Shown here: piece after piece, positions 1 through 17,536 of the stretch
Numbering within the stretch: position 1 is the stretch's first letter
Layout of the letters: each line of letters opens with the position of its first letter
Origin: a virus
DNA: 17,536 nucleotides
UHGV virus genome: UHGV-1676750
Reading direction: 5' to 3' (one strand)
Notes under the pieces: model-generated
Database searches by the model: none
What the model saw: the letters and a program-made list of their open reading frames with translations, nothing else
What the model was told of the DNA's origin: nothing
Program-made: the position numbers and the translations under genes

Positions 1-17
1 CGACGCTCTTCCGATCT
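1..17. other. Illumina TruSeq adapter remnant (CGACGCTCTTCCGATCT), a library artefact at the contig edge
   Basis: The 17 nt are identical to the 3' end of the TruSeq universal adapter (…ACACGACGCTCTTCCGATCT). They sit at the extreme 5' end, directly before the first ATG. Confidence 0.85.
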
Positions 18-20
18 ATT

Positions 21-845
21 ATGGCACAACATAATTTAAACAACATTATTGTCGATAGAGTACTACGTGGTGTATTCTCTGACAAAAATGATAGTATTAT
101 TTTTGCTCTAAATCAGGTTCAGAATCTGTCTATGAATAGCTCTTCTGAGTCTCAGGATATTGTTGACGCTCTAGGTGTATCTATTATGGAGCTGATGCGT
201 TCCAAGGCAATTGAAGTTTCTGCTGAAAATGCCATTCCCGATCTAGGATTACTAGCAGCCCAGTATGGCACTGAAAAGGTGGCTGCTACTAGCACTGATA
301 AGCTAACTGTTCCCACTATGGAATCTTTTGAAGTTCCTGCTGCCGGGGAAGATGGTAAAGTAAAATACGCTCTAAAACACACTCCTGTTACTGCTCCCAA
401 GGCTATTTATGAGCTAAATGGTGATAGCACCCTTGGTGCCCCGTATGATCCTGCTACTGATCCCGCTCCCGCTACCGAGACCGAGAGAGCAAAGTTTGCT
501 TATGCAGATGGCGTAATTACTCTACCTGATGGCACTGCTGCTGGAACTGACATGTTTGTTATGTACGAGTATGAATCTGAAAATGCTGTTGAGGTCATCA
601 ACTCTGCTAACCAGTTTGCTAAGATGGGCAAGCTCACTCTAGAGTGCTTAGTTTATGACGTGTGTGATCCTGAAACTAAGATTTTTGCTTATATCATTCT
701 ACCTCGTTTCCAGCTCAGCAATGACTTCGACTGGAGCATTGGTGGCGATAATCAGGTGCATGGTTTCTCTGGTAAGGCTCACGTTGACTATTGCCAGAAG
801 GACAAAAAGATGTGTCGTGTGGTCATTGTAGATGATGAAGAGTAA
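21..845 (+). CDS. Hypothetical phage protein, possibly a virion structural protein; N-terminus uncertain because the adapter lies directly upstream
   Basis: 825-nt ORF ending in TAA at 843-845. No RBS can be assessed because upstream sequence is adapter. Codon style and G+C resemble the downstream fibre genes. No motif I can name with confidence. Confidence 0.6.
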   Translation: MAQHNLNNIIVDRVLRGVFSDKNDSIIFALNQVQNLSMNSSSESQDIVDALGVSIMELMRSKAIEVSAENAIPDLGLLAAQYGTEKVAATSTDKLTVPTMESFEVPAAGEDGKVKYALKHTPVTAPKAIYELNGDSTLGAPYDPATDPAPATETERAKFAYADGVITLPDGTAAGTDMFVMYEYESENAVEVINSANQFAKMGKLTLECLVYDVCDPETKIFAYIILPRFQLSNDFDWSIGGDNQVHGFSGKAHVDYCQKDKKMCRVVIVDDEE

Positions 846-856
846 TTGTCGTCCCC

Positions 857-885
857 TTGACAATACAAAATTAATGTGATATACT
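857..885 (+). promoter_or_regulatory. Sigma-A/sigma-70-like promoter: TTGACA (857-862), 17-nt spacer, TATACT (880-885)
   Basis: Exact -35 consensus, 17-nt spacer and a 5/6 match to the -10 consensus, read directly. Lies in the intergenic region between ORF1 and the GIY-YIG gene. Confidence 0.5.
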
Positions 886-925
886 ATAGACGCAAGATAG
901 ATGAGGAGTAATTAACCTCATTAAT

Positions 926-969
926 AAGGCTAGGGGCCTCCACCCCTGGCCTTCTTGTAGTTATTTTTT
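926..969 (+). terminator. GC-rich hairpin followed by a U-rich tract; candidate intrinsic terminator or attenuator between the promoter and the GIY-YIG gene
   Basis: AAGGCTAGGGG (926-936) pairs with CCCCTGGCCTT (943-953): 11-bp stem with one G-U wobble, 6-nt loop. A T-rich run follows (TTATTTTTT, 961-969) but is displaced about 8 nt from the stem. Confidence 0.4.
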
Positions 970-1005
970 AATGTGGAGGAAATGGTGTTATGGAGGTAAC
1001 GAAAA

Positions 1006-1833
1006 ATGGAATATAGAACTGCGGACGCTCTTTGTGGTGTTTACAAAATTACTAACATTATTAATTGGAAAGTTTATATTGGACAGAGTATTAACATAAT
1101 GGTTAGATGGAAAGAACATGTTAATGCTTTAAATAGAAATGGTAGTAGTTGTACACTTTTACAACGGGCATGGAATAAATATGGGCAAGAGAATTTTTCT
1201 TTTGAGATTTTAGAGTTATGTTCTGAAGATATGTTGGACGAGATTGAAGTAAAATATATAGAAATATATGGTGCGTGCAACCCGAAGAAGGGTTATAATA
1301 TCGAATCTGGTGGTAATAAAAATAAGCATTTGTCAGAGGAGACAAAACAAAAACTTAGAGAAGCACATCTTGGGAAAACTATGTCTCCAGAAACCTCACA
1401 GAAAATGTCTAAATCTAGAACTGGAGAGGGCAATGGTATGTATGGTCGGCACCACACCGAAGAGGCAAAAAAGAAAATGAGTGAAGCGAAGAAAGGCAGA
1501 CCTGGACATCCGTGTAGCGATTATGCGAGGGAACGTGCCAGACAAGCTAATTTGGGCAAGATAGTATCCGAAAGAACTTGTCAAAAGCTTAGTGAATCTC
1601 ATAAGGGGAAACCTGCACATAATAAAATTATAATACCGGTATATTGTGTTGAGTTAGATAAAGTTTTTGAATGCCCATCTGATGCAGCGAAAGATCTTAA
1701 CATTAAGAACGCAACTAACATAATGGATTGTTGTAAACACATTCGCAAGACTTGTGGTGGCTATCATTGGGAGTTTGCGTATGTAATTTACCCAGATCTA
1801 TATCCCGCAATACCTTTGACAACACAAAATTAA
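1006..1833 (+). CDS. GIY-YIG family homing endonuclease with NUMOD3-type repeats and a C-terminal NUMOD1-like DNA-binding domain (I-TevI-like, free-standing)
   Basis: N-terminal GVYKITN…KVYIGQS…RWKEH matches the GIY-YIG motif, followed by YNIESGG. Four tandem [ST]-x-E-[TA]-x-x-K-[MIL]-S-x-[AS] repeats (HLSEETKQKLREAHLGK, SPETSQKMSKSRTG, HTEEAKKKMSEAKKGR, SERTCQKLSESHKGK) fit NUMOD3. The C-terminus IPVYCVELDKVFECPSDAAKDL…GGYHWEF fits the DNA-binding tail of phage homing endonucleases. RBS GGAGGT at 991-996. Confidence 0.85.
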   Translation: MEYRTADALCGVYKITNIINWKVYIGQSINIMVRWKEHVNALNRNGSSCTLLQRAWNKYGQENFSFEILELCSEDMLDEIEVKYIEIYGACNPKKGYNIESGGNKNKHLSEETKQKLREAHLGKTMSPETSQKMSKSRTGEGNGMYGRHHTEEAKKKMSEAKKGRPGHPCSDYARERARQANLGKIVSERTCQKLSESHKGKPAHNKIIIPVYCVELDKVFECPSDAAKDLNIKNATNIMDCCKHIRKTCGGYHWEFAYVIYPDLYPAIPLTTQN

Positions 1834-1862
1834 TGAACTACTGCCATGTAGTTCATTTTTTA
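1833..1862 (+). terminator. Rho-independent terminator downstream of the GIY-YIG gene
   Basis: Perfect 10-bp inverted repeat AATGAACTAC (1833-1842) / GTAGTTCATT (1849-1858) with a 6-nt loop, running straight into T6 (1857-1862). Confidence 0.7.
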
Positions 1863-1893
1863 TACCCAAAATTAACTAAAGGAGGTGCTTCCG

Positions 1894-2271
1894 ATGGCGA
1901 CAAATAACAAAACTTGTCTTTGCTGTAGTACACGTTATAGTTATTGCCCCTCATGTTCGAACGCAGATCGTCTTGCTCCTTCATGGAAGGCTGAATTTTG
2001 TTCCGAAACCTGCAAAGACCTATGGCTCACATGTACTCGCTATAATATGGGCAGACACACCAAGCAAGAAGCACAAGATATTATTAAATCTCTCCCACTC
2101 AAACCTGCTGTCGAATACGTAGCATGCGTACAAAGGGACCTGGGGGTTATCCTAAAAGAAGATCCCAAACCAAAGCGCAATAAGCGCAAACCCATCGACG
2201 ATTTTGCGGACATTACCCCCGCTCTCGTCAATGAGCCAACGAGTGAAGTAGTTTTACAAGAAAATGAGTAA
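1894..2271 (+). CDS. Hypothetical Cys-rich (putative zinc-binding) small protein with a basic KPKRNKRKP patch
   Basis: ATG at 1894 preceded by AAGGAGG (1879-1885); the ORF-track start at 1885 is a GTG inside the RBS. Eight Cys in the first 47 residues (CLCC…CPSC…C…C…C). Confidence 0.7.
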   Translation: MATNNKTCLCCSTRYSYCPSCSNADRLAPSWKAEFCSETCKDLWLTCTRYNMGRHTKQEAQDIIKSLPLKPAVEYVACVQRDLGVILKEDPKPKRNKRKPIDDFADITPALVNEPTSEVVLQENE

Positions 2272-2320
2272 ATAGGGAACTGAACTTCACACGAAACGAA
2301 GATTGGTTCCCTATTTTTTT
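2271..2320 (+). terminator. Candidate intrinsic terminator
   Basis: AATAGGGAAC (2271-2280) pairs with GTTCCCTATT (2306-2315) and is followed by T7 (2314-2320). The loop is long (25 nt) with partial internal pairing. Confidence 0.5.
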
Positions 2321-2343
2321 ACGGACAAAAAGGAGAAAATAAT

Positions 2344-2568
2344 ATGATTAAATCACTGATCACGGGCCGAGAATACGAAGAAAATAACTGCATTTATATC
2401 ACAAACATGTTGCAAGCGCAGCGCTATCTCTCCTATCTCGGCCCCGAGTACCTTTTAGATATTCTCTACACAGGTACATACAGAAAGGATTCCTTAGTTT
2501 TTGTTTTTCAGCGTTGCCCAGAGACACGCAAAGCAAAGGAACTATGGGATAAGCACGAACTAAACTAA
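2344..2568 (+). CDS. Hypothetical small protein (74 aa)
   Basis: ATG at 2344 with AGGAG at 2331-2335. No recognisable motif. Confidence 0.6.
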   Translation: MIKSLITGREYEENNCIYITNMLQAQRYLSYLGPEYLLDILYTGTYRKDSLVFVFQRCPETRKAKELWDKHELN

Positions 2569-2586
2569 AAAAGCGAGGTGTACTAC

Positions 2587-2808
2587 ATGGACGCATCCAT
2601 ACTAGAAACACTTGCTCCAATCATCGGTGATACGCCCGTATCTGTGCAAATTAGCGCAGCACTTGAGCCAATGGCCTCAAAAAACTACGTGCACGATAAC
2701 TACGTCACACTCGATGATTTTGAAGAATTAAAAAGACAATTTGAAGCGCTAGTCGGAGATACGTCTGTTTCTGAACAAATTTCTACGGCGCTTAAAAATA
2801 ATAAATAA
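2587..2808 (+). CDS. Small fibre-motif protein (73 aa) carrying two copies of the VGDT-x-V-x-x-QI module
   Basis: ATG at 2587 with GAGGTG at 2575-2580; the track start at 2578 is a GTG inside the RBS. Contains IGDTPVSVQISAAL and VGDTSVSEQISTAL. Confidence 0.65.
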   Translation: MDASILETLAPIIGDTPVSVQISAALEPMASKNYVHDNYVTLDDFEELKRQFEALVGDTSVSEQISTALKNNK

Positions 2809-2835
2809 AACAATTCGTAAAAGGATGTGATAAAA

Positions 2836-3201
2836 TTGAGCACAAAAAAACTGCAAGTTTTAGATTATAAAATTAAGCAGGCTGAAAACGCTGATACTGT
2901 AGATAATAAGCACGCTTCTGACTTCGCATCCGCTACTGATATGAGCACGGCGCAAAATAATATTAGCGACCTTCAGGCAAAAGTCGGAGATACGCCTGTA
3001 TCTACGCAAATTACAAATGCTATCTCTTCAAACCGTATAGTTTACGTTCAAAACGAAGAGCCAGTTGATGCACCACCTGGATCGCTATGGGTGAATTTAG
3101 AATTGCAAAATACGGATGACTTTGTATCTGTTTATAAAGAAATTTTAATATTTGGAATACAATACGTTGCGCTTGTTGATAGTGATACTTTGATAATATG
3201 A
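2836..3201 (+). CDS. Short tail-fibre-like protein with one VGDT module and an EP…PPGSLW motif
   Basis: Probable TTG start at 2836, 10 nt after AAGGA (2821-2825); the GTG at 2827 is too close to the RBS. Contains KVGDTPVSTQITNAI and EEPVDAPPGSLWVNLE. Confidence 0.6.
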   Translation: MSTKKLQVLDYKIKQAENADTVDNKHASDFASATDMSTAQNNISDLQAKVGDTPVSTQITNAISSNRIVYVQNEEPVDAPPGSLWVNLELQNTDDFVSVYKEILIFGIQYVALVDSDTLII

Positions 3202-3211
3202 GGTGATGATA

Positions 3212-4171
3212 ATGGCAGATATAAGTAAAATTAATATTAAGAATGAACAATATGATATTAAAGATAATATCGCACGAACACATATAGCGAGCACAAGTAA
3301 TCCTCATGGCGTTACAGCTGAACAGGTCGGTGCAAGACCTGATACATGGATGCCTACAGCTGAACAGGTCGGTGCCGTAACGCCTGCGGAACTCAACGCC
3401 GCCATCCGCAAAGCCGCCCCGAGGAATCTGCTGGACAATTCCGATTTCAGGAATCCGGTGAATCAGAGGGGGCAGACGACATACACAAATAACGGTTACA
3501 CGATTGATCGATGGGAGCTATACAGTGGATTGATTGGCGTTTCTTCGGATGGTTATGTATCCACTAATGGACAAATGTATCAGAAAATCGAAATCGCCAC
3601 GGATAAAGTATATACATTTGCGGTCAAAACTGCCGCTGGAATAGCGGCTGTTACGGGAATCCCGGCAAACGGCGCAATCAATCCAGCAACGATTGGCAAC
3701 GCCTTGATTAAACTTGCTACGATTGGAGAGTATGTGGAAGTGGTCATCGAACCGGCTGAAGGATTCGATTTTGCTGGAGCATACTGGGCAGCCCTGTACG
3801 AAGGCTCTTACACTGCGGATACCCTTCCGGAGTACAAGCCGAAGGGGTACGGCGCGGAGCTGGCGGAATGTCAGAGGTATTACCAGCAGTTTTTAAACAA
3901 TGCGTTTTTAGGTTGGGCGACTGTTGATGCAGATGGCATTAACTTTCAGGGAATGATTCCCTGCGGCAGTATGCGGATTAATTCCCCCACGATTCTTGGC
4001 GGAATCTCCGCATGGACAGGCTTGGTTTCAATTGGCGTTTCTTCAGTTACAGTCTTTAATTATCAGGGCAATGGGATGCGGATTAACGGGTGTTTGGCGA
4101 GCAGCACAACGGCTGGCAGTGTCATTGCGATTTATGCTGCGGAAACGGTTGCATTTTCCGCTGACCTGTAA
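3212..4171 (+). CDS. Tail-fibre protein with a GC-rich, probably horizontally exchanged, C-terminal domain
   Basis: ATG at 3212 after GAGGTG. N-terminal SNPHGVTAEQVGA…PTAEQVGA is a duplicated fibre-type motif. G+C rises sharply from about 3340 onward (67% counted for 3361-3420). Confidence 0.7.
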   Translation: MADISKINIKNEQYDIKDNIARTHIASTSNPHGVTAEQVGARPDTWMPTAEQVGAVTPAELNAAIRKAAPRNLLDNSDFRNPVNQRGQTTYTNNGYTIDRWELYSGLIGVSSDGYVSTNGQMYQKIEIATDKVYTFAVKTAAGIAAVTGIPANGAINPATIGNALIKLATIGEYVEVVIEPAEGFDFAGAYWAALYEGSYTADTLPEYKPKGYGAELAECQRYYQQFLNNAFLGWATVDADGINFQGMIPCGSMRINSPTILGGISAWTGLVSIGVSSVTVFNYQGNGMRINGCLASSTTAGSVIAIYAAETVAFSADL

Positions 4172-4185
4172 AGGAGGAATGACAA

Positions 4186-4563
4186 ATGGAATATGAAAAT
4201 CCCTATATCGTGTATGTGAAAACCAATTCCAGCGGCTACATCACCGCCGTCAATTCCTCCGCTTTCCTGACGGACACTACGGACTGGACAGAAATCGACA
4301 GCGGCTATGGCGACAAATACCACCACGCGCAGGGAAACTACTTCCCCCAGCCAATCATCACCGACGGTGGTGCATACCGATATCGTCTGGTGGATGGAAA
4401 GCCTGTGGAATGTACCGCAGAGGAGATTGCGGAGCAGGAGGAGGCAATCAAATCTTCTATTATTACTGTACCAACTGCCGAGGAGCGCATTGCAGAGCTT
4501 GAAGCGCAGAATGAAATGTTACTTCAATGCGTACTCGAAATGAGTGAGACAGTTTATGCGTAA
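4186..4563 (+). CDS. Hypothetical protein directly downstream of the fibre gene; possible fibre-associated or chaperone-like protein (assigned by position only)
   Basis: ATG at 4186 with AGGAGG at 4174-4179. Shares the elevated G+C of the preceding fibre C-terminus. Acidic, helical-looking C-terminus. Confidence 0.55.
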   Translation: MEYENPYIVYVKTNSSGYITAVNSSAFLTDTTDWTEIDSGYGDKYHHAQGNYFPQPIITDGGAYRYRLVDGKPVECTAEEIAEQEEAIKSSIITVPTAEERIAELEAQNEMLLQCVLEMSETVYA

Positions 4564-4603
4564 AATATTATTTAACATACTTTTTGGAAAAGGAGGAGAA
4601 GAC

Positions 4604-4735
4604 ATGATGGCTATGTTATGGGCACAGCAAATTATGCTTGGCAAGAAGACCTTTGCGCAGGTTCCTCGTCTACTAAAAGACAAGGTTCGTGAGATTCTAG
4701 TAGATTCTGGCTGCGAAGATCTAATTGCAGAGTAA
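4604..4735 (+). CDS. Small protein (43 aa), possibly XkdX-like (low confidence)
   Basis: ATG at 4604 with AGGAGG at 4591-4596; the longer track ORF from 4544 lacks an RBS. The size and position after the fibre and fibre-associated genes resemble the PBSX xkdV-xkdW-xkdX order. Confidence 0.45.
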   Translation: MMAMLWAQQIMLGKKTFAQVPRLLKDKVREILVDSGCEDLIAE

Positions 4736-4772
4736 TCTGAACGAATATTACGCTAGGAGGTGCAAATAAAAA

Positions 4773-5195
4773 ATGGCAGAGTATATAACAAAAATTAGAA
4801 CTATGAATGGCGACTTGCAATATGACTATAATTCACTGTATGACAAACCAGAATCTGATACTCAATTAGAAAAATCAGGGGCGTTTGCCGATGCTCAGGT
4901 GGTTGGAAATAAAATTAAGAGCATAAATACACAACTGAATACCATTAATAGTCAGATTACAGAGATCAAGAATAGCACTCACGTTCATTCTGCAAATGAT
5001 ATTACTAGTGGTACACTAAGTGTTGACAGGCTGCCAACAATTCCGATTATAAAAGGCGGAACTGGAGCTGAAAATGGGCAAGATGGATTAAAGAATTTAT
5101 TAGCATCTGGGGCAATGATTTTGTCTGCTAATCAGTATGGGACTGACTTTCCAAGCAATCCAATTGTAGGTCAAGTCTTCTTTTTAAAGGTATAA
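4773..5195 (+). CDS. Short tail-fibre-like protein with a GGTGA motif and a P…P…GQVFF motif
   Basis: ATG at 4773 with AGGAGG at 4755-4760. Contains DRLPTIPIIKGGTGAENGQDGLKNLLA, as in fibre N-terminal regions, and ends …PSNPIVGQVFFLKV. Confidence 0.65.
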   Translation: MAEYITKIRTMNGDLQYDYNSLYDKPESDTQLEKSGAFADAQVVGNKIKSINTQLNTINSQITEIKNSTHVHSANDITSGTLSVDRLPTIPIIKGGTGAENGQDGLKNLLASGAMILSANQYGTDFPSNPIVGQVFFLKV

Positions 5196-5261
5196 ATTGG
5201 TGAGCTTTATGGAAGATATTTTACAAACTAATAAGTTAGTTAGATTGGCGGTGATTGCATA

Positions 5262-6152
5262 ATGGGAAGTGCTAGTGTATCCGCACCCACAACAGAGGGG
5301 ACTGTATTTGCATCAATAAGCTGGGATACTACTCCAACAGTATCTATAAGTATAACAGGCGGATATGGAATATCATGGAGAATTAGAGGTCGCGGAACAG
5401 ATACATATGTATATTATGGTCCAACAACTTCTTCGTCTGGTACGTTTACGGCAAGTTATGGAACAAGTTATGTACTTCAAGCAGTTAGCGACGGAGGATG
5501 GAATAATACTGGTGATAGTGTATTTACCGTCACGCAAGATGTTCACACTCACTCTTATTCTTTTTATACCACTGTTGACCCAACTTGTACTGAACAAGGT
5601 TATGAGATTTGGCGTTGTAGTGGTTGTGGTGATTTAGATTATAGAAATTATACTAACGCCCTTGGACATAACACTGTCAATACTGTTGTTACCCCGACCT
5701 GTACCGAACAAGGCTATACAACTCACATTTGCTCTCGTTGCGGAGCCACCACAAGCGCTAATGATAATTATACAAGTGCATTGGGCCACAATGATGCTAA
5801 TACTGTTGTTGCTCCAACTTGCACGGAACAAGGCTACACTAAGCATATTTGTTCCCGTTGTGGAATCACTATAAGTGCTAATGATAATTACATAAATGCT
5901 CTTGGACATGCGTGGGACGATGGTGAAATTATACTAGAACCAACTTATACCGAAGATGGAATTATAAAATATTTGTGTACAAGGTGCGGCGAAACTCGTA
6001 CAGAAGCTATAGCTAAAAAAGTTGGTTCGGTGCGTATTTATAACGGTTCAACTTTTGATATTTATAGTATCTATGTACGTGGAAAAGCGCAATCATGGGA
6101 TTTATATGTGCCGTACATATATAATGGATCAAGTTGGGATTTATATAGTTAG
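5262..6152 (+). CDS. Protein with four tandem ~40-aa Cys-rich (zinc-ribbon-like) repeats; putative binding or adhesin-type structural protein
   Basis: Repeats of H-x(9-11)-PTCTEQGY-x(4)-C-[ST]-x-CG-x(10-12)-ALG; the last copy is GHAWDDGEIILEPTYTEDGIIKYLCTRCGETRTEAI. Weak RBS; a 17-codon uORF (5209-5262) overlaps the start. Confidence 0.65.
   Translation: MGSASVSAPTTEGTVFASISWDTTPTVSISITGGYGISWRIRGRGTDTYVYYGPTTSSSGTFTASYGTSYVLQAVSDGGWNNTGDSVFTVTQDVHTHSYSFYTTVDPTCTEQGYEIWRCSGCGDLDYRNYTNALGHNTVNTVVTPTCTEQGYTTHICSRCGATTSANDNYTSALGHNDANTVVAPTCTEQGYTKHICSRCGITISANDNYINALGHAWDDGEIILEPTYTEDGIIKYLCTRCGETRTEAIAKKVGSVRIYNGSTFDIYSIYVRGKAQSWDLYVPYIYNGSSWDLYS
5544..6011 (+). repeat. Four tandem ~120-bp coding repeats (Cys-rich module) inside the 5262-6152 CDS
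   Basis: Units at roughly 5544-5666, 5667-5786, 5787-5906 and 5907-6011. Units 2 and 3 are clearly similar at nucleotide level (shared …CAAGGCTA… and …GCTAATGATAATTA… stretches). Confidence 0.7.
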
Positions 6153-6163
6153 GAGGTGAATAG

Positions 6164-6880
6164 ATGCCTCAGAACATCTTTAAAATCTATGATGGTAGAA
6201 CGAACTTTTGGCAATGGGACACTAAGCAGAAATTGATTGTTTTAGATGATCGTATTACAGAAGTTCGTTTTTCTAATAGAAATATGGAACACTCAAAACG
6301 TAGACCTGTCTACACGGACAATAATGGAGTTAGAATTTGTAATGTGCCTGATGTGCTCTTGCAACTTCCTAAGAATCTTATAGCGTATGCGTGTATTAAG
6401 CAAGACGATGGGACTTGTAGCACAGTAAAAGCGGTCAAGTTTGCAGTTGCTAGACAGCCAATTCCTGCGGATTATGTGTGTGAGCAAGATGCAGTTATTG
6501 AAAACATTCTCGCAAAGATCGAGATGCTTGAGAATTTACTCAAAGAAGTTGAGTCTGGATCAAAAGAAATGAAGAAGTTCACTAGCATGGTGGAAGCTGC
6601 ACAATGGGCCAAAGAAAATGGCAACGCTGGTGACATTGTTGTCATCAAACTTGATGTAGGTTGGGTGCCTCATGTTATTGAAGACGGCAAGAGTCTAAGC
6701 GCTATTTGCAACTGTGATGGCGATGAGATTGTTCTTCAGCTCGACGGAGATGACCCCGACGGCATTAATGAAGACGAAGAAGATATGGTTCTGTATTATG
6801 ACGGTAATTATATTGACGAAAGTAACGATGTAATTCAGTATTTTGATGGCGGTTCCGCATCTGGTTTACAAACGGGGTGA
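6164..6880 (+). CDS. Hypothetical phage protein (238 aa) with an acidic C-terminus
   Basis: ATG at 6164 with AGGAGGTGA at 6151-6159. No named motif. Confidence 0.7.
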   Translation: MPQNIFKIYDGRTNFWQWDTKQKLIVLDDRITEVRFSNRNMEHSKRRPVYTDNNGVRICNVPDVLLQLPKNLIAYACIKQDDGTCSTVKAVKFAVARQPIPADYVCEQDAVIENILAKIEMLENLLKEVESGSKEMKKFTSMVEAAQWAKENGNAGDIVVIKLDVGWVPHVIEDGKSLSAICNCDGDEIVLQLDGDDPDGINEDEEDMVLYYDGNYIDESNDVIQYFDGGSASGLQTG

Positions 6881-6884
6881 GAGA

Positions 6885-7244
6885 ATGGCCGATATAAGAA
6901 AAGTAAAAACTGTATTTCAAATCAGGCGCTCGACGACTGCGGAATGGGAAGCGAATAAAGATGCAATTCCTGATGCCGGAGAGCCCTGTTTTGATTTAGA
7001 CTTTGGTATATTAAAAATTGGTGATGGAAAGACCGCTTATAAAGACCTCAAGATTATTGGTGCTGGCGCTTCAATATCTGACGATGGTCTTTATTTAATT
7101 GTTGATAATTTGCAGAAAGATATCGATGAATTAAAGATCCGCATTGAAAATATTTCTGTTGAAGATCAAATTAATGATGCTATGAGCGATATTGTGGATG
7201 ACTCAGAATTACAGCAAACTCTGGATTCTGTGTTAAATAATTAA
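6885..7244 (+). CDS. Short fibre paralogue: HylP-like N-terminal attachment domain plus a short helical tail (possibly a truncated or minimal fibre)
   Basis: MADIRKVKTVFQIRRSTTAEWEANKDAIPDAGEPCFDLDFGILKIGDGKTAYKDLKIIG matches the conserved N-terminus of Gram-positive phage fibre/hyaluronidase (HylP) proteins: FQ/K-R-R…AEW…GE…D…KIGDG…Y…L. Confidence 0.7.
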   Translation: MADIRKVKTVFQIRRSTTAEWEANKDAIPDAGEPCFDLDFGILKIGDGKTAYKDLKIIGAGASISDDGLYLIVDNLQKDIDELKIRIENISVEDQINDAMSDIVDDSELQQTLDSVLNN

Positions 7245-7263
7245 GTTAAAGGAAGTGATGAAA

Positions 7264-8679
7264 ATGGCAATTAAAAAAATCAAGACATTGTTCCAACTCC
7301 GCAGGGGAACCACTGCCGAATGGGAACTCAATAAATCCGTAGTTCCCGCCGCTGGTGAACCGTGTTTTGATCTAGACCTTGGTACACTCAAAATTGGCGA
7401 CGGCGTTAAAACCTATGAGCAATTAGATGTAATTGGCGGCGGCAATGTAGCGCTTTCTGCCGATGGCAAGTCTATCATTTTGGATGACGGCATTTTTAAG
7501 CTTGCTGGTTTTGCCGATGCTGAAACTGGTGCTCAGCCTCGCAAGAACGCCGACGGCAATATTGAGTGGGTTGTACCTTCTAGCGAAACTCTTGATGGTC
7601 TACAGACAATTGTCGCTGGTTTACAAACTGACGTTACTGGATTGCAAACTAGCGTTGCTAGTATTCAGGAGGTTCTAGCTCCATCCGATGAAGGTGCAAT
7701 GACTCTACTAGAGAGAGTTGCCGCAATTGAGGGTAAGGTTGGCGAAAGCTCTGTTGATGAAAAAATTAACACTGCCTTTGACGACTTTATGGCAAAAGTT
7801 TCTGATGATGGCATCGTCAATACTGTCAAAGAACTAATTGACTATGTAGCAGACCATGCGCCCGAGGCCGCTCAGATGGCCGCTGATATTACTAGTCTGC
7901 AAGAACTTGTTGGTAACACCTCTGTTGATGCCCAAATTCTAGCTGCCATTACTACAAGCGAAGCAAAAACCGCTGCTCTTTACAAGAAAGTAAAATATGA
8001 GATTTCTTCTAAGCCCGCCGAAGCTTTAGTGGACTATAGAGAGAAAGAAATCAGAATTATGTGTCCCGCTGATACTCAATTTGAGCTTCAGAATGTTGGT
8101 CCTACTGGTGATTCTACTAGATACTATATTGGATTTAAGGCATATGCCCCTGATGGCGCTGTAAGCTTTAAGGAAGATACTAAGGCTACCATTGAAGATA
8201 CTACTATGTATTACTTTGAAGGCAATGATTTTGCTGGCACTGATGCTTATGGTCGTAAGTATAGTATTGTATGGCTACCTGTGGCAAAGCATAATGATGA
8301 TGATACTTGGACTTATTATGGTACTAATTCTAGTGCTGCCAAGTATATTGGCTGGTACTACTCTGTCGAGTGGTATGGTGCTAATGGTAAGGTTATTGCG
8401 TCTGATATCATTCGTATTAATCTAAGTAATGAGGCTTGCCATAATGTGGTTGAGCCTTATTTTATGGGCCAAGTTGTTAAGGGAGTTAGCGTTGGTGGAA
8501 CTCTGCTTGATTTGATTGACAATAAGGTTAATATTAATGCCAGTGATATTGTTAAAGGGTCTGATGAAATTGCGGTTGCTGAGGACGGGACTCTAAGCAT
8601 TGGCCAAATTAATGTGTCCAAGCTGGTGCAGGATGAAGGCTCCGAGCTAGTCTTTGATGGCGGCGGGGCTTCTAGATAA
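7264..8679 (+). CDS. Tail-fibre protein with a HylP-like N-terminal domain, GLQTxVx heptad repeats and VGxxSVD-x-x-I modules
   Basis: ATG at 7264, 8 nt after AAAGGAAG. N-terminus TLFQLRRGTTAEWELNKSVVPAAGEPCFDLDLGTLKIGDGVKTYEQL. Three 21-bp tandem heptad repeats at 7597-7659. Contains LVGNTSVDAQILAAI and KVGESSVDEKINTAF. Confidence 0.8.
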   Translation: MAIKKIKTLFQLRRGTTAEWELNKSVVPAAGEPCFDLDLGTLKIGDGVKTYEQLDVIGGGNVALSADGKSIILDDGIFKLAGFADAETGAQPRKNADGNIEWVVPSSETLDGLQTIVAGLQTDVTGLQTSVASIQEVLAPSDEGAMTLLERVAAIEGKVGESSVDEKINTAFDDFMAKVSDDGIVNTVKELIDYVADHAPEAAQMAADITSLQELVGNTSVDAQILAAITTSEAKTAALYKKVKYEISSKPAEALVDYREKEIRIMCPADTQFELQNVGPTGDSTRYYIGFKAYAPDGAVSFKEDTKATIEDTTMYYFEGNDFAGTDAYGRKYSIVWLPVAKHNDDDTWTYYGTNSSAAKYIGWYYSVEWYGANGKVIASDIIRINLSNEACHNVVEPYFMGQVVKGVSVGGTLLDLIDNKVNINASDIVKGSDEIAVAEDGTLSIGQINVSKLVQDEGSELVFDGGGASR

Positions 8680-8726
8680 CAACAAAAACTAAATAAAATT
8701 TTAATCATTAAAGGAGAAATGTAATC

Positions 8727-10664
8727 ATGGCTATTGAAAAAACACTTAATACTCGTCTGAAACTTCGTTACGATTCTCATGAGAATTGGCTTGCTAATGA
8801 TCCTACTCTGCTTGCAGGCGAAGTCGCTCTAAGTGCTGTATCTGTTAAGCAGGACGGCGTAGTTAACGAAGTCCCCAGCGTACTAATTAAAGTTGGCGAT
8901 GGCACTCATAAGTATTCCGAACTAGATTATGCTTACGCGAGGGCGGCAGATGTCATCGAGCAGGCTAAGAGTGCAGAAAAGCTAACCGATTTCATCAACA
9001 ATGTAATTGCTAGTGCTGGTATTGCCACTGACGAGGCTCTAACTACTCTAGCTGGTAAGGTTACTACTGCCGAAGGCAAGATCACTGCTCTAGAAGGTCT
9101 AGTTGGCGATACTGCCGTAGCCACTCAGATTCAGAATAAGATTGATGCTCTGAAACTATCCGATACCTATGCCGCAAAGTCTCACACTCATACTAAGTCT
9201 GAGATTACTGATTTTGCGCATACTCATGTTATTGGTGATGTAACTGGTTTAAGCGATTCTATTGCTGAAGCTAAGCAGACTGGCCTTGACGCAACTTCTG
9301 CTCTTAATACTTATAAGAATACTAATGATGCTGCTGTAAAGGCCAATACTGATGCAATTGCTGCTATTAACAACGCTGACACTGGTATTCTTGCTCAGGC
9401 TAAGACTTATGCTGACGGAAAGGATGCCGCTATTACCGCTGCTAAGAATGCTGCTGATGCTGCTCAGGCTGACGTTGACGCCCTAGAAGCTAAGGTCGGC
9501 ACTGTCCCTGCAGATACCACTGTTGTCCAGATGATTGCTGACGCCCAGGATGCTGCTACTTATGATGACACTGCTCTAAAGGGTCGTGTAAGCGCAAACG
9601 AGACTGCTATTAGCAAGCTAAATGGGCTTGTCGGTGACACCGCTGTCGCCACTCAGATTAGCACTGCTGTTTCCGATGCTAAGACTGAGCTAAAGGGTAG
9701 CGCTTCCGATACCGATGCTTCTGCTACTATTGCTGGCGCTAAGAAGTATGCTGACAAGCTAGATGCTGCTATGGATGCTCGTGTTGATGCTCTAGAGGCT
9801 GCTGTTGGCGAAGATGGTTCTGTTGCAGAGAAGATCACTGCCGCAGTTGAAGCTCTTGACGCTACCGTTGAGACCGCTGCAATCCCAGAAGGTCAGGACG
9901 GTATTTATGTAAAGGTTACCGAGGTTGATGGTAAGCTAACTGCTGTTGAGGCTACTATCGAAGTATCTAATGAGATTAATGCTGCTAAGTCCGAGCTTGA
10001 GGACAAGATTGGTACTGTTGCCGAGGGTAAGACTCTTGCTGGTCTAATCGCTGACAATGCTGCCGCTATTGAGGCTCATAAGACTGCGGTCGATGCTAAG
10101 GTAACCACTCTAATTGGTGCTGATACCGACAAATCCGTGCGTACTATTGCTAATGAGGAACTGGCTGCTCAGCTGATTCCTGAGAACGCTAAGGAATCTC
10201 TAAATACCCTACAGGAGATCGCTGCTTGGATTCAGGCTCACCCCGATGATGCCGCTACAATGAATACGGCCATTGCAAACCTAAAGGCGCTAGTTGGTGA
10301 CGAAAGTGTTAACGCTCAGATTAATACTGCCGTTGACAACCTAAAGAATAACGAGATTAAGAACGCAACTGATCGCATTGCAGATCTAGAGGCTGATACT
10401 CACACTCATGCCAACAAGGCCCTGCTCGATTCTTACACTCAGACCGAAGCTGACCTGGCTGACGCCGTTGCTAAGAAGCACGAGCACGCTAATGCTACCG
10501 AACTGGCCAAGTTCGTTGAGGGTGATAAGGATAAGCTAGATGCCGCCGTTCAGACTGTTACCGCTGGCACTGGCCTCACCGCAACTAAGACTGGTACTGA
10601 TGTAGCTATTGGATTTGACGATACTGTCACTTTCGTGTTTGACTGCGGCGATAGCTCCATCTAA
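8727..10664 (+). CDS. Long tail-fibre protein: HylP-like N-terminus (variant), Ala-rich helical shaft, three VGD-x-x-V-x-x-QI modules and HTH/HxH motifs
   Basis: ATG at 8727 with AAGGAG at 8711-8716. Contains LVGDTAVATQIQNKI, LVGDTAVATQISTAV, LVGDESVNAQINTAV, SHTHTKSEITDFAHTHV and DTHTHANKALLDSY. G+C is visibly higher than in flanking AT-rich genes. Confidence 0.8.
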   Translation: MAIEKTLNTRLKLRYDSHENWLANDPTLLAGEVALSAVSVKQDGVVNEVPSVLIKVGDGTHKYSELDYAYARAADVIEQAKSAEKLTDFINNVIASAGIATDEALTTLAGKVTTAEGKITALEGLVGDTAVATQIQNKIDALKLSDTYAAKSHTHTKSEITDFAHTHVIGDVTGLSDSIAEAKQTGLDATSALNTYKNTNDAAVKANTDAIAAINNADTGILAQAKTYADGKDAAITAAKNAADAAQADVDALEAKVGTVPADTTVVQMIADAQDAATYDDTALKGRVSANETAISKLNGLVGDTAVATQISTAVSDAKTELKGSASDTDASATIAGAKKYADKLDAAMDARVDALEAAVGEDGSVAEKITAAVEALDATVETAAIPEGQDGIYVKVTEVDGKLTAVEATIEVSNEINAAKSELEDKIGTVAEGKTLAGLIADNAAAIEAHKTAVDAKVTTLIGADTDKSVRTIANEELAAQLIPENAKESLNTLQEIAAWIQAHPDDAATMNTAIANLKALVGDESVNAQINTAVDNLKNNEIKNATDRIADLEADTHTHANKALLDSYTQTEADLADAVAKKHEHANATELAKFVEGDKDKLDAAVQTVTAGTGLTATKTGTDVAIGFDDTVTFVFDCGDSSI

Positions 10665-10686
10665 TTTTATAGCCTAATTCTAAGCA

Positions 10687-10717
10687 AGTTGCCTCGTTAT
10701 TCGTAACGGGGCAACTT
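10687..10717 (+). promoter_or_regulatory. Intergenic hairpin without a U-tract (RNA structure or processing/regulatory element)
   Basis: AAGTTGCCTCG (10687-10697) pairs with CGGGGCAACTT (10707-10717): 11-bp stem with one G-U wobble and a 10-nt loop. No T-run follows. Confidence 0.35.
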
Positions 10718-10743
10718 CAATAAGAAAGGATGAGGACTTCTTT

Positions 10744-11589
10744 ATGCCAAATAAAGAAATATTGGCCCGTGTCAAGCAAAAAAGAGATACGAGCGCTAAC
10801 TGGGAAGCACGAAATCCAGTTATTTTAAATGGCGAGATTATTCTCGTAGATACCAACGCAGGCGAGCTTAGAGCTAAAATTGGCGATGGTACAAAAACGT
10901 ATACTCAGCTACCTTTTTCAGATGAAGCTTTAAGAAGCCTCATCAATGCAAATAAGGTTACGGTAGATAGTGCGCTGTCTTCTACTAGTACCAATCCTGT
11001 ACAGAATAAAATTGTAAACGCCGCCATTAGCAACTTGAATACTTTGGTTGGTGATACCTCTATATCTTCTCAAATCGAAACTGCTGTTGCTTCAAAGCTC
11101 GACGCCGCAGATGCGACTTGGGCTCAGATTTATGATTCTGGCGCAATTACATCAGAAGTAAACTCTATTGCGGGCATTGATATCACAGGTTATAAGAGTC
11201 TAATGGTTGCTGTTAAGTGTGTAAACACTACGAATACCGCCAGTACAAGAGCTGGTGCGGTAATTTTTACTGGCAATAATCAAGACTATGCGTTTAATAA
11301 TCTTTTTAGCAACCTGATTAAAAATGGTACAACAACTTCCGGTGCTATGGCTAAATTTAAGATCGTGGACGGTTTTATTATTTGTGAGACTGCTATGAGA
11401 GCAATTACTGCGGATGGCATTTTATCTGATGCCGAAGGGGTAGGAATTGATACATTAGCCCCAGTAAGTAGTGGTCTTATTAAGTGTACAAACGCAGTCA
11501 CTACAATGGCCGTTTCTAGTGCGGCTCAGTCTGCAGACCATTACTACGGTGTTGGTAGTAGAGTTATTGTTTGGGGGTGTAAGGTATAA
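10744..11589 (+). CDS. Tail-fibre protein with a HylP-like N-terminal domain and one VGDT module
   Basis: N-terminus ILARVKQKRDTSANWEARNPVILNGEIILVDTNAGELRAKIGDGTKTYTQLPF. Contains LVGDTSISSQIETAVASKL. Confidence 0.8.
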   Translation: MPNKEILARVKQKRDTSANWEARNPVILNGEIILVDTNAGELRAKIGDGTKTYTQLPFSDEALRSLINANKVTVDSALSSTSTNPVQNKIVNAAISNLNTLVGDTSISSQIETAVASKLDAADATWAQIYDSGAITSEVNSIAGIDITGYKSLMVAVKCVNTTNTASTRAGAVIFTGNNQDYAFNNLFSNLIKNGTTTSGAMAKFKIVDGFIICETAMRAITADGILSDAEGVGIDTLAPVSSGLIKCTNAVTTMAVSSAAQSADHYYGVGSRVIVWGCKV

Positions 11590-11963
11590 TGGCAAATAAA
11601 ACAATTACAGCATGGGTAAATGGTGCAGTTCAGTCAATTAGTGTTCCAGACGTGGCATATACTGCTCCTAAAGTTACCATTGAGGACAAGGTTAGTGCTC
11701 TTATTGCTACAGTGACACTGCCAGTCGCTGATTGGGCGGGTTCAGCAAGTCCGTATTATCAGACGATAGACTCTAATATTTTTACCGCCAATAGTATGGT
11801 TGATTTACAGCCAACCCCTGAGCAGCTTGCGGAATGGCAAGATGATGGACTGGCTTTTAGCACCACAAATGATAATGGAGTGGTGAAGGTATATGTTGCT
11901 GGTGGTGTACCTGCTGCCGATATTACTGTACAGATTAAGGTACAGGAGGTGGTTGTCATATGA
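11589..11963 (+). CDS. Hypothetical protein carrying a ~85-aa domain that is also present at the C-terminus of the 16021-16617 product
   Basis: TAATG overlap with the upstream gene. TLPVADWAGSASPYYQT…DITVQIKVQEV parallels TIPVNWVGTSAPYTQD…EVPIQVEVI in 16021-16617. Confidence 0.7.
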   Translation: MANKTITAWVNGAVQSISVPDVAYTAPKVTIEDKVSALIATVTLPVADWAGSASPYYQTIDSNIFTANSMVDLQPTPEQLAEWQDDGLAFSTTNDNGVVKVYVAGGVPAADITVQIKVQEVVVI

Positions 11964-12451
11964 TATATGGCAATGCAACTGGTGGCTTTGGAATGCCAAA
12001 GTCATTTGTTTTAACAGATGATAGTGGAAATGAAATGACAGGGGTTGTAACTGGTGAACAAGTTGTATTTACAGCTGGTTTAAGCGATATTAGAGCGGGT
12101 AAGGTTGCAGCCAATGCAGATGGTATTGTTACTGGTACGAAAGATATACCAGCATATCATACTACAGAAGGTCATCGAGTAATTACACCTGGAAGTGATT
12201 GTAAAATCTATATTCCTAATTACGAATATACCGGTTTACAAGCTATAGTTTGTTCATACAATACCTCTTTAGATGATAGTGTTGCCGCTAATCAAGTTGC
12301 CATTAAAGGCAATTTATATAATGTACAATCTGTAGACATATTATCTATAATTAGTATAGATAATACAGATCAGTGTATTAATTTAGGGATTACAAACACA
12401 ACTGATAATTTATTAATTATTAGATATTTTAGTTATAAGGAGATTTTATGA
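11960..12451 (+). CDS. Hypothetical protein (163 aa), Gly/Thr-rich N-terminus
   Basis: ATGA overlap with the upstream gene; AGGAGGT at 11944-11950. AT-rich (about 22% G+C counted for 12301-12360). Confidence 0.7.
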   Translation: MIYGNATGGFGMPKSFVLTDDSGNEMTGVVTGEQVVFTAGLSDIRAGKVAANADGIVTGTKDIPAYHTTEGHRVITPGSDCKIYIPNYEYTGLQAIVCSYNTSLDDSVAANQVAIKGNLYNVQSVDILSIISIDNTDQCINLGITNTTDNLLIIRYFSYKEIL

Positions 12452-12690
12452 TGGAAACGAGACGTTATGCATATAATTTTGCAGAAATTGATAATGCCAC
12501 TAATATGTGTATTGGTGTTATAACTACTACAGATCCAAACACAGAAGGTCCAACTGGTGGTGGAACAACTTTTGTTGCAATTCCAGTATATGATGAGAAT
12601 TATTCTTTAAAATATTACAATTGGGATAATGGTAAATTTTATTATGACTCTGCGTATACACAGGAGTACATTTCTCCATTACTACAATAA
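12448..12690 (+). CDS. Hypothetical small protein (80 aa)
   Basis: ATGA overlap with the upstream gene (translational coupling). No named motif. Confidence 0.6.
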   Translation: MMETRRYAYNFAEIDNATNMCIGVITTTDPNTEGPTGGGTTFVAIPVYDENYSLKYYNWDNGKFYYDSAYTQEYISPLLQ

Positions 12691-12712
12691 TTAAACAAAG
12701 GGGCGACGGATT

Positions 12713-12883
12713 ATGAATAAATATTTCTATTGTTATAGCTATCCATTAAAAGAATTTTTCAAAAAAAACGGCTTAAGTTACATTACCGCCGCTACGAATC
12801 ATTCAACAAATAAAACGTATTGGTTGTTTGAAGGATCTGAAAAATTAAATATGTTATTACAAAAATGGCGTTTAAATAAATAA
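12713..12883 (+). CDS. Unannotated small ORF (56 aa), hypothetical; absent from the ORF track because it is under 60 aa
   Basis: ATG at 12713 preceded by AAAGGGG. Translates to MNKYFYCYSYPLKEFFKKNGLSYITAATNHSTNKTYWLFEGSEKLNMLLQKWRLNK. Contains an A8 run at 12761-12768. The stop codon is embedded in the hairpin at 12862-12893. Confidence 0.4.
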   Translation: MNKYFYCYSYPLKEFFKKNGLSYITAATNHSTNKTYWLFEGSEKLNMLLQKWRLNK

Positions 12884-12900
12884 ACGTCATTTTCTATTTT
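12862..12900 (+). terminator. Candidate AT-rich intrinsic terminator
   Basis: AAAATGGCGTTT (12862-12873) pairs with AAACGTCATTTT (12882-12893): 12-bp stem with one G-U wobble and an 8-nt loop, followed by CTATTTT. The stem is AT-rich, hence modest stability. Confidence 0.4.
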
Positions 12901-12928
12901 ACAAATGATGTTTTGGAGGTAACTAAAG

Positions 12929-14266
12929 ATGAAGAAGTTGACGCATGAAGAATTTATTGAGAAAGTAACGAAACTCAACGAACATGTTGCAAATGGTGAG
13001 ATAGAAATATTAAGTCAGTATATAAACCAAAGAACTAAAATTAAATGTAAATGTGCCATACATAATACTATATGGGAGAGATCGGTACAAAGCCTTTACG
13101 AAAATAGTGGTTGTGAAGATTGTAAATATGAATTAAGTGGAAGAAAAAGACGGTTTTCACATGAAGAATTTGTTGAAAAGATAAAGGTTTTAAATGATGA
13201 AATTATAGTTTTGGGACATTATACAACGATGAATAAATCAATTGAATTTCAATGTAAATTTGGTCATATATGGACAGCCAAGCCTTATAGCATTATCAAT
13301 GGGCATCAATGTCCATATTGTGCTGGGCAAAAACCTATAATTGGGAATAATGACTTATGGACAACAAGACCAGACGTTGCAAGTTTATTAAAAAATCGTG
13401 ATGACGGATATGGTTTGATGGAATTTAGTCAGCGTAAAGTAATATTTATTTGTCCAACATGCGGTAACGAAATCATAAAATCAGTTCAACGTGTATCAAT
13501 AGATGGGCTTGTTTGCCAAAGATGTTCTGATGGTGTATCATATCCGAATAAATTTGCAAGAGCATTTTTAAATCAACTACTTGGTAATAATTTTAAATGT
13601 GAGTATCAACCTGATTGGGCCAAACCATATTATTATGATAATTATTTTGAATATGGTAATAAGAAATATATTTTGGAGATGGATGGCAGTTTTCATTATA
13701 TTTCAAGACAGTTGACCAAACAGTCTCTTGATGAACGAAAAAGGATTGATGCATTAAAAGATAAACTTGCTGAGCAACATAATATTCGTGTTATTCGTAT
13801 AGAGTGTATAAAATCTAATTGTAATTACATAAAGAATAACATTTTACAATCCGAGTTGAGTTTAGTTTTTAATTTATCTAAGATTAATTGGGATTTATGC
13901 GACCAAATGGCGCAAAGAAGTTTGGTTAAAGATGTTTGTAATTTATATATGAACGGAATAAAAGATTTGCATAAAATAGCAGAAATATTGCATATTAGCA
14001 AAAGTACGGTATATGTATATTTGGTTAGAGGTTCTAAGTTTGGATGGTGTGATTACGATGGGAAGAATGCTCATTACTTGAAAATTTCTATTCCAATAAT
14101 TGTACTTGATGAAAATAACAATGCTATACATAAGTTTGATAGTATTAGTGCGTGCAAAGAAGAGATGAAAAAAATGTACGGATATTCATTTGATAGAAAT
14201 ACTTTGAAAAAAGCTTGTGAGTATTCTATTTCATATCATGGATTTAACTTTAAATATGCGTATTAA
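12929..14266 (+). CDS. Multi-domain homing-endonuclease-like protein: tandem zinc-ribbon modules, a Vsr/DUF559-like PD-(D/E)xK nuclease core, a helix-turn-helix and a NUMOD1-like C-terminal DNA-binding domain
   Basis: Two ~60-aa repeats ([TS]HEEF[IV]EK…LN…C-x-x-H…W…G-x-x-C-x-x-C) and a third CPTCG…CQRCS module. KKYILEMDGSFHYI…DERKRIDALKDKLAEQHNIRVIRIE resembles the DUF559/Vsr-like endonuclease motif. KIAEILHISKSTVYVYL is HTH-like. The C-terminus IPIIVLDENNNAIHKFDSISACKEEM…YHGFNFKY parallels the C-terminus of the GIY-YIG protein. Very AT-rich. RBS GGAGGT at 12915-12920. Confidence 0.65.
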   Translation: MKKLTHEEFIEKVTKLNEHVANGEIEILSQYINQRTKIKCKCAIHNTIWERSVQSLYENSGCEDCKYELSGRKRRFSHEEFVEKIKVLNDEIIVLGHYTTMNKSIEFQCKFGHIWTAKPYSIINGHQCPYCAGQKPIIGNNDLWTTRPDVASLLKNRDDGYGLMEFSQRKVIFICPTCGNEIIKSVQRVSIDGLVCQRCSDGVSYPNKFARAFLNQLLGNNFKCEYQPDWAKPYYYDNYFEYGNKKYILEMDGSFHYISRQLTKQSLDERKRIDALKDKLAEQHNIRVIRIECIKSNCNYIKNNILQSELSLVFNLSKINWDLCDQMAQRSLVKDVCNLYMNGIKDLHKIAEILHISKSTVYVYLVRGSKFGWCDYDGKNAHYLKISIPIIVLDENNNAIHKFDSISACKEEMKKMYGYSFDRNTLKKACEYSISYHGFNFKYAY

Positions 14267-14336
14267 CAATACAAAATTAATGTTTAAAGTAATTAGTGAA
14301 ATAATAAAGTCTAAAATACTAAGGAGGAGTTTATAT

Positions 14337-15557
14337 ATGTCTAACCCCAATTTCAATCCTACGTATAGCTCGAACTTAATTTGGAGAGATGAAGACGACA
14401 CTCGTTGTATTACTGATGACCTAGATAATATCGAATCCGACATCACTGCACTCGAAACAGGCAAGGCCGACACTAACCATACACATACCGGATATGCTAC
14501 TACAGATCACACTCATACAGGCTACGCCGCAGCAGATCATACCCACACTGGCTATGCGGCGGCTGCAGACGTAACTACACTACAAAATTTGGTTGGAGAC
14601 ACTAGTGTATCTTCTCAGATCAGTACGGCTATTGCGGGCAAGGTTGATGCTGTGGAAGGTAAAGGCTTGTCTACCAATGACTATACGACAGCCGAGAAGA
14701 ATAAGCTTACTGGAATTGATACAGGAGCTAACAATTATGTGCTTCCAACTGCAAGCAGCACTACTCTTGGCGGTATTAAAACTGGGGATAACATTACTAA
14801 TTCGTCTGGTACGATTAGTCTAACAAAAAGCAATGTCACGTCAGCTTTAGGATATACTCCATTTGGCAGTAGTACGTTGTCAATGGCCAATGGTGGTACT
14901 GGCAGCGCTCAGGTTGTTAATGCTCCAAAGAATGCCATATTGAAGAAGGCAAACGATGGGAACTATGTGTGGTATACTCAGACAAAAAGTGGGGCTTTCT
15001 ACGCTACTGCAACAGATGGAGTTCCGAAATTCGGTGTACTGCCCAAGGCATTAGGTGGCACAGGTGCGGATTTCAGTAATATTCCAGCTAATGCTATTAT
15101 TCGTAATTCTGGTTCTGGCGGTAGTGACTTGTACTATTTTGCAACTGGCAATGGGGCATGCTATGCCACATCAGCTAATGGGTATCCGACTTTTGGTACA
15201 TTGCCCGTAGCGCAAGGTGGCACTGGCGAAACTACTGCTTGGACAAATGGTACAGTTACGAGTTTGAATAGTACTACTATTACATCATACCAATTTGCTG
15301 TTTTCCCCTATTTAAATAAGGCATTTATTAGGCTTAATGTGCTATTAGGTAGTGCTTTAGATGCTGACGAAGCTAGATATATAGTAATGCCGTCAACTGT
15401 TGCAACTGCACATACTGCTTTGTCTTGCTTTAATATTGCTGGATATGATATTCATTGTGGTATGGCTAGCGATAGTGGCATTTATGTAATTAATTGTGGT
15501 ACTGCTTCAATGCCCAATACTGTACGTCTTTATATTGCGGGATGGTATTCAATCTAA
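14337..15557 (+). CDS. Tail-fibre protein with an HTHTGYA triple repeat, one VGDT module and repeated GGTG motifs
   Basis: ATG at 14337 with AAGGAGG at 14321-14327; the track ORF from 14217 overlaps the upstream gene and lacks an RBS. Contains NHTHTGYATTDHTHTGYAAADHTHTGYAAA, LVGDTSVSSQISTAIAGKV, and three L-x-x-x-GGTG motifs (MANGGTGSA, PKALGGTGAD, PVAQGGTGET). Confidence 0.8.
   Translation: MSNPNFNPTYSSNLIWRDEDDTRCITDDLDNIESDITALETGKADTNHTHTGYATTDHTHTGYAAADHTHTGYAAAADVTTLQNLVGDTSVSSQISTAIAGKVDAVEGKGLSTNDYTTAEKNKLTGIDTGANNYVLPTASSTTLGGIKTGDNITNSSGTISLTKSNVTSALGYTPFGSSTLSMANGGTGSAQVVNAPKNAILKKANDGNYVWYTQTKSGAFYATATDGVPKFGVLPKALGGTGADFSNIPANAIIRNSGSGGSDLYYFATGNGACYATSANGYPTFGTLPVAQGGTGETTAWTNGTVTSLNSTTITSYQFAVFPYLNKAFIRLNVLLGSALDADEARYIVMPSTVATAHTALSCFNIAGYDIHCGMASDSGIYVINCGTASMPNTVRLYIAGWYSI
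14475..14564 (+). repeat. Three tandem 30-bp coding repeats, each encoding [ND]HTHTGYA-x-x
   Basis: aaccatacacataccggatatgctactaca / gatcacactcatacaggctacgccgcagca / gatcatacccacactggctatgcggcggct. Confidence 0.75.
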
Positions 15558-15571
15558 GGAGGATGATATAT

Positions 15572-15940
15572 ATGAAAATTCTACTTGATGAAAATAATTA
15601 TCTGACTTGTATTTGTATTGATGCTGAATTAGAGAATGGTATAGAAGTAGAAACCCCAGATGACATTGATGCTTTTATTGACGTATTTAGGGCGTATAAG
15701 TATGAAGATGGCAAATTGATTTTAGATGAAGCAAGATTGGATAAGTTGAACAATGAACGTTTAGCAGATGAATTACGTCATAAGCGTGAGAAAAAATGTT
15801 TTCCTATTATTAATCGTGGGGCACTTTGGTACAATCATCTGTCTGGGCAACAAAGAGCCGAGCTGGATGTGTGGTATCAGGCATGGCTTAATGTTACTGA
15901 GACGAAAGTTGAGCCTGAAACGCCTGAGTGGTTAAAATAA
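15572..15940 (+). CDS. Hypothetical protein directly downstream of the fibre gene; possible fibre-associated or assembly protein (assigned by position only)
   Basis: ATG at 15572 with AAGGAGG at 15556-15562. Trp-rich C-terminus (…DVWYQAWLNVTETKVEPETPEWLK). Confidence 0.6.
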   Translation: MKILLDENNYLTCICIDAELENGIEVETPDDIDAFIDVFRAYKYEDGKLILDEARLDKLNNERLADELRHKREKKCFPIINRGALWYNHLSGQQRAELDVWYQAWLNVTETKVEPETPEWLK

Positions 15941-16020
15941 TTATATATATGCACAACAGTGGGGCGCAGTGGTAACATTGTGCCCTATAGTTACAATACG
16001 AATAAAAGGAGGTATCAAAC

Positions 16021-16617
16021 TTGCCAACTGTAAGAGTTAAAATTGGAGACGAATGGGTAGCCACTTCTGGAGAGCCAGGTGATCGTGGCTTTGCCTTTAC
16101 ATATGACGACTTTACTCCAGAACAACTTGCTGAATTAAAAGGTGATAGAGGAGAGCCTGCGACTCTTCAAAGTGCAGAGATAACTTATCAGATCGGAACC
16201 TCCGGCACGACTGCACCGACTGGTGAGTGGAGTGTGGATATTCCCGATGTTCCACAAGGTCAATATTTATGGACTCGTAAAATTGTTCAATTTAATAGTG
16301 GTGATCCTATAACTGAGTACAGCGTATCTTATATTGGGATTGACGGAGATCGTACTGTTTATTCTGCTACAATTCCTGTAAATTGGGTTGGTACAAGCGC
16401 ACCTTATACTCAGGATGTTACAATTACTGGTATTTTAGTAACCGATACACCACATGTTATACCAGTTTATTCTGAGGATATAAGCACCACTCTTTCTCAA
16501 ATGGAAGCGTGGTCAATGGTTAGTATGGCACAAGTAGGAGCAGATAAGATAACCTTCATTTGTTTTGAGGACAAACCTGCGGTGGAAGTGCCGATTCAAG
16601 TGGAGGTGATTAGGTAA
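16021..16617 (+). CDS. Structural protein with short collagen-like G-x-x triplets and a C-terminal domain shared with the 11589-11963 product; TTG start
   Basis: TTG at 16021, 8 nt after AAAGGAGGT (16005-16013); there is no in-frame ATG near the 5' end. Contains GEPGDRG-FAFTYDDFTPEQLAEL-KGDRGEP. Confidence 0.7.
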   Translation: MPTVRVKIGDEWVATSGEPGDRGFAFTYDDFTPEQLAELKGDRGEPATLQSAEITYQIGTSGTTAPTGEWSVDIPDVPQGQYLWTRKIVQFNSGDPITEYSVSYIGIDGDRTVYSATIPVNWVGTSAPYTQDVTITGILVTDTPHVIPVYSEDISTTLSQMEAWSMVSMAQVGADKITFICFEDKPAVEVPIQVEVIR

Positions 16618-17504
16618 TGCCAGTAGCTTTTTTGCATGGTAATAGTGGAAATGGTAAAGTTGGCGGTGTGCTGACGGTAACGGTAGACGAATCAGAGCCA
16701 GCAGGAATATTGGTTACAGTTAGTAAGGATGATAAGTCGTATTCTAAGGTGGCAGATGATAGTGGTATTGTTGTATTTAAGGGACTGGCGACTGGAGAGT
16801 GGACTGTGACTATTATTAAGGGAGATGAAATGGCAGACAAAACTATAACTATTGCAGCCGATTTTGAAACAACAATGAAATTTCAACACTTGGTTCCAAC
16901 AGAATATAGAGCAGTTGAGTATCTTCAATCTACTGGTACACAGTATATTAAAACAGGATTAGGTACTAGCCATTATCTTTGGAAATGTAAAATTGAAAGT
17001 AAACTACGAAAAGATGATGATGATGGTTGCTTATTTGGTGTTAGTTATAGCTATCCGGTATTCAATTTTGCAATTTGGGGATGCCCTTATGGTGCTCAGT
17101 CTGTTGAATCCATTGGTGGCAGTCGATTTACTTCTGGAGAAGATCATATTGTAATTTTCAATGGAGGATCTAATGCACAATCTGCAACAATTGACGGAAC
17201 GACTTGGAATGTATCAACAACTTATGATGGATCAATGTATTGTAAGGATACTTGCTATTTATTTGCATCACATCAGCGAGTTTATCTTGGAGAGACTTCA
17301 TCATATACAAATGAGGCATATTATCCATTTAACGGGCGTTTATACTATTTTAAGATATACGATGAAGACCATGAAACACTTATCGCAGATTATGTACCAT
17401 GCTATCGCAAATCTGATGGTGCGGCAGGAATTTGGGACAGAGTAACTGAAACCTTTTTGACAAACAGTGGCAGTGGAACATTTATTGTGGGGGCTGACCT
17501 ATGA
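16617..17504 (+). CDS. Hypothetical tail or receptor-binding-type protein (295 aa)
   Basis: TAATG overlap with the upstream gene; GGAGGTGA at 16602-16609. The C-terminal region (YRAVEYLQSTGTQYIKTGLG…NGRLYYFKIYDEDHETLIADYVPCYRKSDGAAGIWDRVTETFLTNSGSGTFIVGADL) looks like a conserved globular domain, but I cannot name the family. Confidence 0.65.
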   Translation: MPVAFLHGNSGNGKVGGVLTVTVDESEPAGILVTVSKDDKSYSKVADDSGIVVFKGLATGEWTVTIIKGDEMADKTITIAADFETTMKFQHLVPTEYRAVEYLQSTGTQYIKTGLGTSHYLWKCKIESKLRKDDDDGCLFGVSYSYPVFNFAIWGCPYGAQSVESIGGSRFTSGEDHIVIFNGGSNAQSATIDGTTWNVSTTYDGSMYCKDTCYLFASHQRVYLGETSSYTNEAYYPFNGRLYYFKIYDEDHETLIADYVPCYRKSDGAAGIWDRVTETFLTNSGSGTFIVGADL

Positions 17505-17536
17505 GAATTTTATATATAGATGCAGATTTTCATTTA
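17501..17536 (+). CDS. 5' end of a further gene, truncated by the window edge
   Basis: ATG at 17501 overlaps the upstream TGA (ATGA). The frame stays open to the end of the window (MRILYIDADFHL…). Confidence 0.35.
   Translation, partial: MRILYIDADFHL

Follow-up and report, generated by a model that had tools for sequence, protein, structure and literature searches.

A covariation-supported three-way-junction RNA leader precedes exchangeable homing-endonuclease genes at a capsid-adjacent site of human-gut phages

A 17,536-nt stretch of phage DNA (hereafter the window) carries, directly 3′ of a capsid-like gene, a free-standing homing-endonuclease ORF preceded by a folded RNA that has kept its base pairing through extensive sequence change. 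The explanation that we favour, and consider probable, is that this ORF sits in a polymorphic dock between the capsid-like and Cys-rich genes of ~150–170 kb human-gut phages, with the dock supplying the signals for its expression. The identity of the ORF, its presence/absence polymorphism, the structure of the RNA and two loop complementarities were computed directly; from them we infer that the leader controls translation of the nuclease. The locus consists of the following features, all on the + strand:

21–845, +, left flank: capsid-like virion structural gene ending in ...VVIVDDEE and a stop codon (PHROG 2729, E=9.7e-15; homologues at 80+ IMG/VR loci)
854–876, +, left copy of a direct repeat, 23 nt, coinciding with the promoter −35 and spacer (91% match to 1813–1835, spacing 959 nt)
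857–885, +, predicted sigma-70/sigma-A-type promoter with extended −10 (TTGACA-17-TGaTATACT); top match in the window and a copy of the family consensus
892–958, +, three-way-junction RNA leader, predicted with RNAalifold on a MAFFT alignment of 16 leaders
907–915, +, P2 loop AGUAAUUAA with the self-complementary hexamer UAAUUA (909–914), its self-complementarity being conserved
936–943, +, P3 loop GCCUCCAC, anti-Shine-Dalgarno-like, complementary to box 1 (7 nt) and to the Shine-Dalgarno sequence (SD; 6 nt)
973–979, +, box 1, GUGGAGG, putative pseudoknot partner of the P3 loop, with covarying complementarity
991–997, +, SD UGGAGGU, 8 nt ahead of the ATG, read from the sequence
1006–1833, +, GIY-YIG/NUMOD3 homing-endonuclease ORF, 275 aa, identified by domain, profile and structure matches
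1813–1835, +, right copy of the direct repeat, an orphan −35 and spacer without a −10, overlapping the last codons and stop of the ORF and entering the terminator stem
1832–1861, +, intrinsic-terminator-like stem-loop with T-run, part of the constant 3′ flank
1894–2271, +, right flank: conserved Cys-rich gene, 125 aa (homologues in 24 loci)

In agreement with the sequence-only reading of this DNA, which had noted a GIY-YIG motif and four NUMOD3-type repeats, the ORF matches Pfam GIY-YIG (PF01541; 34.6 bits, E=2.3e-8, cutoff 22.6) and NUMOD3 (PF07460; 54.5 bits, E=1.1e-14, two stretches significant). It also matches PHROG 314 'homing endonuclease' at 5e-50, and its N-terminal domain aligns with the I-TevI catalytic domain 1MK0 (E=2.8e-8). 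Four clear SxExxxKxSxxxxG repeats start at residues 110, 127, 151 and 188, with a degenerate one at ~174; the resulting count of four to five combines three repeats found by regular expression with the remainder recognised by eye. Residues 222–256 give a weak I-HmuI NUMOD-like match (16.9 bits, below cutoff). Following the I-TevI residue numbering, we assigned the catalytic-type residues by eye: GVY13, Y24IG, R34 and H38 lie within the printed 1MK0 alignment, and E81 and N98, which lie outside of it, were assigned from sequence. Homologues in cultured phages, annotated as GIY-YIG or I-TevI-like endonucleases, are ~31–33% identical, and the GC content of the ORF is 0.33–0.40 as compared with ~0.41–0.46 in the flanks. 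A search for group I and other Rfam introns detected none in the 17,536-nt window, the flanking ORFs are complete and lie next to each other in relatives, the capsid-like gene has the same C-terminal end as in relatives lacking the cassette, and the downstream gene has a start of its own. The gene is thus free-standing, as had been proposed, and not embedded in an intron: by its sequence it is an I-TevI-like GIY-YIG/NUMOD3 homing-endonuclease gene with predicted nuclease activity. Taken alone such an ORF is routine, because phages commonly carry free-standing homing endonucleases.

Neither positions 1–4200 (blastn) nor the capsid-like protein (tblastn) matched any of 50,697 phage records. Since this cultured-phage collection gave no match to the flanks, relatives were drawn from IMG/VR and metagenomes. 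In the comparison with homologous phages that the earlier reading had called for, the closest relatives lack the cassette between the same flanking genes. At loci L001 and L002 (capsid identity 78%) and L003 (73%) the capsid-like gene is followed by a terminator and then directly by the Cys-rich gene, and in L002 the gene directly after the capsid-like gene is 54% identical to the Cys-rich gene of the window; at 73–78% identity in the capsid-like protein, these nearest relatives are not near-isogenic with the window. The leader is present at 41 of the 80 capsid loci, a nuclease ORF or pseudogene stands behind it in 38 of these 41, and all 38 nuclease-bearing sites have it. Where a Cys-rich gene was found at a leader-less locus, the gap preceding it is 46–116 nt, except in L251, L253 and L254, in which a 501-nt gap holds what looks by eye like group-I-intron sequence. 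Decayed nuclease copies are seen in L242/243/267 and L244/246 and a remnant in L112/L265, as would be expected from the known invasion–decay cycle of homing endonucleases. Note that two loci carry the junction and box 1 and no nuclease (L268, where they lie 62 nt upstream of the Cys-rich gene, and L277); the RNA may therefore have a nuclease-independent function.

The leader is predicted to fold into three helices: P1 (892–897 with 953–958), P2 (900–906 with 916–922) and P3 (927–935 with 944–952), and its UAG at 898–900 is invariant. Pairing is kept in 94.7% and, across 28 distinct homologues, 96.7% of alignment cells, as compared with 41–54% in slid controls. Double (compensatory) changes occur in 20/23 and 22/23 of the junction pairs, a level reached by none of 500 shuffles, although the homologues are phylogenetically related and the shuffle statistics overstate independence. 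In the window itself the 74-nt region 889–962 folds at −31.6 kcal/mol (z=−4.43; 0/200 shuffles fold equally well), and the covariance model scores this copy at 83.7 bits. Rfam gave no match to the window at gathering thresholds; at permissive E-values the best hits in 700–2000 were to unrelated snoRNA models (best E 0.48), and a search of L116 returned a group I intron only and no match to the leader. On the strength of the covariation, we consider 892–958 to be a previously uncatalogued folded RNA. Over ~1.9 Mb of related DNA the covariance model finds a single copy per phage, located in every case immediately 3′ of the capsid-like gene. The idea that the leader accompanies nuclease genes generally was rejected, as the model matches this locus only; it finds no junction leader before the second nuclease ORF of the window (12929–14266), which has only an RBS block, TGGAGGTAAC, in common with the leader of ORF 1006–1833.

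Two loops of the junction are conserved in ways that suggest further contacts. At the P2-loop position all 28 distinct homologues hold a self-complementary hexamer, either one of five perfect forms (TAATTA, TAGCTA, TGATCA, TCATGA, TCGCGA) or TAATTG, which contains a U.G wobble. An apical self-complementary hexamer kept by compensatory change is the sequence signature of a kissing loop of the DIS type. No consistent second copy of the hexamer occurs in cis between −400 and +1500, and a cis partner was rejected on these grounds.

The P3 loop, for its part, covaries with box 1. The cognate complement averages 6.3 nt, as compared with 4.76±0.32 for permuted partners (reached in 0/20000 permutations) and 3.5 for shuffled targets, and the covarying pairs include UCCGAA:UUCGGA, UCUCCUA:UAGGAGA and AAUCUCCAC:GUGGAGAUU; this implies that the two form a pseudoknot. 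Complementarity of the P3 loop to the SD is also cognate-specific (6.29 nt versus 5.17±0.32 for permuted partners, p about 6.5e-4), and part of it could be a by-product of the pairing with box 1, since the P3 loop and box 1 are themselves of the anti-SD or SD type. The MFE fold does not place 991–997 in a stable hairpin with upstream sequence: the RBS lies outside any local hairpin of the kind that sequesters it in T4, and the promoter is upstream of all helices. We also considered whether box 1 might serve as SD to a conserved mini-ORF upstream and rejected this, since frames, starts and even presence were inconsistent by eye. Such mini-ORFs were seen in some types, namely the window, L004, L026, L038 and L268.

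Behind this one leader stand four types of nuclease ORF: GIY-YIG, Zn-finger plus HNH and two other Zn-finger nuclease types. The leader of the window shares 82% identity with that of L004, in which the ORF is an unrelated 442-aa Zn-finger protein, but only 69% with those of L235 and L271, both of which have a GIY-YIG orthologue. The orthologue in the latter two has 66% protein identity, as compared with 45% for the adjacent capsid protein. Judging from these comparisons, the leader appears to track the phage backbone, the ORF being swapped at its start codon.

The promoter at 857–885 consists of TTGACA (857–862), a 17-nt spacer and TATACT (880–885), with TG at 877–878, and with 11 of 12 positions matched it is the best of the whole window. 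Promoter-like matches across the window number 48 versus 55 expected, which is not above chance, and for this reason the reality of the promoter rests on its perfect match to a consensus, cTTGACAATACAAAATTAATGTGnTATAAT, that is repeated across ~150–170 kb gut-phage contigs of the family. The 18-nt core of this consensus is present in 92 IMG/VR stretches, several per contig. Among 65 distinct contexts of the core, 45 have a −10 hexamer at a distance of 16–18 nt, which is 17 nt in 43 cases. A scan of the genome collection with the 18-mer yielded mostly lone matches scattered over unrelated taxa, which we attribute to chance, apart from one 162.6-kb contig in the bin of a Faecalimonas MAG and a small number of contigs belonging to Lachnospiraceae MAGs. 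The near-consensus promoter described by the sequence-only reading is present at the stated coordinates, but this predicted promoter is not endonuclease-specific, being a family-wide consensus found ahead of many unrelated genes.

The same motif recurs at the far end of the cassette. A 20-mer of the direct repeat occurs three times in the window (0.02 expected), and the motif of the right copy is also found at the 3′ end of cassettes with other ORF families, in different reading frames. Units of promoter motif plus terminator were found in L022, L024, L033, L071, L073 and L083 as well as at 1816–1861 of the window. The repeats flank the nuclease cassette, and a target-site duplication might be suspected; this is unlikely, since other-ORF cassettes have the right copy too and the cassette-less sites that were read show no clear single copy. 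The terminator after the stop codon is as originally described, a perfect 10-bp stem (1832–1841 with 1848–1857; z=−5.66, 0/200 shuffles equal) with a T6 run (1856–1861) that includes the final two stem bases and leaves four unpaired T past the stem. In relatives, GIY-YIG and Zn-finger ORFs alike are followed by a single type of terminator, and cassette-less sites have a terminator hairpin at the equivalent place ahead of the Cys-rich gene. By this comparison, the predicted terminator is part of a constant 3′ flank common to cassettes with different ORF families.

How might such a leader act? The sequence-only reading had a dedicated promoter followed by a GC-rich, terminator-like hairpin with a U-rich tail (926–969), which would attenuate transcription and keep a toxic nuclease low. 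The hairpin is real (926–953; 11 pairs, 7 of them G-C) and passes a terminator-like scan; a U6 run follows ~10 nt past it in the window and in L004, and the sole stem-loop after the capsid gene of L005 has this same stem. However, it is helix P3 of the junction, and its supposed tail, TCTTGT at 953–958, is the 3′ strand of P1, which pairs with 892–897, with compensatory changes in six or seven of the seven P1 pairs. In most homologues P1 is followed by UUU- or UUA-type sequence and not by a U-run, so that the GC-rich stem with an immediate, unpaired and conserved U-tract of an intrinsic terminator is not what is found here. Moreover, a terminator would make no demand on the sequence of its loop, yet here that sequence is conserved and changes in concert with the downstream boxes. 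A stand-alone attenuator is thus quite improbable. Limited or regulated expression of the nuclease is still plausible, and regulation, if any, more likely proceeds at the level of translation, the P3 loop pairing with either box 1 or the SD, than via transcription attenuation.

One may also ask whether the element has anything to do with nucleases at all. The junction RNA could be a backbone element with a role of its own (a small RNA, a 3′ stabiliser or terminator of the capsid mRNA, and the leader of a Cys-rich/tail-fibre operon are candidates), behind which nuclease ORFs merely land and borrow signals without being specifically regulated. Its presence without a nuclease in L268 and L277 is what this would predict, as are its descent with the backbone rather than with the ORF type, its occurrence once per genome and always by the capsid gene, and its absence before the second nuclease ORF of the window; free-standing endonucleases of T4 often use host signals (PMC2988022). 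And yet about half of the related phages do without the RNA while keeping the capsid and Cys-rich genes adjacent, so there it is dispensable; each nuclease at the site stands behind it, and the SD-flanking bases of the nucleases themselves covary with the P3 loop. We consider a purely backbone role unlikely, while giving it some weight. Finally, the inverted repeats could act as DNA, the P2 palindrome as the operator of a dimeric repressor and the 20-mer as a protein-binding site. The P2 region reads as a nearly complete palindrome in the DNA, its centre being palindromic too, conservation of the promoter spacer goes well past what a promoter needs, and I-TevI represses itself by binding an operator over its own promoter (PMC2988022). 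But the stems vary freely in sequence with pairing kept, it is only on the + strand that G.U pairs are common (20/28 sequences have G.U at one of the P2 pairs), and the TAATTG variant is self-complementary in RNA but not in DNA; that one leader stands before nucleases of four unrelated families also runs contrary to autoregulation by the encoded protein. Action at the DNA level is hardly credible.

Coming back to the dock that we favour, transcription would start from the family-consensus sigma-A-type promoter at 857–885 and yield, from the predicted 5′ end, a structured leader of ~90 nt composed of the junction (892–958) and the pseudoknot between the P3 loop (936–943) and box 1 (973–979). 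The dock would also supply the SD (991–997) and, at its 3′ end, the orphan promoter motif followed by the terminator (1813–1861). GIY-YIG, Zn-finger plus HNH and the two further Zn-finger nuclease types would be exchanged into it at the start codon. The nuclease would cut cassette-less relatives in co-infection and be copied in by repair. Its translation would be set by the anti-SD-like P3 loop, which leaves the SD free when paired with box 1 and blocks it when paired with the SD itself, and the self-complementary P2 loop might form RNA–RNA kissing dimers or bind a symmetric factor. More tentatively, as a serious possibility rather than as our expectation, 892–979 may represent a cis-acting phage RNA of a new class that combines a junction and pseudoknot, an anti-SD loop toggling between a decoy box and the true SD, and a dimerisation-competent palindrome in a constant, regulated dock for the expression of unrelated nuclease ORFs swapped at the start codon.

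What is new here is the context: one capsid-adjacent site, four nuclease families and one covariation-supported leader with no Rfam match. If the leader does control translation, a toxic selfish nuclease would be restrained by a portable, ORF-independent RNA device, which would account for the arrival of new nucleases that have not had to evolve regulation of their own. The RNA is compact (~90 nt) and sequence-diverse, with 28 distinct variants, and is suited to structural work; the locus likewise offers a concrete, testable candidate for promoter-repeat-bounded module exchange outside T4-like phages.

Of the systems already described, the T4 seg genes and I-TevI come closest in the protein, in which a GIY-YIG catalytic domain likewise precedes DNA-binding repeats of the NUMOD type. 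Like ORF 1006–1833, the seg genes are intergenic rather than intron-encoded and show presence/absence polymorphism between related phages, and segD is the immediate 3′ neighbour of the major capsid gene 23 (PMC2988022, Table 1), just as our ORF is of a capsid-like gene. The ORF differs in being only ~31–33% identical to its cultured-phage homologues and in belonging to a phage family that has neither a DNA match nor a tblastn match to its capsid-like protein in the 50,697-record collection. RNA structure controls the translation of I-TevI, I-TevII, I-TevIII, segB and Aeh1 mobE (PMC2988022, section 12), and in T4, as in the window, an upstream RNA element is complementary to the RBS of a potentially toxic nuclease. 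In T4, however, the RBS lies within a local hairpin and the block is relieved by a late promoter inside that hairpin (PMC2988022), whereas in the window the RBS is complementary to the loop of a junction helix ~50 nt upstream, a second box would compete for that loop and the promoter is upstream of the entire structure. The repeated promoter recalls the PeSL cassettes of T4-like phages, in which a conserved sigma-70-like promoter plus stem-loop occurs many times per genome (PMC2839356, PMC4122927) and whose repeats bracket indels and recombine into mini-circles. Here too a strong, repeated, stem-loop-associated sigma-70-like promoter is found, and direct repeats bracket this cassette and might mediate modular shuffling; phage family and motif are different, though, the right-hand copy has no −10, and PeSLs do not have a three-way-junction leader. 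Translation of the repZ/repA genes of IncI-alpha and IncB plasmids is activated by a pseudoknot, in which a hairpin loop pairs just upstream of the RBS and thereby decides translation. The P3 loop is similarly complementary to sequence just upstream of an RBS, its effect being putative; it belongs to a three-way junction instead of a single stem-loop and has no known antisense RNA partner. The dimerisation initiation site of HIV-1, finally, has a 9-nt loop made up of two nt, a 6-nt self-complementary sequence and one nt, and its variants keep the self-complementarity. The P2 loop sits in a phage mRNA leader and not in a retroviral genome, and its hexamers are AU-rich, but it has the same 2 + 6 + 1 layout, with self-complementarity likewise kept in its variants.

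The GC-rich hairpin in the leader of the nuclease ORF, which the sequence-only reading had taken for a terminator-like attenuator, is one arm of a predicted three-way junction. The GIY-YIG/NUMOD ORF, promoter, hairpin and terminator noted between 846 and 1862 are all present in the window, and the features discussed here are as follows.

21-845: gene for a capsid-like virion protein (PHROG 2729), upstream flank
857-885: predicted promoter TTGACA-17-TATACT with upstream TG, the top sigma-70-type match in the window
892-897 with 953-958: helix P1 (RNAalifold, 16 leaders)
900-906 with 916-922: helix P2 (same prediction)
927-935 with 944-952: helix P3 (same prediction)
926-953: hairpin forming one arm of the predicted junction
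1006-1833: homing-endonuclease ORF, 275 aa, with GIY-YIG and NUMOD3 domain matches
1813-1835: right-hand copy of the promoter motif, overlapping the last codons of the ORF and extending into the terminator stem
1832-1861: stem-loop and T-run after the stop codon (z = -5.66)
1894-2271: gene for a Cys-rich protein, downstream flank
12929-14266: DUF4379 Zn-finger nuclease-like ORF, 445 aa (PHROG 559 'HNH endonuclease', 6e-44)

In the related phage locus L004 the same promoter and leader lie 3' of the capsid gene and are followed by an unrelated 442-aa Zn-finger ORF; compared with the window, this leader shows compensatory changes in both hairpins. When 16 distinct leaders were aligned with MAFFT and folded with RNAalifold, standard pairs filled 94.7% of pair cells, as against 45-54% with slid partners, and 20 of 23 pairs had changed on both sides; none of 500 shuffles reached any of the measures. 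A covariance model built from this alignment retrieved 50 copies, and the 28 distinct ones show 96.7% pairing and covariation in 22/23 pairs, in an alignment that is fitted to the model; the 16-leader alignment is independent of it. The window leader alone folds into the same shape (-31.6 kcal/mol, z = -4.43), and the leader has no Rfam match. While the hairpin itself is real, helix prediction and covariation assign its 'U-rich tail' to the 3' strand of P1, and the U-run after the tail is missing in most homologues, which argues against simple attenuation.

The P2 loop (9-10 nt) invariably holds a self-complementary hexamer at a fixed position (TAATTA, TAGCTA, TGATCA, TCATGA or TCGCGA; also TAATTG, self-complementary with a U.G pair). 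A single loop offers this hexamer nothing to pair with, and a search nearby found no further copy, which leaves kissing between molecules, or a symmetric ligand, as the simplest reading. The core of the P3 loop is anti-SD-like (CCUC, CUCC or UCC), and the loop complements a box 7-15 nt 3' of P1, in the window GUGGAGG (box 1, 973-979). Loop and box covary (CCUCCAC:GUGGAGG, CUCUCAU:AUGAGAG, UGCCUC:GAGGCA, UCUCCUA:UAGGAGA, UCCGAA:UUCGGA, AAUCUCCAC:GUGGAGAUU), with a mean cognate complement of 6.3 nt compared to 4.76 ± 0.32 nt for permuted partners (reached in 0 of 20,000) and 3.5 nt for shuffled targets. The same loop also complements the SD region of the ORF, including flanking bases (GAGAGGUAA, GAGGUU, GGAGGCG, UGGAGAU). 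Here the cognate complement is 6.29 nt as against 5.17 ± 0.32 nt permuted (p ~6.5e-4), and the stretches equal or exceed the SD's match to a canonical 16S anti-SD tail supplied as the reference.

The most probable start of expression is about 892, which would place P1 at the very beginning of the RNA. The P3 loop could then alternate between two partners, leaving the SD free when paired with box 1 and blocking it when paired with the SD; this choice would set low or conditional translation of the nuclease, and the P2 palindrome may add a dependence on concentration or on a factor. In the main rival explanation the RNA would act for the transcripts of the capsid or Cys-rich gene, and the nucleases would do no more than exploit it. 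The covariance model found one junction copy per phage, invariably on the capsid side; nuclease genes elsewhere had none near them. The junction is present in 41 of 80 capsid loci, and 38 of these 41 junctions precede a nuclease ORF or pseudogene. Since L268 (4379-4511) and L277 (4328-4611) hold the junction and box 1 without a nuclease ORF, the RNA may predate the nucleases or outlive them. In L268 a two-codon mini-ORF (ATG AAA TAA) and then the Cys-rich gene come after the element; upstream, a stem-loop was seen by eye between -35-like and -10-like hexamers, resembling the layout of the promoter/stem-loop (PeSL) cassettes of T4-like phages.

Taken by itself, the endonuclease is unremarkable, a new member of a family already known. 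ORF 1006-1833 matches GIY-YIG (PF01541, E=2.3e-8), NUMOD3 (PF07460, E=1.1e-14) and PHROG family 314 'homing endonuclease' (5e-50), its N-terminal domain aligns with the I-TevI catalytic domain (1MK0, E=2.8e-8), and cultured-phage genes ~31-33% identical by tblastn are annotated as GIY-YIG or I-TevI-like endonucleases. GC is 0.33-0.40 across the ORF region and higher in the flanks. As the sequence-only reading held, the gene is free-standing and not intron-embedded, since no intron was detected in the window and both flanking ORFs are complete. Relatives L001/L002 and L003 (capsid 78% and 73% identical to that of the window; Cys-rich gene 54%) lack the cassette between the same flanking genes, which are ~90-115 nt apart with a terminator hairpin alone between them.

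Several relatives have group I introns near the 3' end of the capsid-like gene, which is uninterrupted in the window: that of L116 (2194-2513) scores 74.9 bits against RF00028, those of L108/L258, L112, L006/L256 and L251 were judged from split tblastn matches and shared sequence, and L006 apparently has two. Window positions 1-17, shortly before the start of the capsid-like ORF at 21, read CGACGCTCTTCCGATCT. This is presumably the last part of an Illumina TruSeq adapter, in which case the window would open with a contig end that had not been trimmed. Several small ORFs 3' of the Cys-rich gene share with a tail-protein-like ORF (2578-2808, 2827-3201, 14217-15557) the peptide motif (V/I)GDT(P/S)VSxQI, which their homologues in related phages also have.

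The predicted promoter is credible, though it does not belong to the endonuclease alone: it is a family-wide motif with its -10 mostly in register and many unrelated genes downstream. Promoter-like sites in the window do not exceed chance in total, but the 20-mer TTGACAAYACAAAATTAATG occurs three times (857, 1816, 14263) versus 0.02 expected. Its 18-nt core is found in 92 IMG/VR stretches, several per contig (contigs roughly 80-170 kb); a -10 hexamer follows 16-18 nt past the -35 in 45 of 65 distinct contexts (43 of these at 17 nt), with an extended-10 TG in 31 of the 45. Metagenome matches come from human-gut assemblies. JAZRQP010000051.1 (162,567 nt; L161/L198/L201/L207), binned with a Faecalimonas MAG, has at least five copies of the 18-mer and is phage-sized, possibly a complete relative; the MAGs with further matches bear the labels Lachnospiraceae, Acetatifactor, Agathobacter or Clostridia. 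Together these assignments hint at a Lachnospiraceae host.

The promoter also occurs within intron-like sequence a few kb 5' of the capsid gene (...AATCAGCAGC...[promoter]...AAAGGTTCAACGACT...; L002 ~3112, L003 ~2928 and ~3397, L004 ~1490, L010, L015, L089). Close by in L003 and L007 is a LAGLIDADG-like ORF (…NYFDKIDTPNKAYILGFLYADG…) whose coding sequence includes the 18-mer. At another locus the same promoter precedes a different conserved, apparently structured leader (AAAAGTGGGACAGC...GTTGAA...CCACTTTTATTTT; L032, L034, L041, L050, L080), a candidate for another RNA element of these phages that has no annotation.

The capsid-side site is a nuclease dock, with four types of ORF behind the junction: GIY-YIG, DUF4379 Zn-finger plus HNH, and two further Zn-finger nuclease types with DUF4379. 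Where the Cys-rich gene could be located in junction-free loci, it lies 46-116 nt from the capsid gene, or 501 nt in three loci with group-I-intron-like sequence, by eye, at the capsid gene end. The window leader is 82% identical to that of L004, where the ORF differs, and 69% to those of L235 and L271, which have the same ORF type; by these comparisons the leader tracks the backbone. Clades with just 45% identity in their capsid proteins share 66% in the GIY-YIG protein, and similarity switches (by eye) at the start codon. ORFs therefore seem to have been exchanged into a resident leader. Decay and loss are documented by decayed nuclease genes (L242/243/267, L244/246), by a leader fused to what is left of the 3' end of a Zn-finger ORF (L112/L265) and by an empty site in L005 (6800-6900; same contig region as L218). 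The latter keeps a promoter remnant (AATTAATGTGTTAAAT), has the P3-stem hairpin GGGCTAG/CTAGCCC as its sole stem-loop after the capsid gene, and appears to have arisen from the dock by deletion.

A second low-GC island of the window (12200-14300, GC 0.28-0.33) holds ORF 12929-14266, which is 39% identical to the capsid-side dock ORF of L004 and ends in the third promoter-motif copy (14263-14282). Its RBS block, TGGAGGTAAC, recurs in the leaders of L004 and of the window ORF 1006-1833, but it has no three-way junction.

The 3' end of the cassette is likewise not the endonuclease's own. Cassettes with other ORF families carry the same motif there, without a -10 and in other frames (LTTQN*, NNTKLTCAS*, LNNTKLMCAQ*), the remaining cassettes have degenerate versions, and in relatives the same type of terminator stands after GIY-YIG ORFs and after Zn-finger ORFs. 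The stem-loop read as the gene's strong terminator is real, but motif and terminator, being common to cassettes of different ORF families, belong to a constant frame. Strong-promoter direct repeats likewise bracket a variable gene in the PeSL modules of T4-like phages (PMC2839356, PMC4122927). Because no clear single motif copy was found in the cassette-free sites inspected, an origin of the cassette by recombination between direct repeats is something that we can only infer.

If the T4 seg genes (PMC2988022) are taken as a guide, the GIY-YIG protein most likely cuts cassette-free relatives near the capsid/Cys-gene junction during co-infection, and repair would then copy the cassette in. The proposed action of the leader resembles translational control of T4 endonucleases in that an RNA structure would act on translation; it differs from the T4 hairpins in that the RBS lies outside any local hairpin and the structure has no internal promoter. 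The conserved leader and swap-in dock merit experimental follow-up as a new variant of known themes.

Follow-up and report, generated by a model that had tools for sequence, protein, structure and literature searches.

The window analysed in this work, a stretch of 17,536 nucleotides from the virus genome UHGV-1676750, carries endonuclease genes at two sites. Site 1 is located between a virion gene (21-845) and a Zn-ribbon gene with its ATG at 1894 (window 846-1893), and holds homing endonuclease gene 1 (1006-1833, plus strand), the product of which was assigned to the GIY-YIG + NUMOD3 type by Pfam and PHROG matches. Site 2 is located between an ORF at 12448-12690 and a fibre gene, and holds cassette 2 (12713-14266, plus strand), which is composed of a small DUF5659 gene (12713-12883), a terminator-like hairpin (12862-12893), and endonuclease gene 2 (12929-14266), coding for a protein of the DUF4379 treble-clef type annotated as PHROG 'HNH endonuclease' (Pfam and PHROG matches). 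The two endonucleases, GIY-YIG + NUMOD3 and DUF4379 treble-clef, belong to unrelated families. The GC content of cassette 2 is 0.28-0.32, as compared to 0.40-0.45 in its flanks, and the GC-poor island (window 12300-14400) spans ORF 12448-12690, the DUF5659 gene, and endonuclease gene 2. Elsewhere in the window, a tandem 120-nt duplication with 73% identity is present at 5646-5885, inside the gene 5262-6152, a 42-nt coding repeat (L..LVGDTSV..QI) occurs in at least 6 fibre-like genes (2740-3012, 7143-7950, 9090-11088, and 14580-14621), and the precomputed annotation contains Mtd_N (PF18454) for the products of 6846-7244 and 7264-8679.

Both sites contain copies of a 21-nt element, referred to below as the box. 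The original prediction of a match in 20 of 21 positions between 857-877 (ttgacaatacaaaattaatgt) and 14263-14283 (ttaacaatacaaaattaatgt) was confirmed by direct reading, the two copies differing at one base, and a third copy was found at 1816-1836 (TTGACAACACAAAATTAATGA), at the stop codon of the first endonuclease gene. A pattern search of the window with up to 3 mismatches returned 3 matches, as compared to 0.00 expected from 200 dinucleotide-preserving shuffles, and a chance repeat was rejected on these numbers. The copy at 857-877 (plus strand) starts 11 nt after the stop of ORF 21-845, with no hairpin ahead of it, and is of the box-in-spacer type (class A), since it consists of TTGACA (857-862) and the first 15 nt of a 17-nt spacer. 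The copy at 1816-1836 (plus strand) has no -10 element; it encodes the last five codons and the stop of the GIY-YIG gene (L-T-T-Q-N-stop), and a terminator hairpin (1832-1857) takes its 5' arm from the end of the box. Together with the T-run, this terminator-like structure covers 1832-1863 (plus strand), with a 10-bp stem followed by TTTTT, and separates the box from the SD of the Zn-ribbon gene. The copies at 857 and 1816 flank the GIY-YIG gene, and endonuclease gene 1 is therefore bracketed by two copies. The copy at 14263-14283 (plus strand), a promoterless box (TTAACAATACAAAATTAATGT), contains the TAA that serves as the stop codon of endonuclease gene 2 and ends 53 nt ahead of the ATG of the fibre gene at 14337; the distances originally given for the copies at 857 and 14263 were found to be right.

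A possible degenerate box (ACAATA-ATTAAacaa, 12683-12697, plus strand), equivalent to a 4-nt deletion, was noticed by eye only and is of low confidence; it overlaps the stop of ORF 12448-12690, is located ahead of the DUF5659 SD, at the left edge of cassette 2, and was not recovered by the mismatch searches of the window. Sequences that resemble the box only weakly (at least 5 mismatches in 17, or 10/14 over the core) are also present at 1864-1876, 8679-8695, and 15993-16009, just 5' of the SDs of the genes at 1894, 8727, and 16021, and could be either decayed boxes or chance matches.

The copy at 857 had been said to contain a -35 box, and this was borne out by the promoter scan, in which the site at 857-885 (TTGACA, 17 nt, and TATACT with a TG extension) scored 11/12 and was the top sigma-70-type site of the window. 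The -35 hexamer TTGACA matches at 6/6 positions and is identical in 7 orthologues, and the -10 hexamer TATACT (880-885), at a distance of 17 nt, matches at 5/6. The -10 hexamer and the TG extension (877-878) occupy 877-885 on the plus strand, a segment that reads TGnTATAAT or TATACT in the orthologues. Over the 7 orthologous loci of site 1, the 20-nt box is 99% identical and the TGn + -10 segment 86% identical, whereas the flanks (40 nt upstream and 20 nt downstream) are only 27-46% identical. Transcription is predicted to start near 890-892. The copy at 857 would accordingly represent a near-perfect sigma-A promoter, expected to fire with the host sigma-A RNA polymerase and to drive a structured leader RNA followed by the GIY-YIG gene. 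The copies at 1816 and 14263 are of the promoterless form. At 1816, the sequence found 17 nt after the -35 is TACTGC, which lies inside the terminator stem and is no usable -10. At 14263, TTAACA stands at the -35 position and TAAAGT (4/6) follows at 16 nt, in agreement with the original view that this copy lacks a good -10, and nothing better is present in the orthologues in loci L114 and L105. The 14263 copy was dismissed as the fibre-gene promoter, since neither L114 nor L105 shows a conserved -10. The proposal that the repeat is a shared promoter element hence stands for the copy at 857, but not for those at 1816 and 14263.

The leader RNA at 891-959 (plus strand) was identified with RNAalifold from the 7 orthologues and is Y-shaped, with 28 pairs, 22 of which show compensatory changes. 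It is formed by an outer stem (891-897/953-959) and the hairpins P2 (900-906/916-922) and P3 (927-935/944-952), the latter of which exposes the loop GCCUCCAC (936-943), and it is followed by a T-run (964-969). The terminator scan also flagged 926-953 as terminator-like, and no match to an Rfam family was obtained at the gathering threshold anywhere in the window. Two SD-like boxes complementary to the P3 loop are located at 973-996 (plus strand), of which UGGAGG (991-996) is the true SD of the GIY-YIG gene and GUGGAGG (973-979) a decoy. The loop type and both downstream boxes change in concert in 7/7 orthologues; relatives with the loop GCCUCUCAY carry (A)UGAGAG and GAGAGG or GUGAG instead. 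Judging from these sequences, the segment 891-996 looks like an anti-SD riboregulator of endonuclease translation. Phage T4 possesses intergenic endonuclease genes (seg, mob, and I-TevI) that have their own promoter, an RNA structure limiting translation, and presence/absence polymorphism. Cassette 1, with its promoter, putative anti-SD leader, and GIY-YIG gene, matches these T4 cassettes; the likeness concerns the cassette and not the box, and the promoter of cassette 1 is the standard box promoter of the phage clade described below.

An exact IMG/VR search for TTRACAAYACAAAATTAATG resulted in 97 loci, mostly on contigs of 150-170 kb, several of which had up to seven copies, and relaxed matching identified about 190-210 distinct contexts in related phages, with counts of unique contexts from 192 to 208. 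The box consensus is tTAACA[A/G]TACAAAATTAATG, with a length of 17-20 nt, and is strand-specific. MAG contigs with the promoter form were assigned to Acetatifactor, Faecalimonas (a contig of 162,567 nt), and Clostridium. Neither megablast of the whole window nor tblastn of ORF 21-845 gave a match among GenBank phages, and the DNA polymerase III alpha of the clade is at most 32-34% identical to any GenBank phage record. The clade is one of large uncultured phages of gut Clostridia, about 155-170 kb in size, that are known from metagenomes alone. The GIY-YIG protein was found in the public assemblies on one contig of 9,972 nt, the start of which is that of the window, and a search with the Zn-ribbon protein gave one locus that, together with one blastn match, provided two alleles in which site 1 is empty. 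No paper was found in a full-text literature search for the box sequence, and we know of no convincing match of the box to the 3' end of 16S rRNA or to known Bacillus regulator sites.

The box occurs in this clade in several forms. In the promoter form, found in 48 contexts, TTGACA, ATACAAAATTAATG, and TGnTATAAT follow one another, and 46 of the 48 have TTGACA at the -35 position. In the SD form, which accounts for 103 of 208 contexts, an SD is located within 16 nt of the box end, and in 57 cases within 0-3 nt; TTAACA, ATAACA, and GAAACA dominate at the -35 position here, and TTGACA is almost never seen. In other contexts the box lies against a terminator stem (at least 14 cases, including the copy at 1816), a tRNA, or an intron core. 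Boxes and local genes have the same orientation in 141 contexts and opposite orientations in 3, and 50 are ambiguous. The promoterless form adjoins RBSs, terminators, or a tRNA, and its two built-in TAAs often stop the upstream gene: among 90 upstream ORFs, the stop codon is the TAA of tTAAca in 27 and that of atTAAtg in 17, which corresponds to 44/90 ending inside the box.

The genes that follow the box code mostly for functions in replication and nucleotide metabolism and include those for DNA polymerase III alpha, RecJ, ThyX, dCMP deaminase, RNA ligase, Dcm, and MetK, as well as AAA_24, a Thoeris inhibitor, and tRNAs. Endonucleases make up about 8 of the 94 genes after boxes and 6 of the 42 ORFs that end in a box, the remainder being diverse. 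A LAGLIDADG domain and a reverse transcriptase (Pfam) are also present among the products of genes after boxes, and the DUF5659 homologues in L063 each have a box ahead of them. A box was associated with 2/103 genes in structural loci, 2/23 in the window, and 112/768 overall, where frequencies outside the loci anchored on structural proteins are biased upward, since the loci were gathered by motif search. The scarcity of the box in structural regions explains why the copies in the window appear only beside endonuclease cassettes: the three copies mark two early-type endonuclease cassettes in a late region, the label 'early' being inferred from gene content and promoter type only. The survey of copies and their flanks in related phages thus found them scattered in front of unrelated genes, an outcome that had been named at the outset as speaking against the endonuclease-junction reading.

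The box is also associated with noncoding elements. A complete box promoter is found in ORF-less group I introns (Rfam RF00028), in the terminal loop immediately ahead of the GGUUCAACGACU core, where an intron endonuclease gene would normally be located; such introns include those at L089 6766-7104 and L063 568-876, as well as those in L003, L010, L037, L066, L082, and L084. In the intron loop of L098/L032 the box is kept (TTAACAGCACAAAATTAATG), and the -35 G and the -10 are lost. Directly after the box promoters of L025, L032, L039, L048, and L073, a small-RNA-like element of ~65 nt (AAAAGUGGGACAGC ... CCACUUUUAUU) was seen, for which Rfam gave no match at the gathering threshold. Another example is that of the tRNA arrays in L002 (6547-8861) and L038 (296-523), where a box comes after the sigma-A promoter from which the genes are read; 1-2 nt separate it from the first tRNA in L038.

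A simple rule emerges from the strong promoters of the clade. A set of 84 unique near-consensus TG-extended sigma-A promoters was compiled from the clade loci, and the similarity of their spacers to the box was found to be bimodal, with 36 promoters having the box as spacer. None of these 36 has a second box downstream, as compared to 38 of the other 48 (Fisher p = 6e-15), in which the box starts past the -10 at a distance of either 5-6 nt (17 cases) or 17-23 nt (19 cases); the box has a background rate of 0.025 per 60 nt. Altogether, 74 of the 84 strong promoters carry exactly one box, either as part of the spacer or no more than about 30 nt past the -10, and three fixed registers can be distinguished, namely, as -35 and spacer (with G at position 3), right after the -10, or ~20 nt after it. 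The presence of one box in 74/84 promoters speaks for a function of the box as DNA at the promoter, and the tight spacing between box and SD, together with the many promoterless intercistronic copies, points instead to a function within the transcribed RNA. Neither body of evidence is in doubt, and no mechanism known so far accounts for the two together.

The comparison of alleles at both sites bears on the relation between the box and the endonuclease genes. Site 1 is an endonuclease hot spot, with at least 5 different ORFs of two families across phages and two phages in which it is empty. It is filled in seven loci (the window, L019, L021, L037, L054, L082, and L084), all of which have a box promoter, the conserved leader, and an endonuclease ORF, the type of which differs: the window, L021, and L037 have GIY-YIG, and L019, L054, L082, and L084 have four DUF4379 architectures. 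A 3' box follows the endonuclease ORF in all filled loci but L082 and is degenerate in L084. Homologues of the 1816 box follow different endonuclease ORFs at this same site in L019, L021, L037, and L054, and the gene 1 orthologues of L021 and L037 likewise end within the box (..LTI-stop and ..LTIQN-stop). The empty alleles in L089 (10640-10760) and L098 (about 2890-3000) consist of stop, terminator, SD, and gene, and have neither promoter, box, nor endonuclease gene. The empty alleles of site 1 thus have no copy and the filled ones two. The adjacent Zn-ribbon protein is mosaic when the window (1894-2271) and L098 (3001-3348) are compared, since the last ~34 residues are identical and the N-terminal two thirds strongly diverged, which points to a recombination joint within the gene. 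Endonuclease ORFs of unrelated families were also seen to have a near-identical RBS region (TGTTWTGGAGGTAAC.AA..ATG) in common (window 980-1008 and 12903-12931, with 86% identity, L082 about 5365-5395, and L084 about 2495-2525), which suggests either ORF-precise replacement or a leader that moved along with the gene.

At site 2, the cassette is absent in L099-L105 and L114, where both flanking genes are adjacent. Of these endonuclease-free relatives, L114 (4905-4924) and L105 (4930-4949) keep the 14263-type box in place, and the identity of the promoterless box at this site is 0.85, as compared to 0.27-0.38 in its flanks. Since L114 and L105 have the box without the endonuclease, the copy at 14263 is considered resident and not created by insertion, and the GC-poor cassette 2 appears to have been inserted just 5' of this resident box, borrowing the box TAA as its stop codon. 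The empty alleles of site 2 (L114 and L105) therefore have one copy, and the filled allele of the window has one good and one doubtful copy.

Among the predicted genes of the clade (loci L001-L114), 48 of 755 are endonuclease-like (GIY-YIG, DUF4379/HNH, and NUMOD3/I-HmuI-like). A box upstream was found for 8 of these 48 and for 102 of the 707 other genes, a difference that is not significant, and a box at the 3' end for 10/48 and 73/707, respectively (p = 0.03, with orthologues all counted). Endonuclease genes are thus weakly enriched beside the box, about twofold at the 3' end. As to the original suggestion of an endonuclease target or junction sequence, what remains is that all three copies in the window are located at cassette edges and that the empty alleles of site 1 are boxless; the link across the clade is weak, the ~190-210 contexts are mostly in front of unrelated genes, and the box pre-exists in L114 and L105.

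Taken together, it is likely that the box is a generic directional element of this phage clade, that the copy at 857 functions as a host-type promoter, that those at 1816 and 14263 are promoterless, and that a role as an endonuclease junction is essentially refuted. The reading of the box as a generic regulatory motif is well supported. The mechanisms by which it may act, as discussed in the following, are partly compatible with each other.

The mechanism given the most weight here, although at less than even odds, is that the box is recognized at promoters, in an operator-like manner, by a phage-encoded sequence-specific factor that would act on DNA at or beside RNA polymerase. Binding of this factor would cause an operator-like temporal control of early transcription units, and the promoterless copies would either be extra sites for the factor or act via their RNA copy. 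As is typical of an operator, a repeated conserved element overlaps the RNA-polymerase footprint of many promoters (74/84). A comparable case is the SPBRE of the Bacillus subtilis prophage SPbeta, a 15-bp element repeated at early promoters that was first predicted from sequence and later shown to be the binding site of the master repressor MrpR (YopR) (PMC10516654). Both are short conserved elements repeated at promoters of a large Firmicute phage, and the SPBRE, compared with the box by its published description, is the best functional analogy for the boxes that overlap promoters. However, the SPBRE has about ten sites, all in promoter regions, whereas the box has far more copies, three registers, and many promoterless representatives. 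The dyad symmetry of the box is weak (ACAaTA-N6-TAaTGT). An operator function leaves unexplained why half of the boxes adjoin an SD with no promoter near, why the distance from box to SD is tight and that from -10 to box variable, or why boxes lie against terminator stems in at least 14 contexts.

Several of these features would be accounted for by a signal at the RNA level, and this alternative is possible, although doubtful. The box would then be a standard 5' leader at the RBS, serving as a translational enhancer or repressor or as an endonucleolytic processing site, and its use within promoters would be secondary. The 103 of 208 contexts with an SD up to 16 nt from the box end, 57 of them at 0-3 nt, agree with such a signal, as do the intercistronic boxes in which the upstream ORF stops (27 and 17 of 90), the nearly strict co-orientation with genes, the third-register promoters, which vary in the distance from -10 to box while that from box to SD is tight, and the boxes ahead of tRNA genes in L038 and L002. 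However, in 36-48 box-in-spacer promoters the box is outside its own transcript, yet it is 99% conserved among orthologues, and these promoters never have a second, transcribed box (0/36, as compared to 38/48). In addition, the copy at 14263 and its orthologues are 45-60 nt away from an SD, and the boxes against terminators are left unexplained. A/U-rich elements at or over the translation start of many early mRNAs are known from the T7 gene 10 leader enhancer and the T4 RegA operators. The box resembles these elements in being A/U-rich and immediately 5' of the translation start region. They are, however, short or loosely conserved and always transcribed, whereas the box has 17 nearly invariant nt and a quarter of its copies are in promoter spacers, outside the transcript.

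A further reading is rather unlikely. The box would be an autonomous gene-junction signal, of a kind not known from double-stranded DNA phages, that ends the upstream frame, with TAA in two frames, and starts the next expression unit, either as the promoter of a phage-specified polymerase or by RNA processing together with a translation signal. It would be embedded in host-type promoters such that every unit has exactly one copy, and endonuclease cassettes and group I introns would carry it in order to be expressed wherever they are inserted.

That the box serves by itself as a promoter for a phage RNA polymerase or sigma factor, with host sigma-A promoters nested or in tandem, is considered unlikely. 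Points in favour are the length of the box (17-20 nt), its high conservation and directionality, its position immediately 5' of genes, tRNAs, and small RNAs, the conservation of its promoterless copies, and the rule of one box per host promoter, which would fit a dual early and later expression. T7-like phages possess 23-bp promoters (class II/III) for their single-subunit RNA polymerase, which the box resembles in length, directionality, conservation, and position just 5' of genes. Unlike T7 promoters, it overlaps canonical sigma-A promoters, is often placed against terminators, and avoids structural genes; the latter, the usual clients of phage polymerases, almost never have a box. Moreover, no gene for a phage RNA polymerase or sigma factor was seen in the loci, which cover less than 10% of each genome, at least 14 boxes run straight into a terminator hairpin, and the leader would often consist of the SD alone.

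A role as a recombination module is improbable to a similar degree. Identical copies would serve as crossover points for accessory or endonuclease cassettes, in a manner similar to the PeSL (promoter-early stem-loop) cassettes of T4-type phages, which flank insertions and replacements (PMC2839356, PMC4122927). Both cases involve repeated and conserved strong sigma-70-type promoters between the accessory genes of large lytic phages. Cassette 1 lies between two good copies and cassette 2 between a good and a possible degenerate one, a single copy is present at site 2 where the endonuclease is missing, and at least 5 endonuclease ORFs of two families occur between the same promoter and 3' box at site 1. 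However, PeSLs combine a promoter and a terminator hairpin at indel breakpoints, whereas a hairpin accompanies a third of the box promoters and most boxes are not promoters. An upstream hairpin (within 50 nt) was found at 12/36 box promoters and 13/48 other promoters, so that the idea of composite terminator-promoter units was not supported. Boxes as recombination breakpoints were not supported either, since homology-block ends (at least 88% identity) are not enriched at boxes, with 3/102 located within 25 nt of a box as compared to 2.4% at random, a comparison of limited power. Furthermore, the empty alleles of site 1 are without any copy, 20 bases are short for homologous exchange, and recombination would not alone account for purifying selection on the sequence. 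Finally, a target site or junction made or recognized by homing endonucleases is highly improbable: all three copies in the window touch endonuclease genes, five GIY-YIG ORFs end inside the box, and boxes are in twofold excess where endonuclease-like genes end, but about 90% of boxes are beside unrelated genes, the box is already at site 2 in endonuclease-free relatives and is common to endonucleases of unrelated families, and a nuclease that recognized the box would destroy its own genome by cutting it at more than 100 positions.

Nothing about the movement of endonuclease cassettes can be read from the repeat, which is the house regulatory motif of the phage. Repeated regulatory elements such as promoter families, SPBRE, and PeSL are already known in phages; what is unusual here are the three registers, the rule of one box per promoter, the abutment to the next functional element, and the built-in stop codons. 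The one-box-per-promoter rule in its three registers is a constraint on any mechanism proposed. The box provides a precise cis-element for an uncharacterized clade of gut-Clostridia phages that is unusually rich in endonuclease genes, and may be helpful, in the metagenomic contigs of this clade, as a practical marker to separate late structural genes from early-type modules and inserted cassettes. Should the box prove to signal gene starts autonomously or to be bound by a global regulator, the temporal programme of these phages would be defined by it.

Follow-up and report, generated by a model that had tools for sequence, protein, structure and literature searches.

A recurrent helix-break-helix module in phage fibre genes, a probable joint of coiled-coil shafts

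Fibre genes of a gut phage share a module of about 28 residues, roughly …I..L..LVGDTxVxxQI..AI…, which with a probability of about 0.7 is a structural joint in the helical shafts of presumably trimeric fibres, i.e., an element of the protein and not of the DNA. The window, by which we mean the whole stretch of 17,536 nucleotides that was analysed (UHGV virus genome UHGV-1676750), contains ten matches to the pattern G[DEN][TSE]x[VI]xx[QK]I. All are located in coding frames of the plus strand and are distributed over six ORFs; the other reading frames of the window have no match. Per-protein shuffling results in a chance expectation of 0.013 matches, with a maximum of one in 2000 shuffles. The same ten copies are recovered at 18.8-47.7 bits by an HMM which was built exclusively from the modules of unrelated database proteins. 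Thus, the ten copies in six genes reported in the first-pass annotation are real: all ten peptides are present where it had placed them and the DNA strings quoted for them are correct. Beyond the full copies there are one half-copy, in a seventh gene, and three loop-expanded variants (two with coordinates in Table 1).

Table 1. Copies and variants of the module in the window. Residue numbers refer to the product of the respective gene; H, helix.
Feature	Position (nt)	Strand	Gene	G codon (nt)	Found by	HMM (bits)	AF2 model	Invariant in 40 orthologues
Copy 1 ASILETLAPIIGDTPVSVQISAALEP, N-terminal module of a 73-aa two-module protein	2593..2670	+	2587-2808	2626	regex; HMM	28.2
Copy 2 EALVGDTSVSEQISTALKN, C-terminal module of the same protein	2743..2799	+	2587-2808	2755	regex; HMM	36.9
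Copy 3 AQNNISDLQAKVGDTPVSTQITNAISS	2950..3030	+	2836-3201	2986	regex; HMM	42.3
Degenerate half-copy IENISVEDQINDAM / SVEDQINDAMSDIVD, without G-D turn	7155..7199	+	6846-7244		repeat search; HMM	10.0
Copy 4 VAAIEGKVGESSVDEKINTAFDD	7717..7785	+	7264-8679	7741	regex; HMM	18.8
Copy 5 MAADITSLQELVGNTSVDAQILAAIT	7876..7953	+	7264-8679	7912	regex; HMM	24.2
Copy 6 TAEGKITALEGLVGDTAVATQIQNKIDALK	9066..9155	+	8727-10664	9105	HMM	40.8	H102-126 / break 127-130 / H131-141	L122, V126, G127, V131, I135, I139
Loop-expanded variant …ALEAKVGTVPADTTVVQMIADA…	9459..9545	+	8727-10664		HMM, first helix only		H221-256 / break 257-265 / H266-276	G258, V260, T265, V267, M269, I270
Copy 7 SANETAISKLNGLVGDTAVATQISTAVSDAK	9591..9683	+	8727-10664	9633	HMM	45.2	H282-302 / break 303-306 / H307-323	G303, V307, Q310, I311
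Loop-expanded variant …ALEAAVGEDGSVAEKITAAVEALD	9780..9860	+	8727-10664		HMM, second helix only		break 360-365	G361, G364, S365, V366, I370
Copy 8 TMNTAIANLKALVGDESVNAQINTAVDNLK	10257..10346	+	8727-10664	10296	HMM	34.5	H506-523 / break 524-527 / H528-556	L519, V523, G524, V528, Q531, I532
Copy 9 VNAAISNLNTLVGDTSISSQIETAVASK	11014..11097	+	10744-11589	11050	HMM	43.4	H85-101 / break 102-106 / H107-115
Copy 10 AAAADVTTLQNLVGDTSVSSQISTAIAGKVD	14556..14648	+	14337-15557	14595	HMM	47.7

The module is not restricted to this window. A profile made from the ten copies was run against 1.84 billion cluster representatives and matched 831 proteins at E<=1e-3 and 236 at E<=1e-10; the matching proteins carry 2-12 copies each and are up to 2044 aa long. 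With this outcome of an HMM search which the first-pass annotation had proposed the module is a family-level element. The logo of 457 database copies is dominated by G0 (99%), V+4 and I+8 (98% each), Q+7 (97%) and A+11 (91%), positions being counted from the Gly; V-1 (88%), D+1 (82%) and L-5 (76%) are weaker columns. The near-invariance of Q+7 and A+11 exceeds the needs of a simple linker and finds no explanation in a joint. In 40 orthologues of the gene 8727 product (62-78% identity) the key residues of its three modules are invariant at fixed positions, and invariant residues are likewise present in the loop-expanded variants (Table 1). Conservation of the modules as a whole is not above the protein average, i.e., the invariance is limited to the key columns. 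Profile and sequence searches assign the module to none of the models of Pfam or NCBIfam and to no PDB sequence, the PHROG families which overlap a copy are all of unknown function, and a motif-string search of a limited set of papers returned nothing on it. This agrees with the first-pass annotation, which could not assign the module to a named domain family.

The fibre context of the module genes is indicated by Mtd_N N-termini and tail-fibre PHROGs. Genes 6846 and 7264 exceed the cut-off of the Mtd_N model (PF18454) with 40.7 and 49.6 bits, respectively, and gene 10744 falls just short of it (25.5 vs 26.3). Gene 8727 is matched via PHROG 19976 and by Foldseek, the best fold match of its model being the N-terminal part of HylP, a trimeric fibre of a streptococcal phage (weak, E ~0.06, 64 columns). 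Judging from their family, the module-bearing fibres are probably trimeric. Copy 9 lies after an N-terminal anchor (Mtd_N plus an 'S.NPVQNK' helix) and before a lectin-like beta-sandwich at the C-terminus; copy 10 is preceded by three DHTHTGYA (HxH) repeats and followed by a 'GLSTNDYT..EK.KL / YVLP.A...LGGIK' segment. The phages which possess such fibres constitute a lineage of large, uncultured human gut phages, and the few matches in bacterial records are mostly from Clostridia.

AF2 models computed with alignments uniformly predict a helix, a break of 4-5 residues (GDTx) and another helix in all four modules modelled; the break begins at G or V and the second helix resumes at +4. These are monomer models, used as a secondary-structure read-out in which collinear and hairpin geometries are not told apart, and pLDDT at the modules is only ~50-80. 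Helix 1 comprises ~12-17 residues with core positions -12, -8, -5 and -1, followed by the four-residue break G-D-T-x and by helix 2 of ~11-12 residues with core positions +4, +8, +11/12 and +15. Across 416-457 database copies the hydrophobic residues follow a 4-3-4 pattern on each side of the break, with a phase shift of exactly +2, and I(+8) follows V(-1) at an a-to-a distance of nine residues. A conserved structural joint or a trimerisation element had been suggested before, with the reservation that structure prediction might reveal no consistent role. The break predicted in each of the four modelled copies, the +2 shift and the invariant positions argue in favor of such a joint.

How might it operate? 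The invariant Gly would end helix 1, and the D/T residues would start helix 2. The nine-residue spacing interrupts the heptad repeat as a 'nonad' of +2 and, because this spacing forms beta-layers in solved trimeric coiled coils, the module probably acts as a joint, closing one coiled-coil segment and restarting the following one in a fixed register. Such a joint could connect helical segments, HxH segments and globular receptor-binding domains in a row, and these phages would assemble many paralogous fibres from one shared stock of short shaft motifs. We infer a trimeric state, a collinear geometry and a joint or register-reset function.

A different geometry is conceivable: the module may fold back as an antiparallel helical hairpin and give rise to a supercoiled helix-turn-helix stalk, or to six-helix knobs, instead of a collinear coiled coil. 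The conserved hydrophobic residues are in fact arranged in mirror symmetry around the GDTx turn (-1/+4, -5/+8, -8/+11-12, -12/+15), a small Ala occupies +11, and the first position of the loop is Gly. Small two-module proteins of 68-105 aa like the gene 2587 product recur in the database, and they carry the modules at their very ends, where no more than 8-9 residues of helix are left on the outside. A model for such a stalk is the phi29 head fibre gp8.5 (3QC7; PF11133), a fibrous trimer of short helices and turns with a helix-turn-helix supercoil. The gene 14337 product matches PF11133 Phage_head_fibr just downstream of its module (residues 116-161), with 22.8 bits below the cut-off of 24.6 (E=0.05-0.17). 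However, this match is on the neighbouring YxLPxA…LGG(V/I)K segment and not on the module itself, and the PDB profile search links the module neither to 3QC7 nor to any other solved chain. Further, the flanking helices in gene 8727 are long and unequal (25/11, 21/17 and 18/29 residues), and the a-to-a spacing is the exact nonad register. We consider the hairpin doubtful.

The first-pass annotation also regarded the module as conserved at the nucleotide level and as a possible microhomology for the shuffling of fibre domains. The 33-nt cores are 45-79% identical and the 93-nt modules 35-62%; the longest exact common run is 13 nt. Over all pairs of copies 201 identical codons are used at identical amino acids, compared to 180 +/- 15 expected from the codon usage of the window (P=0.09), and for pairs from different genes the numbers are 169 and 157 +/- 13 (P=0.20). 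Same-gene pairs display the sole excess (32 vs 23 expected, P=0.014). Nucleotide conservation thus is weakly true in the sense of partial identity, which exists because of near-invariant residues and codon bias; conservation of the DNA separate from that of the protein is not supported, as between-gene codon identity is not above expectation.

Mosaic boundaries were in fact encountered at the module. Homology breakpoints of 120 relatives cluster at copy 9: BLAST alignments of the gene 10744 product end at query residues 95/96 (22 relatives), 104 (26) and 115-127 (18), and relatives which share solely the C-terminal part begin at 103-126. In tblastn comparisons with related loci HSP ends cluster at residues 211-240 of the gene 7264 product (copy 5), and HSP starts at residues 81-110 of the gene 14337 product (copy 10). 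High-identity mosaics change partner inside 'LIGD|' at +1 from the Gly (P0193), at +13 (P0161), +15 (P0184) and +17 (P0177), and different downstream domains each follow a module in proteins elsewhere, e.g., P0177 and P0189. These observations, together with the slight codon-sharing excess of same-gene pairs, are compatible with a recombination signal, i.e., a module whose similarity is maintained because its DNA provides the microhomology by which fibre segments are exchanged between paralogues and between phages.

Yet most mapped junctions are located at +13 to +17 residues, i.e., at the C-terminal margin of the module and outside its conserved core, where the boundary is simply that of a domain as well. 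Local alignments tend to stop at conserved islands anyway, and the nucleotide identity profile against the closest relative has no consistent step at the modules. Relatives of ~74% DNA identity are too diverged for crossover mapping, and a shared run of 13 nt at most does not speak for microhomology. Selection on protein structure accounts for the near-invariant G, V, Q, I and A, and a role of the DNA is not needed. A recombination signal therefore is unlikely, and shuffling driven by microhomology is unproven. With a structural joint the junctions would fall at the module because it marks the limits of exchangeable segments.

A more far-reaching proposal, in our opinion quite unlikely, is that the module is a distinct, autonomously folding nonad class which has a geometry of its own and may include a Q/D layer that binds ions or a partner. 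The 68-105-aa mini-proteins of the gene 2587 family would then be a new fibre accessory that co-assembles with or cross-links module fibres, and large phages of gut Clostridia would have a combinatorial fibre system with the module as both its structural registry and its site of exchange. Very unlikely is a specific binding site in which D, T and Q either bind ions as a layer on the three-fold axis or allow the gene 2587 protein or other fibres to dock and co-assemble with fibres that bear the module. Trimeric coiled coils with polar core layers that bind ions are known, Q+7 and D+1 are conserved beyond the needs of a plain linker, and the small proteins are little more than two modules. Copies anywhere along the shafts, several per protein, suggest a building block and not a unique docking site. 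Finally, chance or a generic low-complexity coiled-coil similarity, the refutation which the first-pass annotation itself had envisaged, has a negligible probability: the flanks are Ala/Ser/Thr-rich helical sequence, but the core is near-invariant and non-repetitive, ten copies stand against the 0.013 expected, the independent HMM yields 19-48 bits, and the positions are invariant in orthologues.

What does a shaft joint of this kind mean for phage biology? Host range is set by tail fibres. In uncultured gut phages, the majority of fibre proteins lack annotation. As a searchable flag of fibre genes the module picks out six or seven of them in a single window of 17.5 kb and, in public data, at least 831 protein clusters. 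It also marks natural boundaries of swapped receptor-binding domains, i.e., candidate splice points for the engineering of chimeric fibres, and the small catalogue of coiled-coil discontinuities gains a new sequence signature. The finding overturns nothing established: the module is without a model in the searched family databases, yet familiar in kind, and fibres that are mosaics of short conserved motifs are expected in phages.

Several known systems invite comparison. Recombination at a conserved motif, the 'His box', in the distal tail-fibre adhesin genes of T-even phages was reportedly described by Tetart and co-workers in 1998. Here as there, short conserved motifs are located beside variable adhesin segments and coincide with mosaic boundaries; the difference is that module DNA shares at most 13 identical bases, has no between-gene synonymous excess, and recombination is unproven. 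PF12789 PTR (Phage tail repeat like) directly follows many modules in the same database proteins (…K(S/A)D..HTHDDRYYTESE…GHTH). It covers the HxH-containing segment and not the module, and no protein of the window matches it at E<=1. In T4 fibritin (Wac), Tao and co-workers are said to have found in 1997 a trimeric coiled coil broken by short loops. A trimeric fibre, coiled-coil segments, short Gly-containing loops (e.g. …NLQVEIGNNSAGIKGQV…) and an in-register restart are the likeness; however, the fibritin loops differ from one another in both sequence and length and leave the heptad phase unchanged, whereas the module is one near-invariant loop, reused many times, with a register shift of +2.

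In the beta-layers of trimeric coiled coils three residues in beta conformation surround the trimer axis as a triangular layer. They follow the nonad register a-b-c-beta1-beta2-beta3-e-f-g, with hydrophobic residues at beta1 and beta2 (the latter small) and a polar cap T/D at beta3; an alpha/beta coiled coil has been solved in the stalk of HylP1, a streptococcal prophage tail fibre (2C3F; Hartmann et al. 2016, eLife, PMC4786415). The module shares with these beta-layers the a-to-a spacing of nine residues, the two-residue insertion with heptads on both sides, and a small residue at beta2 (S/A 64%). It differs in residue pattern, having T at beta1 (67%; K and E 10% each) and V at beta3 (98%), and in signature, V-G-D-T-x-V-[SA]-x-Q-I as opposed to [aliphatic]-A-T-K-x-[DE] or IENKAD. 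Its break in the AF2 monomer models is at G0 to +3 and not at +2 to +4. The hosts of the module are phage fibres with an Mtd_N/HylP-like N-terminus, and a relative, P0169, carries a canonical 'ELATKEYVD' motif at the place equivalent to the module.

A module of about 28 residues, V-G-D-T-x-V-x-x-Q-I, recurs in six open reading frames of the window, exactly where the first-pass annotation had located it (genes are named here by their start nucleotide; the Gly of the module is position 0). The pattern G[DEN][TSE]x[VI]xx[QK]I has precisely ten matches, all in + coding frames. Shuffled proteins yielded on average 0.013 matches and at most 1; chance or low complexity is thereby ruled out as the source. 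Further, an HMM made solely from modules of unrelated database proteins returned the same ten copies (18.8-47.7 bits) and a half-copy in gene 6846; nothing comparable was present in the other five frames. The recurrence is real and statistically robust. Three loop-expanded variants occur in gene 8727. In the first two (KVGTVPADTTVVQMI and AVGEDGSVAEKI) the key residues are invariant among orthologues; in all three, the helix break predicted by AF2 is longer. The 73-aa product of gene 2587-2808 comprises little beyond two modules and a linker. Stand-alone two-module proteins of 68-105 aa form separate database clusters (P0109, P0115, P0118, P0095 and P0149; P-numbers denote database proteins).

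The window comes from an uncultured phage and consists of a block of structural genes on the + strand; its sequence occurs on a contig from a human gut metagenome (ENA ERZ27229705 k119_217039). Megablast with the full window as query found no match, and no near relative, among 50,697 deposited phage genomes. The closest relative in IMG/VR is IMGVR_UViG_3300045988_093379, a 93-kb contig with 85% nucleotide identity across window 6141-12000. The 8727 product also has more distant relatives in five bacterial genome records, four of them Clostridia or relatives (an uncultured Eubacteriales MAG, a Clostridia MAG, Hominicoprocola fusiformis and a Wujia sp. MAG) and the fifth a Prevotella sp. MAG. 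Genes 6846, 7264 and 10744 match the Mtd_N N-terminal domain (Pfam; the score of 10744 is slightly under the cut-off) and tail-fibre PHROGs. Gene 3212 is a member of a tail-fibre PHROG, and genes 8727 and 14337 match tail-protein PHROGs, the former PHROG 19976.

The C-terminal domain of 10744 (window 11120-11589, residues ~126-281) is confidently modelled as a beta-sandwich (AF2, pLDDT >90) whose fold is similar to that of the L-type lectin ERGIC-53 and of coronavirus spike N-terminal domains; it is therefore likely a carbohydrate-binding receptor-binding domain. Queried with the 10744 model, Foldseek was informative for this lectin-like domain alone. Residues 109-163 of the 14337 product (window 14661-14825, GLSTNDYT..EK.KL…YVLP.A…LGGIK) show weak similarity both to head-fibre proteins of crAss-like phages (7QOF) and to that of phi29 (6QVK, 3QC7); in Pfam, 14337 scores slightly under the threshold of Phage_head_fibr. 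The 5262-6152 product has four ~40-aa repeats of a Cys-x2-Cys … Cys-x2-Cys unit (…TCTEQGY…C.RCG…ALGH…) which look zinc-ribbon-like but were assigned to no family, and a tandem 120-nt repeat lies inside its gene at 5646-5885. The products of 6164 and 7264 end in a similar FDGG(S/G)AS peptide (window 6842-6871 versus 8653-8682, 73% nucleotide identity); the start of gene 6846 lies within gene 6164-6880. Window 1006-1833 is a free-standing GIY-YIG + NUMOD3 homing-endonuclease gene. A second free-standing gene, 12929-14266, is situated in a low-GC stretch (~0.30), and window 12000-14352, in which this gene lies, is without a nucleotide match in the closest relative contig. Upstream, the RBS/start DNA of the two genes is nearly identical (86%), and a 23-mer, CCCTTGACAATACAAAATTAATG, recurs at the ends of both (flanks 854-876, 980-1008, 1813-1835, 12903-12931 and 14260-14282).

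An exhaustive search of 1.84 billion cluster representatives was run with a profile built from the ten copies. This HMM-type search beyond the window, proposed at first pass, retrieved at least 831 proteins at E<=1e-3 and at least 236 at E<=1e-10, lower bounds because one copy alone scores below significance. The proteins have 2-12 copies each and are up to 2044 aa long. The logo of 457 distinct database copies reads [IVL]xxLxx[LK]VGDT[SA]V[SA]xQIxxA[IV], with G at 99%, V+4 at 98%, I+8 at 98%, Q+7 at 97% and A+11 at 91%. Typical upstream contexts are S.NPVQNKVV..AISNLNTLVGDT, LTNAKAYTD.EI.EWVGDT and MSAADK..LD.L..LVGDT; downstream, K(S/A)D..H.H is typical. In IMG/VR a strict back-translated module pattern marks 67 stretches, mostly on 85-185 kb contigs, many of which contain several. 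A tblastn search of the 50,697 deposited phage genomes with the consensus gave a sole weak match, crAss-like cr116_1; isolate phages thus supplied no annotated example.

The first-pass annotation had been unable to give the module a named family, and none emerged here: Pfam, PHROGs and NCBIfam contain no model spanning it, and neither three fibre proteins (phmmer) nor the module profile matched it among all PDB sequences. In the set of papers searched, the strings VGDT, LVGDT, GDTSVS, GDTAVS and NPVQNK gave nothing relevant. Pfam PTR (PF12789) looked promising, but maps on the adjacent HxH segment, which in database proteins is the PTR repeat. Such segments adjoin the module in gene 14337 (three DHTHTGYA repeats, window ~14472-14560) and in gene 8727 (SHTHT…FAHTHV, window 9160-9210). 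They are reminiscent of metal-binding HxH motifs in T4 fibre proteins.

Positions of module copies and variants, predicted helix breaks, and mosaic junctions
Feature	Gene or protein	Position	Description	Basis
Half-copy of module	gene 6846	nt 7155-7199, + strand		HMM from unrelated database modules
Loop-expanded variants (three)	gene 8727		KVGTVPADTTVVQMI, AVGEDGSVAEKI, KIGTVAEGKTLAGLI	
Module	gene 10744	helix 1 H85-101; break 102-106; helix 2 H107-115		AF2
Module, first	gene 8727	helix 1 H102-126; break 127-130; helix 2 H131-141		AF2
Module, second	gene 8727	helix 1 H282-302; break 303-306; helix 2 H307-323		AF2
Module, third	gene 8727	helix 1 H506-523; break 524-527; helix 2 H528-556		AF2
Junction	P0193 class	+1 from G	divergence within module (NLNTLIGD / AVKEDMP)	high-identity mosaic of 10744
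Junction	P0161	+13 from G	105-aa insert directly after module	high-identity mosaic of 10744
Junction	P0184	+15 from G	module joined directly to domain homologous to next window gene (11589)	high-identity mosaic
Junction	P0177	+17 from G	switch to another domain	high-identity mosaic of 10744

At the DNA level the copies are 45-79% identical over the 33-nt core and 35-62% over 93 nt. The module is not a DNA repeat element: the longest common exact run is 13 nt, the codon test described next speaks against it, and a repeat search of the window yielded only 60-76% identical 42-mers which follow the coding frame. Synonymous codons were redrawn according to the codon usage of the window itself, and identical codons were counted at identical amino acids. 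All module pairs share 201 identical codons versus 180 +/- 15 expected (P=0.09), same-gene pairs 32 versus 23 (P=0.014) and different-gene pairs 169 versus 157 (P=0.20). Thus, the nucleotide similarity is imposed by protein conservation, and the nucleotide-level conservation noted at first pass is no separate feature.

This bears on the proposal that module DNA mediates segment exchange between fibre genes by microhomology. Mosaic junctions and homology ends do cluster at the module. In gene 10744 the module occupies residues 90-120. Among 120 relatives of this gene, BLAST alignments with N-terminal relatives end at 95/96 (22 cases), 104 (26) and 115-127 (~18), and relatives with only the C-terminal part in common start at residues 103-126. 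Alignment ends cluster similarly at modules in genes 14337 and 7264. The module thus sits at the borders of exchangeable segments; this alone does not imply a mediating role for its DNA. The module edge is a domain edge as well, a conserved island is where a local alignment tends to end, and in the comparison with the closest relative contig nucleotide identity does not step consistently at modules. At ~74% nucleotide identity, the relatives are too diverged for crossover mapping. With a 13-nt longest run and no between-gene codon excess, microhomology is not supported within the window. In P0177 and P0184 the fibre continues in frame, right behind the module, into the 11589-11963 product, an arrangement suggestive of gene fusion or fission involving the fibre and this downstream neighbour.

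At the protein level the module is positionally conserved. Across the 40 gene 8727 orthologues compared (62-78% identity), G127, V131 and I135 of module 1, G303, V307, Q310 and I311 of module 2, and G524, V528, Q531 and I532 of module 3 are invariant; conservation of the whole module windows is no higher than the protein average. AF2 monomer models (41-sequence alignment for 10744, 40-sequence alignment for 8727) are alike in all four modelled modules: helix 1 runs up to V-1, a non-helical G-D-T-x follows, and helix 2 starts from V+4. The pLDDT is moderate to low there (~50-80), which is to be expected when a fibrous oligomer is modelled as a monomer. In an analysis independent of AF2, hydrophobic positions in 416 copies are at -12, -8, -5, -1 and +4, +8, +11/12, +15, i.e., a heptad pattern on either side of the break with a phase shift of +2 across it; V-1 and I+8 are spaced by nine residues.

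Alternatively, the module may be an antiparallel helical hairpin. The conserved positions are mirror-symmetric about the GDTx turn, and the stand-alone 68-105-aa proteins have modules at their very ends; both would fit such a geometry. The module is best explained, however, as a conserved joint of the helix-break-helix type in fibre shafts, with a nonad-type register shift (nine-residue a-to-a spacing); it is reused combinatorially among the numerous fibre paralogues which one lineage of large gut phages carries. We infer both this geometry and the trimeric state of the fibres. The predicted break, the invariant residues and the phase shift support the structural joint suggested at first pass.

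The module is without a model in the family databases searched, yet is a familiar kind of element. In P0169, a relative of 10744, the canonical neck/beta-layer motif ELATKEYVD directly precedes the shared C-terminal domain where the window protein has its VGDT module; therefore, different connector motifs appear interchangeable. Foldseek with the 8727 model gave, at low confidence, a sole weak fold match, the HylP N-terminus, informative for the N-terminal HylP-like domain only. A nonad register a-b-c-beta1-beta2-beta3-e-f-g forms beta-layers in trimeric coiled coils of solved structure, among them the HylP1 phage-fibre stalk (PMC4786415). The residues of the module are non-canonical, with T at beta1 and V at beta3, but it matches this nine-residue register.

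Follow-up and report, generated by a model that had tools for sequence, protein, structure and literature searches.

The locus examined here poses the question of how a G+C-rich tract came to lie across much of a tail fibre gene and the gene behind it in a viral genome of lower G+C content. Mean G+C is 0.403 in the window, by which we mean the whole 17,536-nucleotide stretch of DNA that was analysed. The fibre gene (3212-4171, 319 aa) has a G+C content of 0.48 and a third-position G+C content (GC3) of 0.47, and the gene that follows (4186-4563, 125 aa; here the partner gene) has 0.49 and 0.56; both sets of coordinates agree with the initial annotation. GC3 in the other 23 genes ranges from 0.16 to 0.48 and is mostly about 0.3. 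The initial annotation read the tract as a cassette of a receptor-binding domain and its partner gene, acquired from a higher-G+C donor by recombination at a fibre motif.

Boundaries were placed with a two-change-point likelihood fit to third codon positions in the genes between 2578 and 6152. The fit delimited a high-GC3 block, 3367-4660, whose left edge has a support interval of 3325-3394 and whose right edge has one of 4648-4696; GC3 is 0.54 inside and 0.27 outside (2dLL = 80.7, reached by 0 of 200 permutations). Synonymous-site composition differs from that of the flanking genes beyond chance, as in a mosaic segment, and the reported sharp rise within the fibre gene is borne out. The 60-nt counts first given for the rise, 40/60 at 3361-3420 and 13/60 at 12301-12360, are exact, but the second falls in an AT-rich island with an HNH endonuclease gene (11960-14266, G+C 0.25-0.33), making it an unrepresentative comparator. 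Other stretches of about 0.5 G+C (e.g., 9400-10600) owe this to first codon positions (GC3 0.37); therefore, the tract alone is anomalous at synonymous sites.

We consider it likely that 3212-4735 is a mosaic host-recognition module that recombines at conserved islands, has its cores swapped, and draws on a pool of parts shared across phage backbones. Three genes would make up the module: one for a tail fibre, one for a conserved partner of 125 residues, and one for a CD1375-like protein of 43 residues. The fibre in turn would consist of a lineage-specific anchor, a stalk of 14-residue repeats, a helical linker, two beta-sandwich domains, and a ..FSADL end. The features, listed by position, are as follows.

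3212-3313, plus strand: fibre N-terminal anchor, MADISKINIKNEQYDIKDNIARTHIASTSNPHGV; backbone-type composition, with G or C at 6/34 third positions
3313-3375, plus strand: 1.5 repeat units, TAEQVGA-RPDTWMP-TAEQVGA; the 21-nt half-units at 3313-3333 and 3355-3375 are identical
3377-3418, plus strand: linker of high G+C, VTPAELNAAIRKAA, predicted to be helical; start of the GC3 step (10/14)
3419-3480, plus strand: conserved motif PRNLLDNSDFRNPVNQRG, the left conserved island; homology to fibres of unrelated backbones begins
3481-3783, plus strand: variable core of putative receptor-binding domain A, a predicted beta-sandwich (model pLDDT >85)
3784-3886, plus strand: central conserved island, WAALYEGSYTADTLPEYKPKGYGAELAECQRYY; modelled as the final strand of domain A, a connector, and a helix
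3887-4156, plus strand: variable core of putative receptor-binding domain B, a second predicted beta-sandwich (model pLDDT 83-97)
4157-4171, plus strand: fibre C terminus (..FSADL) and stop codon, start of the right-hand conserved block
4186-4450, plus strand: N-terminal globular domain of the partner, with the highest GC3 of the window (~0.65-0.73; model pLDDT 91)
4451-4563, plus strand: C-terminal helix of the partner, PTAEERIAELEAQNEMLLQCVLEMSETVYA; GC3 falls to ~0.4, and the model has a helix at 98-124
4604-4735, plus strand: CD1375-like protein of 43 aa; by homology, the shared module ends with this gene

A scan of 2300-5400 for promoters and terminators found fewer sites than in shuffled sequence, and the module is therefore not marked by a regulatory boundary. 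The left compositional step is sharp: third positions are G or C in 13 of 55 codons up to the end of the second copy of a short repeat, TACAGCTGAACAGGTCGGTGC, and in 25 of 34 immediately 3' of it. This repeat had been described as a 20-bp duplication at 3314-3333 and 3356-3375, encoding TAEQVGA twice, at the junction of the cassette. It is real but is 21 nt long, with exact copies at 3313-3333 and 3355-3375, in frame and 42 nt apart; TAEQVGA is encoded by codons 3314-3334 and 3356-3376, and none of 200 shuffled sequences had any match at three or fewer mismatches. The repeat belongs to 1.5 units of a 42-nt (14-residue) fibre-shaft repeat, PTAEQVGARPDTWM, which lies directly 5' of the compositional joint. 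Tandem Repeats Finder did not report the 42-nt repeat in the window because just 1.5 units are present and their second halves differ.

Relatives of this stalk vary in length. Other phages carry 1 to 7 or more copies of the unit, and locus L012 has exactly one 42-nt unit fewer than the window. The 42-nt period is also found in L081 (74% identity between units), L087, and L088 (two 21-mers, 90%); the TAxQVGA motif occurs once in L012, twice in L013, three times in L081, and at least six times in L087, and several repeat copies are present in fibres P0082, P0092, and P0102. In-frame periodicity and a copy number that varies among relatives identify a 14-residue tandem fibre repeat (PTAxxVGARPDTWM), and the motif H..TSNPHGVTAxQVGA occurs in viral contigs of 0.33 to 0.65 G+C. 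As part of a periodic repeat, spaced alike in three other loci, the exact 21-nt copies are not a duplicated junction; they probably reflect a recent one-unit change in copy number, or gene conversion, within the stalk.

These observations bear directly on the reading in which a single event brought in one cassette from one higher-G+C donor, with the crossover at TAEQVGA and the 20-bp duplication as its scar. Such an event would account for a GC3 step directly after the second copy, and L088 (G+C 0.55) has the same arrangement, TAEQVGARPDSWMPTAAQVGAV..NRNLLDN. A homologous crossover at the motif would leave one copy, however, not two, and the periodic repeat to which both copies belong is present in many fibres. 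Both copies also use low-G+C codons and therefore lie on the resident side. Homology with other backbones starts at 3410-3419 (PRNLLDNSDF) and not at the repeat, which argues against the proposed crossover site.

The fibre N terminus is, as first proposed, of low G+C and specific to this backbone. MADISKINIKNEQYDIKD is the anchor of this fibre lineage, and L012 alone matches the N terminus at the DNA level (92%); fibre P0090, encoded on L012, has the same N terminus. The N-terminal motif MADISKINL..Y.IKD..AR also occurs in other fibres, from contigs of 143-197 kb. L012 (1.8 kb) is the closest backbone relative and the one found. Its N terminus, like that of the window, is joined to a PRNLLDN-type domain and the partner gene, and its composition changes in the same step, although its receptor domain differs and it has a single repeat unit. 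The step is therefore a lineage trait, not a recent acquisition unique to the window. Scans of IMG/VR and JGI metagenomes with the first 55 residues of the fibre returned generic H..TSNPHGVTAxQVGA matches and distant N-terminal look-alikes and none sharing the backbone, so L012 is the sole reference for breakpoint mapping; breakpoints were placed according to drops in identity and to composition in a small number of comparator loci. A megablast search of the whole window against 50,697 phage records gave no match, and tblastn of the fibre gave one weak match.

Assemblers classically misjoin reads at short exact repeats and conserved motifs, and the tract could in principle be an assembly chimera of reads from two phages. 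We regard this as exceedingly improbable, given that L008, an independent ENA contig of 9972 bp from a named sample, shares this structure, with differences from the window at just 3 of 9972 positions, that L012, from another sample, combines the same elements, and that the reading frame is unbroken across every junction.

The product of the fibre gene, which stands among other fibre-like genes in the window, matches the tail-fibre profiles phrog_4492 (E = 2.1e-8, residues 53-261) and phrog_8147 (E = 6.6e-4, residues 6-41); searches of Pfam and NCBIfam returned no family for it. A diversity-generating retroelement target was considered and dropped: Mtd_N domains are present elsewhere in the window, in other fibre genes, but this fibre lacks one, and no template repeat turned up. 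The AlphaFold2 model of the fibre has a linker helix at residues 58-68, a helix at 212-223 within the central island, and pLDDT values of 83-97 over residues 101-319, with a single linker block lower, at 66. The tip is modelled as beta-sandwiches resembling carbohydrate-binding modules, and from these predicted folds we infer that the two domains may bind a cell-surface glycan.

Conserved islands and variable cores alternate along this tip. The PRNLLDNSDFRNPVNQRG island is 86-90% identical in DNA to L009, L010, L017, and L024, with N72, L74, D75, N76, S77, and Q85 invariant. Among the 120 BLASTP homologues listed, alignments mostly start at residue 70, and at least eight different N termini occur among the fibre homologues listed; a tandem pair of domain A is present in many of these fibres. 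The central island matches 36 loci at ~80% nucleotide identity, and its residues Y196, G198, Y200, P206, Y208, K211, and C220 are invariant. Domain A, by comparison, matches only L009, L010, and L011 in DNA (75.8%), and its protein identity is ~80% to L010-type fibres and 30-50% to the rest. Domain B had no DNA match in the comparator loci and no protein match at ≥60% coverage. On the right, the nucleotide alignments to L014-L018 (82-84%) all start at 4157, in the last codons of the fibre, where D318 and L319 are nearly invariant.

Block-wise blastn analysis identified nearest relatives that differ from block to block, with at least four internal changes of nearest relative. L081 and L087 are nearest for the repeat and linker, and L016, L021, and L079 for the N-terminal domain of the partner (79-81%); the flanking genes at 2827-3201 and 4773-5195 match L012 or nothing. 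The nearest relatives of the segment thus differ from those of its flanks, as in a mosaic, and the discordance that segment-wise BLAST was proposed to reveal is present between the 5' part and the downstream blocks. Receptor-domain similarity is uncoupled from partner-gene similarity: the loci with the most similar domain A (L009 and L010, 80% aa) have partners just 60-66% identical, and those with the most similar partners (L014-L017, 80-85%) have domains A that are 39-48% identical.

Neither a single donor nor a single event emerges from these comparisons, and the one-donor cassette appears improbable. Most relatives do lie in higher-G+C backbones (0.50-0.62), and a Faecousia prophage is nearest for the partner N-terminal domain in a tree built without bootstrap, so this part of the earlier claim stands, but no one donor accounts for blocks with different nearest relatives. 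Block-by-block comparison instead indicates that the G+C-rich tract is a patchwork of variable cores between conserved islands. Homologous recombination would occur at short DNA islands that are 80-90% identical between otherwise unrelated phages, namely PRNLLDNSDFRNPVNQRG (3419-3480), the connector between the two domains (3784-3886), and a third that runs from the last codons of the fibre through the partner and the CD1375-like gene (4157-4736), and the variable receptor-binding cores between them would be swapped independently.

The partner matches phrog_24451 (function unknown; E = 1.5e-24) and has at least 4260 homologues, none with a Pfam domain or a name. At the DNA level, 72 loci match the N-terminal domain, high-G+C ones included (L021, 79%; L079, Faecousia, 79.6%); the C-terminal helix is 88-89% identical solely to the low-G+C loci L014-L018, and the C-terminal tail is variable across the family. 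The reported fade of G+C near 4450-4530 corresponds to a fall in GC3 from ~0.7 to ~0.4-0.47 but is a step within the module and not its end. The partner most likely serves in fibre assembly or as an accessory protein, recognising a conserved region of the fibre. This role is argued from gene position and conservation alone because the protein matched no chaperone family or solved fold. Pfam at E values up to 0.1 gave no family for the partner and no tail-fibre assembly family, and seven homologues searched against Pfam at E values up to 1 gave only weak coiled-coil noise. NCBIfam held nothing relevant, Foldseek against the PDB found no match, a PDB sequence-profile search returned bZIP coiled-coil noise alone, and there was no profile match to known assembly or chaperone families (Caudo_TAP/Tfa type, XkdW). 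Homology to XkdW was also considered, and neither profile nor fold search supported it.

The module had been taken to end at 4530, yet homology runs to ~4736 and includes the small gene at 4604-4735, farther than the original cassette reached. This gene is 88-91% identical in DNA to L014-L018, and its product matches phrog_1382 (E = 1.8e-17), Pfam PF23792 (30.1 bits, cut-off 27), and, below the cut-off, NCBIfam NF040910 (19.7 bits, cut-off 22.5). The next gene (4773-5195) had no match in any comparator locus. The order of fibre, partner, and a protein of ~45 residues recurs in L009, L010, L014, L016, L017, and L088 and in the cultured Clostridium phages HM T and Amboise. L010 has TMP, Prophage_tail, ..., fibre, partner, CD1375-like gene, and holin, and phage HM T has TMP, tail protein, minor structural protein, a gene in the fibre position, and partner. 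A place in the tail operon behind the tape measure and distal tail genes and ahead of the lysis genes is seen in the relatives and not in the window.

Most relatives are Oscillospiraceae-type phages or prophages, and the prophage hosts are Faecousia, Oscillospiraceae, and Clostridia MAGs; the phage of the window probably infects gut Clostridia. In a neighbor-joining tree of the partner N-terminal domain, built without bootstrap, the nearest neighbour is the Faecousia prophage (0.56 G+C backbone), and sequences from low-G+C backbones are scattered among high-G+C ones. The parts pool would accordingly span backbones of 0.33 to 0.62 G+C, mostly those of high-G+C Oscillospiraceae phages and prophages, and sharing it would keep the module at an intermediate G+C (~0.48, GC3 ~0.54) that is conspicuous in a 0.40 G+C genome. 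Other backbones that carry the module show the same contrast: in L014 (G+C 0.336), fibre and partner are at 0.47-0.48 and the genes immediately flanking the module at 0.18-0.31, and in L009 and L010, module GC3 is 0.44-0.70 versus ~0.3-0.4 for upstream structural genes.

One possibility is that no transfer took place, the G+C content being intrinsic (amino acids, codons for expression, or constraints on DNA or mRNA) and the similarity being that of a slowly evolving module conserved by vertical descent. Among 42 non-redundant loci, the G+C of the fibre tip is indeed near constant, at 0.444 in low-G+C backbones (mean 0.392) and 0.479 in high-G+C ones (mean 0.545), a slope of 0.21; it stays at 0.44-0.48 over backbones of 0.33-0.62 and falls below the backbone in high-G+C phages. 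This constancy could reflect amino-acid or codon constraints, not exchange. The anomaly sits at third codon positions, however, and the slope for partner GC3 is 0.61, a partial tracking of the backbone that is expected if foreign DNA slowly approaches the composition of the backbone. Moreover, the flanking genes and the fibre N terminus have no detectable similarity to the phages that share the module, and backbones whose partner and CD1375-like DNA is 82-89% identical are otherwise unrelated, some of them TAG-recoded. We therefore hold intrinsic composition to be very improbable, and the earlier view is upheld that the C-terminal part and the downstream gene have a foreign composition and are common to many unrelated phages.

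Recoded relatives L014 and L017 read TAG as a sense codon, probably Gln. In such relatives, in-frame TAG is found at 0 of ~1250 module codons versus 7 of 2794 backbone codons, a difference that is suggestive only. A bolder and, in our view, doubtful idea is that the three genes form a portable, TAG-free kit among phages of gut Clostridia, with the partner as a new class of assembly or capping protein. Having no in-frame TAG, the kit would then work in either genetic code, and the partner class would target a conserved region of the fibre and not its variable tip.

For the mosaic module itself, the region most likely decides which bacterium the phage infects. Knowledge of its exchangeable blocks and of their conserved joints (3419-3480, 3784-3886, and 4157-4736) would provide natural splice points wherever host range is to be predicted or engineered in phages of Oscillospiraceae and other gut Clostridia, bacteria that are difficult to grow. 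The analysis also draws attention to an abundant partner family that has no name and is always found with these fibres.

Several known systems offer comparisons. The predicted tip recalls the beta-jelly-roll modules CBM4, CBM16, CBM22, CBM61, and CBM70 and CBM-like phage baseplate and fibre proteins, at sequence identities of 8-17%; the fibre had no match to any PDB sequence in a profile search and no significant Foldseek match in the PDB. Contractile-tail elements of Firmicutes have a fibre gene followed by two genes for small proteins (PBSX xkdV-xkdW-xkdX; the CD1375 family of C. difficile), and XkdW consists of a small domain followed by a C-terminal helix. Likewise, a PF23792 protein follows the fibre and partner here, upstream of holin or lysis genes in relatives, and the partner occupies the XkdW position with a small domain and a C-terminal helix. 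It matches neither the XkdW Pfam family nor any other. The papers searched on CD1375, XkdW, and XkdX yielded no functional information.

Mosaic tail-fibre loci are familiar from T-even phages (gp37/gp38) and from P2, Mu, P1, and lambda, in which fibre (H/S) and assembly-protein (G/U) genes, or stf/tfa, are paired; such loci were reportedly described by Haggard-Ljungquist in 1992, Sandmeier in 1994, and Tetart in 1998. As in those phages, a virion-specific N terminus is joined to a C terminus exchanged between unrelated phages, short motifs flanking the variable segments would serve as recombination sites, an assembly gene would lie downstream, and local composition is atypical, as it often is there. 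In contrast, the protein families differ, the hosts are Gram-positive Clostridia, and there is no invertible segment. Mosaic tail fibres of atypical composition are textbook material and a well-known route to host change, and the finding is therefore real but ordinary.

A further parallel comes from Alteromonas phages A5 and V22, in which a fibre and its cognate downstream chaperone are common to distantly related phages, a distribution explained by horizontal transfer and recombination, with the role of the chaperone shown experimentally (PMC10579305). Both cases have a fibre followed by a small partner gene in phages with otherwise unrelated genomes, a conserved order of fibre domains, and conserved sequences flanking domains that can be inserted or vary. 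A chaperone role is inferred here, and no relationship of sequence or fold to the A5 and V22 proteins is expected. The partner in the window shows far greater conservation than the receptor domains, with no co-variation between the two, and a third, CD1375-like gene travels with the pair.

Both gene calls of the initial annotation, at 3212-4171 and 4186-4563, were confirmed, and a third short gene follows them. We refer to the three together as the module:

3212-4171: fibre gene, 319 aa; matches PHROG tail-fibre families (phrog_4492, E = 2.1e-8)
4186-4563: partner gene, 125 aa; sole match phrog_24451, a function-unknown family (E = 1.5e-24)
4604-4735: CD1375-like gene, 43 aa; Pfam PF23792 (30.1 bits, cut-off 27)

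Pfam and NCBIfam profile searches assigned no family to the fibre, and the CD1375-like gene scores just under the cut-off of its NCBIfam model. The window is a series of fibre-like genes with two homing-endonuclease genes interspersed, and it has no DNA-level relatives among the records of the phage collection searched. Evidence against a misassembly comes from L008, an independent ENA contig with 3 differences from the window over 9972 positions.

The fibre-like series is unusually long: four consecutive genes (6885-7244, 7264-8679, 8727-10664 and 10744-11589) have an N-terminus of the Mtd_N (major tropism determinant N-terminal) or a related type (Pfam PF18454, E = 2e-10 and 4e-13; phrog_19976, phrog_23595), in addition to 2578-3201, 4773-5195, 5262-6152 and 6164-6880. 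Gene 5262-6152 (296 aa) encodes four tandem Cys-rich units, '..ALGHN..NTVV.PTCTEQGYT.HICSRCG..', with weak, sub-threshold matches to zinc-finger families, and is the only gene in the window with a TAG stop codon. A GIY-YIG/NUMOD3 homing-endonuclease gene (1006-1833) separates a virion structural gene from the fibre genes.

The sharp G+C contrast that drew attention to this tract is real, and the base counts given for it (40/60 and 13/60) are exact on recount. Its low-G+C comparator, 12301-12360, is nevertheless unrepresentative, because it lies inside an AT-rich island (11960-14266; G+C 0.25-0.33, GC3 0.16-0.26) in a window of mean G+C 0.403. This island, which includes an HNH homing-endonuclease gene (12929-14266; phrog_559, E = 6e-44), is a second compositional anomaly of the window, opposite in sign. 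The fair contrast is at synonymous sites (GC3, G+C at third codon positions) rather than in raw G+C. By this measure, the fibre and partner genes reach 0.47 and 0.56, and the other 23 genes span 0.16-0.48, mostly about 0.3; other stretches of about 0.5 G+C (e.g., 9400-10600) owe it to first codon positions and have a GC3 of 0.37. A two-change-point likelihood fit to third positions across genes 2578 to 6152 placed the high-GC3 block at 3367-4660 (support 3325-3394 on the left and 4648-4696 on the right), with GC3 of 0.54 within and 0.27 outside (2dLL = 80.7, matched by 0/200 permutations). The left step is abrupt: G+C occupies 13/55 third positions in the codons from the start of the gene through the second repeat copy and 25/34 over the following 34 codons. 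The reported fade near 4450-4530 also exists, as a drop in GC3 from about 0.7 to about 0.4-0.47, but it is an internal step; by homology the module extends to about 4736, so that the tract does not end near 4530.

At the left step lies an exact direct repeat, of 21 nt rather than 20, TACAGCTGAACAGGTCGGTGC, at 3313-3333 and 3355-3375. The copies are in frame at a 42-nt spacing, both encode TAEQVGA, and 0/200 dinucleotide-preserving shuffles gave any match with up to 3 mismatches. Relative to L012, the closest backbone relative, the window has exactly one additional 42-nt unit. The 14-residue unit PTAxxVGARPDTWM recurs at the same period in fibres of other phages: L013 has two diverged units, the Faecousia-assigned L081 has three that are 74% identical to one another, L087 (G+C 0.62) has six or more, and L088 (G+C 0.55) has two 21-mers of 90% identity at 42-nt spacing, whose arrangement TAEQVGARPDSWMPTAAQVGAV..NRNLLDN mirrors that of the window. 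The motif preceding the repeat, H..TSNPHGVTAxQVGA, is widespread in viral contigs of 0.33 to 0.65 G+C. What had been read as a junction repeat is therefore 1.5 units of a copy-number-variable fibre-stalk repeat, whose sole unusual feature is the 21/21 identity, suggesting that this lineage recently underwent duplication or gene conversion there. Low-G+C codons place both copies on the resident side, with the compositional joint at the 3' end of the pair. Recombination within or next to the repeat is plausible, but the repeat is no scar of it, since a homologous crossover leaves a single copy. Elsewhere, fibre gene 7264-8679 contains a 21-nt tandem repeat (7616-7656, two copies, 80% identity) encoding GLQT.V.GLQT.

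Most of the 120 best protein homologues of the fibre begin to align at residue 70, at the motif PRNLLDNSDFRNPVNQRG (nt 3419), and their sequences upstream of it comprise at least eight unrelated N-termini. In many, identity is about 80% over residues 70-229 with divergence beyond; in others it is about 57% over residues 70-319, and many longer fibres have domain A twice. The homologue P0090, encoded on L012, shares the N-terminus of the window, MADISKINIKNEQYDIKDNIAR.HIA.TSNPHGVTA.QVGA, with a single TAxQVGA unit and a receptor domain 48% identical. At the DNA level, L012 matches the first 101 nt of the gene at 92% and the end of the upstream gene at 75%; no other fetched locus matches either. 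Its identity to the window is 0.91-0.93 at 3216-3305, 0.68-0.76 at 3351-3485 and about 0.4-0.5 in the domain cores, rising again in islands at 3801-3890 and 4296-4385. An AlphaFold2 model of the fibre (mean pLDDT 79; residues 101-319 at 83-97 except one linker block at 66) has the following elements:

N-terminus: disordered segment
residues 58-68: helix
residues ~90-197: beta-sandwich
residues 212-223: connector helix
residues 224-316: second beta-sandwich

Together with the identity profile, these elements indicate that the conserved DNA islands match the positions of structural joints and the variable stretches those of the sandwich cores. Three jumbo-phage-sized contigs (L090, L092 and L094; 143-197 kb, G+C 0.42) carry the anchor motif MADISKINL.G.VY.IKDSVAR (match at ~6001-6105) at the head of a different fibre body of about 400 aa; thus, the N-terminal anchor is a reusable module too.

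When each block was compared by blastn with all 246 other fetched loci, the nearest relatives differed from block to block.

Nearest relatives of each block of the tract
N-terminus: L012 alone
Repeat and linker: L081, L087 and others, ~80-84%
PRNLLDN motif: 21 loci, top matches 85-91%
Domain A core (3481-3783): L009-L011 only, 75.8%
Central island (3784-3886): 36 loci, ~80%
Domain B core (3887-4156): no match in 246 loci
Partner N-domain: 72 loci; top L016 80.6%, L021 79%, L079 79.6%
Partner C-terminal helix and CD1375-like gene: L014-L018, 88-91%
Next gene (4773-5195): no match in 246 loci

Protein identities are equally mismatched: L009 and L010 have the most similar domain A (80%) but partners of just 60-66%, and partner identity is highest (80-85%) in loci whose domain A is 39-48% identical. 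These data do not fit the single cassette originally proposed; the tract is a patchwork in which the nearest relative changes four times or more.

The partner belongs to a family of 4260 members (E <= 1e-3), none of which carries a Pfam domain or name. Its closest homologues are 88-91% identical, a conservation far above that of the fibre; it is the N-domain that is conserved, and several variants of the C-terminal tail occur. The model (pLDDT 91) comprises a small beta domain (residues 7-75) and helices at 78-92 and 98-124, and neither a PDB fold search nor a PDB profile search returned a match. A fibre ending ..SADL always precedes the partner, and in most loci examined the gene after it encodes a protein of about 45 residues. 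Clostridium phages HM T and Amboise, both cultured, are among these loci, and there the genes are all annotated as hypothetical. Partner similarity is uncoupled from that of the variable receptor cores, so the partner would act on some feature of the fibre that is conserved. Its position among the genes and its conservation lead us to infer a putative assembly factor or distal accessory, with the fibre connector or C-terminal end as its probable target.

The module stands out as G+C-rich in unrelated backbones of low G+C as well. In L014 (G+C 0.336), fibre and partner are at 0.47-0.48 and the immediate flanking genes at 0.18-0.31; in L009 and L010, module GC3 is 0.44-0.70 versus about 0.3-0.4 in upstream structural genes; and L012 has a GC3 step like that of the window (N-terminus 0.20, rest of the fibre 0.33-0.67, partner 0.76). 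We compared 42 non-redundant loci, including a low-G+C and a high-G+C group.

Mean G+C by backbone group
Low-G+C group (14 loci): backbone 0.392, fibre tip 0.444, partner N-domain 0.488
High-G+C group (25 loci): backbone 0.545, fibre tip 0.479, partner N-domain 0.583

The fibre tip thus lies above low-G+C backbones and below high-G+C ones, and across the 42 loci its slope against backbone G+C is 0.21, versus 0.61 for the partner N-domain. Such values would be expected of a shared pool whose parts move among hosts differing in G+C; a compositional constraint on the tip retains a small residual probability as the source of its G+C. The majority of module carriers are high-G+C, matches in genome collections include Faecousia, Oscillospiraceae and Clostridia MAGs, and in a neighbor-joining tree of the partner N-domain (no bootstrap) sequences from low-G+C backbones are dispersed among high-G+C ones, with the window adjoining a Faecousia prophage. 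The proposed higher-G+C origin is thus supported in general terms, for a donor pool rather than for one specific donor.

Four low-G+C contigs (L014, L015, L016 and L017) have window positions 4157-4736 in common at 82-89% nucleotide identity. Genes checked in these contigs contain 8, 1 and 3 in-frame TAG codons (e.g., L014 9076-9987, codon 14; L017 1-849, codons 6 and 11), and TAG is never a terminator; they are therefore TAG-recoded phages. TAG probably encodes Gln, since 'NLNDI#NEII#N' of L017 is aligned to 'NLNDIQNEIIQN' of protein P0097. Within the fibre genes of the recoded contigs, TAG is confined to the backbone-specific N-terminal part: it is absent from the roughly 1250 codons that make up receptor domain, partner and CD1375-like gene, versus 7 in 2794 L014 backbone codons, a contrast that is only suggestive. 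The window has no sign of recoding. Two loci have a major-vault-protein-like gene (Pfam MVP_shoulder, 836 aa) downstream of the module: in L017 (1758-4268) it follows the CD1375-like gene immediately, and in L016 (2601-3332) a few small genes intervene.

Taken together, the finding is real, its kind is already known, and the initial interpretation was half right. Mildly novel are the abundant unannotated partner family, a fibre-tip G+C that is nearly constant from one backbone to another, and the occurrence of the module in TAG-recoded phages. Mosaic tail-fibre loci are established for the fibres of T-even phages, P2, Mu and lambda. Like those classical loci, the module combines a virion-specific N-terminus with a receptor-binding C-terminus that can be exchanged, conserved motifs that probably serve as crossover sites, and a putative helper gene downstream. 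Its gene order is similar to that of PBSX xkdV-xkdW-xkdX and of CD1375 family arrangements, but every family test run on the partner came out negative. Recent work describes fibre-plus-chaperone modules common to unrelated Alteromonas phages (PMC10579305).

Follow-up and report, generated by a model that had tools for sequence, protein, structure and literature searches.

Locus and gene content

The window, meaning the whole 17,536-nucleotide stretch of viral DNA analysed here (UHGV-1676750), belongs to the genome of a tailed phage of Bacillota (Firmicutes) type. Tail-fibre-like genes are present, at least two of them with an Mtd_N domain, as are GIY-YIG and HNH homing-endonuclease genes; XkdX/CD1375-like small genes are found in syntenic contigs. 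The junction under study joins a gene of the tail-fibre module to a downstream Cys-repeat gene, referred to by its start position as the 5262 gene, across a leader that contains a short open reading frame (mini-ORF). Both genes lie in the same reading frame. Positions are those of the window.

4773-5195, plus strand: upstream tail-fibre-module gene, a listed ORF of 140 aa with the C-terminal end ...GQVFFLKV and the stop codon TAA 5193-5195
5196-5261, plus strand: leader (spacer), the 66-nt gap between the upstream TAA 5193-5195 and ATG 5262
5199-5204, plus strand: weak Shine-Dalgarno-like GGTGAG of the mini-ORF, 4 nt before ATG 5209; -7.4 kcal/mol, the weakest of 21 starts
5201-5224, plus strand: conserved block TGAGCTTTATGGAAGATATTTTAC, covering the mini-ORF start region; 3 of 24 columns variable among four 66-nt variants
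5209-5262, plus strand: mini-ORF, ATG 5209-5211, 17 codons MEDILQTNKLVRLAVIA, then TAA 5260-5262
5225-5245, plus strand: variable middle of the mini-ORF, seven codons, changing at about the neutral rate and never acquiring an in-frame stop
5247-5256, plus strand: Shine-Dalgarno GGCGGTGATT of the 5262 gene, inside the mini-ORF and 5 nt before ATG; -15.9 kcal/mol
5260-5264, plus strand: TAATG stop-start overlap, in which TAA ends on the first base of ATG 5262-5264; unchanged in every leader-bearing locus
5262-6152, plus strand: main gene, 296 aa, with a conserved N-terminal domain, a Cys-repeat centre and a conserved C-terminal domain

The upstream gene gives weak PHROG tail matches and has 31 homologues. 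The N- and C-terminal domains of the 5262 gene are common to relatives of 413-431 aa with a different centre. Throughout this family, an N-terminal domain of ~90 aa and a C-terminal domain of ~50 aa are conserved around a fully exchangeable centre, which is built of Cys-repeat units in the window and of unrelated ~80 aa repeats in other members (window 5262-6152; L008 2477-3718; L010 2990-4270; L011 2947-4242; L014 2486-3631). The number of Cys units differs even among close homologues of the 5262 gene (255-304 aa), and the window holds a 120-nt tandem repeat at 5646-5885, with two copies 73% identical, that codes for these units (PTCTEQGYT.H.C.RCG...ALGH).

Other repeats were recorded across the window. 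A 23-nt direct repeat, CCyTTGACAAyACAAAATTAATG, is present in three copies (854-885, 1813-1835 and 14260-14282). The first forms a near-consensus promoter (TTGACA, 17 nt, TGaTATACT), and the other two each lie at the 3' end of a homing-endonuclease gene, one GIY-YIG (1006-1833) and one HNH-like (12929-14266); these two genes have a similar leader, aatgRtgttWtggaggtaac. This arrangement suggests that the endonuclease cassettes were inserted at promoter-like repeats. A ~42-nt motif coding for L.GLVGDTSV..QI recurs across several tail-fibre-like genes (repeat families D1 and D2; 2740-3012, 7143-7184, 7738-7950, 9090-9671, 10281-10334, 11047-11088 and 14580-14621) and could represent a coiled-coil or fibre repeat common to them, or a recombination substrate.

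The relatives compared below are short metagenome contigs from ENA and Logan. Window DNA from 4700 to 6200 had no match among GenBank phages, IMG/VR gave none to the 5262-gene protein or to two spacer patterns, and GTDB genomes gave none to a profile of the upstream-gene protein. A pattern search with GGYGGTGRNNNNNTAATGGGAA in GTDB genomes and IMG/VR listed 185 matches, all by chance, and tblastn gave no relative.

Start site of the Cys-repeat gene

A sequence-only reading of this stretch had held that the 5262 gene lacks a convincing Shine-Dalgarno (SD) site and that its true start may lie elsewhere; neither point survived. The SD GGCGGTGATT is among the strongest of the 21 gene starts compared in the window, strength being taken as the energy of the duplex with a Bacillus-type anti-SD, and its layout is that of gene 16617 (GGAGGTGATT followed by 5 nt). 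In all leader-bearing loci, the main-gene SD ranges from -12.8 to -16.7 kcal/mol, stronger than most of those in leaderless relatives (-8.9 to -13.2). Because its own SD is strong, the 5262 gene can recruit ribosomes without the leader.

The start codon itself is fixed at 5262 by the in-frame TAG 5241-5243, after which no in-frame ATG, GTG or TTG occurs before 5262, and by the conserved MGS N-terminus. The four closest homologues all have M1-G2-S3; MG[S/T/N] opens the protein in eleven related lineages, distant relatives with an unrelated centre among those that share it, while L008 begins MAIS and the L055 type MAST.

Two further events were considered for the 3' end of the upstream gene. Reading on past TAA 5193-5195 into the same-frame 5262 gene is excluded by in-frame TAA, TAA and TAG codons in the spacer. 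A sequence of the X XXY YYZ slippery type, T TTA AAG, lies in the zero frame at 5183-5189; a -1 shift there would add a five-codon tail only, ending at TGA 5201-5203, and no meaningful product is expected from it.

Anatomy of the mini-ORF

The mini-ORF is present as the same reading had described it, running from ATG 5209 to TAA 5260-5262 and overlapping the 5262 start. Its frame is open back to the alternative starts TTG 5197 and GTG 5200, giving a possible length of 20-21 codons. From the upstream stop, the mini-ORF start is thus 4 nt (GTG 5200) or 13 nt (ATG 5209) away, and 4 nt in the 60-nt allele described below. The weak SD-like sequence in front of it is unconserved, with anti-SD duplex energies of -5.4 kcal/mol in L004 (AATGAG) and -5.6 kcal/mol in the L049 type. 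On the minus strand, no ORF of at least 20 aa crosses the spacer.

The mini-ORF and the 5262 gene are co-oriented and share 1 nt, and the downstream SD lies within the mini-ORF. The same stop-start geometry joins real gene pairs of the window, by TAATG at 10744-11589/11589 and 16021-16617/16617 and by ATGA at 11960 and 12448; stop-start overlap is a normal gene arrangement in this genome.

Leader alleles among relatives

Twelve junction types were recovered. A 66-nt leader occurs in four sequence variants (window/L002, L003, L004/5/6 and L010/13) and a 60-nt leader in two (L049/50/54, among which L050 has one base different). Seven types (L007, L008/9, L011, L014, L015, L051-53 and L055-58) are leaderless: either 13-15 nt that include an SD separate the two genes, or the downstream start overlaps the upstream stop. 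The leader is dispensable, since these seven related junction types do without it.

Wherever a leader is present, it keeps the ATG-GAA start, an open frame of 17-18 codons, the SD and the TAATG end. Five spacer versions were compared, namely the four 66-nt variants and the 60-nt allele, of which L050 is an extra one-base variant; the corresponding mini-ORF peptides are MEDILQTNKLVRLAVIA, MENILQTSRSVGLAVIA, MENILRTSMLIRLAVII, MEDILQMSKLTRLVVVV and MEKVFVENIYWIRGAVRM. Two indels, of 9 and 3 nt and each divisible by three, separate the two length classes. Their middles are unalignable, the 60-nt allele having as its counterpart 11 unrelated codons that are likewise free of stops. Of the conserved block, this allele keeps only ATTGATGGAAAA, the start codon region, yet the ORF is kept.

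The surrounding sequence is mosaic. L054 (17-642) and L051 (1369-1950) share ~410 nt of upstream-gene sequence at 100% nucleotide identity, but from the last two codons of that gene onwards they are unrelated; the leader is present in one and missing from the other. Between L049 (1108-2000) and L010 (2501-3400), the flanks are 80-100% identical, whereas the leader and the first ten main-gene codons are only 53-70% identical and form a second mosaic island. From the breakpoints in these two pairs, it follows that leader alleles have been exchanged by recombination. The leader itself belongs to the downstream gene module and travels with it. The window and L010 have the same 32 nt at the beginning of the spacer, even with an identity of only 66% between their upstream proteins.

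Probable maintenance of the open frame

Taken alone, the mini-ORF of the window is within chance expectation. In dinucleotide-preserving shuffles of the spacer, an overlapping ORF with 15 codons or more arose in 3-4.5% of cases, rising to 9-13% when the TA before ATG was held fixed, and a comparable overlapping upstream ORF precedes 12 of the window's 461 ATGs. What lifts it above chance is that the same arrangement is found in every related leader-bearing locus (L003, L004/5/6, L010/13 and L049/50/54).

Across the five spacer versions, stop trinucleotides number 0 in the ORF frame, compared with 17 and 7 in the other two frames. When the observed numbers of substitutions were placed at random, the ORF survived in all four 66-nt variants with a probability of 0.07-0.16; eleven random codons with the composition of the middle of the 60-nt allele are free of stops with a probability of 0.23. 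If a length change is assumed to preserve the frame with a probability of 1/3, these figures combine to a probability of ~0.01 that the frames are open by chance, a rough value in that the region is mosaic and the variants, although related, are treated as independent. Statistical support for maintenance is moderate, and the mini-ORF is probably no accident.

Conservation within the spacer is uneven. Pairwise divergence is 12-26%, compared with 48-62% at upstream-gene 4-fold sites (Fisher p between 3e-6 and 0.008); part of this low spacer divergence could reflect recent exchange, the region being mosaic. Among the four 66-nt variants, variable columns amount to 3/24 at 5201-5224, 12/21 at 5225-5245 and 5/16 at 5246-5261; the first block differs from the middle at Fisher p=0.0035, and the middle varies at about the neutral level. 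Constraint thus sits on the two translation-initiation regions (5201-5224 and 5246-5264), with the stretch between them free to change if it stays open, a pattern that would fit selection on initiation and not on the peptide. By codon position 1, 2 and 3, the variable columns number 7, 8 and 3, with no excess at third positions; therefore, the amino-acid sequence of the mini-ORF is not under selection.

Alternative explanations

The conservation of the spacer could instead mark a non-coding cis element, such as a regulator site for late or tail-fibre expression, an element of mRNA stability or processing, or an unusual promoter, in which the open frame would be incidental. We regard this as unlikely, though by no means negligible: block 5201-5224 is far better conserved than neutral sites, the window and L010 share their 32 identical nucleotides, and the mini-ORF peptide is unconserved. 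Searches for such an element argue against it. The spacer contains no sigma-70-like promoter and no intrinsic terminator. Its predicted RNA fold is no better than that of shuffled sequences (MFE -17.2 against a shuffle mean of -17.35, z=0.06), the alignment consensus consists of just two weak 4-bp stems totalling -4.3 kcal/mol, and a 4-bp stem around the AUG is indistinguishable from controls. No Rfam family matches the leader, and neither the spacer nor the block is copied elsewhere in the window. The 60-nt allele, moreover, has nothing of the block beyond ATTGATGGAAAA but keeps the ORF.

Distinctly unlikely, in our estimate, is that the leader is a neutral scar of tail-fibre-module exchange, with an ORF that is open by chance and has no role. 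The junction is indeed a recombination point, as both breakpoint pairs attest, the presence of the leader is patchy among close relatives, and a single overlapping ORF of this size does arise in shuffled spacers at the frequency given above. However, the rate of divergence is two- to fourfold lower in the spacer than at 4-fold sites, and tracts of recent exchange would not easily produce the uneven conservation within the spacer; the ORF has also survived in two deeply diverged alleles with indels of 3n and zero in-frame stops. One specific origin, tandem duplication of the upstream 3' end with SD and ATGG, looks suggestive on inspection, yet local alignments scored no significantly better than shuffles (p=0.05-0.3).

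A functional micropeptide, for instance one serving tail-fibre assembly, is very improbable. The ORF is maintained, and different alleles share ME[DNK][IV][LF] at the N-terminus and R[LG]AV close to the C-terminus. The latter residues, however, are the main-gene SD read in the mini-ORF frame, and the invariant third positions of codons 2-5 point to constraint on nucleotides rather than on amino acids. Purifying selection on amino acids is not seen, as substitutions fall mainly at codon positions 1 and 2 and the middle is unrelated between alleles; the peptide has zero matches in Pfam and PHROG, and some relatives have no such ORF at all.

That the 5262 gene is without a usable ribosome-binding site and relies entirely on the mini-ORF, starts at another codon or, as a variant, is made as a frameshift fusion with the mini-ORF is scarcely tenable: the TAATG overlap speaks for it, but the gene has a strong, conserved SD and a conserved MGS start, TAG 5241-5243 both blocks upstream starts and closes the main frame to a fusion, and 5244-5261, by reading, has no slippery X XXY YYZ heptamer for a -1 shift.

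Proposed relay between two tail-fibre-module genes

We favour, with moderate confidence, the view that the leader is a translated relay ORF coupling two genes of the tail-fibre module, beside SD-driven initiation. The mini-ORF would then matter for being translated and not for the peptide it encodes. Ribosomes ending the upstream gene at UAA 5193-5195 would restart 4-13 nt further on, at GUG 5200 or AUG 5209, in front of which the SD is weak; they would cross the leader and the strong SD of the main gene over 17-20 codons, terminate at UAA 5260-5262 and restart at the overlapping AUG 5262, with the strong SD 5 nt upstream holding the terminating ribosome. Termination-reinitiation coupling works only at overlaps or very short gaps, and a gap of ~20 nt nearly abolishes it (PMC10666635). 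That short upstream ORFs may 'deliver' ribosomes to the gene behind them has been put forward before (PMC12548453). A relay of this kind would keep the two genes coupled across a gap of 60-66 nt that is otherwise too long.

Direct initiation at the main gene's own SD is also possible, making the relay auxiliary; because this SD is strong, the relay would only add to or tune direct initiation. In this respect, the sequence-only reading, which had suggested translation of the 5262 gene by coupling or reinitiation, holds in part: such translation is plausible from the stop-start geometry and the apparently maintained open frame, but it is not required, given the strong SD and the leaderless relatives. 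We infer that the mini-ORF is translated and that it would raise rather than lower expression of the 5262 gene; a ribosome crossing the main SD could equally reduce direct 5262 initiation, occluding the site and tuning expression down.

A broader proposal, speculative and quite unlikely in our judgement, is that the leader is a portable 'coupling adaptor' cassette, made up of a weak start, an open frame that is free to vary, a strong SD and TAATG. It would travel with exchangeable downstream modules and be kept by selection so that a new module stays coupled to any tail-fibre-module gene ahead of it, with at least two old alleles (66 and 60 nt) circulating by recombination.

Comparison with known systems

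In tap/repA of plasmid R1 and repY/repZ of the IncI-alpha/IncB plasmids, a leader ORF of ~20-30 codons has a stop that abuts or overlaps the main start; a stable RNA structure hides the main ribosome-binding site until translation of the leader opens it, under antisense RNA control. The present leader is alike in that its ORF stop meets the main start, but a sequestering structure is absent, with no significant or conserved fold in the 5262 leader (z=0.06, -4.3 kcal/mol). In phage f1, the start site of gene VII is inherently defective and has no SD, and Ivey-Hoyle and Steege reportedly described its coupling to gene V in 1989. There, as proposed here, a phage structural gene is fed by ribosomes from the preceding ORF, but the start site at 5262 is a strong one. 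Arrest or attenuation leader peptides (ermC, tnaC and secM) are marked by a conserved arrest motif with a terminator or alternative hairpins downstream; the present peptide is unconserved across alleles, and no terminator or hairpin accompanies it.

The closest likeness in layout is to the ATGA and TGATG/TAATG pairs coupled by termination-reinitiation (Huber et al. 2019, PMC6728339; 2023, PMC10666635). As in those pairs, the ORFs are co-oriented and overlap by 1 nt, the upstream ORF contains the downstream SD, and a single structural module holds the genes; such overlaps also occur at real gene pairs of the same phage. The difference lies in the upstream partner, which here is not a protein gene but an ORF of 17-18 codons with an unconserved product, placed in a leader between two real genes as a putative relay. 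Ribosome-delivering short ORFs (reviewed in PMC12548453, which cites Shell et al. 2015 on mycobacteria) likewise have a presumed role in their own translation and end at the start of the next gene; there, however, the ORF stands in for a missing SD or a leaderless start, whereas here the main SD is strong. As proposed, the case is ordinary translational coupling, a known kind of arrangement.

Implications

For annotation, the start of the Cys-repeat gene is fixed at 5262, with a normal, strong ribosome-binding site. In front of it, a very short ORF appears to be maintained for being read and not for its product. Close relatives with and without the leader, together with two diverged alleles, provide natural controls and make the junction an easy experimental test case. 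Established views are unchanged by this small but clean case. If confirmed, it would add a test case on how many unannotated phage mini-ORFs are functional, and it would show by what means co-expression of tail-fibre-module subunits is preserved in phages when modules are swapped.

Follow-up and report, generated by a model that had tools for sequence, protein, structure and literature searches.

Background

The window analysed here, a 17,536-nt stretch of the virus genome UHGV-1676750, raises the question of what four tandem cysteine-rich repeats contribute to a 296-aa protein encoded in a fibre-rich phage structural region. An initial annotation, made from the sequence alone, had suggested that the repeats are small zinc-ribbon or disulfide-stabilised modules that could constitute a carbohydrate- or cell-surface-binding array. 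Here we present a bioinformatic analysis of the protein, its orthologues and the wider family of the repeat, from which we argue that the repeats probably form a length-tunable, rigid, metal-linked spacer in a putative virion-module protein, separating its variable N-terminal domain from its conserved C-terminal tail. The module itself is not of a new kind, because it is homologous to a domain first described, from prediction, in 2025 and belongs to a very large uncurated family. What is new is its occurrence in a phage fibre-cluster protein, together with the evidence for an inter-unit register and the natural three- and four-unit alleles.

Results and discussion

Genomic setting and orthologues

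All genes in this fibre-rich region lie on the + strand, and the start codon of the repeat gene is preceded by GGTGA. The structural-module context assigned to the gene at the outset was confirmed by the Mtd_N, tail-fibre PHROG, CD1375/XkdX-like and head-fibre-like genes around it (Table 1). An HNH endonuclease had been considered to interrupt the head-fibre-like gene; this was rejected, as the gene runs uninterrupted from ~14340 and the endonuclease has inserted between genes.

An identical protein (P0001) is encoded on an ENA metagenome contig, and orthologues of 255-304 aa (P0002-P0005) were found on metagenome contigs as well; one of all these contigs is labelled as a pig-gut catalogue sample. 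In every orthologue locus the order is a XkdX/CD1375-like gene, a gene of 140-162 aa, the repeat gene, a gene of 217-238 aa and an Mtd_N fibre. The lineage has thus kept the repeat gene as a regular part of its genome. INPHARED contained no relatives of the DNA of the region or of three window proteins, and an IMG/VR scan with the whole 296-aa protein gave no match; two unannotated faecal phage records in INPHARED match only the repeats of the protein.

No signal peptide was evident in the sequence of the N-terminus, and neither the sequence nor a Pfam scan revealed a cell-wall anchor. Against known fibre, RBP and virion-protein families the protein had no Pfam match and only a weak match to phrog_30439, of unknown function; a role in the virion is suggested solely by genomic position. 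The N-terminal domain, for which no Pfam or PHROG match was obtained, is the most divergent region in a region-wise comparison (42-66% identity between orthologues), and the C-tail is the most conserved (89-100% identity within P0001-P0004). On a related contig (L005) the C-tail also terminates another ORF, two genes upstream. It is restricted to this phage lineage, a profile search of 5.8 billion proteins having returned one further fragment.

Table 1. Features of the repeat gene, the predicted metal sites and the surrounding structural genes. Numbers in brackets after residues of the putative sites S1-S4 are codon starts.
Feature	Position (nt)	Strand	Remarks
Tail-fibre PHROG	3203-4171	+	PHROG match
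CD1375/XkdX-like gene	4604-4735	+	43 aa
Repeat-protein gene	5262-6152	+	296 aa; stop codon 6150-6152
N-terminal domain, aa 1-94	5262-5543	+	Predicted all-β, ~9 strands (AF2, pLDDT 72-86)
Unit 1, aa 95-134	5544-5663	+	HTHSYSFYTTVDPTCTEQGYEIWRCSGCGDLDYRNYTNAL; 40 aa, opens with HxH
Unit 2, aa 135-174	5664-5783	+	GHNTVNTVVTPTCTEQGYTTHICSRCGATTSANDNYTSAL; 40 aa
Unit 3, aa 175-214	5784-5903	+	GHNDANTVVAPTCTEQGYTKHICSRCGITISANDNYINAL; 40 aa
Unit 4, aa 215-250	5904-6011	+	GHAWDDGEIILEPTYTEDGIIKYLCTRCGETRTEAI; 36 aa, 'GHxWDxG' subtype
C-terminal tail, aa 251-296	6012-6149	+	Repeated [IY]xNG[ST]x[WF]DxY motifs
Putative site S1	5544-5627	+	His95 (5544), His97 (5550), Cys119 (5616), Cys122 (5625)
Putative site S2	5586-5741	+	Cys109 (5586), His136 (5667), Cys157 (5730), Cys160 (5739); unit 1 Cys + unit 2
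Putative site S3	5700-5861	+	Cys147 (5700), His176 (5787), Cys197 (5850), Cys200 (5859); unit 2 Cys + unit 3
Putative site S4	5820-5987	+	Cys187 (5820), His216 (5907), Cys239 (5976), Cys242 (5985); unit 3 Cys + unit 4
Mtd_N fibre N-domains	6843-7244, 7255-8679, 10744-11589	+	
Fibre	8727-10664	+	645 aa
Head-fibre-like gene	about 14337-15557	+	
Virion structural proteins	both window ends	+	

Anatomy and predicted fold of the repeats

Residues 95-250 (nt 5544-6011) consist of four head-to-tail units of 36-40 aa, each of which scored 39-56 bits with a repeat HMM; the four Cys-rich repeats of ~40 aa had thus been placed exactly. The claim that each carries Cys at fixed positions holds for units 1-3, which have three Cys each, at positions kept in homologues. 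It does not hold for unit 4, which has two, with Tyr229 (5946-5948) in the slot of the first Cys.

For the full-length protein, AF2 gave a model with a pTM of only 0.47 and a mean pLDDT of 83; by region, pLDDT is 90-97 over the repeats, linkers included, and 44-69 over the C-tail, and the values for the N-terminal domain are given in Table 1. Every unit is predicted to have three strands, which in unit 1 span residues 99-105, 113-119 and 125-131. A two-unit AF2 model (residues 133-215, 93-row alignment) reached a pLDDT of 94, again with three strands per unit and with the linker confidently placed. On strands of 6-9 residues, we estimate that a unit would add ~2-3 nm to a rod, and that four units would measure roughly 8-12 nm. 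A Foldseek search of the PDB with the full-length model was uninformative, returning only generic multi-Ig/FN3 chains at TM ≤ 0.24.

A common, uncatalogued module of Clostridial extracellular proteins

No family model covering the repeat scored above threshold when the protein and its homologues were scanned with Pfam, NCBIfam and PHROG, and a search of the literature with repeat motif strings found none of them. PF07874 (DUF1660), flagged in precomputed annotations of some matches, was discarded when rescanning did not reproduce it. A first homology search returned 179 proteins, of which all but the five orthologues match over the repeats alone. A search of 1.84 billion representatives of 50%-identity clusters with a two-unit profile (alignment A3) gave 71,944 matches at an E-value of 1e-3, 46,953 at 1e-10 and 17,406 at 1e-30. 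The matched proteins reach 7,583 aa, with at least 50 stretches of the repeat, and up to 68 stretches occur in one protein.

In species-representative genomes at least 600 matches were obtained, and among those listed Clostridia of gut and rumen predominate overwhelmingly, with Oscillospiraceae, Ruminococcus, Lachnospiraceae, Faecousia and Acutalibacteraceae as carriers, in addition to Erysipelotrichaceae. The extracellular proteins matched in the first homology search carry SLH, dockerin, cohesin, LRR_5, CAP, GH25, InlB-B, Big_2 or LPXTG domains. The likeness to Firmicutes surface proteins, put forward in the initial annotation, is therefore substantiated by both the domains and the Clostridial genomes of the carriers. 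The repeat is among the commonest uncatalogued modules in the extracellular proteins of gut and rumen Clostridia, and has neither a Pfam or NCBIfam model nor a solved structure.

Viral collections also contain the repeat. A consensus two-unit peptide found 78 loci in IMG/VR, in which the dominant carriers, of ~990 aa and 18 units, sit among transposases and not virion genes, and so are uninformative on structural use by phages. BFVD gave two entries, both from uncultured viruses and with names taken from SLH and LRR domains.

The only convincing sequence in the PDB is that of the Thomasclavelia ramosa M64 IgA protease (IgAse; 9qa6_A), which the A3 profile matches at E = 3e-7, over stretches (845-884, 921-978 and 1090-1135) whose individual E-values are modest (0.014-1.2). 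These stretches share with the window units the pattern H-x-W...[AP]-T-x-T-x-x-G-x5-C-x2-C, and the matched region corresponds to ZBD1/ZBD2 (equal to CTD2/CTD4, β3-β6; UniProt Q9AES2, PDB 9QA6 construct). CTD2 and CTD4 have been described as an 'uncharacterized periscope domain fold' with sheets linked by zinc pockets, and CTD2 on its own has the SAXS profile of a fully extended rod (PMC12415215). Zinc binding by the ZBDs is a prediction in the 2025 papers, which give the domains no atomic structure (PMC12237041, PMC12415215), and CTD2/CTD4 are unresolved in PMC12402451 as well.

The window protein and the IgAse ZBDs have in common tandem subdomains of ~35-40 aa built as three-stranded antiparallel sheets, as predicted by AF2 for the window, and interface Cys/His tetrads, judged for the window repeat by covariation and not by geometry. 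They differ in ligand type and in setting. The window units are mostly of the 3Cys+1His type, whereas those of IgAse are mostly 2His+2Cys. IgAse is a sortase-anchored bacterial enzyme whose units form a stalk interspersed with other domains; the window units, in contrast, lie between an N-terminal domain and a C-tail, both unique, in a small phage protein that has no signal peptide and is encoded in a fibre cluster.

Candidate metal sites between adjacent units

In the predicted three-strand meander, the PTC loop (β1-β2) and the CxxC knuckle (β2-β3) lie at opposite ends of the sheet, and the GH linker follows β3. A site would therefore draw its first Cys from unit n-1 and its CxxC from unit n, with the linker His as the remaining ligand. 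That the metal site lies between units is thus suggested by strand topology and by published AF2 descriptions, as well as by the covariation described below. Four complete tetrads of this kind can be drawn in the window protein, which together accommodate all 11 Cys and 5 His (S1-S4 in Table 1). The residues of S2 are nearly invariant in alignment A1, and S1, which draws on two His residues, has its counterpart in the predicted 2His+2Cys sites of IgAse (PMC12237041).

Covariation was analysed in two sets of repeats, one of 665 units from 119 proteins (set 1) and an independent one of 5,815 units from 150 giant proteins (set 2). A site between units leads to three expectations, each of which was borne out. 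In set 1, a second His is present in unit n in 32 of 58 cases in which unit n-1 has no first Cys, versus 19 of 446 in which it has one. The first Cys itself is absent from 89 of 145 last-of-array units versus 58 of 504 internal units, and 40 of 106 first-of-array units have HxH or a second His. Set 2 exhibits the same coupling and a further pattern, in that where unit n-1 has lost its first Cys, unit n tends to have lost the second Cys of its knuckle.

A register control was restricted to units with both neighbours present. With the first Cys of unit n-1 lost as against kept, a second His occurs in unit n in 27/48 vs 11/322 cases in set 1 (odds ratio, OR, 36) and in 54/228 vs 221/4126 in set 2 (OR 5.5); the second Cys of the CxxC is lost in 107/228 vs 129/4126 in set 2 (OR 27), with an OR of 5.8 in set 1. 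When the state of the first Cys is instead read from the same unit, the ORs for sets 1 and 2 are 0.6 and 1.3 for gain of the second His and 2.7 and 1.1 for loss of the knuckle Cys; when it is read from unit n+1, they are 2.3 and 0.9, and 1.5 and 0.8, respectively. Since the sequences are related, Fisher p-values overstate significance, but the control registers are subject to the same bias and yet reveal no association. Of 247 units that follow a Cys-less unit, 75 (~30%) exhibit neither compensation nor loss of the site.

As judged from these alignments, HxH is the main route of compensation for a missing first Cys. Another candidate compensator, a His three residues before the knuckle, was rejected as the main one, being present in 8 of 154 units lacking the first Cys and never together with a Cys-less predecessor. 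An inter-unit metal site would explain why unit 1 of the window protein opens with HxH and why its last unit has Tyr in place of Cys. Among the orthologues, four of five open with HxH and all five lack the Cys of the last unit (Y, Y, Y, Y and H in its place). The register is thus supported over ~6,500 units for a bridging that would make the array a rod, and the two rules, HxH at the start of an array and a free first-Cys slot at its end, can guide domain boundaries, curation and construct design.

These results bear directly on the idea of independent units, every one a classical zinc ribbon or knuckle with four intra-unit ligands, arrayed like beads on a flexible string. A zinc ribbon combines two knuckles and all four ligands within a single domain, and such proteins work inside the cell as nucleic-acid or polymerase factors. 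The classical examples, the TFIIS C-terminal domain and archaeal RpoM/TFS4, likewise have a three-stranded antiparallel sheet and a CxxC knuckle, and there are weak matches to TFS4/RpoM, Zn_ribbon families and zf-CHY. These matches are all marginal or below threshold (7oqy_Y, E = 0.079; NF047723, E = 2.6e-4; Pfam models at best 10-18 bits, far under cut-offs of 25-33; NCBIfam TFS4 21 bits against 120), and a single-sequence PDB search with the 296-aa protein gave nothing beyond the marginal RpoM zinc-ribbon match. One IgAse subdomain has also been said to resemble the TFIIS zinc ribbon distantly (PMC12237041). The window repeat, however, has a single CxxC knuckle per unit, at the opposite sheet end from the PTC loop, and its other half-site would come from the neighbouring unit; compensation and loss follow the Cys of the previous unit and not that of the unit itself, and the array has an extra His in its first unit and lacks a Cys in its last. 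Because the ligand tetrad spans two adjacent units, the units would not be self-contained ribbons, and we consider independent ribbons highly improbable.

Metal ligands rather than disulfides

The alternative offered in the initial annotation was that the Cys residues form disulfides that stabilise small extracellular modules. The units are indeed small and Cys-rich, and would be extracellular after lysis. The numbers of Cys are odd, however, with 11 in the protein and three per unit; the conserved partner of Cys is His, Cys is replaced by His and not lost pairwise, and whole sites are lost in a coordinated manner. Moreover, the phage protein, lacking a signal peptide, folds in the cytoplasm, a reducing environment that also counts against disulfides, and the bacterial carriers are strict gut anaerobes. 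In IgAse, no disulfides are seen or predicted despite its 24 Cys (PMC12237041). We therefore give disulfides almost no credence. The evidence supports a tetrahedral Cys3His or Cys2His2 metal site over disulfides, so that of the two proposals metal binding by conserved Cys residues is retained, while the disulfides and the self-contained ribbon are not. The type of ligand and the published assignment point to Zn2+ as the most likely metal; iron, in a rubredoxin-like site, may be an alternative.

It is also conceivable that the metal sites are not purely structural staples but act as an environmental switch, or bridge molecules in the way of the zinc-dependent association of Aap and SasG. This is very unlikely in our view, given that Cys and His are predicted to occupy every coordination position of the sites, with none left free, and that all four sites of the window protein would be complete tetrads.

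Recombination and the number of units

Variation in copy number had been anticipated from tandem DNA repeats of ~120 bp, with slippage or recombination as the route. A 120-nt period was indeed detected in the DNA by a repeat search of the sequence, but the repeats are diverged. Tandem Repeats Finder (TRF) reported nothing at 5544-6011, units 2 and 3 are 73% identical and other pairs ~50%, and the longest exact run shared by units 2 and 3 is 14 nt. Of the 40 codons compared between these two units, 14 are identical, 18 differ synonymously and 8 non-synonymously, so that 18 of the 32 codons for shared residues carry a synonymous difference.

A comparison of repeat number among relatives, which the initial annotation had proposed, did reveal variation among the five syntenic orthologues. 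There are four units in the window protein, P0003 and P0005, and three in P0002 and P0004. Outside one in-frame, in-register indel of 117 nt, the genes for P0003 and P0004 are ~99% identical in DNA. The chimeric unit of P0004 takes its 5' half from unit 2 and its 3' half from unit 3, switching at a 5-nt microhomology, CAGGG, within the PTCTE|QGY codons. These sequences indicate that P0004 arose from a four-unit ancestor by deletion through in-register recombination, which would have preserved all remaining metal sites. P0004 comes from a single metagenome contig, so that an assembly artefact is possible for that allele; the four-unit P0003 and the three-unit P0002 each occur in at least two independent assemblies. 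Because the DNA repeats are old (73% identity) and escape TRF, recombination and not slippage is the route to be expected, and it is recombination for which the P0003/P0004 indel provides the example.

Periscope proteins and the E-G5 rods of SasG and Aap, to which PMC12415215 also refers, are among the closest known systems. The window protein shares with periscope proteins the variation of whole repeats in copy number among close relatives (three versus four units). It has neither a wall anchor nor the long arrays of near-identical DNA repeats of periscope proteins, its four units being diverged.

A putative metal-linked spacer

On the reading that we favour, the four three-stranded β-sheet units would be arranged end to end as the stiff middle rod of the 296-aa protein, each junction clamped by one tetrahedral ion, most likely Zn2+. 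One unit would contribute its PTC-loop Cys to the ion, the next would contribute its CxxC knuckle, and the GH linker between them would provide the His. Unit 1 has no predecessor, and there the second His of the HxH would substitute for Cys; in the last unit the PTC Cys would not be needed, hence Tyr. The rod would hold the fast-evolving N-terminal β-domain apart from the highly conserved C-tail, and in-register recombination could shorten it from four units to three, by about a quarter, without breaking metal sites. The occurrence of the module beside many unrelated functional domains, with dozens of stretches per protein, is as expected for a spacer; its rigidity and spacer role in the phage protein are extrapolated from one bacterial protein.

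As for the two ends, we infer that the C-tail is a lineage-specific module that docks on the virion or oligomerises. The N-terminal domain may be the displayed, faster-evolving and possibly host-contacting end, in the manner of T4 Hoc. T4 Hoc and the Big_2, FN3 and I-set domains are Ig-like accessory domains on phage virion proteins. They too are host-type extracellular modules, often with a conserved virion-binding end and variable displayed domains. They differ from the window repeat in having another fold and no metal sites, and any role of the window protein in display or adhesion is putative.

The original proposal of a binding array would instead have the repeats act as an adhesin- or lectin-like array for host cell-wall or mucosal glycans, with copy number tuning avidity. 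The gene does lie within a fibre-rich cluster, and in surface proteins homologous repeats co-occur with adhesin-type LRR_5, InlB B-repeat and Big_2 domains; T-E-Q-G-Y-T-T is strongly conserved in the repeat though it is a non-ligand motif, and the PNAS authors allow for extra functions of CTD2/4. Against this, no carbohydrate-binding or adhesin family is matched, conservation falls on ligands, Gly, Pro-Thr and β-formers, and each unit is a single-layer sheet that lacks a core able to form a pocket. The repeat also adjoins enzymes, SLH, dockerin and proteases, in as many as 68 stretches per protein. In IgAse, the ZBD domains are dispensable for function and even hinder catalysis in vitro (PMC12237041), and this only studied homologue is a rod-like spacer (PMC12415215, PMC12237041). 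A binding array is thus unlikely, and we set that part of the initial annotation aside in favour of a metal-linked spacer.

We would tentatively go one step further and raise the possibility, an unlikely one, that this phage lineage adopted the surface-stalk module of its Clostridial host as a ruler, in which recombination of whole units sets the reach of a variable N-terminal binding domain from the virion. If so, that reach would match the thickness of the host S-layer or surface coat, and repeat number would be a determinant of host range. More broadly, an inter-unit Cys/His staple, if true, would define a class of metal-dependent rods outside the cells of gut anaerobes that is very large (over 70,000 clusters), uncurated and without a solved structure, and would tie the surface architecture of these bacteria to zinc availability. 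With its natural three- and four-unit alleles, the 296-aa phage protein offers a compact system in which metal content, rigidity and rod length can be set against infection.

Repeat carriers and variation at the pre-knuckle position

Proteins built largely of this Cys/His repeat can be giant. The two-unit profile search recovered a set (P0121-P0270) of 3,000-7,500 aa, and as many as 68 double-unit stretches were matched in one of them. Were these proteins rod-like, they would form very long filaments on the surface of gut Clostridia. A protein of roughly 990 aa, with about 18 units, is prevalent on human-gut 'viral' contigs of IMG/VR, where the flanking genes encode transposases and an HD phosphohydrolase and are not virion genes. 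On those contigs this carrier may represent cargo or DNA of the host.

About two-thirds of units have His (30%), Tyr (28%) or Phe (8%) at the consensus position two residues N-terminal to the first knuckle Cys; in the window protein this position is occupied by H155, H195, W117 and Y237. The position lies outside the inferred metal tetrad, and its residue may shield the metal site or serve as an alternative ligand. In a subset of units in the family, C-x-N-D-x-x-H stands in place of CxxC.

Shared segments and insertions in the structural module

The C-terminal tail of the repeat protein, [IY]xNG[ST]xWDxY, also terminates a distinct, 5'-truncated ORF of the related contig L005, so the tail is a portable C-terminal module within this phage lineage. 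Short segments of the VGDTxVSxQI type are common to at least six ORFs of the window, with several copies in the 645-aa fibre alone, a pattern that points to a shared coiled or fibrous repeat swapped among the fibre genes. The 133-aa Mtd_N ORF and the end of the 238-aa gene overlap. This ORF is missing from the relatives L001 and L003, and thus looks like a duplicated N-terminal piece of a fibre.

Two free-standing homing-endonuclease genes lie within the module. At the syntenic locus L003 the HNH gene is absent, and the head-fibre-like gene comes immediately after the 80-aa gene. Splitting of the head-fibre-like gene by the endonuclease was ruled out, because the window copy is intact from about 14340; the HNH gene is therefore an intergenic insertion. 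Beside the GIY-YIG gene lies an ORF of 128 aa whose N-terminus is rich in Cys (CLCCSTRYSYCPSCSN...CSETC); no family match was found for this ORF, an unrelated putative metal-binding protein.

Coordinates of the features discussed (window unless stated)
Feature	Position	Remark
GIY-YIG endonuclease	1006-1833	
128-aa Cys-rich ORF	1885-2271	
ORF	2578-2808	VGDTxVSxQI type
ORF	2827-3201	VGDTxVSxQI type
133-aa Mtd_N ORF	6843-7244	58% identity to N-terminus of neighbouring fibre
474-aa fibre	7255-8679	VGDTxVSxQI type
645-aa fibre	8727-10664	VGDTxVSxQI type
ORF	10744-11589	VGDTxVSxQI type
HNH endonuclease	12929-14266	
Head-fibre-like gene	14337-15557	VGDTxVSxQI type
Truncated ORF	L005, 3-269	
Roughly 990-aa protein	L017 (IMG/VR), 5023-7992	about 50 similar IMG/VR loci

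Follow-up and report, generated by a model that had tools for sequence, protein, structure and literature searches.

The stretch of DNA analysed here (the window; 17,536 nt) carries a tail-fibre module of an uncultured gut phage group with genomes of about 155–172 kb, which is known from gut metagenomes and from MAGs of Clostridia. Homologues of its 471-aa fibre protein were located as follows: P0015, on a syntenic 159-kb contig, between YomU tail-tube, YomW and head-fibre-like genes; others, on contigs of up to 172 kb and in MAGs from the gut that bear the labels Wujia, Faecalimonas, Acutalibacteraceae and Clostridia. Judged from this binning, the hosts of the group are probably Clostridia. 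The fibre gene (as nucleotide and as protein sequence) and the upstream gene of 274 aa (21–842, as protein) were searched against 50,697 deposited phage genomes and gave no match, so that the tested fibre and upstream proteins are without counterpart in that collection. Neither an Rfam scan nor a tRNA scan of the window gave a hit. The features of the locus are collected in Table 1.

Translation of the fibre gene was taken from ATG 7264, which is the likely start because the RBS (AAGGAAG) ends 9 nt upstream of it and because an identical protein of 471 aa (P0001) is present in public assemblies; alternative starts are GTG 7255 and ATG 7258. Searches with the 471-aa protein: 1452 homologues; Pfam, Mtd_N (PF18454), 49.6 bits versus a gathering cut-off of 26.3; PHROG, families 'minor tail protein' and 'tail protein'; BFVD, fold matches to Mtd_N-containing tail proteins; NCBIfam, nothing meaningful. 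The Mtd_N domain, the tail PHROG matches and the position within a tail module bear out the initial annotation, in which the gene was taken for a fibre gene. An ORF of 71 aa in an alternative frame (7463–7678) overlaps the gene; it is the fibre frame that over 1,000 homologues conserve.

The N-terminal domain of the Mtd_N/HylP type is presumed to serve for attachment and trimer capping, and a small beta region separates it from the first predicted helix. After this helix, coil was predicted with AlphaFold2 (AF2) at residues 139–147, of which P140 and S141 are conserved in homologues. The later stalk helices are joined by two V-G-x-x-S-V-x-x-(Q/K)-I junctions; V216, G217, V221 and I225 are invariant in the homologue alignment (A1). 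For the C-terminal beta-sandwich only generic fold matches were obtained; from the architecture of the protein, it is the putative distal domain and possibly binds the receptor. The remaining tail (aa 400–471) was modelled at low confidence. Among the neighbours, the 120-aa paralogue carries the N-terminal domain followed by a short heptad-like stretch, DNLQKDIDELKIRIENI, and the 281-aa paralogue gave PHROG matches to tail assembly and tail fibre families.

Table 1. Features of the fibre locus; positions are those of the window.
Feature	Position	Strand	Remarks
Short paralogue, 120 aa	6882–7244	+	59% identical over 73 aa in the shared N-terminal domain
Tail-fibre-type gene, 471 aa	7264–8679	+	ORF translation, RBS, homologues, tail PHROGs
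Mtd_N / HylP-N-like N-terminal domain	7294–7407	+	aa 11–48; presumed attachment and trimer capping
Predicted continuous alpha-helix, whole heptad segment	7591–7677	+	aa 110–138 (29 residues); AF2
Three 21-nt units GLQTIVA/GLQTDVT/GLQTSVA	7597–7659	+	aa 112–132; predicted coiled-coil register c-d-e-f-g-a-b each
Fourth, degenerate heptad SIQEVLA	7660–7680	+	aa 133–139; closes the predicted helix
Conserved loop PSDEGAMT, consensus P-S-x-E-G	7681–7704	+	aa 140–147; separates predicted helices 1 and 2
Rest of the predicted segmented helical stalk	7705–7983	+	AF2 helices aa 148–159, 164–177, 188–216, 221–240
C-terminal beta-sandwich domain	7996–8433	+	aa 245–390, confidently modelled
Helical fibre paralogue, 645 aa	8727–10664	+	diverged Mtd_N-like N-terminus; three VGDxxVxxQI junctions
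Fourth fibre paralogue, 281 aa	10744–11589	+	Mtd_N-like N-terminus; Pfam 25.5 bits, below the 26.3 cut-off

Positions 7597–7659 (+) read ggtctacagacaattgtcgct / ggtttacaaactgacgttact / ggattgcaaactagcgttgct, i.e., three 21-nt units placed head to tail and in frame with the + strand ORF 7255/7264–8679; numbered from ATG 7264, the encoded peptides GLQTIVA, GLQTDVT and GLQTSVA are residues 112–132. Sequence and translation thus agree with the earlier description of three in-frame units encoding GLQT-x-V-x heptads. The term tandem repeat, used in the same description, holds for the peptide heptads and fits the DNA poorly: pairwise nucleotide identities among the units are 13/21, 13/21 and 16/21, which makes it an imperfect DNA repeat, and only 2.0 copies were called by Tandem Repeats Finder (7616–7656, 80% matches, score 54). 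The periodic segment extends beyond the three units; its register begins at L110 (7591), and the degenerate heptad SIQEVLA follows as a fourth.

Residues of the heptad register: position a, L110, V117, V124, V131 and L138; position d, L113, L120, L127 and I134. Across the 64 homologues that belong to this length class, L/I/V/M/F made up 100% of the residues at positions a and d, hydrophobic residues accounted for 0–5% at b, c, e and f, and position e was Q or K in every heptad. Residues 107–140 are the sole region of the fibre protein with 8/8 hydrophobic a/d positions in a 28-aa window, and Pro is absent between 106 and 139. Gly occupies position c in three consecutive heptads, the first two being conserved to about 92–94% in homologues; conserved Gly at this position is atypical for a stable helix and may indicate marginal stability, flexibility or some other local conformation.

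The AF2 prediction was run on the monomer with an alignment of 97 sequences. A single continuous helix was predicted at 110–138 (pLDDT 82, 91 and 87 for the blocks across 111–140), with no beta strand in the heptad segment; at a pTM of 0.42, the relative arrangement of the helices is not fixed by the model. The segment combines the canonical traits of a coiled coil: a 7-residue a/d periodicity, a Pro-free predicted helix and indels that preserve the register. Two structures had been proposed for the heptads in the fibre, a short coiled coil and a beta-helical linker; the continuous predicted helix and the uniformly hydrophobic a/d core favour the former, and the latter was abandoned, no strand being predicted and the a/d pattern being canonical. 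With the family profile (residues ~105–165), weak matches to solved trimeric coiled coils were obtained (Lpp, reovirus sigma-1, P22 needle gp26 and GCN4 adaptor fusions; E 0.008–0.2, all above E = 0.001), and these are suggestive only. A core with Val at a and Leu at d does not by itself specify a trimer, as is known from GCN4 core variants.

For the determination of heptad number, the 120 best homologues (56–100% identity) were taken and the spacing from the upstream E-W anchor to the downstream L-L-x-R anchor was counted. Spacing: 39, 46, 53 and 60 residues in 33, 64, 4 and 1 proteins, respectively (102/120); the other 18/120 were off by 1–2 residues, assigned by eye to the loops flanking the helix. 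Heptads: 3, 4, 5 and 6 in 39, 76, 4 and 1 of the 120 homologues; the length steps between homologues are multiples of 7 residues. The variable element is the middle unit, x-L-Q-T-N-V-x; the two leading GLQ units and the closing unit, x-I-Q-E-I-x-x, are constant. A neighbour-joining tree from which the heptad region had been left out requires heptad class to have changed independently at least 19 times. For the homologue with six heptads (P0100), AF2 gave a helix at 111–153, the 43 residues of which are exactly 14 more than the 29 of the window protein; in these models, helix length scales with heptad number, as had been predicted beforehand for P0100. In the distant homologue L010 (49% identity), which is without the segment, the E-W strand runs directly into the second helix.

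The same four heptads were found in the close relatives P0002 (92% aa identity), P0121 and P0122 (same 90% cluster) and L013, a small sample of four proteins at 92–97% aa identity; L013, an IMG/VR locus, was aligned with the window gene at 97% aa and 91.7% nt identity without gaps. The variation in copy number that had been envisaged for the repeat was accordingly found among the 120 homologues (3–6 heptads), and the count was unchanged in the four close relatives.

The nucleotide periodicity was compared with that expected from the protein. The three peptides were re-encoded 20,000 times with the codon usage of the long ORFs of the window; inter-unit identities (of 21): observed, 13, 13 and 16; simulated, 13.2, 14.6 and 13.2. 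The summed identity of 42 (simulated mean ~41) was reached or exceeded in 40% of the simulations (P = 0.40), i.e., by this codon-aware simulation there is no excess nucleotide identity between the units beyond that given by peptide and codon usage; for units 2 and 3 taken singly, 16/21 was observed versus 13.2 expected (uncorrected P = 0.048). In register (21-nt offset) the longest exact run is 6 nt, and the G-L-Q-T residues are encoded by differing synonymous codons in each unit. Comparable divergence (5–15/21) was seen among the heptad units of four homologues, one each with 3, 4, 5 and 6 heptads. Since the identity of the units equals the expectation from peptide and codon usage, the nucleotide periodicity is fully explained by selection on the peptide; the 21-bp periodicity is a protein-level signal, a by-product of the heptad periodicity, and is real rather than due to chance. 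There is no sign of recent duplication and no substrate for slippage.

From the heptad pattern, the predicted helix and the tail-fibre context, the GLQTxVx units are considered likely to supply the core heptads in the opening segment of a coiled-coil stalk, probably a trimer, by which the beta-sandwich is spaced from the tail. The helix L110–L138 (29 residues, amphipathic; Val at a, Leu/Ile at d) would constitute this first segment and would be placed directly after the N-terminal anchoring part, i.e., the Mtd_N/HylP-like domain with the small beta region; four more helical segments and then the C-terminal beta-sandwich would be distal to it. Phage fibres are generally trimeric, and on this ground and by comparison with the HylP-type relatives, three chains would form a parallel homotrimeric coiled coil in the virion. 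The helix would zip the chains together in register behind the N-terminal cap and would act as a rigid spacer of ~4 nm, holding the distal domain off the tail, with ~1 nm per heptad; both figures are based on the standard helical rise of ~1.5 Å per residue. Evolution alters the length of the helix by whole heptads only, because other indels would break the a/d register.

Three other explanations were weighed against this stalk segment. The locus might be a slippage-prone VNTR or contingency locus, in which the 21-bp units misalign in replication and fibre length switches within the population; the units follow one another head to tail and in frame, which means that a change in copy number would keep the reading frame, homologues differ by whole units, and units 2 and 3 resemble each other a little more than expected (the uncorrected P value given above). 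Inter-unit identity above the coding constraint, together with long exact repeats, would mark a VNTR, and was not found: the overall identity is that expected, the synonymous codons of GLQT differ, the longest run in register is short, and the units are equally diverged in the four homologues compared, with 3 to 6 heptads. Nor was a difference in copy number, as would be seen among near-identical genomes, found in P0002, P0121, P0122 and L013, all of which retain the same heptad count. The low identity of the units, the 6-nt longest run and the same count in close relatives point to slow evolutionary gain and loss of heptads, not to slippage, and a VNTR is therefore hardly credible here. The DNA-level instability of the repeat that was implied in the initial annotation is not upheld on the same evidence.

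The other two explanations concern the structure of the segment. A non-canonical, trimer-only element, either beta-layers (alpha/beta coiled coil) or a triple beta-helix/beta-spiral, was suggested by a likeness to HylP1, which has the sequence IDGLATKVE with LAT as the beta-layer (PMC4786415), the periodic segment of the window protein being opened by LDGLQTIVA; Gly moreover recurs in every GLQT unit, and structures formed only in the trimer can be mis-modelled as helices by AF2 run on a monomer. The spacing cited for beta-layers is, however, hexad or nonad (PMC4786415), versus a strict 7-residue period with hydrophobic residues at a and d only; a nonad starting at L110 would make G119 the next core residue and put Gln at beta2, where a small hydrophobic residue is typical (PMC4786415). 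The helix predicted with pLDDT 82–91, without any strand and with the correct increment of 14 residues in P0100, argues in the same direction. The beta-layer reading of GLQT was rejected on periodicity, and an element of this kind is considered very improbable. Somewhat less improbable, and still quite doubtful, is a real helix that is not part of a homotrimeric stalk and either pairs with the 120-aa paralogue or other Mtd_N fibres or packs on the later helices of its own chain. The N-terminal domain is shared by four adjacent genes, the 120-aa paralogue has a short heptad stretch of its own, and the pTM of the model is low; yet PMC4786415 counts solved relatives of this domain among the homotrimers and entry 6x3m contains 9 chains, the heptad segment is kept in a syntenic relative (L001) without the 120-aa paralogue at that position, and indels of whole heptads are freely found, which is easier in a homomeric parallel bundle than at a matched heteromeric or fold-back interface.

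The closest functional precedent for the proposed stalk segment, and a direct one, is the family of P22-like tail needles. Their trimeric coiled-coil shaft comprises 11–16 heptads and varies by whole heptads between homologues, and a conserved N-terminal virion-binding domain is combined with exchangeable C-terminal domains (PMC3741392). The fibre protein resembles the P22 gp26 family in having a heptad-built virion fibre shaft that differs by whole heptads, and a weak profile match was obtained (4lin, E = 0.017). It differs from this family in the following: no significant sequence homology; Mtd_N as the N-terminal domain; a much shorter predicted helix (3–6 heptads), which is the first of five helical segments; and a side fibre of a large phage with an SPbeta-like tail tube, versus a podovirus plug in the case of gp26.

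The nearest solved proteins by homology are the hyaluronidase tail fibres of streptococcal prophages, HylP1, HylP2 and HylP (2c3f, 2yvv, 6x3m), with which the N-terminal domain alone is homologous. The profile match is confined to query residues ~2–62; both the triple-stranded beta-helix and the lyase domain are absent from the fibre protein, and the Pfam and PHROG searches gave no additional lyase match. Identity as a hyaluronidase (HylP lyase) was rejected, the homology being limited to the first ~60 residues. [quoted passage not shown]

The major tropism determinant (Mtd) of Bordetella phage BPP-1 is the namesake of the N-terminal Pfam domain found here. The fibre gene as target of a diversity-generating retroelement, a reading prompted by this name, was rejected, since the window was found to contain no reverse transcriptase, no C-type-lectin variable domain and no long template/variable repeat pair. 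T4 fibritin (wac) is a segmented trimeric coiled coil and an analogue in architecture. It is like the fibre protein in its heptad segments broken by short conserved loops and in the projected C-terminal domain (fibritin is mentioned in PMC3741392), and differs in that no sequence similarity was detected, no foldon is present here and the junction motif here is VGxxSVxxQI.

The heptad segment is an ordinary, well-precedented design element of fibres, met here in an uncharacterised fibre family, and no new mechanism is involved. The value of the result lies mainly in annotation: 7264–8679 can be described as a modular fibre gene, the product of which has an anchor domain, a stalk predicted to be a segmented coiled coil, and a tip formed by the beta-sandwich. 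The family is also a clean natural example of length quantisation in whole heptads (3–6 heptads, at least 19 events), and this quantisation could be useful for the engineering of fibre length or the choice of chimera junctions.

An extension of the stalk reading is regarded as unlikely, namely that heptad number, changed at least 19 times among the 120 homologues and lost with the whole segment in one lineage, is an actively selected length dial, by which the reach of the beta-sandwich through the envelope, capsule or S-layer of different gut Clostridia hosts is tuned; as part of it, the Gly residues at position c might turn the first segment of the stalk into a marginally stable hinge instead of a rigid rod. 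Were both dial and hinge real, fibre reach could be read from sequence, and the surface architecture of the host could be predicted from it in this uncultured group of phages with genomes of ~160 kb.

A regex search of the window found 7 occurrences, distributed over 4 ORFs, of the motif (L)VG(D/N/E)x(S/A)(V/I)xx(Q/K)I at peptide level; weaker copies in other ORFs were detected at DNA level alone, as members of the repeat families D1 and D2. The AF2 model of the 471-aa tail-fibre-type protein shows the motif as a helix-loop-helix junction, and its residues V216, G217, V221 and I225 (numbered from ATG 7264) are invariant in the alignment of the fibre family. The spacing from V216 to I225 is 9 residues and matches the nonad spacing reported for the beta-layers of trimeric coiled coils (Hartmann et al., PMC4786415). 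No Pfam family covering the motif was found; the motif may represent a conserved module of coiled-coil junctions. The positions of these and the other features are collected in the table.

Positions of repeats, motifs and genes along the window
Feature	Position	Strand	Details
Mtd_N/HylP-like fibre gene array	6882-7244, 7264-8679, 8727-10664, 10744-11589	+	N-terminal domain
(L)VG(D/N/E)x(S/A)(V/I)xx(Q/K)I peptide motif copies	2752, 7738, 7909, 9102, 9630, 10293, 11047		regex
Weaker motif copies, other ORFs	2971, 7143, 14580		DNA repeats
296-aa ORF with tandem modules	5262-6152		repeat 5646-5885
Homing endonuclease 1	1006-1833		GIY-YIG+NUMOD3
Homing endonuclease 2	12929-14266		HNH-like (phrog_559, DUF4379)
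CCCTTGACAATACAAAATTAATG promoter region and 3'-end copies	854-885, 1813-1835, 14260-14282		
Shared RBS/start region of endonuclease genes	980-1008, 12903-12931		
Head-fibre-like gene	14217-15557		weak Pfam Phage_head_fibr match, tail PHROG

The Mtd_N/HylP-like N-terminus is common to four plus-strand genes in a row. The first of them encodes a 120-aa product that shares 59% identity with residues 1-73 of the 471-aa fibre, and it looks like a truncated duplicate of the fibre gene; nothing corresponding to it occupies that position in the syntenic contig L001. At 9450-9471, within the alanine-rich 645-aa paralogue of the fibre, a short unit of 9 nt (GCTGCTCAG) is repeated in tandem in 2.4 copies, which probably reflects low-complexity coding sequence.

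As read from the sequences of L011 and L010, the fibre modules are shuffled among relatives. In L011, a contig of a Hominicoprocola fusiformis isolate (fibre region 2001-4546), the Mtd_N domain is carried by one gene and the beta-region with a short helix by the adjacent one, and the C-termini differ; the fibre protein of the distant homologue L010 (2001-3566) is devoid of the heptad helix and has a different C-terminal domain of ~200 aa. The homology boundaries among the fibre relatives are located within or beside the helical stalk.

Two free-standing homing-endonuclease genes are present in the window. GC content drops from ~0.42 in the surroundings to 0.37 in the 1-kb block that contains the GIY-YIG gene and to 0.30-0.31 in the blocks containing the HNH-like gene. 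The HNH-like gene separates the 80-aa gene from the head-fibre-like gene; its absence from L001 indicates that it was inserted there recently. The 23-nt sequence CCCTTGACAATACAAAATTAATG upstream of the GIY-YIG gene forms, by sequence match, a perfect TTGACA-N17-TATACT predicted promoter and was found again at the 3' ends of both endonuclease genes (91% and 83% identity); the RBS/start region is likewise common to both (86% identical). This recurrence, together with the likeness of the start regions, suggests a common cassette boundary or an insertion site at a promoter. A small unlisted ORF (12714-12884, 56 aa, MNKYFYCYSYPLKEFF...) is situated directly upstream of the HNH-like gene; in locus L004, a small DUF5659-like gene likewise adjoins a gene whose match to LAGLIDADG_3 is no more than faint.

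The head-fibre-like gene probably starts at ATG 14338, preceded by the RBS AAGGAGGAG; GTG 14217, overlapping the endonuclease gene, is a less likely start. Pfam zinc-finger matches of the 296-aa ORF, which lies in the tail module, were sub-threshold only; its ~4 tandem modules, each of roughly 40 aa (PTCTEQGY-x4-C-x-RCG ... ALGH), are by their pattern zinc-ribbon-like CxxC pairs, and its DNA contains a 120-nt tandem duplication of 73% identity.

What the first reader, a model, noticed from the sequence alone, without database searches (positions are those of the whole stretch)
11589..12900. AT-rich block of translationally coupled small genes of unknown function between fibre genes and the endonuclease
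Three genes (11589, 11960, 12448) overlap by TAATG/ATGA, then comes an unannotated 56-codon ORF (12713-12883) whose stop codon sits inside a hairpin (12862-12893). None has a motif I can name except the shared ~85-aa domain in the first. Composition is far more AT-rich than the flanking fibre genes. This looks like an accessory island whose function (assembly factors, host-interaction or anti-defence proteins) is open.
Basis: inference. Interest (0 to 1): 0.4.

Follow-up and report, generated by a model that had tools for sequence, protein, structure and literature searches.

The report
Phage fibre-tip genes plus endonuclease cassette
The three overlapping small genes are a conserved tail-fibre tip module found in every related gut phage, not an accessory island. 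The real add-on is the 56-codon gene, which arrived together with the neighbouring homing endonuclease as one mobile cassette.

Summary
The ORFs, their TAATG/ATGA overlaps, the 56-codon ORF and the hairpin over its stop codon are all real. The composition claim is only half right. gp124 is 44% GC, above the window mean of 40%. GC drops inside gp163 at about 12,000-12,150 and stays near 30% through the endonuclease to about 14,430.

The three coupled genes define three unnamed protein families, called here A2 (gp124), A1 (gp163) and A3 (gp80). They lie in the same order in all 33 related loci, from roughly 150-170 kb uncultured phages binned with gut Clostridia. A2 and A1 also occur as C-terminal domains of long fibre proteins, and A3 follows A1 everywhere.

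Pairwise-identity correlations show two co-inherited units, [A2 + N-terminal third of A1] and [C-terminal two-thirds of A1 + A3]. The junction sits where GC drops. This is the classic layout of a conserved docking part plus an exchangeable receptor-binding tip with its small partner gene, as in Mu S/U or lambda stf/tfa.

The 56-aa ORF (DUF5659-like) and the 445-aa endonuclease form a roughly 1.57 kb insertion that is absent from relatives. In 60 of 79 viral loci, homologues of the 56-aa protein sit about 36 nt upstream of a homing endonuclease. These belong to two unrelated classes, and a covarying terminator hairpin lies between the two genes.

The parts
10744..11589 (+). Fibre gene (281 aa) with an Mtd_N-like N-terminus. 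It is the upstream partner of the module, and its stop overlaps the gp124 start (TAATG).
   Evidence: Pfam Mtd_N E = 1.2e-5. PHROG tail assembly/tail fibre families at 4e-11 and 1e-6. In relatives its N-terminal part is fused to the A2 domain in a single 293-296 aa protein (L012, L020, L029).
11589..11963 (+). gp124, family 'A2'. A free-standing copy of a domain that in many relatives is the C-terminal domain of 212-514 aa fibre proteins. Predicted N-terminal beta-hairpin (residues 3-20), variable linker, and beta-sandwich (residues 38-120).
11960..12157 (+). gp163 N-terminal third ('A1-N', residues 1-66, ending in the conserved KDIPAY). A conserved docking part that is co-inherited with A2.
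   Evidence: Lowest column entropy in the protein (0.84-1.5 bits). Mantel test A2 vs A1-N: rho 0.33, p = 0.0065. It occurs fused directly to A3 (P0344, P0346, P0347) or to an unrelated C-terminus (P0341).
12158..12451 (+). gp163 C-terminal two-thirds ('A1-C'). A variable, AT-rich beta-sandwich, proposed to be the receptor-binding tip. It is co-inherited with A3.
   Evidence: AlphaFold2 pLDDT 93-98 over residues 70-160. Entropy peaks at residues 71-90 and 121-140. GC is 28% here and 26-37% in most relatives, against 36-44% for their loci. Mantel test A1-C vs A3: rho 0.51, p = 0.0005; A1-N vs A1-C: rho 0.04, not significant. The domain is always C-terminal in longer proteins of 326-755 aa that carry fibre repeats or beta-propellers.
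12448..12690 (+). gp80, family 'A3'. A small conserved protein that always follows an A1 domain. Proposed fibre-tip chaperone or cap.
   Evidence: 71 homologues of 70-80 aa with 64% mean column identity. It follows A1 in all loci, including those where A1 ends a 442- or 755-aa fibre (L043, L045). There is an in-frame A1-A3 fusion in L025. No Pfam, PDB, NCBIfam or PADLOC match.
12691..14266 (+). Inserted mobile cassette of about 1.57 kb: 56-aa gene, terminator hairpin and homing-endonuclease gene.
   Evidence: It is absent between A3 and the next fibre gene in all relatives, where the gap is only 15-110 nt. The motif TATTAACA.TA..AAATTAAT follows the A3 stop in L002 and L041, but in the window it lies at the endonuclease stop. 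GC is 29.6%. A homologous cassette sits one gene further downstream in L046.
12713..12883 (+). 56-aa ORF: a DUF5659-like small protein (phrog_21297), the 5' gene of the endonuclease cassette.
   Evidence: phrog_21297 E = 2e-15; DUF5659 at 18.2 bits, below the 23.6-bit cut-off. A homologue, L039, passes at 24.7 bits. Nine residues are invariant among five distant homologues. In 60 of 79 IMG/VR loci it lies immediately upstream of an endonuclease gene.
12862..12893 (+). Intrinsic-terminator-like hairpin enclosing the stop codon of the 56-aa ORF, followed by a T-rich tail.
   Evidence: 13-bp stem, 6-nt loop, tail CTATTTT. An equivalent hairpin is present in 21 of 28 distinct endonuclease-linked homologues and in 0 of 7 homologues without an endonuclease. 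In 12 uninterrupted stems, 133 of 134 pairs are canonical, and 3-5 pair types occur at four or more stem positions.
12929..14266 (+). 445-aa free-standing homing-endonuclease-like gene, with treble-clef zinc-ribbon repeats, a nuclease core and a C-terminal HTH/NUMOD1-like region.
   Evidence: phrog_559 'HNH endonuclease' 6e-44; phrog_9084 'homing endonuclease' 7e-7; Pfam DUF4379 7e-11. tblastn matches in 221 phage records, including insertions at Staphylococcus phage terminase genes.
14337..15557 (+). Next fibre gene (406 aa from the ATG at 14337). In relatives it directly follows A3.
   Evidence: GGAGG lies 8 nt upstream of the ATG at 14337. The N-terminus MSNPNF... matches that of the L002 1299-aa fibre.

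Best explanation
The finding covers two different things that lie side by side.

(1) 11589-12690 is a conserved, translationally coupled tail-fibre tip module of a large uncultured phage binned with gut Clostridia.
- gp124 (A2) is a free-standing copy of the domain that ends the fibre shaft in relatives.
- gp163 (A1) docks on A2 through its conserved N-terminal 66 residues. It presents a variable C-terminal beta-sandwich that most likely binds the host receptor.
- gp80 (A3) is the small partner of that C-terminal domain. It acts either as a folding chaperone or cap, or as a terminal structural piece.
- Recombination exchanges [A1 C-terminal domain + A3] as one unit against a constant [A2 + A1 N-terminal part]. 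This is the host-range cassette logic known from Mu S/U, P2 H/G and lambda stf/tfa. The exchangeable unit is AT-rich in most relatives, which explains the GC drop inside gp163.

(2) 12691-14266 is a free-standing homing-endonuclease cassette inserted into the short spacer between A3 and the next fibre gene.
- It consists of a DUF5659-like 56-aa gene, an intrinsic terminator that encloses that gene's stop codon, a short leader with its own ribosome-binding site, and the 445-aa endonuclease.
- The 56-aa protein is a recurrent 5' partner of homing endonucleases. My best guess is that it is a small nucleic-acid-binding regulator or helper of the element.
- The terminator keeps fibre-operon transcription from reading into the nuclease gene.

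Shown: gene order, domain fusions, co-inheritance, the insertion polymorphism, and hairpin covariation.
Inferred: receptor binding by A1-C, the chaperone or cap role of A3, the docking of A1-N on A2, and any activity of the 56-aa protein.
For: Conservation and order:
- The A2 domain, then A1, then A3 lie in that order and tightly packed in all related loci that hold them. This covers IMG/VR contigs of 36-170 kb and ENA, Logan and NCBI contigs.
- 33 loci hold all three families, and 24 of them are distinct.

Structural nature:
- A2 is the C-terminal domain of 212-514 aa fibre proteins that carry Mtd_N-type N-termini.
- A1 has 236 cluster representatives. In every longer protein it is C-terminal, for example in 442-, 462-, 533- and 755-aa proteins with fibre repeats, a classic fibre N-terminus or beta-propellers.
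- In L043 such a fibre follows a gene with a faint Phage_Wedge1 (baseplate wedge) Pfam hit and is itself followed by A3.
- Both AlphaFold2 models are confident all-beta sandwiches (pLDDT 87 and 86). Their best, though weak, structural neighbours are phage fibre and tailspike domains.

Module linkage:
- Mantel tests on 20 non-redundant loci: A1-C vs A3 rho 0.51, p = 0.0005; A2 vs A1-N rho 0.33, p = 0.0065. The other four pairs have rho from -0.06 to 0.06 and are not significant.
- The window's A1-N is 79% identical to that of L002, but its A1-C only 50%.
- Natural fusions exist: A1-A3 in L025; A1-N fused to A3 in P0344, P0346 and P0347; A1-N with a foreign C-terminus in P0341.
- A1-C has low GC in relatives that lack any endonuclease.

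Cassette:
- The 56-aa gene and the endonuclease occur at this site only in this strain's own contigs.
- The junction motif maps the insertion to the A3-fibre spacer.
- L046 has the homologous pair (66% and 42% identity) one gene further on.
- The strain variant L006 shares a 99.9% identical block, 11188-15121, around the cassette. The flanks are only 88-92% identical. This fits nuclease-associated exchange boundaries as described in PMC10055350.

Partner gene:
- In 79 IMG/VR loci with a homologue of the 56-aa protein, the next gene (median gap 36 nt) is a GIY-YIG endonuclease in 39 and an endonuclease of the window's type in 21.
- The hairpin over the stop codon is conserved, with compensatory changes.
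Against: - The Mantel correlations come from only 20 loci and cannot separate physical interaction from simple physical linkage of adjacent DNA.
- A3 is more conserved than a typical chaperone of a hypervariable tip. It also occurs as a C-terminal domain (P0344-P0347), so it could be structural.
- No empty-site allele at high identity was found. The insertion is therefore inferred from relatives that are only about 50-80% identical in protein.
- The identical block shared with L006 rests on only about 500 nt of divergent flank on each side.
- The 80 loci for the 56-aa family are redundant (59 distinct downstream proteins), and 19 have no recognisable endonuclease.
Confidence: 0.7

Rival explanations
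1. gp163 and gp80 are both non-structural assembly chaperones for the upstream fibre, in the manner of T4 gp57A/gp38 or lambda Tfa. Neither would be a virion component or a receptor binder.
For: Both are small and sit immediately downstream of fibre genes with translational coupling. No receptor-binding fold was recognised.
Against: The A1 domain is the C-terminal domain of many long fibre-like proteins of 326-755 aa. It has the conserved N-terminus and variable C-terminus typical of receptor-binding proteins. Some homologues carry N-terminal fibre-shaft-like repeats (P0035, P0062, P0285). Stand-alone chaperones are not normally found as the terminal domain of fibres, apart from cleaved intramolecular chaperones.
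Confidence: 0.12
2. gp80 (A3) is itself the distal structural tip or adhesin of the fibre, and gp163 is an adaptor. Nothing in the module would then be a chaperone.
For: A3 occurs as the C-terminal domain of 129-133 aa proteins joined directly to A1-N, and as a C-terminal fusion to full A1 in L025. It co-varies with A1-C.
Against: A3 is the most conserved of the three families (64% mean column identity), whereas adhesin tips are usually the most variable part. Its position and size match small fibre-partner genes. C-terminal fusion is also what intramolecular chaperone domains look like (PMC10579305 discusses chaperones resembling such caps).
Confidence: 0.2
3. The whole AT-rich stretch (about 12000-14430), including the 3' part of gp163 and gp80, was imported together with the endonuclease from an AT-richer donor phage by co-conversion during homing.
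For: The low-GC block is continuous across gp163-C, gp80 and the cassette. gp80 here is 32% GC, against 34-48% in relatives. The 11188-15121 block is 99.9% identical between two strains whose flanks differ by 8-12%. Co-conversion of flanks is a known property of free-standing homing endonucleases (PMC2790892 abstract; PMC2988022).
Against: A1-C is just as GC-poor (26-30%) in several relatives with no endonuclease nearby, such as L002, L008, L012, L014, L022, L026 and L027. The drop inside gp163 therefore pre-dates the cassette. The shared block with L006 starts at 11188, far upstream of the GC change point at about 12000.
Confidence: 0.2
4. The block is an accessory or moron island that encodes anti-defence or host-takeover proteins.
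For: The proteins are small, unannotated and AT-rich, and lie next to a mobile endonuclease.
Against: The three genes are invariably present and syntenic inside fibre clusters of all relatives, and are fused to fibre proteins elsewhere. PADLOC and NCBIfam give no hit.
Confidence: 0.03

Closest known systems
Mu/P1 S-U (constant Sc, variable Sv plus U), P2 H-G and lambda stf-tfa: a tail-fibre C-terminus with a downstream tail-fibre assembly gene (general knowledge; Pfam Caudo_TAP)
   Same: There is a conserved N-terminal fibre part. The variable C-terminal receptor-binding part and the small gene immediately downstream are inherited and exchanged as one unit. The recombination junction lies inside the fibre gene, and the genes are tightly coupled.
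   Different: No sequence or profile similarity to Caudo_TAP or any other named chaperone family. A3 is only 70-80 aa. No invertible segment or invertase is present. The 'fibre' here is split into several small polypeptides (281 + 124 + 163 aa). The hosts are Gram-positive Clostridia.
Alteromonas phage V22/A5 tail fibre with cognate chaperone acting as a transient 'cap' (PMC10579305); myocyanophage Pam3 fibre-chaperone pair (PMC9608196)
   Same: A small protein encoded directly after the fibre gene that travels with the fibre tip between unrelated phages. The natural fusions of A3 to A1 resemble the similarity noted there between such chaperones and intramolecular chaperone domains.
   Different: No detectable homology. 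Chaperone activity of A3 is untested. A3 is much more conserved than its fibre partner.
T4-type free-standing homing endonucleases (seg and mob genes; PMC2988022, PMC2790892) and nuclease genes at boundaries of genetic exchange (PMC10055350)
   Same: An intergenic, AT-rich endonuclease gene that is present or absent among related phages. It lies in a block of near-identity bounded by divergent sequence. Several such genes are scattered through the same gene cluster (window 1006-1833, L006, L014, L041, L046).
   Different: The nuclease is of a zinc-ribbon (DUF4379/CapR-like) type with no solved relative. It is preceded by a conserved small partner gene and a terminator. I found no paper mentioning DUF5659; whether such a partner gene is described elsewhere for homing endonucleases was not searched.
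Pfam DUF5659 / PHROG phrog_21297 (function unknown)
   Same: The 56-aa ORF matches phrog_21297 (2e-15) and aligns end to end with DUF5659. It shares invariant C, Y, S, L, G and W residues with homologues in Geobacillus virus E3 and gut phages.
   Different: It scores below the Pfam gathering cut-off (18.2 against 23.6 bits). The family has no assigned function. The link to endonuclease genes is an observation made here.

Membership tests
Tail-fibre assembly proteins (Caudo_TAP/Tfa-type) - candidate for gp80 (A3) | Sequence or profile match to the family | tested here: not met
   No Pfam family for gp80. None of the 43 family members matches a chaperone family. NCBIfam gives nothing.
Tail-fibre assembly proteins (Caudo_TAP/Tfa-type) - candidate for gp80 (A3) | Encoded immediately downstream of the fibre gene whose C-terminus it serves, and co-inherited with that C-terminus | tested here: met
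   A3 follows an A1 domain in all loci. Mantel test A1-C vs A3: rho 0.51, p = 0.0005.
Tail-fibre assembly proteins (Caudo_TAP/Tfa-type) - candidate for gp80 (A3) | Required for folding or trimerisation of the fibre tip | not testable with these tools
   Needs co-expression experiments.
Phage receptor-binding (fibre-tip) proteins - candidate for gp163 (A1) | Conserved N-terminal attachment part and variable, exchangeable C-terminal part | tested here: met
   Entropy profile. A1-N and A1-C identities are uncorrelated (rho 0.04). A1-N is found with alternative C-termini.
Phage receptor-binding (fibre-tip) proteins - candidate for gp163 (A1) | Part of virion fibre proteins | tested here: inconclusive
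Phage receptor-binding (fibre-tip) proteins - candidate for gp163 (A1) | Binds a host surface receptor | not testable with these tools
   Needs adsorption or binding assays. The host has not been cultured with this phage.
Free-standing homing endonuclease cassette (12691-14266) | Homology to endonuclease or homing-endonuclease families | tested here: met
   phrog_559 6e-44, phrog_9084 7e-7, DUF4379 7e-11. 221 phage records have relatives.
Free-standing homing endonuclease cassette (12691-14266) | Intergenic location with presence/absence polymorphism among related genomes | tested here: met
   Absent at this site in all relatives. A homologous cassette lies at a neighbouring site in L046.
Free-standing homing endonuclease cassette (12691-14266) | Site-specific cleavage of the cassette-free allele, with co-conversion of flanks | tested here: inconclusive
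   A 99.9% identical block, 11188-15121, with flanks 88-92% identical to L006 fits co-conversion. Cleavage is untestable here, and no empty allele was found.
Pfam DUF5659 - candidate for the 56-aa ORF | Score at or above the Pfam gathering cut-off | tested here: not met
   18.2 bits against 23.6. The homologue L039 scores 24.7 bits and passes. phrog_21297 matches at 2e-15. It is best called DUF5659-like.
Rho-independent terminator (12862-12893) | G+C-containing stem-loop followed by a T-tract, conserved by compensatory changes | tested here: met
   13-bp stem followed by CTATTTT. Present in 21 of 28 distinct homologous cassettes, with 133 of 134 canonical pairs and 3-5 pair types at four or more positions.
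Rho-independent terminator (12862-12893) | Terminates transcription | not testable with these tools
   Needs RNA-seq or term-seq.

The most novel reading that the evidence does not exclude
The DUF5659-like 56-aa protein and the terminator hairpin that overlaps its stop codon form a conserved 5' module of free-standing homing-endonuclease cassettes. The module is shared by at least two unrelated nuclease classes: GIY-YIG and the zinc-ribbon type found here. That would make the small protein a dedicated accessory factor of these selfish elements. It could be a regulator of nuclease expression, a protector of the carrier genome, or a homing helper. I found no paper mentioning DUF5659.
Probability: 0.35. 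Interest if true: 0.55.

Novelty: new member of a known kind. Interest (0 to 1): 0.33.

Why it matters
The phages concerned are large, uncultured, and binned with gut Clostridia. Their host-recognition genes are entirely unannotated. Three new protein families can now be labelled as a fibre-tip module, and the exchange junction is placed inside gp163. This tells anyone predicting or engineering host range in these phages which segment to compare or swap: the gp163 C-terminal domain together with gp80.

The analysis also shows that the local AT-richness is not evidence of a moron island.

Separately, a DUF5659-like gene and a covarying terminator recur in front of two classes of homing endonuclease. 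This gives a function-unknown Pfam family a concrete, testable context. It also suggests that phage homing-endonuclease cassettes can be two-gene units.

Tried and rejected
Searches that found nothing useful:
- DNA searches of GenBank phages with 10700-14400 (megablast) and 11589-12900 (blastn) found nothing.
- tblastn of gp163 and gp80 against GenBank phages found nothing. gp124 hit only two unannotated faecal contigs.
- Profile searches of PDB sequences with A1, A2, A3, the 56-aa family and the endonuclease gave no meaningful hit. A1's E = 0.001 to streptococcal antigen I/II covers only 30 residues.
- BFVD returned only uncharacterised gut-virus proteins. The afdb50 library was unavailable.
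- Pfam on 43 A3 members, NCBIfam and PADLOC gave nothing.
- Rfam and tRNA scans of the window found nothing, so there is no intron around the endonuclease.
- A search for a cassette-free allele by exact match to the gp80 3' end gave 0 hits in both metagenome and viral contigs.
- The first genome-contig scan with A1 failed for lack of conserved columns. A3 worked.
- Literature: no paper mentions DUF5659. The 'YomU tail' search returned only unrelated papers.

Analyses that did not work:
- RNAalifold on a MAFFT alignment of the hairpins returned no structure because the arms were misregistered. I replaced it with per-sequence folding and pair counting.
- Sliding DNA identity to locate the recombination breakpoint was uninformative at this divergence.

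Ideas rejected:
- AT-richness as proof of foreign origin of the three genes, because relatives without the endonuclease show the same dip.
- An anti-defence island.


Full report
**What is in the sequence**

The window is a phage structural region made almost entirely of plus-strand fibre-like genes. Several carry Mtd_N-type N-termini, and two homing-endonuclease genes are interspersed.

The ORFs named in the finding are real: 11589-11963 (124 aa), 11960-12451 (163 aa), 12448-12690 (80 aa) and 12713-12883 (56 aa).
- The first overlaps the stop of the upstream 281-aa fibre gene in TAATG.
- The next two junctions are ATGA overlaps.
- All starts have Shine-Dalgarno-like sequences.
- The stop codon of the 56-aa ORF lies in the 3' arm of a 13-bp hairpin (12862-12893) that is followed by CTATTTT.

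The composition statement is only partly right.
- gp124 is 44.0% GC and the first 190 nt of gp163 are 39.5%, against a window mean of 40.3%.
- GC falls to 28% at about 12150 and stays near 30% through gp80, the 56-aa ORF and the whole 445-aa endonuclease gene.
- The cumulative-GC change points are at about 11997 and 14436.

**The three coupled genes are conserved core genes**

Each of the three proteins has 60-70 clustered homologues in metagenomes. None carries a name or a Pfam domain. I call the families A2 (gp124), A1 (gp163) and A3 (gp80).

Contexts were fetched from ENA, Logan, NCBI and IMG/VR. In all of them the order is A2 domain, then A1, then A3, and the genes are tightly packed.
- 33 loci hold all three families, and 24 of these are distinct.
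- The contigs reach 150-170 kb. The genome bins holding relatives are gut Clostridia: Faecalimonas, Faecousia and Acutalibacteraceae.
- No cultured phage in GenBank has A1 or A3.

**They belong to the fibre**

- In many relatives the A2 domain is not a separate gene. It is the C-terminal domain of 212-514 aa proteins whose N-termini resemble the window's 281-aa fibre. gp124 is therefore a free-standing version of a fibre end domain.
- A more distant copy ends the window's own 198-aa protein at 16021-16617 (profile E = 8e-4).
- A profile search of 1.84 billion representatives found 236 A1 clusters. Wherever the protein is longer (326-755 aa), A1 is the C-terminal domain. The N-terminal parts are fibre-type repeats, a classic Gram-positive fibre N-terminus, or beta-propellers.
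- In two such contexts that were fetched, L043 and L045, an A3 gene still follows. In L043 the fibre lies directly after a gene with a faint Phage_Wedge1 (baseplate wedge) Pfam hit.

**Modular anatomy**

Column entropy in A1 is lowest in residues 41-70, around the invariant KDIPAY. It is highest in residues 71-90 and 121-140.

Natural variants show that the N-terminal 66 residues (A1-N) form a separable unit.
- P0344, P0346 and P0347 join A1-N directly to A3.
- P0341 joins A1-N to an unrelated C-terminus.
- L025 has an in-frame fusion of full A1 to A3.

I compared pairwise identities of the four pieces across 20 non-redundant loci.

| Pair | rho | p |
|---|---|---|
| A1-C vs A3 | 0.51 | 0.0005 |
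| A2 vs A1-N | 0.33 | 0.0065 |
| Other four pairs, including A1-N vs A1-C | -0.06 to 0.06 | not significant |

As an example, the window's A1-N is 79% identical to that of L002 but its A1-C only 50%.

There are thus two co-inherited units, and the recombination junction lies inside gp163 at about residue 66. That is nucleotide ~12158, exactly where GC drops. The low GC of A1-C is a family trait: 26-37% in most relatives against 36-44% for their loci, including relatives with no endonuclease nearby.

**Mechanism proposed**

The layout is a conserved docking part plus a variable C-terminal domain, with a small gene immediately downstream that travels with it. This is the host-range cassette logic of Mu S/U, P2 H/G and lambda stf/tfa (general knowledge). 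It also matches the fibre plus chaperone 'cap' pairs of Alteromonas phages (PMC10579305).

I therefore read the module as follows.
- gp124 is the end domain or adaptor of the fibre encoded at 10744.
- gp163 is the tip protein. Its N-terminal part docks on A2 and its C-terminal sandwich binds the receptor.
- gp80 is the chaperone or cap of that sandwich.

The order, fusions and co-inheritance are shown. Docking, receptor binding and chaperoning are inferred. gp80 might instead be a structural terminal piece, because it is unusually conserved (64% mean column identity) and occurs as a C-terminal domain.

**The 56-aa ORF and the endonuclease are the accessory element**

At this site both genes occur only in this strain's own contigs, L001 and L006. 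In all relatives the gene after A3 is the next fibre gene, 15-110 nt away.

The spacer motif TATTAACA.TA..AAATTAAT follows the A3 stop in L002 and L041. In the window it sits at the endonuclease stop codon, followed by the same GGAGG and MSNPNF fibre start. The insert is therefore about 12691-14266, roughly 1.57 kb at 29.6% GC.

- The 445-aa protein matches endonuclease PHROGs (6e-44) and treble-clef zinc-finger repeats. It has relatives inserted in many phages.
- A homologous cassette (56-aa protein 66% identical, endonuclease 42%) sits one gene further downstream in the related 159-kb contig L046.
- Other endonuclease genes occupy other spacers of the same cluster: window 1006-1833, L006, L014 and L041.
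- The strain variant L006 is 99.9% identical to the window over 11188-15121 but only 88-92% in the roughly 500 nt on either side. This fits exchange blocks bounded by or centred on nuclease genes (PMC10055350), but it rests on short flanks.

**A recurrent partner gene and terminator**

The 56-aa protein matches phrog_21297 (2e-15) and is DUF5659-like.

- Among GenBank phages, its homologue in a 176-kb faecal phage is followed by a homologue of the window's endonuclease, lying between a 551-aa and a 410-aa ORF that I take to be the portal and scaffold genes, from their sequence only. In Geobacillus virus E3 it is followed by a zinc-ribbon-rich 538-aa protein.
- A scan of IMG/VR gave 80 loci, of which 79 have a downstream ORF. 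That ORF begins a median of 36 nt after the homologue (gap measured over the 60 endonuclease-linked loci). It is a GIY-YIG/NUMOD1 endonuclease in 39 loci and an endonuclease of the window's class in 21.
- Fifteen of the 19 exceptions belong to one lineage.
- The upstream genes differ between loci, so the small gene travels with the nuclease, not with the target.
- The hairpin over the stop codon is part of this unit. It is present in 21 of 28 distinct endonuclease-linked sequences and in none of the 7 without an endonuclease.
- Its 5' arm contains the invariant Trp codon. In 12 uninterrupted stems, 133 of 134 pairs are canonical, with 3-5 different pair types at four or more positions.
- It is followed by a T-tract, a short recurrent leader and a GGAGG before the nuclease start.

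I read it as an intrinsic terminator that insulates the nuclease gene from upstream transcription. The role of the 56-aa protein (regulator, protector or helper) is open. I found no paper mentioning DUF5659.

**Verdict**

The interpretation as an accessory island is wrong for the three coupled genes and right for the fourth ORF.

The three genes are new, unnamed families of a familiar kind of system: a fibre-tip module with an exchangeable receptor-binding part and a partner gene. The most novel thread is the two-gene, terminator-containing architecture of the endonuclease cassette.

Overall interest is moderate to low for the finding as posed. It is somewhat higher for the endonuclease partner gene.

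Noticed in passing
window 5262-6152 (+): A 296-aa protein inside the fibre cluster has four tandem repeats of about 35 aa, 'ALGHN..NTVV.PTCTEQGYT.HICSRCG', which look like Cys4 zinc ribbons. Pfam gives only weak zinc-finger hits. This is unusual for a virion fibre-cluster gene.
   Followed up: no
window 1006-1833 (+): A second free-standing homing endonuclease (GIY-YIG + NUMOD3) lies after the 274-aa gene at 21-845. Unlike the 12929 endonuclease, it has no DUF5659-like partner upstream.
   Followed up: partly
L006 225-1358 (corresponds to an insertion at window ~10665-10675): The 98%-identical strain variant carries an extra insertion of about 1.2 kb between the 645-aa and 281-aa fibre genes. 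It holds two ORFs homologous to the window's 445-aa endonuclease, apparently a split or decaying copy.
   Followed up: partly
L046 1-4584: A related 159-kb IMG/VR contig has the homologous cassette (56-aa gene plus endonuclease) one gene further downstream, after the next fibre gene. It is preceded by its own TTGACA-N17-TATAAT promoter and an upstream hairpin.
   Followed up: partly
window 14261-14281; L002 10723-10745; L041 9116-9136: A conserved spacer motif, TATTAACA(A/G)TA(C/T)(A/G)AAATTAAT, lies between the A3 gene and the next fibre gene in distant relatives. It may be a late promoter or other regulatory site.
   Followed up: no
window 11188-15121 vs L006: A sharply bounded block of 99.9% identity (4 mismatches in 3.9 kb) lies between flanks that are 88-92% identical. 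It is centred on the endonuclease cassette.
   Followed up: partly
window 6843-7244, 7255-8679, 10744-11589: Several consecutive fibre-like genes begin with an Mtd_N-type N-terminal motif, each followed by a different C-terminus. The phage therefore seems to carry a battery of alternative or multiple fibres. Further small genes at 4186-4563 and 15569-15940 (the latter weakly DUF2977-like) follow other fibre genes.
   Followed up: no
proteins P0008, P0010, P0311, P0285, P0295 (A1 homologues): Some A1 homologues carry N-terminal domains that resemble Listeria-Bacteroides repeats (judged by eye from the sequence), WD40/PQQ propellers or BNR-like beta-propellers. This suggests the A1 tip domain is combined with other carbohydrate- or surface-binding modules.
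   Followed up: partly
window 14217-14336: The mechanical ORF list extends the 14337 fibre gene upstream to a GTG at 14217, which overlaps the endonuclease 3' end. The ATG at 14337, with GGAGG 8 nt upstream and homology to relatives' start sites, is the likely true start.
   Followed up: yes

Follow-up and report, generated by a model that had tools for sequence, protein, structure and literature searches.

The closest described systems are the nucleases that join zinc fingers to an EDxHD/Vsr-like domain, a class presented as a large outgroup of the EDxHD/Vsr homing endonucleases (PMC12350094, 2025 NAR), and the "group I intron-associated VSR homing endonuclease" of phages KSAP7 and KSAP11. 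In these mobile phage proteins, tandem treble-clef zinc fingers of about 60 aa are followed by a Vsr-like nuclease. Zinc fingers of the CapR, DUF723 and DUF4379 types serve phage homing endonucleases in DNA binding (PMC10055350). The EDxHD prototype, I-Bth0305I (PDB 3R3P; PMC3239194), is intron-encoded and has N-terminal NUMOD2/HTH repeats but no zinc fingers. In Vsr the composite EDxHD catalytic motif consists of E25, D51, H64, H69 and D97, and Hef of T4-related phages has been cited as Vsr-like (PMC3239194).

The window analysed here is a stretch of 17,536 nucleotides of viral DNA (UHGV virus genome UHGV-1676750); the genes, domains, insertion, hairpin and motif described below are all given on its + strand. 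An ORF of 445 aa occupies positions 12929-14266, precisely where the initial annotation had placed it, and begins with an ATG at 12929 preceded by GGAGG at 12915-12919. Its translation matches PHROGs 559, 4538, 681 and 9084 and has at least 416 homologues. In our reading, this gene belongs to the zinc-finger plus Vsr-like (EDxHD outgroup) homing endonucleases, is free-standing and homes selfishly; we put the probability of this reading at roughly 0.78. The domain order in the protein is CapR/DUF4379 zinc fingers, a Vsr-like nuclease, an HTH and a NUMOD1-like tail. The neighbouring gene at 10744-11589 matches Mtd_N and tail-fibre PHROGs, and that at 14337-15557 matches head-fibre and tail PHROGs; judged by these matches both neighbours are fibre-like, in agreement with the proposed location between fibre genes. 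With a G+C content of 0.300, the endonuclease gene lies well below the window as a whole (0.403), the fibre genes upstream (0.41-0.47) and the one downstream (0.43); it is indeed far more AT-rich than its neighbours, and a value of about 22% reported for positions 12301-12360 was reproduced on counting (0.217). Low G+C extends from about 12200 to about 14330, a stretch that also takes in the 3' half of ORF 11960-12451, ORF 12448-12690 and a 56-aa ORF at 12713-12883. The neighbouring 163-aa and 80-aa genes are rather low in G+C also in relatives that lack the endonuclease, and part of this "island" is therefore not caused by insertion.

Comparison with related phages delimits an insertion of about 1.65 kb, from the stop codon of the 80-aa gene to the start of the fibre gene (12691-14336). 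In nine related contigs (L003, L012, L083-L088 and L188) the site is empty and the two flanking genes are adjacent, 44-100 nt apart. L188, a relative with 70% identity that was found by scanning metagenomes with the 80-aa protein, is too divergent to give a base-level breakpoint, and the same scan detected no close (>90%) empty-site allele. The absence of the gene from this site in related phages indicates that it is not a conserved core gene. Homologues occupy the same slot in L089 and a different slot in L091; two paralogues on a single 162-kb scaffold lie after the lysis genes (L189) and in the tail-tube region (L190). The variant contig L001, which is 98% identical to the window, carries an extra paralogue (L001b), in yet another slot, that is missing from the window and has an in-frame stop. 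Further decayed copies are that of L091, with a truncated C-terminus, and an internally deleted GIY-YIG copy in L130. These empty sites, alternative slots and decayed copies support the earlier suggestion of a selfish homing element. An intron location was considered and rejected: the window contains no Rfam intron family and no tRNA. In relatives, moreover, each flanking gene forms an ORF of its own with its own ribosome binding site. The endonuclease gene is intergenic and free-standing.

The Seg and Mob elements of T4 and Hef of T4-related phages have a lower G+C content than the host genome and bring about co-conversion of flanking markers. The cassette in the window resembles these free-standing phage homing endonucleases in its intergenic location, its sporadic distribution, its low G+C and a candidate for flanking co-conversion; the DNA-binding modules of the T4 elements differ from those of the window protein. 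The candidate tract is a block shared with L001 (11275-15075, no strand assigned) that contains 4 mismatches in 3.8 kb, while its flanks are 7-11% divergent, with 40 mismatches each. From the alignment we infer that the block may be a co-conversion tract. Such near-identity could also arise by mosaic recombination of the ordinary kind, in which the endonuclease has no part.

The location of the gene amid host-range genes, where exclusion of competitors would pay, also suits a nuclease of homing-endonuclease ancestry that has been kept for the benefit of the phage, for marker exclusion or for attack on satellites or competitors (cf. ICP1 Odn), and is thus not purely selfish. Domains derived from homing endonuclease genes have been recruited in phage-satellite conflicts (PMC10055350), the catalytic residues of the window protein are intact, and several paralogues per genome are kept intact. 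On the other hand, the distribution is sporadic even among close relatives, and the frequent decayed copies (L001b, L091, L130) point to a cycle of gain and loss rather than to sustained selection. Marker exclusion and homing are, moreover, not mutually exclusive. We regard co-option as the foremost alternative, with a chance of being correct that is nevertheless small.

Decay of relatives is common enough that the window gene might itself be a former homing endonuclease, now an inactive and deteriorating passenger, and its ORF does end about 6 codons before the terminus of most homologues (...ETIQN). However, the 445-aa ORF is full-length with all residues that are invariant in the family, the AlphaFold model is confident throughout, and an identical (100%) protein is encoded on two other contigs, obtained in different runs. 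A non-functional remnant is for these reasons improbable, somewhat more so than co-option.

The predicted architecture of the protein begins with two zinc-finger modules that share the pattern [TS]HEEF...C...H..W...GC..C. Module 1 (aa 1-70; 12929-13138; THEEF...CKC..H..W...GCEDC) gives a weak Pfam CapR match at aa 28-65 (E=0.024) and a Pfam DUF4379 match, with DUF4379 zinc-ribbon proteins as the top Foldseek matches. Module 2 (aa 76-135; 13154-13333; SHEEF...C...H.W...CPYC) includes the best part, aa 102-134, of a Pfam DUF4379 match that extends over two stretches (E=7e-11); at least 90% of sequences retain C128 and C131 of this module. Precomputed domain assignments on homologues are PF14311, PF05265 and PF21817. 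The modules are followed by a conserved linker (NDLWTTRPD...) and a CxxC...CxxC zinc ribbon (13343-13528) in which C175, C178, C196 and C199 are invariant among 120 homologues; the AlphaFold model has strands at 170-174 and 181-185 in this region. The initial annotation had counted two or three tandem zinc-ribbon modules, which fits the two DUF4379 modules and the third, invariant ribbon.

The nuclease core (aa 201-320; 13529-13888) contains residues E225, D237, E250, H256, D274 and K277, all invariant in the 120 homologues, and D252, conserved in at least 90% of them. Five of these residues (E250, D252, H256, D274 and K277) fall in the segment YILEMDGSFHY...RKRIDALKDKLAEQHNIRVIRIE. AlphaFold models were confident (pLDDT 93.5, for the 445-aa protein, and 92.5). 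When the full-length model was compared with the PDB by Foldseek, the zinc-ribbon modules dominated, the leading matches being DUF4379 proteins of the trypanosome mitoribosome, and PD-(D/E)XK matches were weak; the isolated core was therefore modelled separately. A fold search with this model placed Vsr, I-Bth0305I and the Neisseria "endonuclease-like" protein NGO0050 on top, consistent with the Vsr/DUF559-like PD-(D/E)xK core suggested by the initial annotation. On the basis of the model, the domain is predicted to have the Vsr-type PD-(D/E)XK fold. D237, D252 (the x position), H256 and D274 lie on beta-2, beta-3 and alpha-2 with a spacing comparable to that of EDxHD, the equivalences being by secondary-structure position and not by residue-level superposition; the spacing is like that of D51/H64/H69/D97 in Vsr and D196/N208/H213/D222 in I-Bth0305I (PMC3239194). 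For the first Glu of EDxHD, on helix alpha-1, no conserved counterpart was found among the homologues, unlike in the I-Bth0305I motif, and the invariant E225 and E250 are located elsewhere.

Sequence searches gave a different picture from the fold search. Neither phmmer with the protein, nor a profile of 37 homologues, nor a core profile found a nuclease among all PDB sequences, and hhalign of the core profile with E. coli Vsr returned a probability of 0.05%. Pfam gave neither Vsr nor DUF559 at E<=1, agreement being confined to the ExDGxxH...DxxK pattern and the fold, and NCBIfam gave nothing useful for the endonuclease. The link between the core and Vsr/I-Bth0305I is thus structural and comes from the predicted model, not from searches with sequence. 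The lack of a sequence match to Vsr or I-Bth0305I is consistent with the "outgroup" status stated for the class (PMC12350094).

CapR-type zinc fingers and an HTH would also be expected of a non-catalytic DNA-binding regulator assembled from the DNA-binding modules of homing endonucleases, and the PLE repressor CapR is itself such a derivative (PMC10055350). CapR-type regulators, however, have no nuclease domain, whereas here a complete one, with its invariant acidic and histidine residues, is kept across 120 homologues, which makes a regulator very unlikely. An HNH endonuclease, the label of the best PHROG match (phrog_559, E=6e-44) and of homologues in some phage records, was rejected and has next to no chance of being correct, as Pfam finds no HNH match and the fold is PD-(D/E)XK. 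Read as a homing endonuclease gene, it is real and probably active.

C-terminal to the core, an HTH-like helical domain (aa 321-372; 13889-14044) shows four helices in the model. The HTH proposed by the initial annotation is found at aa 336-370, as matches to Pfam HTH_7, HTH_17 and Sigma70_r4_2 that are weak and below threshold; a profile search returned MarR/DeoR HTH chains at E of about 0.01-0.02. The final domain (aa 385-445; 14081-14263) is NUMOD1-like, with a sub-threshold Pfam match at aa 388-408 (E=0.0018); the HTH and NUMOD1 matches together are in the range of E about 0.002-0.01. In the L113 homologue NUMOD1 is above threshold, at 29.3 bits. Shorter homologues of 373-390 aa, covering about 83-85% of the query length, lack only this last domain. 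A resemblance of the tail to the GIY-YIG protein encoded at 1006-1833 had also been suggested; both proteins give sub-threshold NUMOD-type matches, which agrees weakly, but direct BLASTP comparison was not significant (E=1.2).

The architecture had been described as atypical and unusual. This view does not hold: a core profile search recovered 5,246 cluster representatives, homologues are present in 221 phage records and are already annotated, and the class is described in PMC12350094. The gene is thus an ordinary member of a very large, recently recognised family. Tail and structural modules commonly harbour homologues of the gene; the homologues in Staphylococcus phages are annotated "VSR homing endonuclease" and in phage KSAP7 are borne by group I introns within the terminase gene. 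The staphylococcal proteins align with the window protein over aa 2-301 at 26% identity, but the KSAP7 and KSAP11 counterparts are intron-borne, whereas the window gene is intergenic and free-standing. Relative to the class of PMC12350094, the subfamily in the window has only two of the tandem CapR/DUF4379/DUF723-like modules of about 60 aa, where three to five have been described. In addition, one more invariant CxxC...CxxC ribbon lies directly against its nuclease, and the C-terminus is extended by an HTH and a NUMOD1-like domain. The nuclease is consequently central, with about 125 further residues after the Vsr-like domain of about 100 aa, which is terminal in the described class. I-Bth0305I differs from the window protein in its N-terminal repeats, its lack of zinc fingers and its intron location, and has no detectable sequence similarity to it. 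The zinc site and intercalating tryptophans of Vsr are not evident in the window protein when compared with Vsr and the cellular NGO0050 (PDB 1CW0, 3HRL); Vsr is a repair enzyme, while the window protein is found in a mobile phage context. The contigs derive from gut-type metagenomes, including that of a giraffe. Among cultured phages, no DNA-level relatives were found for positions 10700-16000 of the window, and no protein match was found for the virion protein encoded at 21-845.

A 56-aa DUF5659-like gene (12713-12883; phrog_21297, E=2e-15), which the initial annotation did not mention, lies about 45 nt upstream of the endonuclease gene. It is part of the same insertion, and both genes are missing together from related loci. 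DUF5659 was recognised in 9 of 11 homologues of this protein, and in roughly nine of ten loci such a homologue is followed by an endonuclease gene of the GIY-YIG, HNH or Vsr type. A consensus scan identified a terminator-like hairpin with a T-run (12862-12893) that includes the stop of the 56-aa gene and lies immediately 5' to the ribosome binding site of the endonuclease gene; a similar T-rich leader is present 5' to homologues. Our literature search turned up no paper that mentions DUF5659, and no solved relative of it was found. To our knowledge, a conserved small upstream gene of this kind has not been reported for T4 Seg, Mob or Hef. The 56-aa protein might act together with the endonuclease, for example by helping or regulating it or by conferring immunity.

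At its 3' end the endonuclease gene carries a 19-nt motif, TTAACAATACAAAATTAAT (14263-14281), and the cassette ends at this motif, of which the window has three copies (0.04 expected). The promoter-like element, of 16-19 nt, is also written ACAATACAAAATTAAT and TTGACAATACAAAATTAAT. It marks both endonuclease cassettes of the window, the other being a second, unrelated homing endonuclease gene with GIY-YIG and NUMOD3 domains (1006-1833; Pfam GIY-YIG/NUMOD3; TIGR01453, E=9e-39), which is bracketed by copies at 857-875 and 1816-1834. Other endonuclease genes likewise have the motif at their 3' end, and it recurs upstream of fibre genes in intergenic sites that are empty, including those of L003 and L012. 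It could be a shared landing site through which unrelated endonucleases settle in numerous intergenic positions of these large gut phages and drag fibre-gene segments along. We propose, tentatively and as a rather doubtful generalization, that the mobile unit is a two-gene cassette in which a constant DUF5659-like gene and T-rich hairpin leader are combined with an interchangeable GIY-YIG, HNH or Vsr-type nuclease, the boundary motif being the shared landing site.

If the gene homes as proposed, its two CapR/DUF4379 fingers and internal zinc ribbon, together with the C-terminal HTH and NUMOD1-like domain, would read a long target, and the Vsr-like PD-(D/E)XK domain would carry out metal-dependent cleavage with D237, E250/D252, H256 and D274/K277 as catalytic candidates. 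In a mixed infection, the enzyme would cut the endonuclease-less allele at a putative target in the intergenic region that separates the 80-aa gene from the fibre gene downstream of it. Recombinational repair from the endonuclease-carrying genome would then copy the 1.65-kb cassette, comprising the 56-aa gene, the leader hairpin and the endonuclease gene, and variable lengths of the flanking fibre genes may be copied with it.

These results correct the annotation of the gene from "HNH endonuclease" or hypothetical protein to Vsr-type homing endonuclease, in a family whose members in gut-phage metagenomes number in the thousands and lack annotation. The near-obligate pairing of the DUF5659-like gene with three nuclease families and the shared boundary motif bear on how free-standing endonuclease genes are packaged and where they land. 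The cassette lies amid fibre genes that determine host range, and is centred in a 3.8-kb block that phage variants have recently exchanged, so that elements of this kind may drive the shuffling of receptor-binding genes.

The endonuclease gene lies exactly where the initial annotation had placed it, at 12929-14266 on the + strand, with an ATG start, a GGAGG 10 bases 5' of the ATG and a product of 445 aa. Its G+C content is 0.300, against 0.403 for the whole window; the fibre genes have values of 0.41-0.47 upstream and 0.43 downstream. The figure of about 22% G+C previously given for 12301-12360 was reproduced on recounting (0.217). The AT-rich stretch exceeds the endonuclease gene, running from ~12200 to ~14330, and also holds the 3' half of the ORF at 11960-12451 (163 aa), the ORF at 12448-12690 (80 aa) and a 56-aa ORF at 12713-12883 that had not been listed previously. 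Since the 163-aa and 80-aa genes have homologues that are somewhat AT-rich too (0.33-0.39 G+C) in relatives without the endonuclease, a clearly foreign composition is confined to the 56-aa gene (0.251) and the endonuclease gene. A mechanically predicted ORF at 14217-15557 has its GTG start, at 14217, within the endonuclease gene; the true start of this fibre gene is more likely the ATG at 14337, which has AAGGAGG ahead of it. The fibre product carries three tandem DHTHTGYA-type repeats near its start (aa ~44-70), and there are four copies in L003, the nearest syntenic contig.

Sites without the insertion, which the initial annotation had proposed to look for in related phages, were found. L003, whose neighbouring genes are 91-96% identical in protein sequence to those of the window, has an 81-aa gene, 44-70 nt and then the fibre gene, without the 56-aa gene or the endonuclease gene. 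The related contigs L012 and L083-L088 and the giraffe-metagenome contig L188 are likewise empty at this site; relative to these, the window has a 1.65-kb insertion at 12691-14336. In L089 and L090 the same slot is occupied, in the order 164-aa gene, 81-aa gene, 56-aa gene and an endonuclease at 50% identity. Other homologues are located elsewhere: after a 274-aa gene in L091, 3' of holin/amidase genes in L189 and within the tail-tube region in L190. The last two loci are both from ENA scaffold TONG22-1_SAMN15871070 scaffold_7 (162 kb), and thus one genome has at least two endonuclease paralogues. These are ~19 kb apart, each with its own DUF5659-like partner, and close by is a gene that faintly matches LAGLIDADG. 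Searches of the window for intron RNA families and tRNAs found none, and the endonuclease gene is free-standing.

The variant contig L001 shares 98.3% identity with window positions 10675-15446, and its endonuclease is identical. The 84 mismatches are unevenly spread: 40 fall in 10675-11275, only 4 in 11275-15075 and 40 in 15075-15446 (7% and 11% divergence in the two flanks), and the cassette lies at the centre of a near-identical block of 3.8 kb. The end-points of this block are inside the fibre genes at 10744-11589 and 14337-15557, which implies that these genes are chimeric. Such a block is the trace expected of recent homing with co-conversion; ordinary mosaic recombination is a possible alternative origin. 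In our assessment the window gene encodes an active, selfish, free-standing homing endonuclease with a probability of roughly 0.78; its activity, its target and the event behind the near-identical block are inferred, whereas its domain content, the conserved residues and its presence or absence among relatives are shown. A selfish role had been among the initial suggestions and is supported here. A nuclease co-opted for exclusion or against competitors is a rival reading that we consider unlikely.

Several decayed copies are consistent with the cycle of gain, decay and loss of a homing endonuclease. L001 has a second Vsr-type paralogue (234-1358, 32% identity) between the equivalents of window positions 10652 and 10675; it is absent from the window, is interrupted by a single in-frame TAA just 5' of the catalytic Asp codon, and identity to the window falls to 83% on its 5' side. 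The Vsr-type copy at L091 6001-7122 is without the NUMOD1-like domain. Two GIY-YIG genes are also damaged: that at L130 2672-3027 is internally deleted, with the first 37 and last ~60 codons remaining, and that at L110 2865-4079 is truncated at the N-terminus. That the window copy is itself such a dead remnant seems decidedly improbable.

The 56-aa gene, which precedes the endonuclease gene by ~45 nt, matches phrog_21297 (E=2e-15), and DUF5659 was found in 9 of 11 homologues; a literature search found no paper that mentions DUF5659, and no relative of solved structure was found either. Both genes are absent from the empty sites. A survey of viral contigs covered 47 copies of the 56-aa gene (identity at least ~47%) at 46 loci. 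Besides the window, the loci considered for this gene are L008, L089, L093-L099, L107-L152 and L189-L192. About nine-tenths of the 47 copies have an endonuclease gene or remnant 25-55 nt downstream (up to ~250 nt in a few loci). These endonucleases belong to three unrelated families (GIY-YIG, ~24; Vsr-type, ~16; HNH, 4), the loci being non-independent and representing at least 12 distinct endonuclease sequences in several genomic slots. A DUF5659-like gene was present upstream in five of seven Vsr-type contexts examined. More distant DUF5659 genes adjoin genes for capsid or terminase and have no endonuclease beside them.

The window has three copies of a 19-nt motif, TTGACAATACAAAATTAAT (core ACAATACAAAATTAAT), where 0.04 would be expected. 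Copies at 857-875 and 1816-1834 lie on both sides of a second homing-endonuclease gene (1006-1833; GIY-YIG plus NUMOD3; TIGR01453, E=9e-39), and the third, at 14263-14281, is at the 3' end of the Vsr-type gene. The GIY-YIG gene is conserved in position in L004 and L005 (69% identity). Its leader (857-1005, ~130 nt) has a promoter-like site together with a G+C-rich hairpin and T-run (~928-978), and a terminator-like hairpin (1835-1862) lies directly 3' of the stop. Endonuclease genes in L001, L004 and L089 have the motif at their 3' ends as well, and it is also found in the empty sites of L003 (7930) and L012, ahead of DUF5659 genes in L096, L098 and L099 (~3467), and upstream of ordinary fibre genes; positions are 5255 and 7905 in L012, 1051, 4382 and ~1998 in L004, and 1989 and 7552 in L089. 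Its last ~11 nt are retained by the decayed copy in L091. At window 857 and L004 1051 the motif supplies both the -35 box and the spacer of a predicted sigma-70-type promoter that is close to consensus. In many endonuclease homologues it codes for a conserved C-terminal ...ETIQN; the window gene ends just before. The motif may be a resident regulatory element on which the cassettes land, or else it may be their right end.

Pfam searches with the endonuclease protein matched DUF4379 ('probable treble-clef zinc finger') in two stretches (E=7e-11), with weak matches to CapR, to an HTH (aa 336-370) and to NUMOD1 (aa 388-408). PHROGs matches were phrog_559 (E=6e-44), phrog_4538, phrog_681, phrog_9084 ('homing endonuclease', aa 170-308) and phrog_7140 ('intron encoded nuclease', aa 236-303). 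Among 120 aligned homologues (37-53% identity), the number of N-terminal [TS]HEEF...C.C..H..W...GC..C modules varies; these are followed by a conserved linker (GFNDLWTTRPD...), a CxxC...CxxC ribbon, the core, a helical region and, except in many shorter homologues, a C-terminal domain. Ribbon residues C175, C178, C196 and C199 are invariant, as are E225, W230, D237, F240, E250, H256, D274 and K277 of the core, and D252 is kept in at least 90% of sequences. Full-length Foldseek searches were dominated by DUF4379 zinc-ribbon proteins from trypanosome mitoribosomes, confirming the finger modules.

For the nuclease core, sequence methods alone gave no link to any solved nuclease. The full-length AlphaFold2 model (120-sequence alignment) was confident, with a pLDDT of 93.5, and a separate core model (aa 200-322; pLDDT 92.5) has the order alpha-beta-beta-beta-alpha-beta. 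Its fold matches were Vsr endonuclease (1cw0, 9.1), the I-Bth0305I catalytic domain (3r3p, 8.6), several RAP-domain proteins (best 9g6k_Li, 8.6) and the Neisseria 'endonuclease-like' protein NGO0050 (3hrl, 8.4), followed by generic PD-(D/E)XK enzymes (VRR-NUC, Can2, TnsA, Hjc). D237 is placed on beta-2, E250-x-D252-G-x-x-H256 on beta-3 and D274-x-x-K277 on alpha-2, a spacing like that of Vsr D51/H64/H69/D97 and I-Bth0305I D196/N208/H213/D222 (PMC3239194). No residue conserved in this family corresponds to the alpha-1 glutamate of the 'EDxHD' motif. As far as predicted structure and conserved chemistry go, the Vsr/DUF559-type core proposed initially is supported. As a homing endonuclease, the protein would read a long target through its finger modules, HTH and NUMOD1-like domain, and the Vsr-like domain would make a metal-dependent cut where the 80-aa gene meets the fibre gene in alleles that lack the endonuclease; recombinational repair would then copy the cassette along with flanking fibre DNA. 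A non-catalytic regulator is very improbable. An HNH enzyme, as the label of phrog_559 has it, can practically be dismissed, the nuclease domain being Vsr-like PD-(D/E)XK. The 'HNH endonuclease' label is widespread for family proteins in phrog_559 and several GenBank phage records, and looks like a propagated misannotation.

The architecture was initially thought unusual, the one part of that reading which did not hold: the endonuclease belongs to an already known, published class. Among sequences clustered at 50% identity, a core profile search found 5,246 representatives at E<=1e-3 (3,199 at E<=1e-10), and tblastn found matches in 221 phage records. Proteins with three to five CapR/DUF4379/DUF723-like domains, then a domain distantly related to EDxHD/Vsr, have been described (PMC12350094; NAR 2025). 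CapR/DUF723-type zinc fingers are DNA-binding modules of phage homing endonucleases, the genes for which are found at boundaries of genetic exchange (PMC10055350). Homologues in Staphylococcus phage KSAP7, annotated as 'group I intron-associated VSR homing endonuclease', are carried by group I introns within the terminase gene. The window gene differs from these in detail, in being free-standing, in having two finger modules plus an extra ribbon, and in its HTH and NUMOD1-like extension 3' of the nuclease. Its interest is mostly in the organisation of the cassette and its place among host-range genes.

Follow-up and report, generated by a model that had tools for sequence, protein, structure and literature searches.

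A short element that recurs in the window (the whole stretch of 17,536 nt that was analyzed) belongs to a family of hundreds of copies of a 17-mer, ACAATACAAAATTAATG, which is a gene-boundary signal in a clade of uncultured phages of 90-170 kb. On balance, and with some reservation, we favor the view that this box is a putative regulatory site, similar to an operator or a stoperator, which may also supply homology for recombination in the manner of the promoter-early stem-loops (PeSLs), and that it is not the scar of an insertion. To our knowledge, short repeats dispersed over gene boundaries are on record for only a few groups of phages, in the form of the PeSLs of T4-type phages and the stoperators and Start-Associated Sequences (SAS) of mycobacteriophages. 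The box would add to those groups an uncultured clade of large gut phages, in which one 17-nt signal serves promoter spacers, transcript starts and intercistronic gaps, and in which the same boxes frame unrelated homing endonucleases. If the box is the site of a regulator, the 17-mer would offer a handle for finding that regulator, and for phages that have no cultured representative, transcription units would become readable from sequence; if it is also a point of recombination, this would account for the entry of mobile genes into structural operons with the expression of the downstream gene left intact. For the purposes of annotation, it would be wrong to interpret the repeat as the scar of an insertion.

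Copies of the element in the window

The earlier note had described two copies of a 21-nt element, TTGACAATACAAAATTAATGT at 857-877 (copy 1) and TTAACAATACAAAATTAATGT at 14263-14283 (copy 3), identical at 20 of 21 bases. Both copies exist and their repetition is not random, since three matches with up to 3 mismatches are found in the window against 0.00 expected from 200 dinucleotide-preserving shuffles; however, a third copy, TTGACAACACAAAATTAATGA at 1816-1836, had been overlooked, and the conserved unit comprises 17 nt instead of 21, the core of copy 3 being a perfect 17-mer at 14266-14282. Upon loosening the threshold to 6 mismatches only two further matches appear, with 6 mismatches each, and shuffled windows average 3.7. 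The three copies are the following:

857-885, plus strand: box copy 1 (17-mer at 860-876), within the consensus promoter TTGACA-N17-TGaTATACT, to which it contributes the -35 hexamer and the spacer
1816-1836, plus strand: box copy 2 (17-mer at 1819-1835), which codes for TTQN at the C-terminal end of the GIY-YIG endonuclease (gene HEG1) and includes its stop codon
14263-14283, plus strand: box copy 3, whose first 17-mer base is overlapped by the stop codon (TAA, 14264-14266) of the zinc-ribbon endonuclease gene HEG2

The promoter at copy 1 is the best promoter-like site of the window, with 11 of 12 matches plus the TG of an extended -10, whereas copies 2 and 3 have no -10 element and are thus partial units in comparison. 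Copy 2 spans the TAA at 1831-1833 that closes the GIY-YIG gene (1006-1833), and the overlap of copy 3 with an endonuclease stop codon, as originally noted, was confirmed. The placement of copy 3 at the 3' edge of an AT-rich endonuclease island was right, as the G+C content, 0.28-0.33 from about 12150 to 14300, reaches 0.38-0.48 beyond this copy. The AT-rich stretch also covers, besides the endonuclease, two resident genes of low G+C (11960-12451, 32.5%; 12448-12690, 32.1%).

The 17-mer in related phages

The conserved unit is sharply bounded and strand-specific, and in a logo built from the seed CAAAATTAA alone (295 sites) conservation drops abruptly at either end of the 17-mer. In fetched loci of related 90-170 kb uncultured phage contigs, 255 distinct box sites were found at up to 2 mismatches, with densities of up to 7-8 copies per 7-10 kb (L177, L178), and the exact 17-mer occurs in at least 120 stretches of IMG/VR viral contigs, frequently several times per contig. 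The host group of this clade is probably Clostridia. A scan of a genome collection for hosts gave five contigs of metagenome-assembled genomes (MAGs), labelled Acetatifactor, Faecalimonas, Clostridium, Clostridia and Kiritimatiellae, which are probably binned phage contigs and for this reason an uncertain guide to host and lifestyle. Cultured relatives were found neither by megablast with the whole window against 50,697 phage records nor by tblastn with the virion structural protein encoded at 21-845, and the records listed for a 32-nt BLAST query, the box in its promoter form, were generic look-alikes of AT-rich promoters. One of these look-alikes is a record of Phass-1, filed under the Caudoviricetes code 15 clade. 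A literature search for the exact sequence of the box, for variants of it and for the reverse complement gave no paper.

At about 40 sites (class A) the box is embedded as TTG, box, TGnTATAAT, and serves as the -35 region and spacer of a consensus sigma-A promoter, and at about 50 sites (class B) a sigma-A -10 ends 0-3 nt 5' of the box, which then lies at the transcript start or shortly past it; further sites with a -10 about 14 nt upstream of the box were identified by eye. Immediately 5' of an RBS lie 73 box sites, while 17 of the 255 precede a terminator hairpin and one box ends 1 nt 5' of a tRNA-Gln gene at the start of a tRNA operon. The 17-mer is not palindromic, i.e. the site is asymmetric, and boxes are almost always in the same orientation as the genes, a co-oriented ORF starting within 110 nt at 162 of the 237 evaluable sites, against 9 with a divergent ORF. 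The genes upstream of boxes are diverse, and therefore the box is not specific to endonucleases: among 101 upstream ORFs, Pfam GIY-YIG is found in 4 and DUF4379 in 2, and the others include RecJ-like proteins, helicases, a methylase and the virion structural protein (phrog_2729; 21-845). A strong enrichment of endonuclease genes 5' of boxes is unsupported by these 6 of 101 ORFs with endonuclease domains. In addition, about 20 unrelated ORFs terminate in frame within the box as T(I/V/T)QN followed by the stop codon.

Based on these contexts, we hypothesize that the 17-mer would be the DNA recognition site of a putative phage transcription regulator, acting as an operator where the box overlaps a core promoter and in a stoperator-like manner where it lies between genes. 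Nevertheless, of the 157 non-promoter copies 111 (71%) end 10-24 nt 5' of the start codon, the remainder lying at up to 125 nt. This position suits a role in RNA or translation equally well, and it would also result from a compact intergenic spacing. We regard it as rather unlikely, but worth weighing, that the box acts in RNA, for which the SAS of Cluster K mycobacteriophages (PMC3203893) are both the nearest parallel and a precedent. The copies are strictly on the sense strand, and the box makes up most of the 5' UTR after class-B promoters. On the other hand, the copies in class-A promoter spacers are upstream of the transcript that they drive, often just past a terminator, one copy precedes a tRNA operon, some copies lie before terminators with no gene start close by, and copies 2 and 3, together with the boxes of the endonuclease-free relatives L009 and L018, are 50-70 nt away from the start codon with an unconserved sequence in between.

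Endonuclease insertions and the adjacent boxes

The second part of the reading that we favor concerns recombination. On the side of the fiber gene the window has the following features:

10665-10679, plus strand: empty site for a second HEG2-family insertion, with no box and only TAATT (10675-10679) in common with it
12688-12699, plus strand: left junction of the HEG2 insertion, TAATTAAACAAA, identical at 9 of 12 bases to TAA plus the first nine box bases
12713-12883, plus strand: small DUF5659-like gene (phrog_21297, 2e-15), belonging to the inserted segment
12903-12931, plus strand: 29-nt translation-initiation box, second copy, ending in the ATG of HEG2
12929-14266, plus strand: HEG2, zinc-ribbon endonuclease gene (phrog_559, 6e-44; PF14311 DUF4379, 42.6 bits, cut-off 24.5)
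14337-15557, plus strand: tail/head-fiber-like gene (phrog_18608, phrog_10588), with homologues in L009 and L018

HEG2 is a predicted endonuclease of the phrog_559 type, mobile by its presence or absence among relatives, and both it and the DUF5659-like gene are missing from L009 and L018; it also shows weak NUMOD1 and HTH_7 matches, and has no sequence match to any solved structure nor in NCBIfam. The box directly follows the inserted segment that carries the two genes (12691-14262). HEG2 borrows as its stop codon a TAA whose overlap with the box is at base 1, and the phrog_559 endonuclease of another relative (L118:140-1426) ends in precisely this way. In the window as in L009 and L018, the region upstream of the fiber gene contains a box. 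In L009 this is a variant, TTAACAACATAAAATTAATA (5928-5947), located 3 nt past the stop codon of the orthologue of 12448-12690, and in L018 the TAA stop of the same orthologue leads straight into, and is overlapped by, the variant cTAACAATATAAAATTAATT; the remainder of the spacer before the fiber gene is not conserved. The variant box is resident in these endonuclease-free relatives, which might in principle bear footprints of an endonuclease since lost. Both share a C-to-T variant whereas copy 3 is a perfect consensus, which suggests that HEG2 may have arrived by recombination in or beside a resident box, the variant being replaced with a perfect copy. The left junction of the segment is possibly a half-box, although the resemblance is weak. 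Exact-protein look-ups with the products of 12448-12690, HEG2, the fiber gene and 1894-2271 revealed no near-isogenic genome without HEG2, since every hit was either a fragment of the same strain or came from a strain with HEG2, and a metagenome scan for HEG2-less genomes gave two distant relatives (45-46% identity) with no box nearby.

A second insertion of the same family is seen in the strain L209, in which positions 1376-6147 match 10675-15446 of the window at 98.2% identity and positions 200-1375 stand in place of 10665-10674. The inserted DNA is a second endonuclease of the HEG2 family with a box at its 3' end, and 12 of the 17 box bases lie within it; endonuclease cassettes of this clade can bring the box at their 3' end. 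Since the empty site shares only TAATT with the box, this insertion was made without box-to-box homology on its right side. The left flank is 79.7% identical, and the mismatches on the right side are concentrated in the first 500 nt.

The capsid-side site, occupied by HEG1, is framed by boxes on both sides (copies 857 and 1816) and comprises:

892-958, plus strand: Y-shaped structured leader RNA, downstream of copy 1 and followed by a U-run
980-1008, plus strand: 29-nt translation-initiation box, ending in the ATG of HEG1
1006-1833, plus strand: HEG1, free-standing GIY-YIG homing endonuclease gene, assigned by profile matches
1832-1857, plus strand: terminator-like hairpin directly 3' of copy 2, a 10-pair stem followed by a T-run

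According to the profile search, HEG1 carries a GIY-YIG catalytic domain and NUMOD-type DNA-binding modules (PF01541, 34.6 bits, cut-off 22.6; NUMOD3, PF07460, 54.5 bits, above cut-off; TIGR01453, 133.8 bits, cut-off 56.05; phrog_314, 5e-50). The leader RNA folds into three stems (P1, 892-897/953-958; P2, 900-906/916-922; P3, 927-935/944-952), with 17 of 22 pairs maintained through two-sided changes (RNAalifold, 6 relatives); P3 was also flagged as a terminator-like hairpin, and Rfam holds no family that matches the window at gathering thresholds. The possibility that this RNA is an antisense partner of the box and Shine-Dalgarno (SD) sequence (CCUCAUUAAU against AUUAAUGAGG) was rejected because the complementary stretch of the leader is not conserved in L004 or L007. 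The similar RBS context attributed to the two endonuclease genes is real and extends further than claimed, the two 29-nt start boxes matching at 25 of 29 bases, and the same start box is found 5' of other endonucleases (L004, L118) and of a 27-aa remnant (L007).

In related phages, the HEG1 homologues of L182, L148/L203 and L173 have the box at their end too, read in an identical register to give T(I/T)QN and stop, and the arrangement of box plus hairpin is seen again in L148/L203 and L145. In the latter the capsid-side site holds an HNH endonuclease with a promoter box 5' and a box and terminator 3', so that one site with the same flanking boxes has different endonuclease families inside. GIY-YIG homologues may, however, have the box upstream, downstream or not at all. 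The HEG-less allele of L005 retains a single degenerate box and hairpin, those of L001/L002 and L003 have no clear box, and L004 carries a capsid-side endonuclease with no 3' box; consequently, cassettes are not always bounded by boxes. Cutting of the box itself by the endonucleases was rejected as well, since endonuclease-bearing genomes retain many intact boxes, one of them even directly 3' of the endonuclease gene.

Being repeated at so many gene boundaries, the box would supply short stretches of homology through which cassettes, including endonuclease genes, may be inserted, swapped or lost, although 17 nt is short for homologous recombination. A more elaborate proposal would make the 17-mer both the operator/stoperator of a putative global regulator and the crossover box of a Clostridia-associated cassette system, in which at least three endonuclease families are framed by a common 29-nt start box and a 17-nt end box. 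It would amount to a counterpart, built on promoters, of the shuffling of integrons or PeSLs, and as such be new for Gram-positive phages; we consider it doubtful in this full form.

That the element is instead specific to endonuclease insertion, as a junction marker, a duplication or a scar of mobile genes, is unlikely. The earlier note had proposed a candidate insertion-junction marker, and part of this proposal stands: the element sits exactly at the 3' junction of the insertion, the corresponding site in L009 and L018 does end at a variant of it, the stop codons of both endonucleases in the window are overlapped by it, most of the L209 box came with the inserted DNA while the window provides the box-less empty site, and several relatives of HEG1 and HEG2 end in or at a box. 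Nevertheless, the box is one of hundreds of clade-wide copies, most of the 255 sites lie beside ordinary genes, in L009 and L018 it precedes the fiber gene with no endonuclease present, and unrelated ORFs end within boxes as well. Homing endonucleases act through double-strand-break repair and create no target duplication. A target-site duplication or scar was discarded for the element: the empty sites on the fiber side carry a box, but the left junction is at most a 9/12 half-match, and the empty site for the L209 insertion, i.e. the window itself, is box-less. The box marks a boundary and not a scar, being a clade-wide promoter and gene-start signal that endonuclease genes abut or carry at their ends.

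A similarly low probability is assigned to a box devoid of function, i.e. the most conserved piece of the clade's promoter, which recombination and gene conversion would have spread and homogenized, with partial promoters remaining at the joints of cassettes, a purely PeSL-type concerted evolution. The bracketing of HEG1 by boxes, a box-edged indel between two genomes that are 98% identical, and the several endonuclease families found in one site between the same boxes would all agree with it, and conserved spacers are also known in the early promoters of T4-type phages (PMC2839356). Recombination remnants should, however, be ragged, and yet the conserved block stops sharply at 17 nt in all contexts; moreover, before the fiber gene the box has persisted at the orthologous place amid a diverged spacer, a sign that selection acts on the box as such.

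It is improbable that copy 3 is a working sigma-A promoter (TTAACA-N16-TAAAGT) that drives the fiber gene after the endonuclease insertion. It scores 9/12 in the promoter scan and the box serves strong promoters elsewhere as -35 and spacer, but 9/12 corresponds to background (48 sites seen against 55 expected in shuffles), the -10-like hexamers of L009 and L018 are found at spacings of 14 and 19-21 nt, so that no conserved -10 precedes the fiber gene, and copy 2 and the L209 copy lack a -10 entirely. Slightly less probable still is that the 17-mer serves as the promoter of an RNA polymerase or sigma factor encoded by the phage. The sharp 17-nt edges, strand specificity, co-orientation with genes and intergenic position right before genes (the tRNA operon included), sometimes overlapping the end of the upstream gene, recall T7-type promoters. 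Against this reading, at most copies the SD begins 0-6 nt past the end of the box, so that a transcript from there would have almost no leader, the loci covered, a partial set, showed no gene for an RNA polymerase, and the embedding in sigma-A promoters in a fixed register would require an extra assumption.

Comparison with known phage repeats

Among known repeats, the box finds its closest parallels in the following four. PeSLs are mobile regulatory cassettes of T4-type phages, for which recombination between copies was shown as mini-circles (PMC2839356, PMC4122927). As in PeSLs, a repeated intergenic unit lies on a consensus host-sigma promoter (in copy 1 and the class-A sites), and non-essential or mobile genes are flanked by the repeat, which also bounds indels between close relatives; HEG1 lies between 857 and 1816 and the indel between L209 and the window is box-edged, with L002, L003 and L004 as exceptions. 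PeSLs often pair the promoter with a stem-loop; here the coupling varies, with a structured RNA that ends in a hairpin and U-run after copy 1, a hairpin after copy 2, none after copy 3, and a box plus terminator at 17 of 255 sites overall. In contrast to PeSLs, the sequence and the phages are unrelated, the signals are of the Gram-positive type and the polymerase is of the DnaE type, the unit is only 17 nt long, and most copies are devoid of a -10 and lie before an RBS or after another promoter, a placement not described for PeSLs.

Likewise, the stoperators and operators of Cluster A mycobacteriophages such as L5 (PMC9283540) are short asymmetric sites that each genome carries in large number, both inside promoters and in the narrow gaps between genes, oriented with transcription and often touching start or stop codons. 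The box shares the asymmetry, the copy number, the contexts and the single orientation (162 against 9), but has 17 nt versus 13, shows no sequence similarity, and its repressor is putative. SAS, whose function was unknown when they were described (PMC3203893), are also asymmetric repeats specific to a clade and of a single orientation, which lie within a few bases of start codons, may contain the stop codon of the upstream gene and are denser in non-structural regions; however, they include the SD core, while the box is upstream of the SD and is also found in promoter spacers, before a tRNA operon and before terminators. The fourth parallel, SPBRE, belongs to the Bacillus prophage SPbeta, a large phage of Firmicutes, in which this 15-bp repeat occupies some ten promoter regions; it was first recognized in silico and later found to be the site of the master repressor MrpR (PMC10516654). 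The copy number of the box is far higher, and among the 40 records listed, of 81 that matched the 32-nt BLAST query, none is from SPbeta.

The free-standing homing endonuclease genes of T4-type phages (seg, mob) are intergenic, of the GIY-YIG and other families, and have their own expression signals. Diverged co-conversion tracts in their flanks resemble those around the L209 insertion. Here, in contrast, the 29-nt start box and the 17-nt end box are common to two endonuclease families that are unrelated, and a single site with its flanking boxes may house one family or another.

The repeat and its family

Three copies of a 21-nt repeat are found in the window at up to three mismatches, against 0.00 expected from 200 shuffles, and the only two extra matches at up to six mismatches both carry six, which is the shuffle background. 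The repeat is genuine and far from random. The features concerned are the following.

857-877: copy 1 of the repeat, TTGACAATACAAAATTAATGT
892-958: structured leader RNA
980-1008 and 12903-12931: the start box, a 29-nt translation-initiation stretch
1006-1833: HEG1, GIY-YIG endonuclease gene
1816-1836: copy 2, TTGACAACACAAAATTAATGA
1894-2271: zinc-protein gene
12929-14266: HEG2, zinc-ribbon endonuclease gene
14263-14283: copy 3, TTAACAATACAAAATTAATGT
14337-15557: fibre-like gene

An earlier note had reported that copy 3 differs from copy 1 at one base and overlaps the stop codon of the endonuclease gene; direct comparison agrees on the first point, and the HEG2 stop (TAA, 14264-14266) indeed falls within the element. 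Copy 2, which that note did not list, spans the HEG1 stop (TAA, 1831-1833). The 17-mer core of the repeat, hereafter the box, is read in different registers by the two genes, the HEG1 stop being box bases 13-15 and the last A of the HEG2 stop being box base 1, and consequently the overlap does not reflect a shared coding tail.

The conserved 17-mer, ACAAYACAAAATTAATG, matches at least 120 viral contig stretches, often several times per contig, and 255 distinct sites at two or fewer mismatches were counted in 1.84 Mb of loci fetched from related uncultured phage contigs. A logo built from the 9-mer seed CAAAATTAA alone (295 sites) displays exactly 17 strongly conserved positions and none outside.

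Contexts of the box
Class A, about 40 sites: tcTTG, box, TGnTATAAT; a consensus extended -10 promoter with the box as its spacer and as the end of its -35 hexamer
Class B, about 50 sites: separate TTGACAAA...TGnTATAAT promoter, the -10 ending 0-3 nt 5' of the box
Class S, 73 sites: no recognisable promoter; Shine-Dalgarno (SD) within 0-8 nt after the box
Class T, 17 sites: box, then terminator hairpin
L186 236-527: consensus promoter, conserved leader, box, then a tRNA-Gln/Gln/Pro cluster, the box stopping 1 nt short of the first mature tRNA

In class B, and at further sites read by eye with the -10 about 14 nt 5' of the box, the box is at the transcript start or just after it. Boxes are present within core promoters, as spacer or at the transcript start, and also in short gaps between genes. 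An ORF starts on the same strand within 110 nt at 162 of 237 evaluable sites, and divergently at nine, and the box end lies 10-24 nt from the start codon at 111 of the 157 non-promoter sites. Copy 1 has the class A form and is the top promoter-like site of the window. Up to 7-8 boxes per 7-10 kb occur where early or replication genes lie (L177, L178), and the window, which is structural, has three over its 17.5 kb.

The box is not endonuclease-specific. The Pfam matches of 101 non-redundant ORFs with their 3' end inside or just 5' of a box include RecJ-like domains, helicases, a C5 methylase, PhoH and deaminases among others, with GIY-YIG in 4/101 and DUF4379 in 2/101, and other GIY-YIG homologues have the box 5', 3' or not at all. 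About 20 unrelated ORFs stop in frame within the box as T(I/V/T)QN*, and about 22 stop at a TAA or TGA overlapping box base 1, which makes stop overlap a general property of the box. A protein family of about 300 aa with a CRCEECQ-like C-terminal motif, phrog_30716, is regularly followed by ...CCTCAAAA.., box and terminator (L146, L132, L169, L204 and about ten more loci).

Endonuclease insertions and the box

Locus L009 is 84% identical to the window over 6735-12000 and matches again from 14352; 12691-14262, comprising a DUF5659-like gene and HEG2, is absent from both L009 and L018. Both keep a variant box directly after the 12448-12690 orthologue, 55-70 nt 5' of the fibre start codon: TTAACAACATAAAATTAATA in L009, beginning 3 nt past the stop codon, and cTAACAATATAAAATTAATT in L018, where the stop TAA runs into the box. 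In a three-way alignment of the spacers only the box and the SD form conserved blocks, and no -10-like hexamer lies at a fixed distance from the box. Being the lone conserved block besides the SD, the box is resident in these two genomes lacking HEG2 and under selection there. The insertion lies directly 5' of the box, from which HEG2 takes its stop codon. At box base 7 both genomes without HEG2 have T for C, while the window copy is a perfect consensus; this would fit an exchange of the resident box for one brought by a cassette.

In a near-isogenic pair the box is seen to move together with an endonuclease. L209 (Logan assembly, SRR25667306) shares 98.2% identity with window 10675-15446 and has an extra 1,176 nt between the counterparts of 8727-10664 and 10744-11589, encoding a HEG2-family protein split by one in-frame stop codon; this gene may be decaying. 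The insert ends in TAA-tctca-ACAATACAAAATTAATT and identity restarts at TAATTCTAAGCA, window 10675, so that 12 of the 17 box bases belong to the insert, and the empty site of the window (TAAttttatagccTAATT, 10662-10679) contains no box. At the 5' end of the insert a degenerate box, TAAAACAAAAGATTAATA, was read by eye (14/17 plus a 2-nt insertion). The left flank is 79.7% identical to the window and roughly half of the 84 right-hand mismatches lie within the first 500 nt, a divergence of the kind that co-conversion typically leaves around a homing event. Another phrog_559 endonuclease (L118:140-1426) has its TAA over box base 1, exactly like HEG2, with a terminator next.

On the capsid side, gene 21-845 is followed by the copy 1 promoter, the structured leader, the start box, HEG1, copy 2, a terminator-like hairpin and the RBS of the zinc-protein gene.

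Capsid-side site in related loci
L182, L148/L203: GIY-YIG homologues ending in the box, same register
L145: HNH endonuclease, 3' end with box and terminator
L004, L118: different endonuclease, 442-aa type, from the same start box; L004 without 3' box
L007/L155: 27-aa remnant
L001/L002, L003: no endonuclease; terminator, then RBS; clear box absent
L005: no endonuclease; single degenerate promoter copy and hairpin

One site framed by shared boxes thus hosts endonucleases of at least three families, and the boxes are not obligatory. The earlier note had proposed the element as an insertion-junction marker at the 3' edge of an AT-rich endonuclease island. This proposal is partly right: the element does mark the 3' boundary of the insertion, where the empty sites of L009 and L018 also have it, and cassettes can bring it. 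However, it is found clade-wide, and at this locus a version existed already in the absence of the endonuclease. The island edge holds in that G+C stays at 0.28-0.33 between about 12150 and 14300 and rises past the element, but the stretch also includes two resident low-G+C genes. The repeat is a clade-wide gene-boundary box, probably regulatory, and not an insertion scar.

Proposed recognition of the box and comparable systems

Based on its sharp 17-nt boundary, exact conservation across diverged genomes, strict orientation and presence in core promoters as well as short gaps between genes, we hypothesize that the box would be recognised as DNA by a putative protein. Operator/stoperator sites of the L5 type behave similarly, being oriented and located in promoters and short gaps (PMC9283540), and a comparable case is the SPbeta repeated element, discovered in silico and later proven to be the site of the master repressor (PMC10516654). 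A role in RNA or translation, as for the Start-Associated Sequences of Cluster K phages (PMC3203893), fits the tight spacing between box and start codon, but leaves the 40 promoter-spacer copies, the tRNA leader and the distant copies unaccounted for. Whatever its primary function, the box shares the genomic behaviour of the PeSL cassettes of T4-type phages (PMC2839356, PMC4122927), in that copies of it bracket a mobile gene, stand at the edge of an indel that separates near-identical genomes, and frame a site where unrelated genes are swapped. An endonuclease cassette with a box at its end would restore the pre-gene signal of the downstream gene, and this would lower the cost of insertion. 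The box joins the known kinds of dispersed phage regulatory repeats as a new variant.

Genomic setting, start box and leader RNA

HEG1 encodes an I-TevI-like GIY-YIG endonuclease (PF01541 and NUMOD3 above cut-offs; TIGR01453, 133.8 bits). HEG2 falls in phrog_559; its product carries a DUF4379 zinc finger of the treble-clef type, gives weak NUMOD1/HTH matches and had no match by sequence among solved structures. Elsewhere the window codes for a virion module with poor annotation. The 1894-2271 product, a small cysteine-rich protein (CxxC...CPxC) that all relatives keep 3' of the capsid-side endonuclease site, had no family match. No cultured phage is related by DNA or by the virion structural protein of 21-845; the relatives are IMG/VR contigs of 90-170 kb coding for DnaE-type polymerase, NAD-dependent ligase and RecJ-like proteins. 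MAG contigs with the labels Acetatifactor, Faecalimonas, Clostridium and Clostridia carry the box in promoter form too, which points weakly to Clostridia hosts. Window 1-17, cgacgctcttccgatct, is an Illumina TruSeq adapter tail, which makes the first 17 bases an assembly artefact, and the 5' end of ORF 21-845 may be cut off by the contig end.

The similar RBS context noted earlier for the two endonuclease genes, which are unrelated, in fact extends to 25/29 bases between 980-1008 and 12903-12931. In L004, L007 and L118 this start box (consensus aaatgRtgttWtggaggtaacNaaaRatg) again lies 5' of an endonuclease or a remnant; it marks the 5' edge of endonuclease cassettes. The remnant, a 27-aa ORF (MNKKEEYESY...; L007 7984-8067, also L155), begins at the start box and looks like a stump, a deletion derivative, of the L118-type endonuclease MNKKYDDYKIG....

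Directly after the copy 1 promoter, 892-958 folds into a Y-shaped structured RNA with a closing helix and two hairpins, in which pairing is kept through two-sided changes in 17 of 22 pairs (six relatives); Rfam gave no match. It also occurs in L004, L007, L145, L148 and L182, only upstream of an endonuclease gene or remnant, and may regulate endonuclease expression. The loop of the second hairpin, CCUCCAC (937-943), is complementary to GUGGAGG (973-979) just past the U-run, and in L145, L148 and L182 loop and partner change jointly to CUCUCA and UGAGAG, as read by eye where the alignment is out of register. This complementarity suggests a pseudoknot or an anti-SD/SD-mimic switch.
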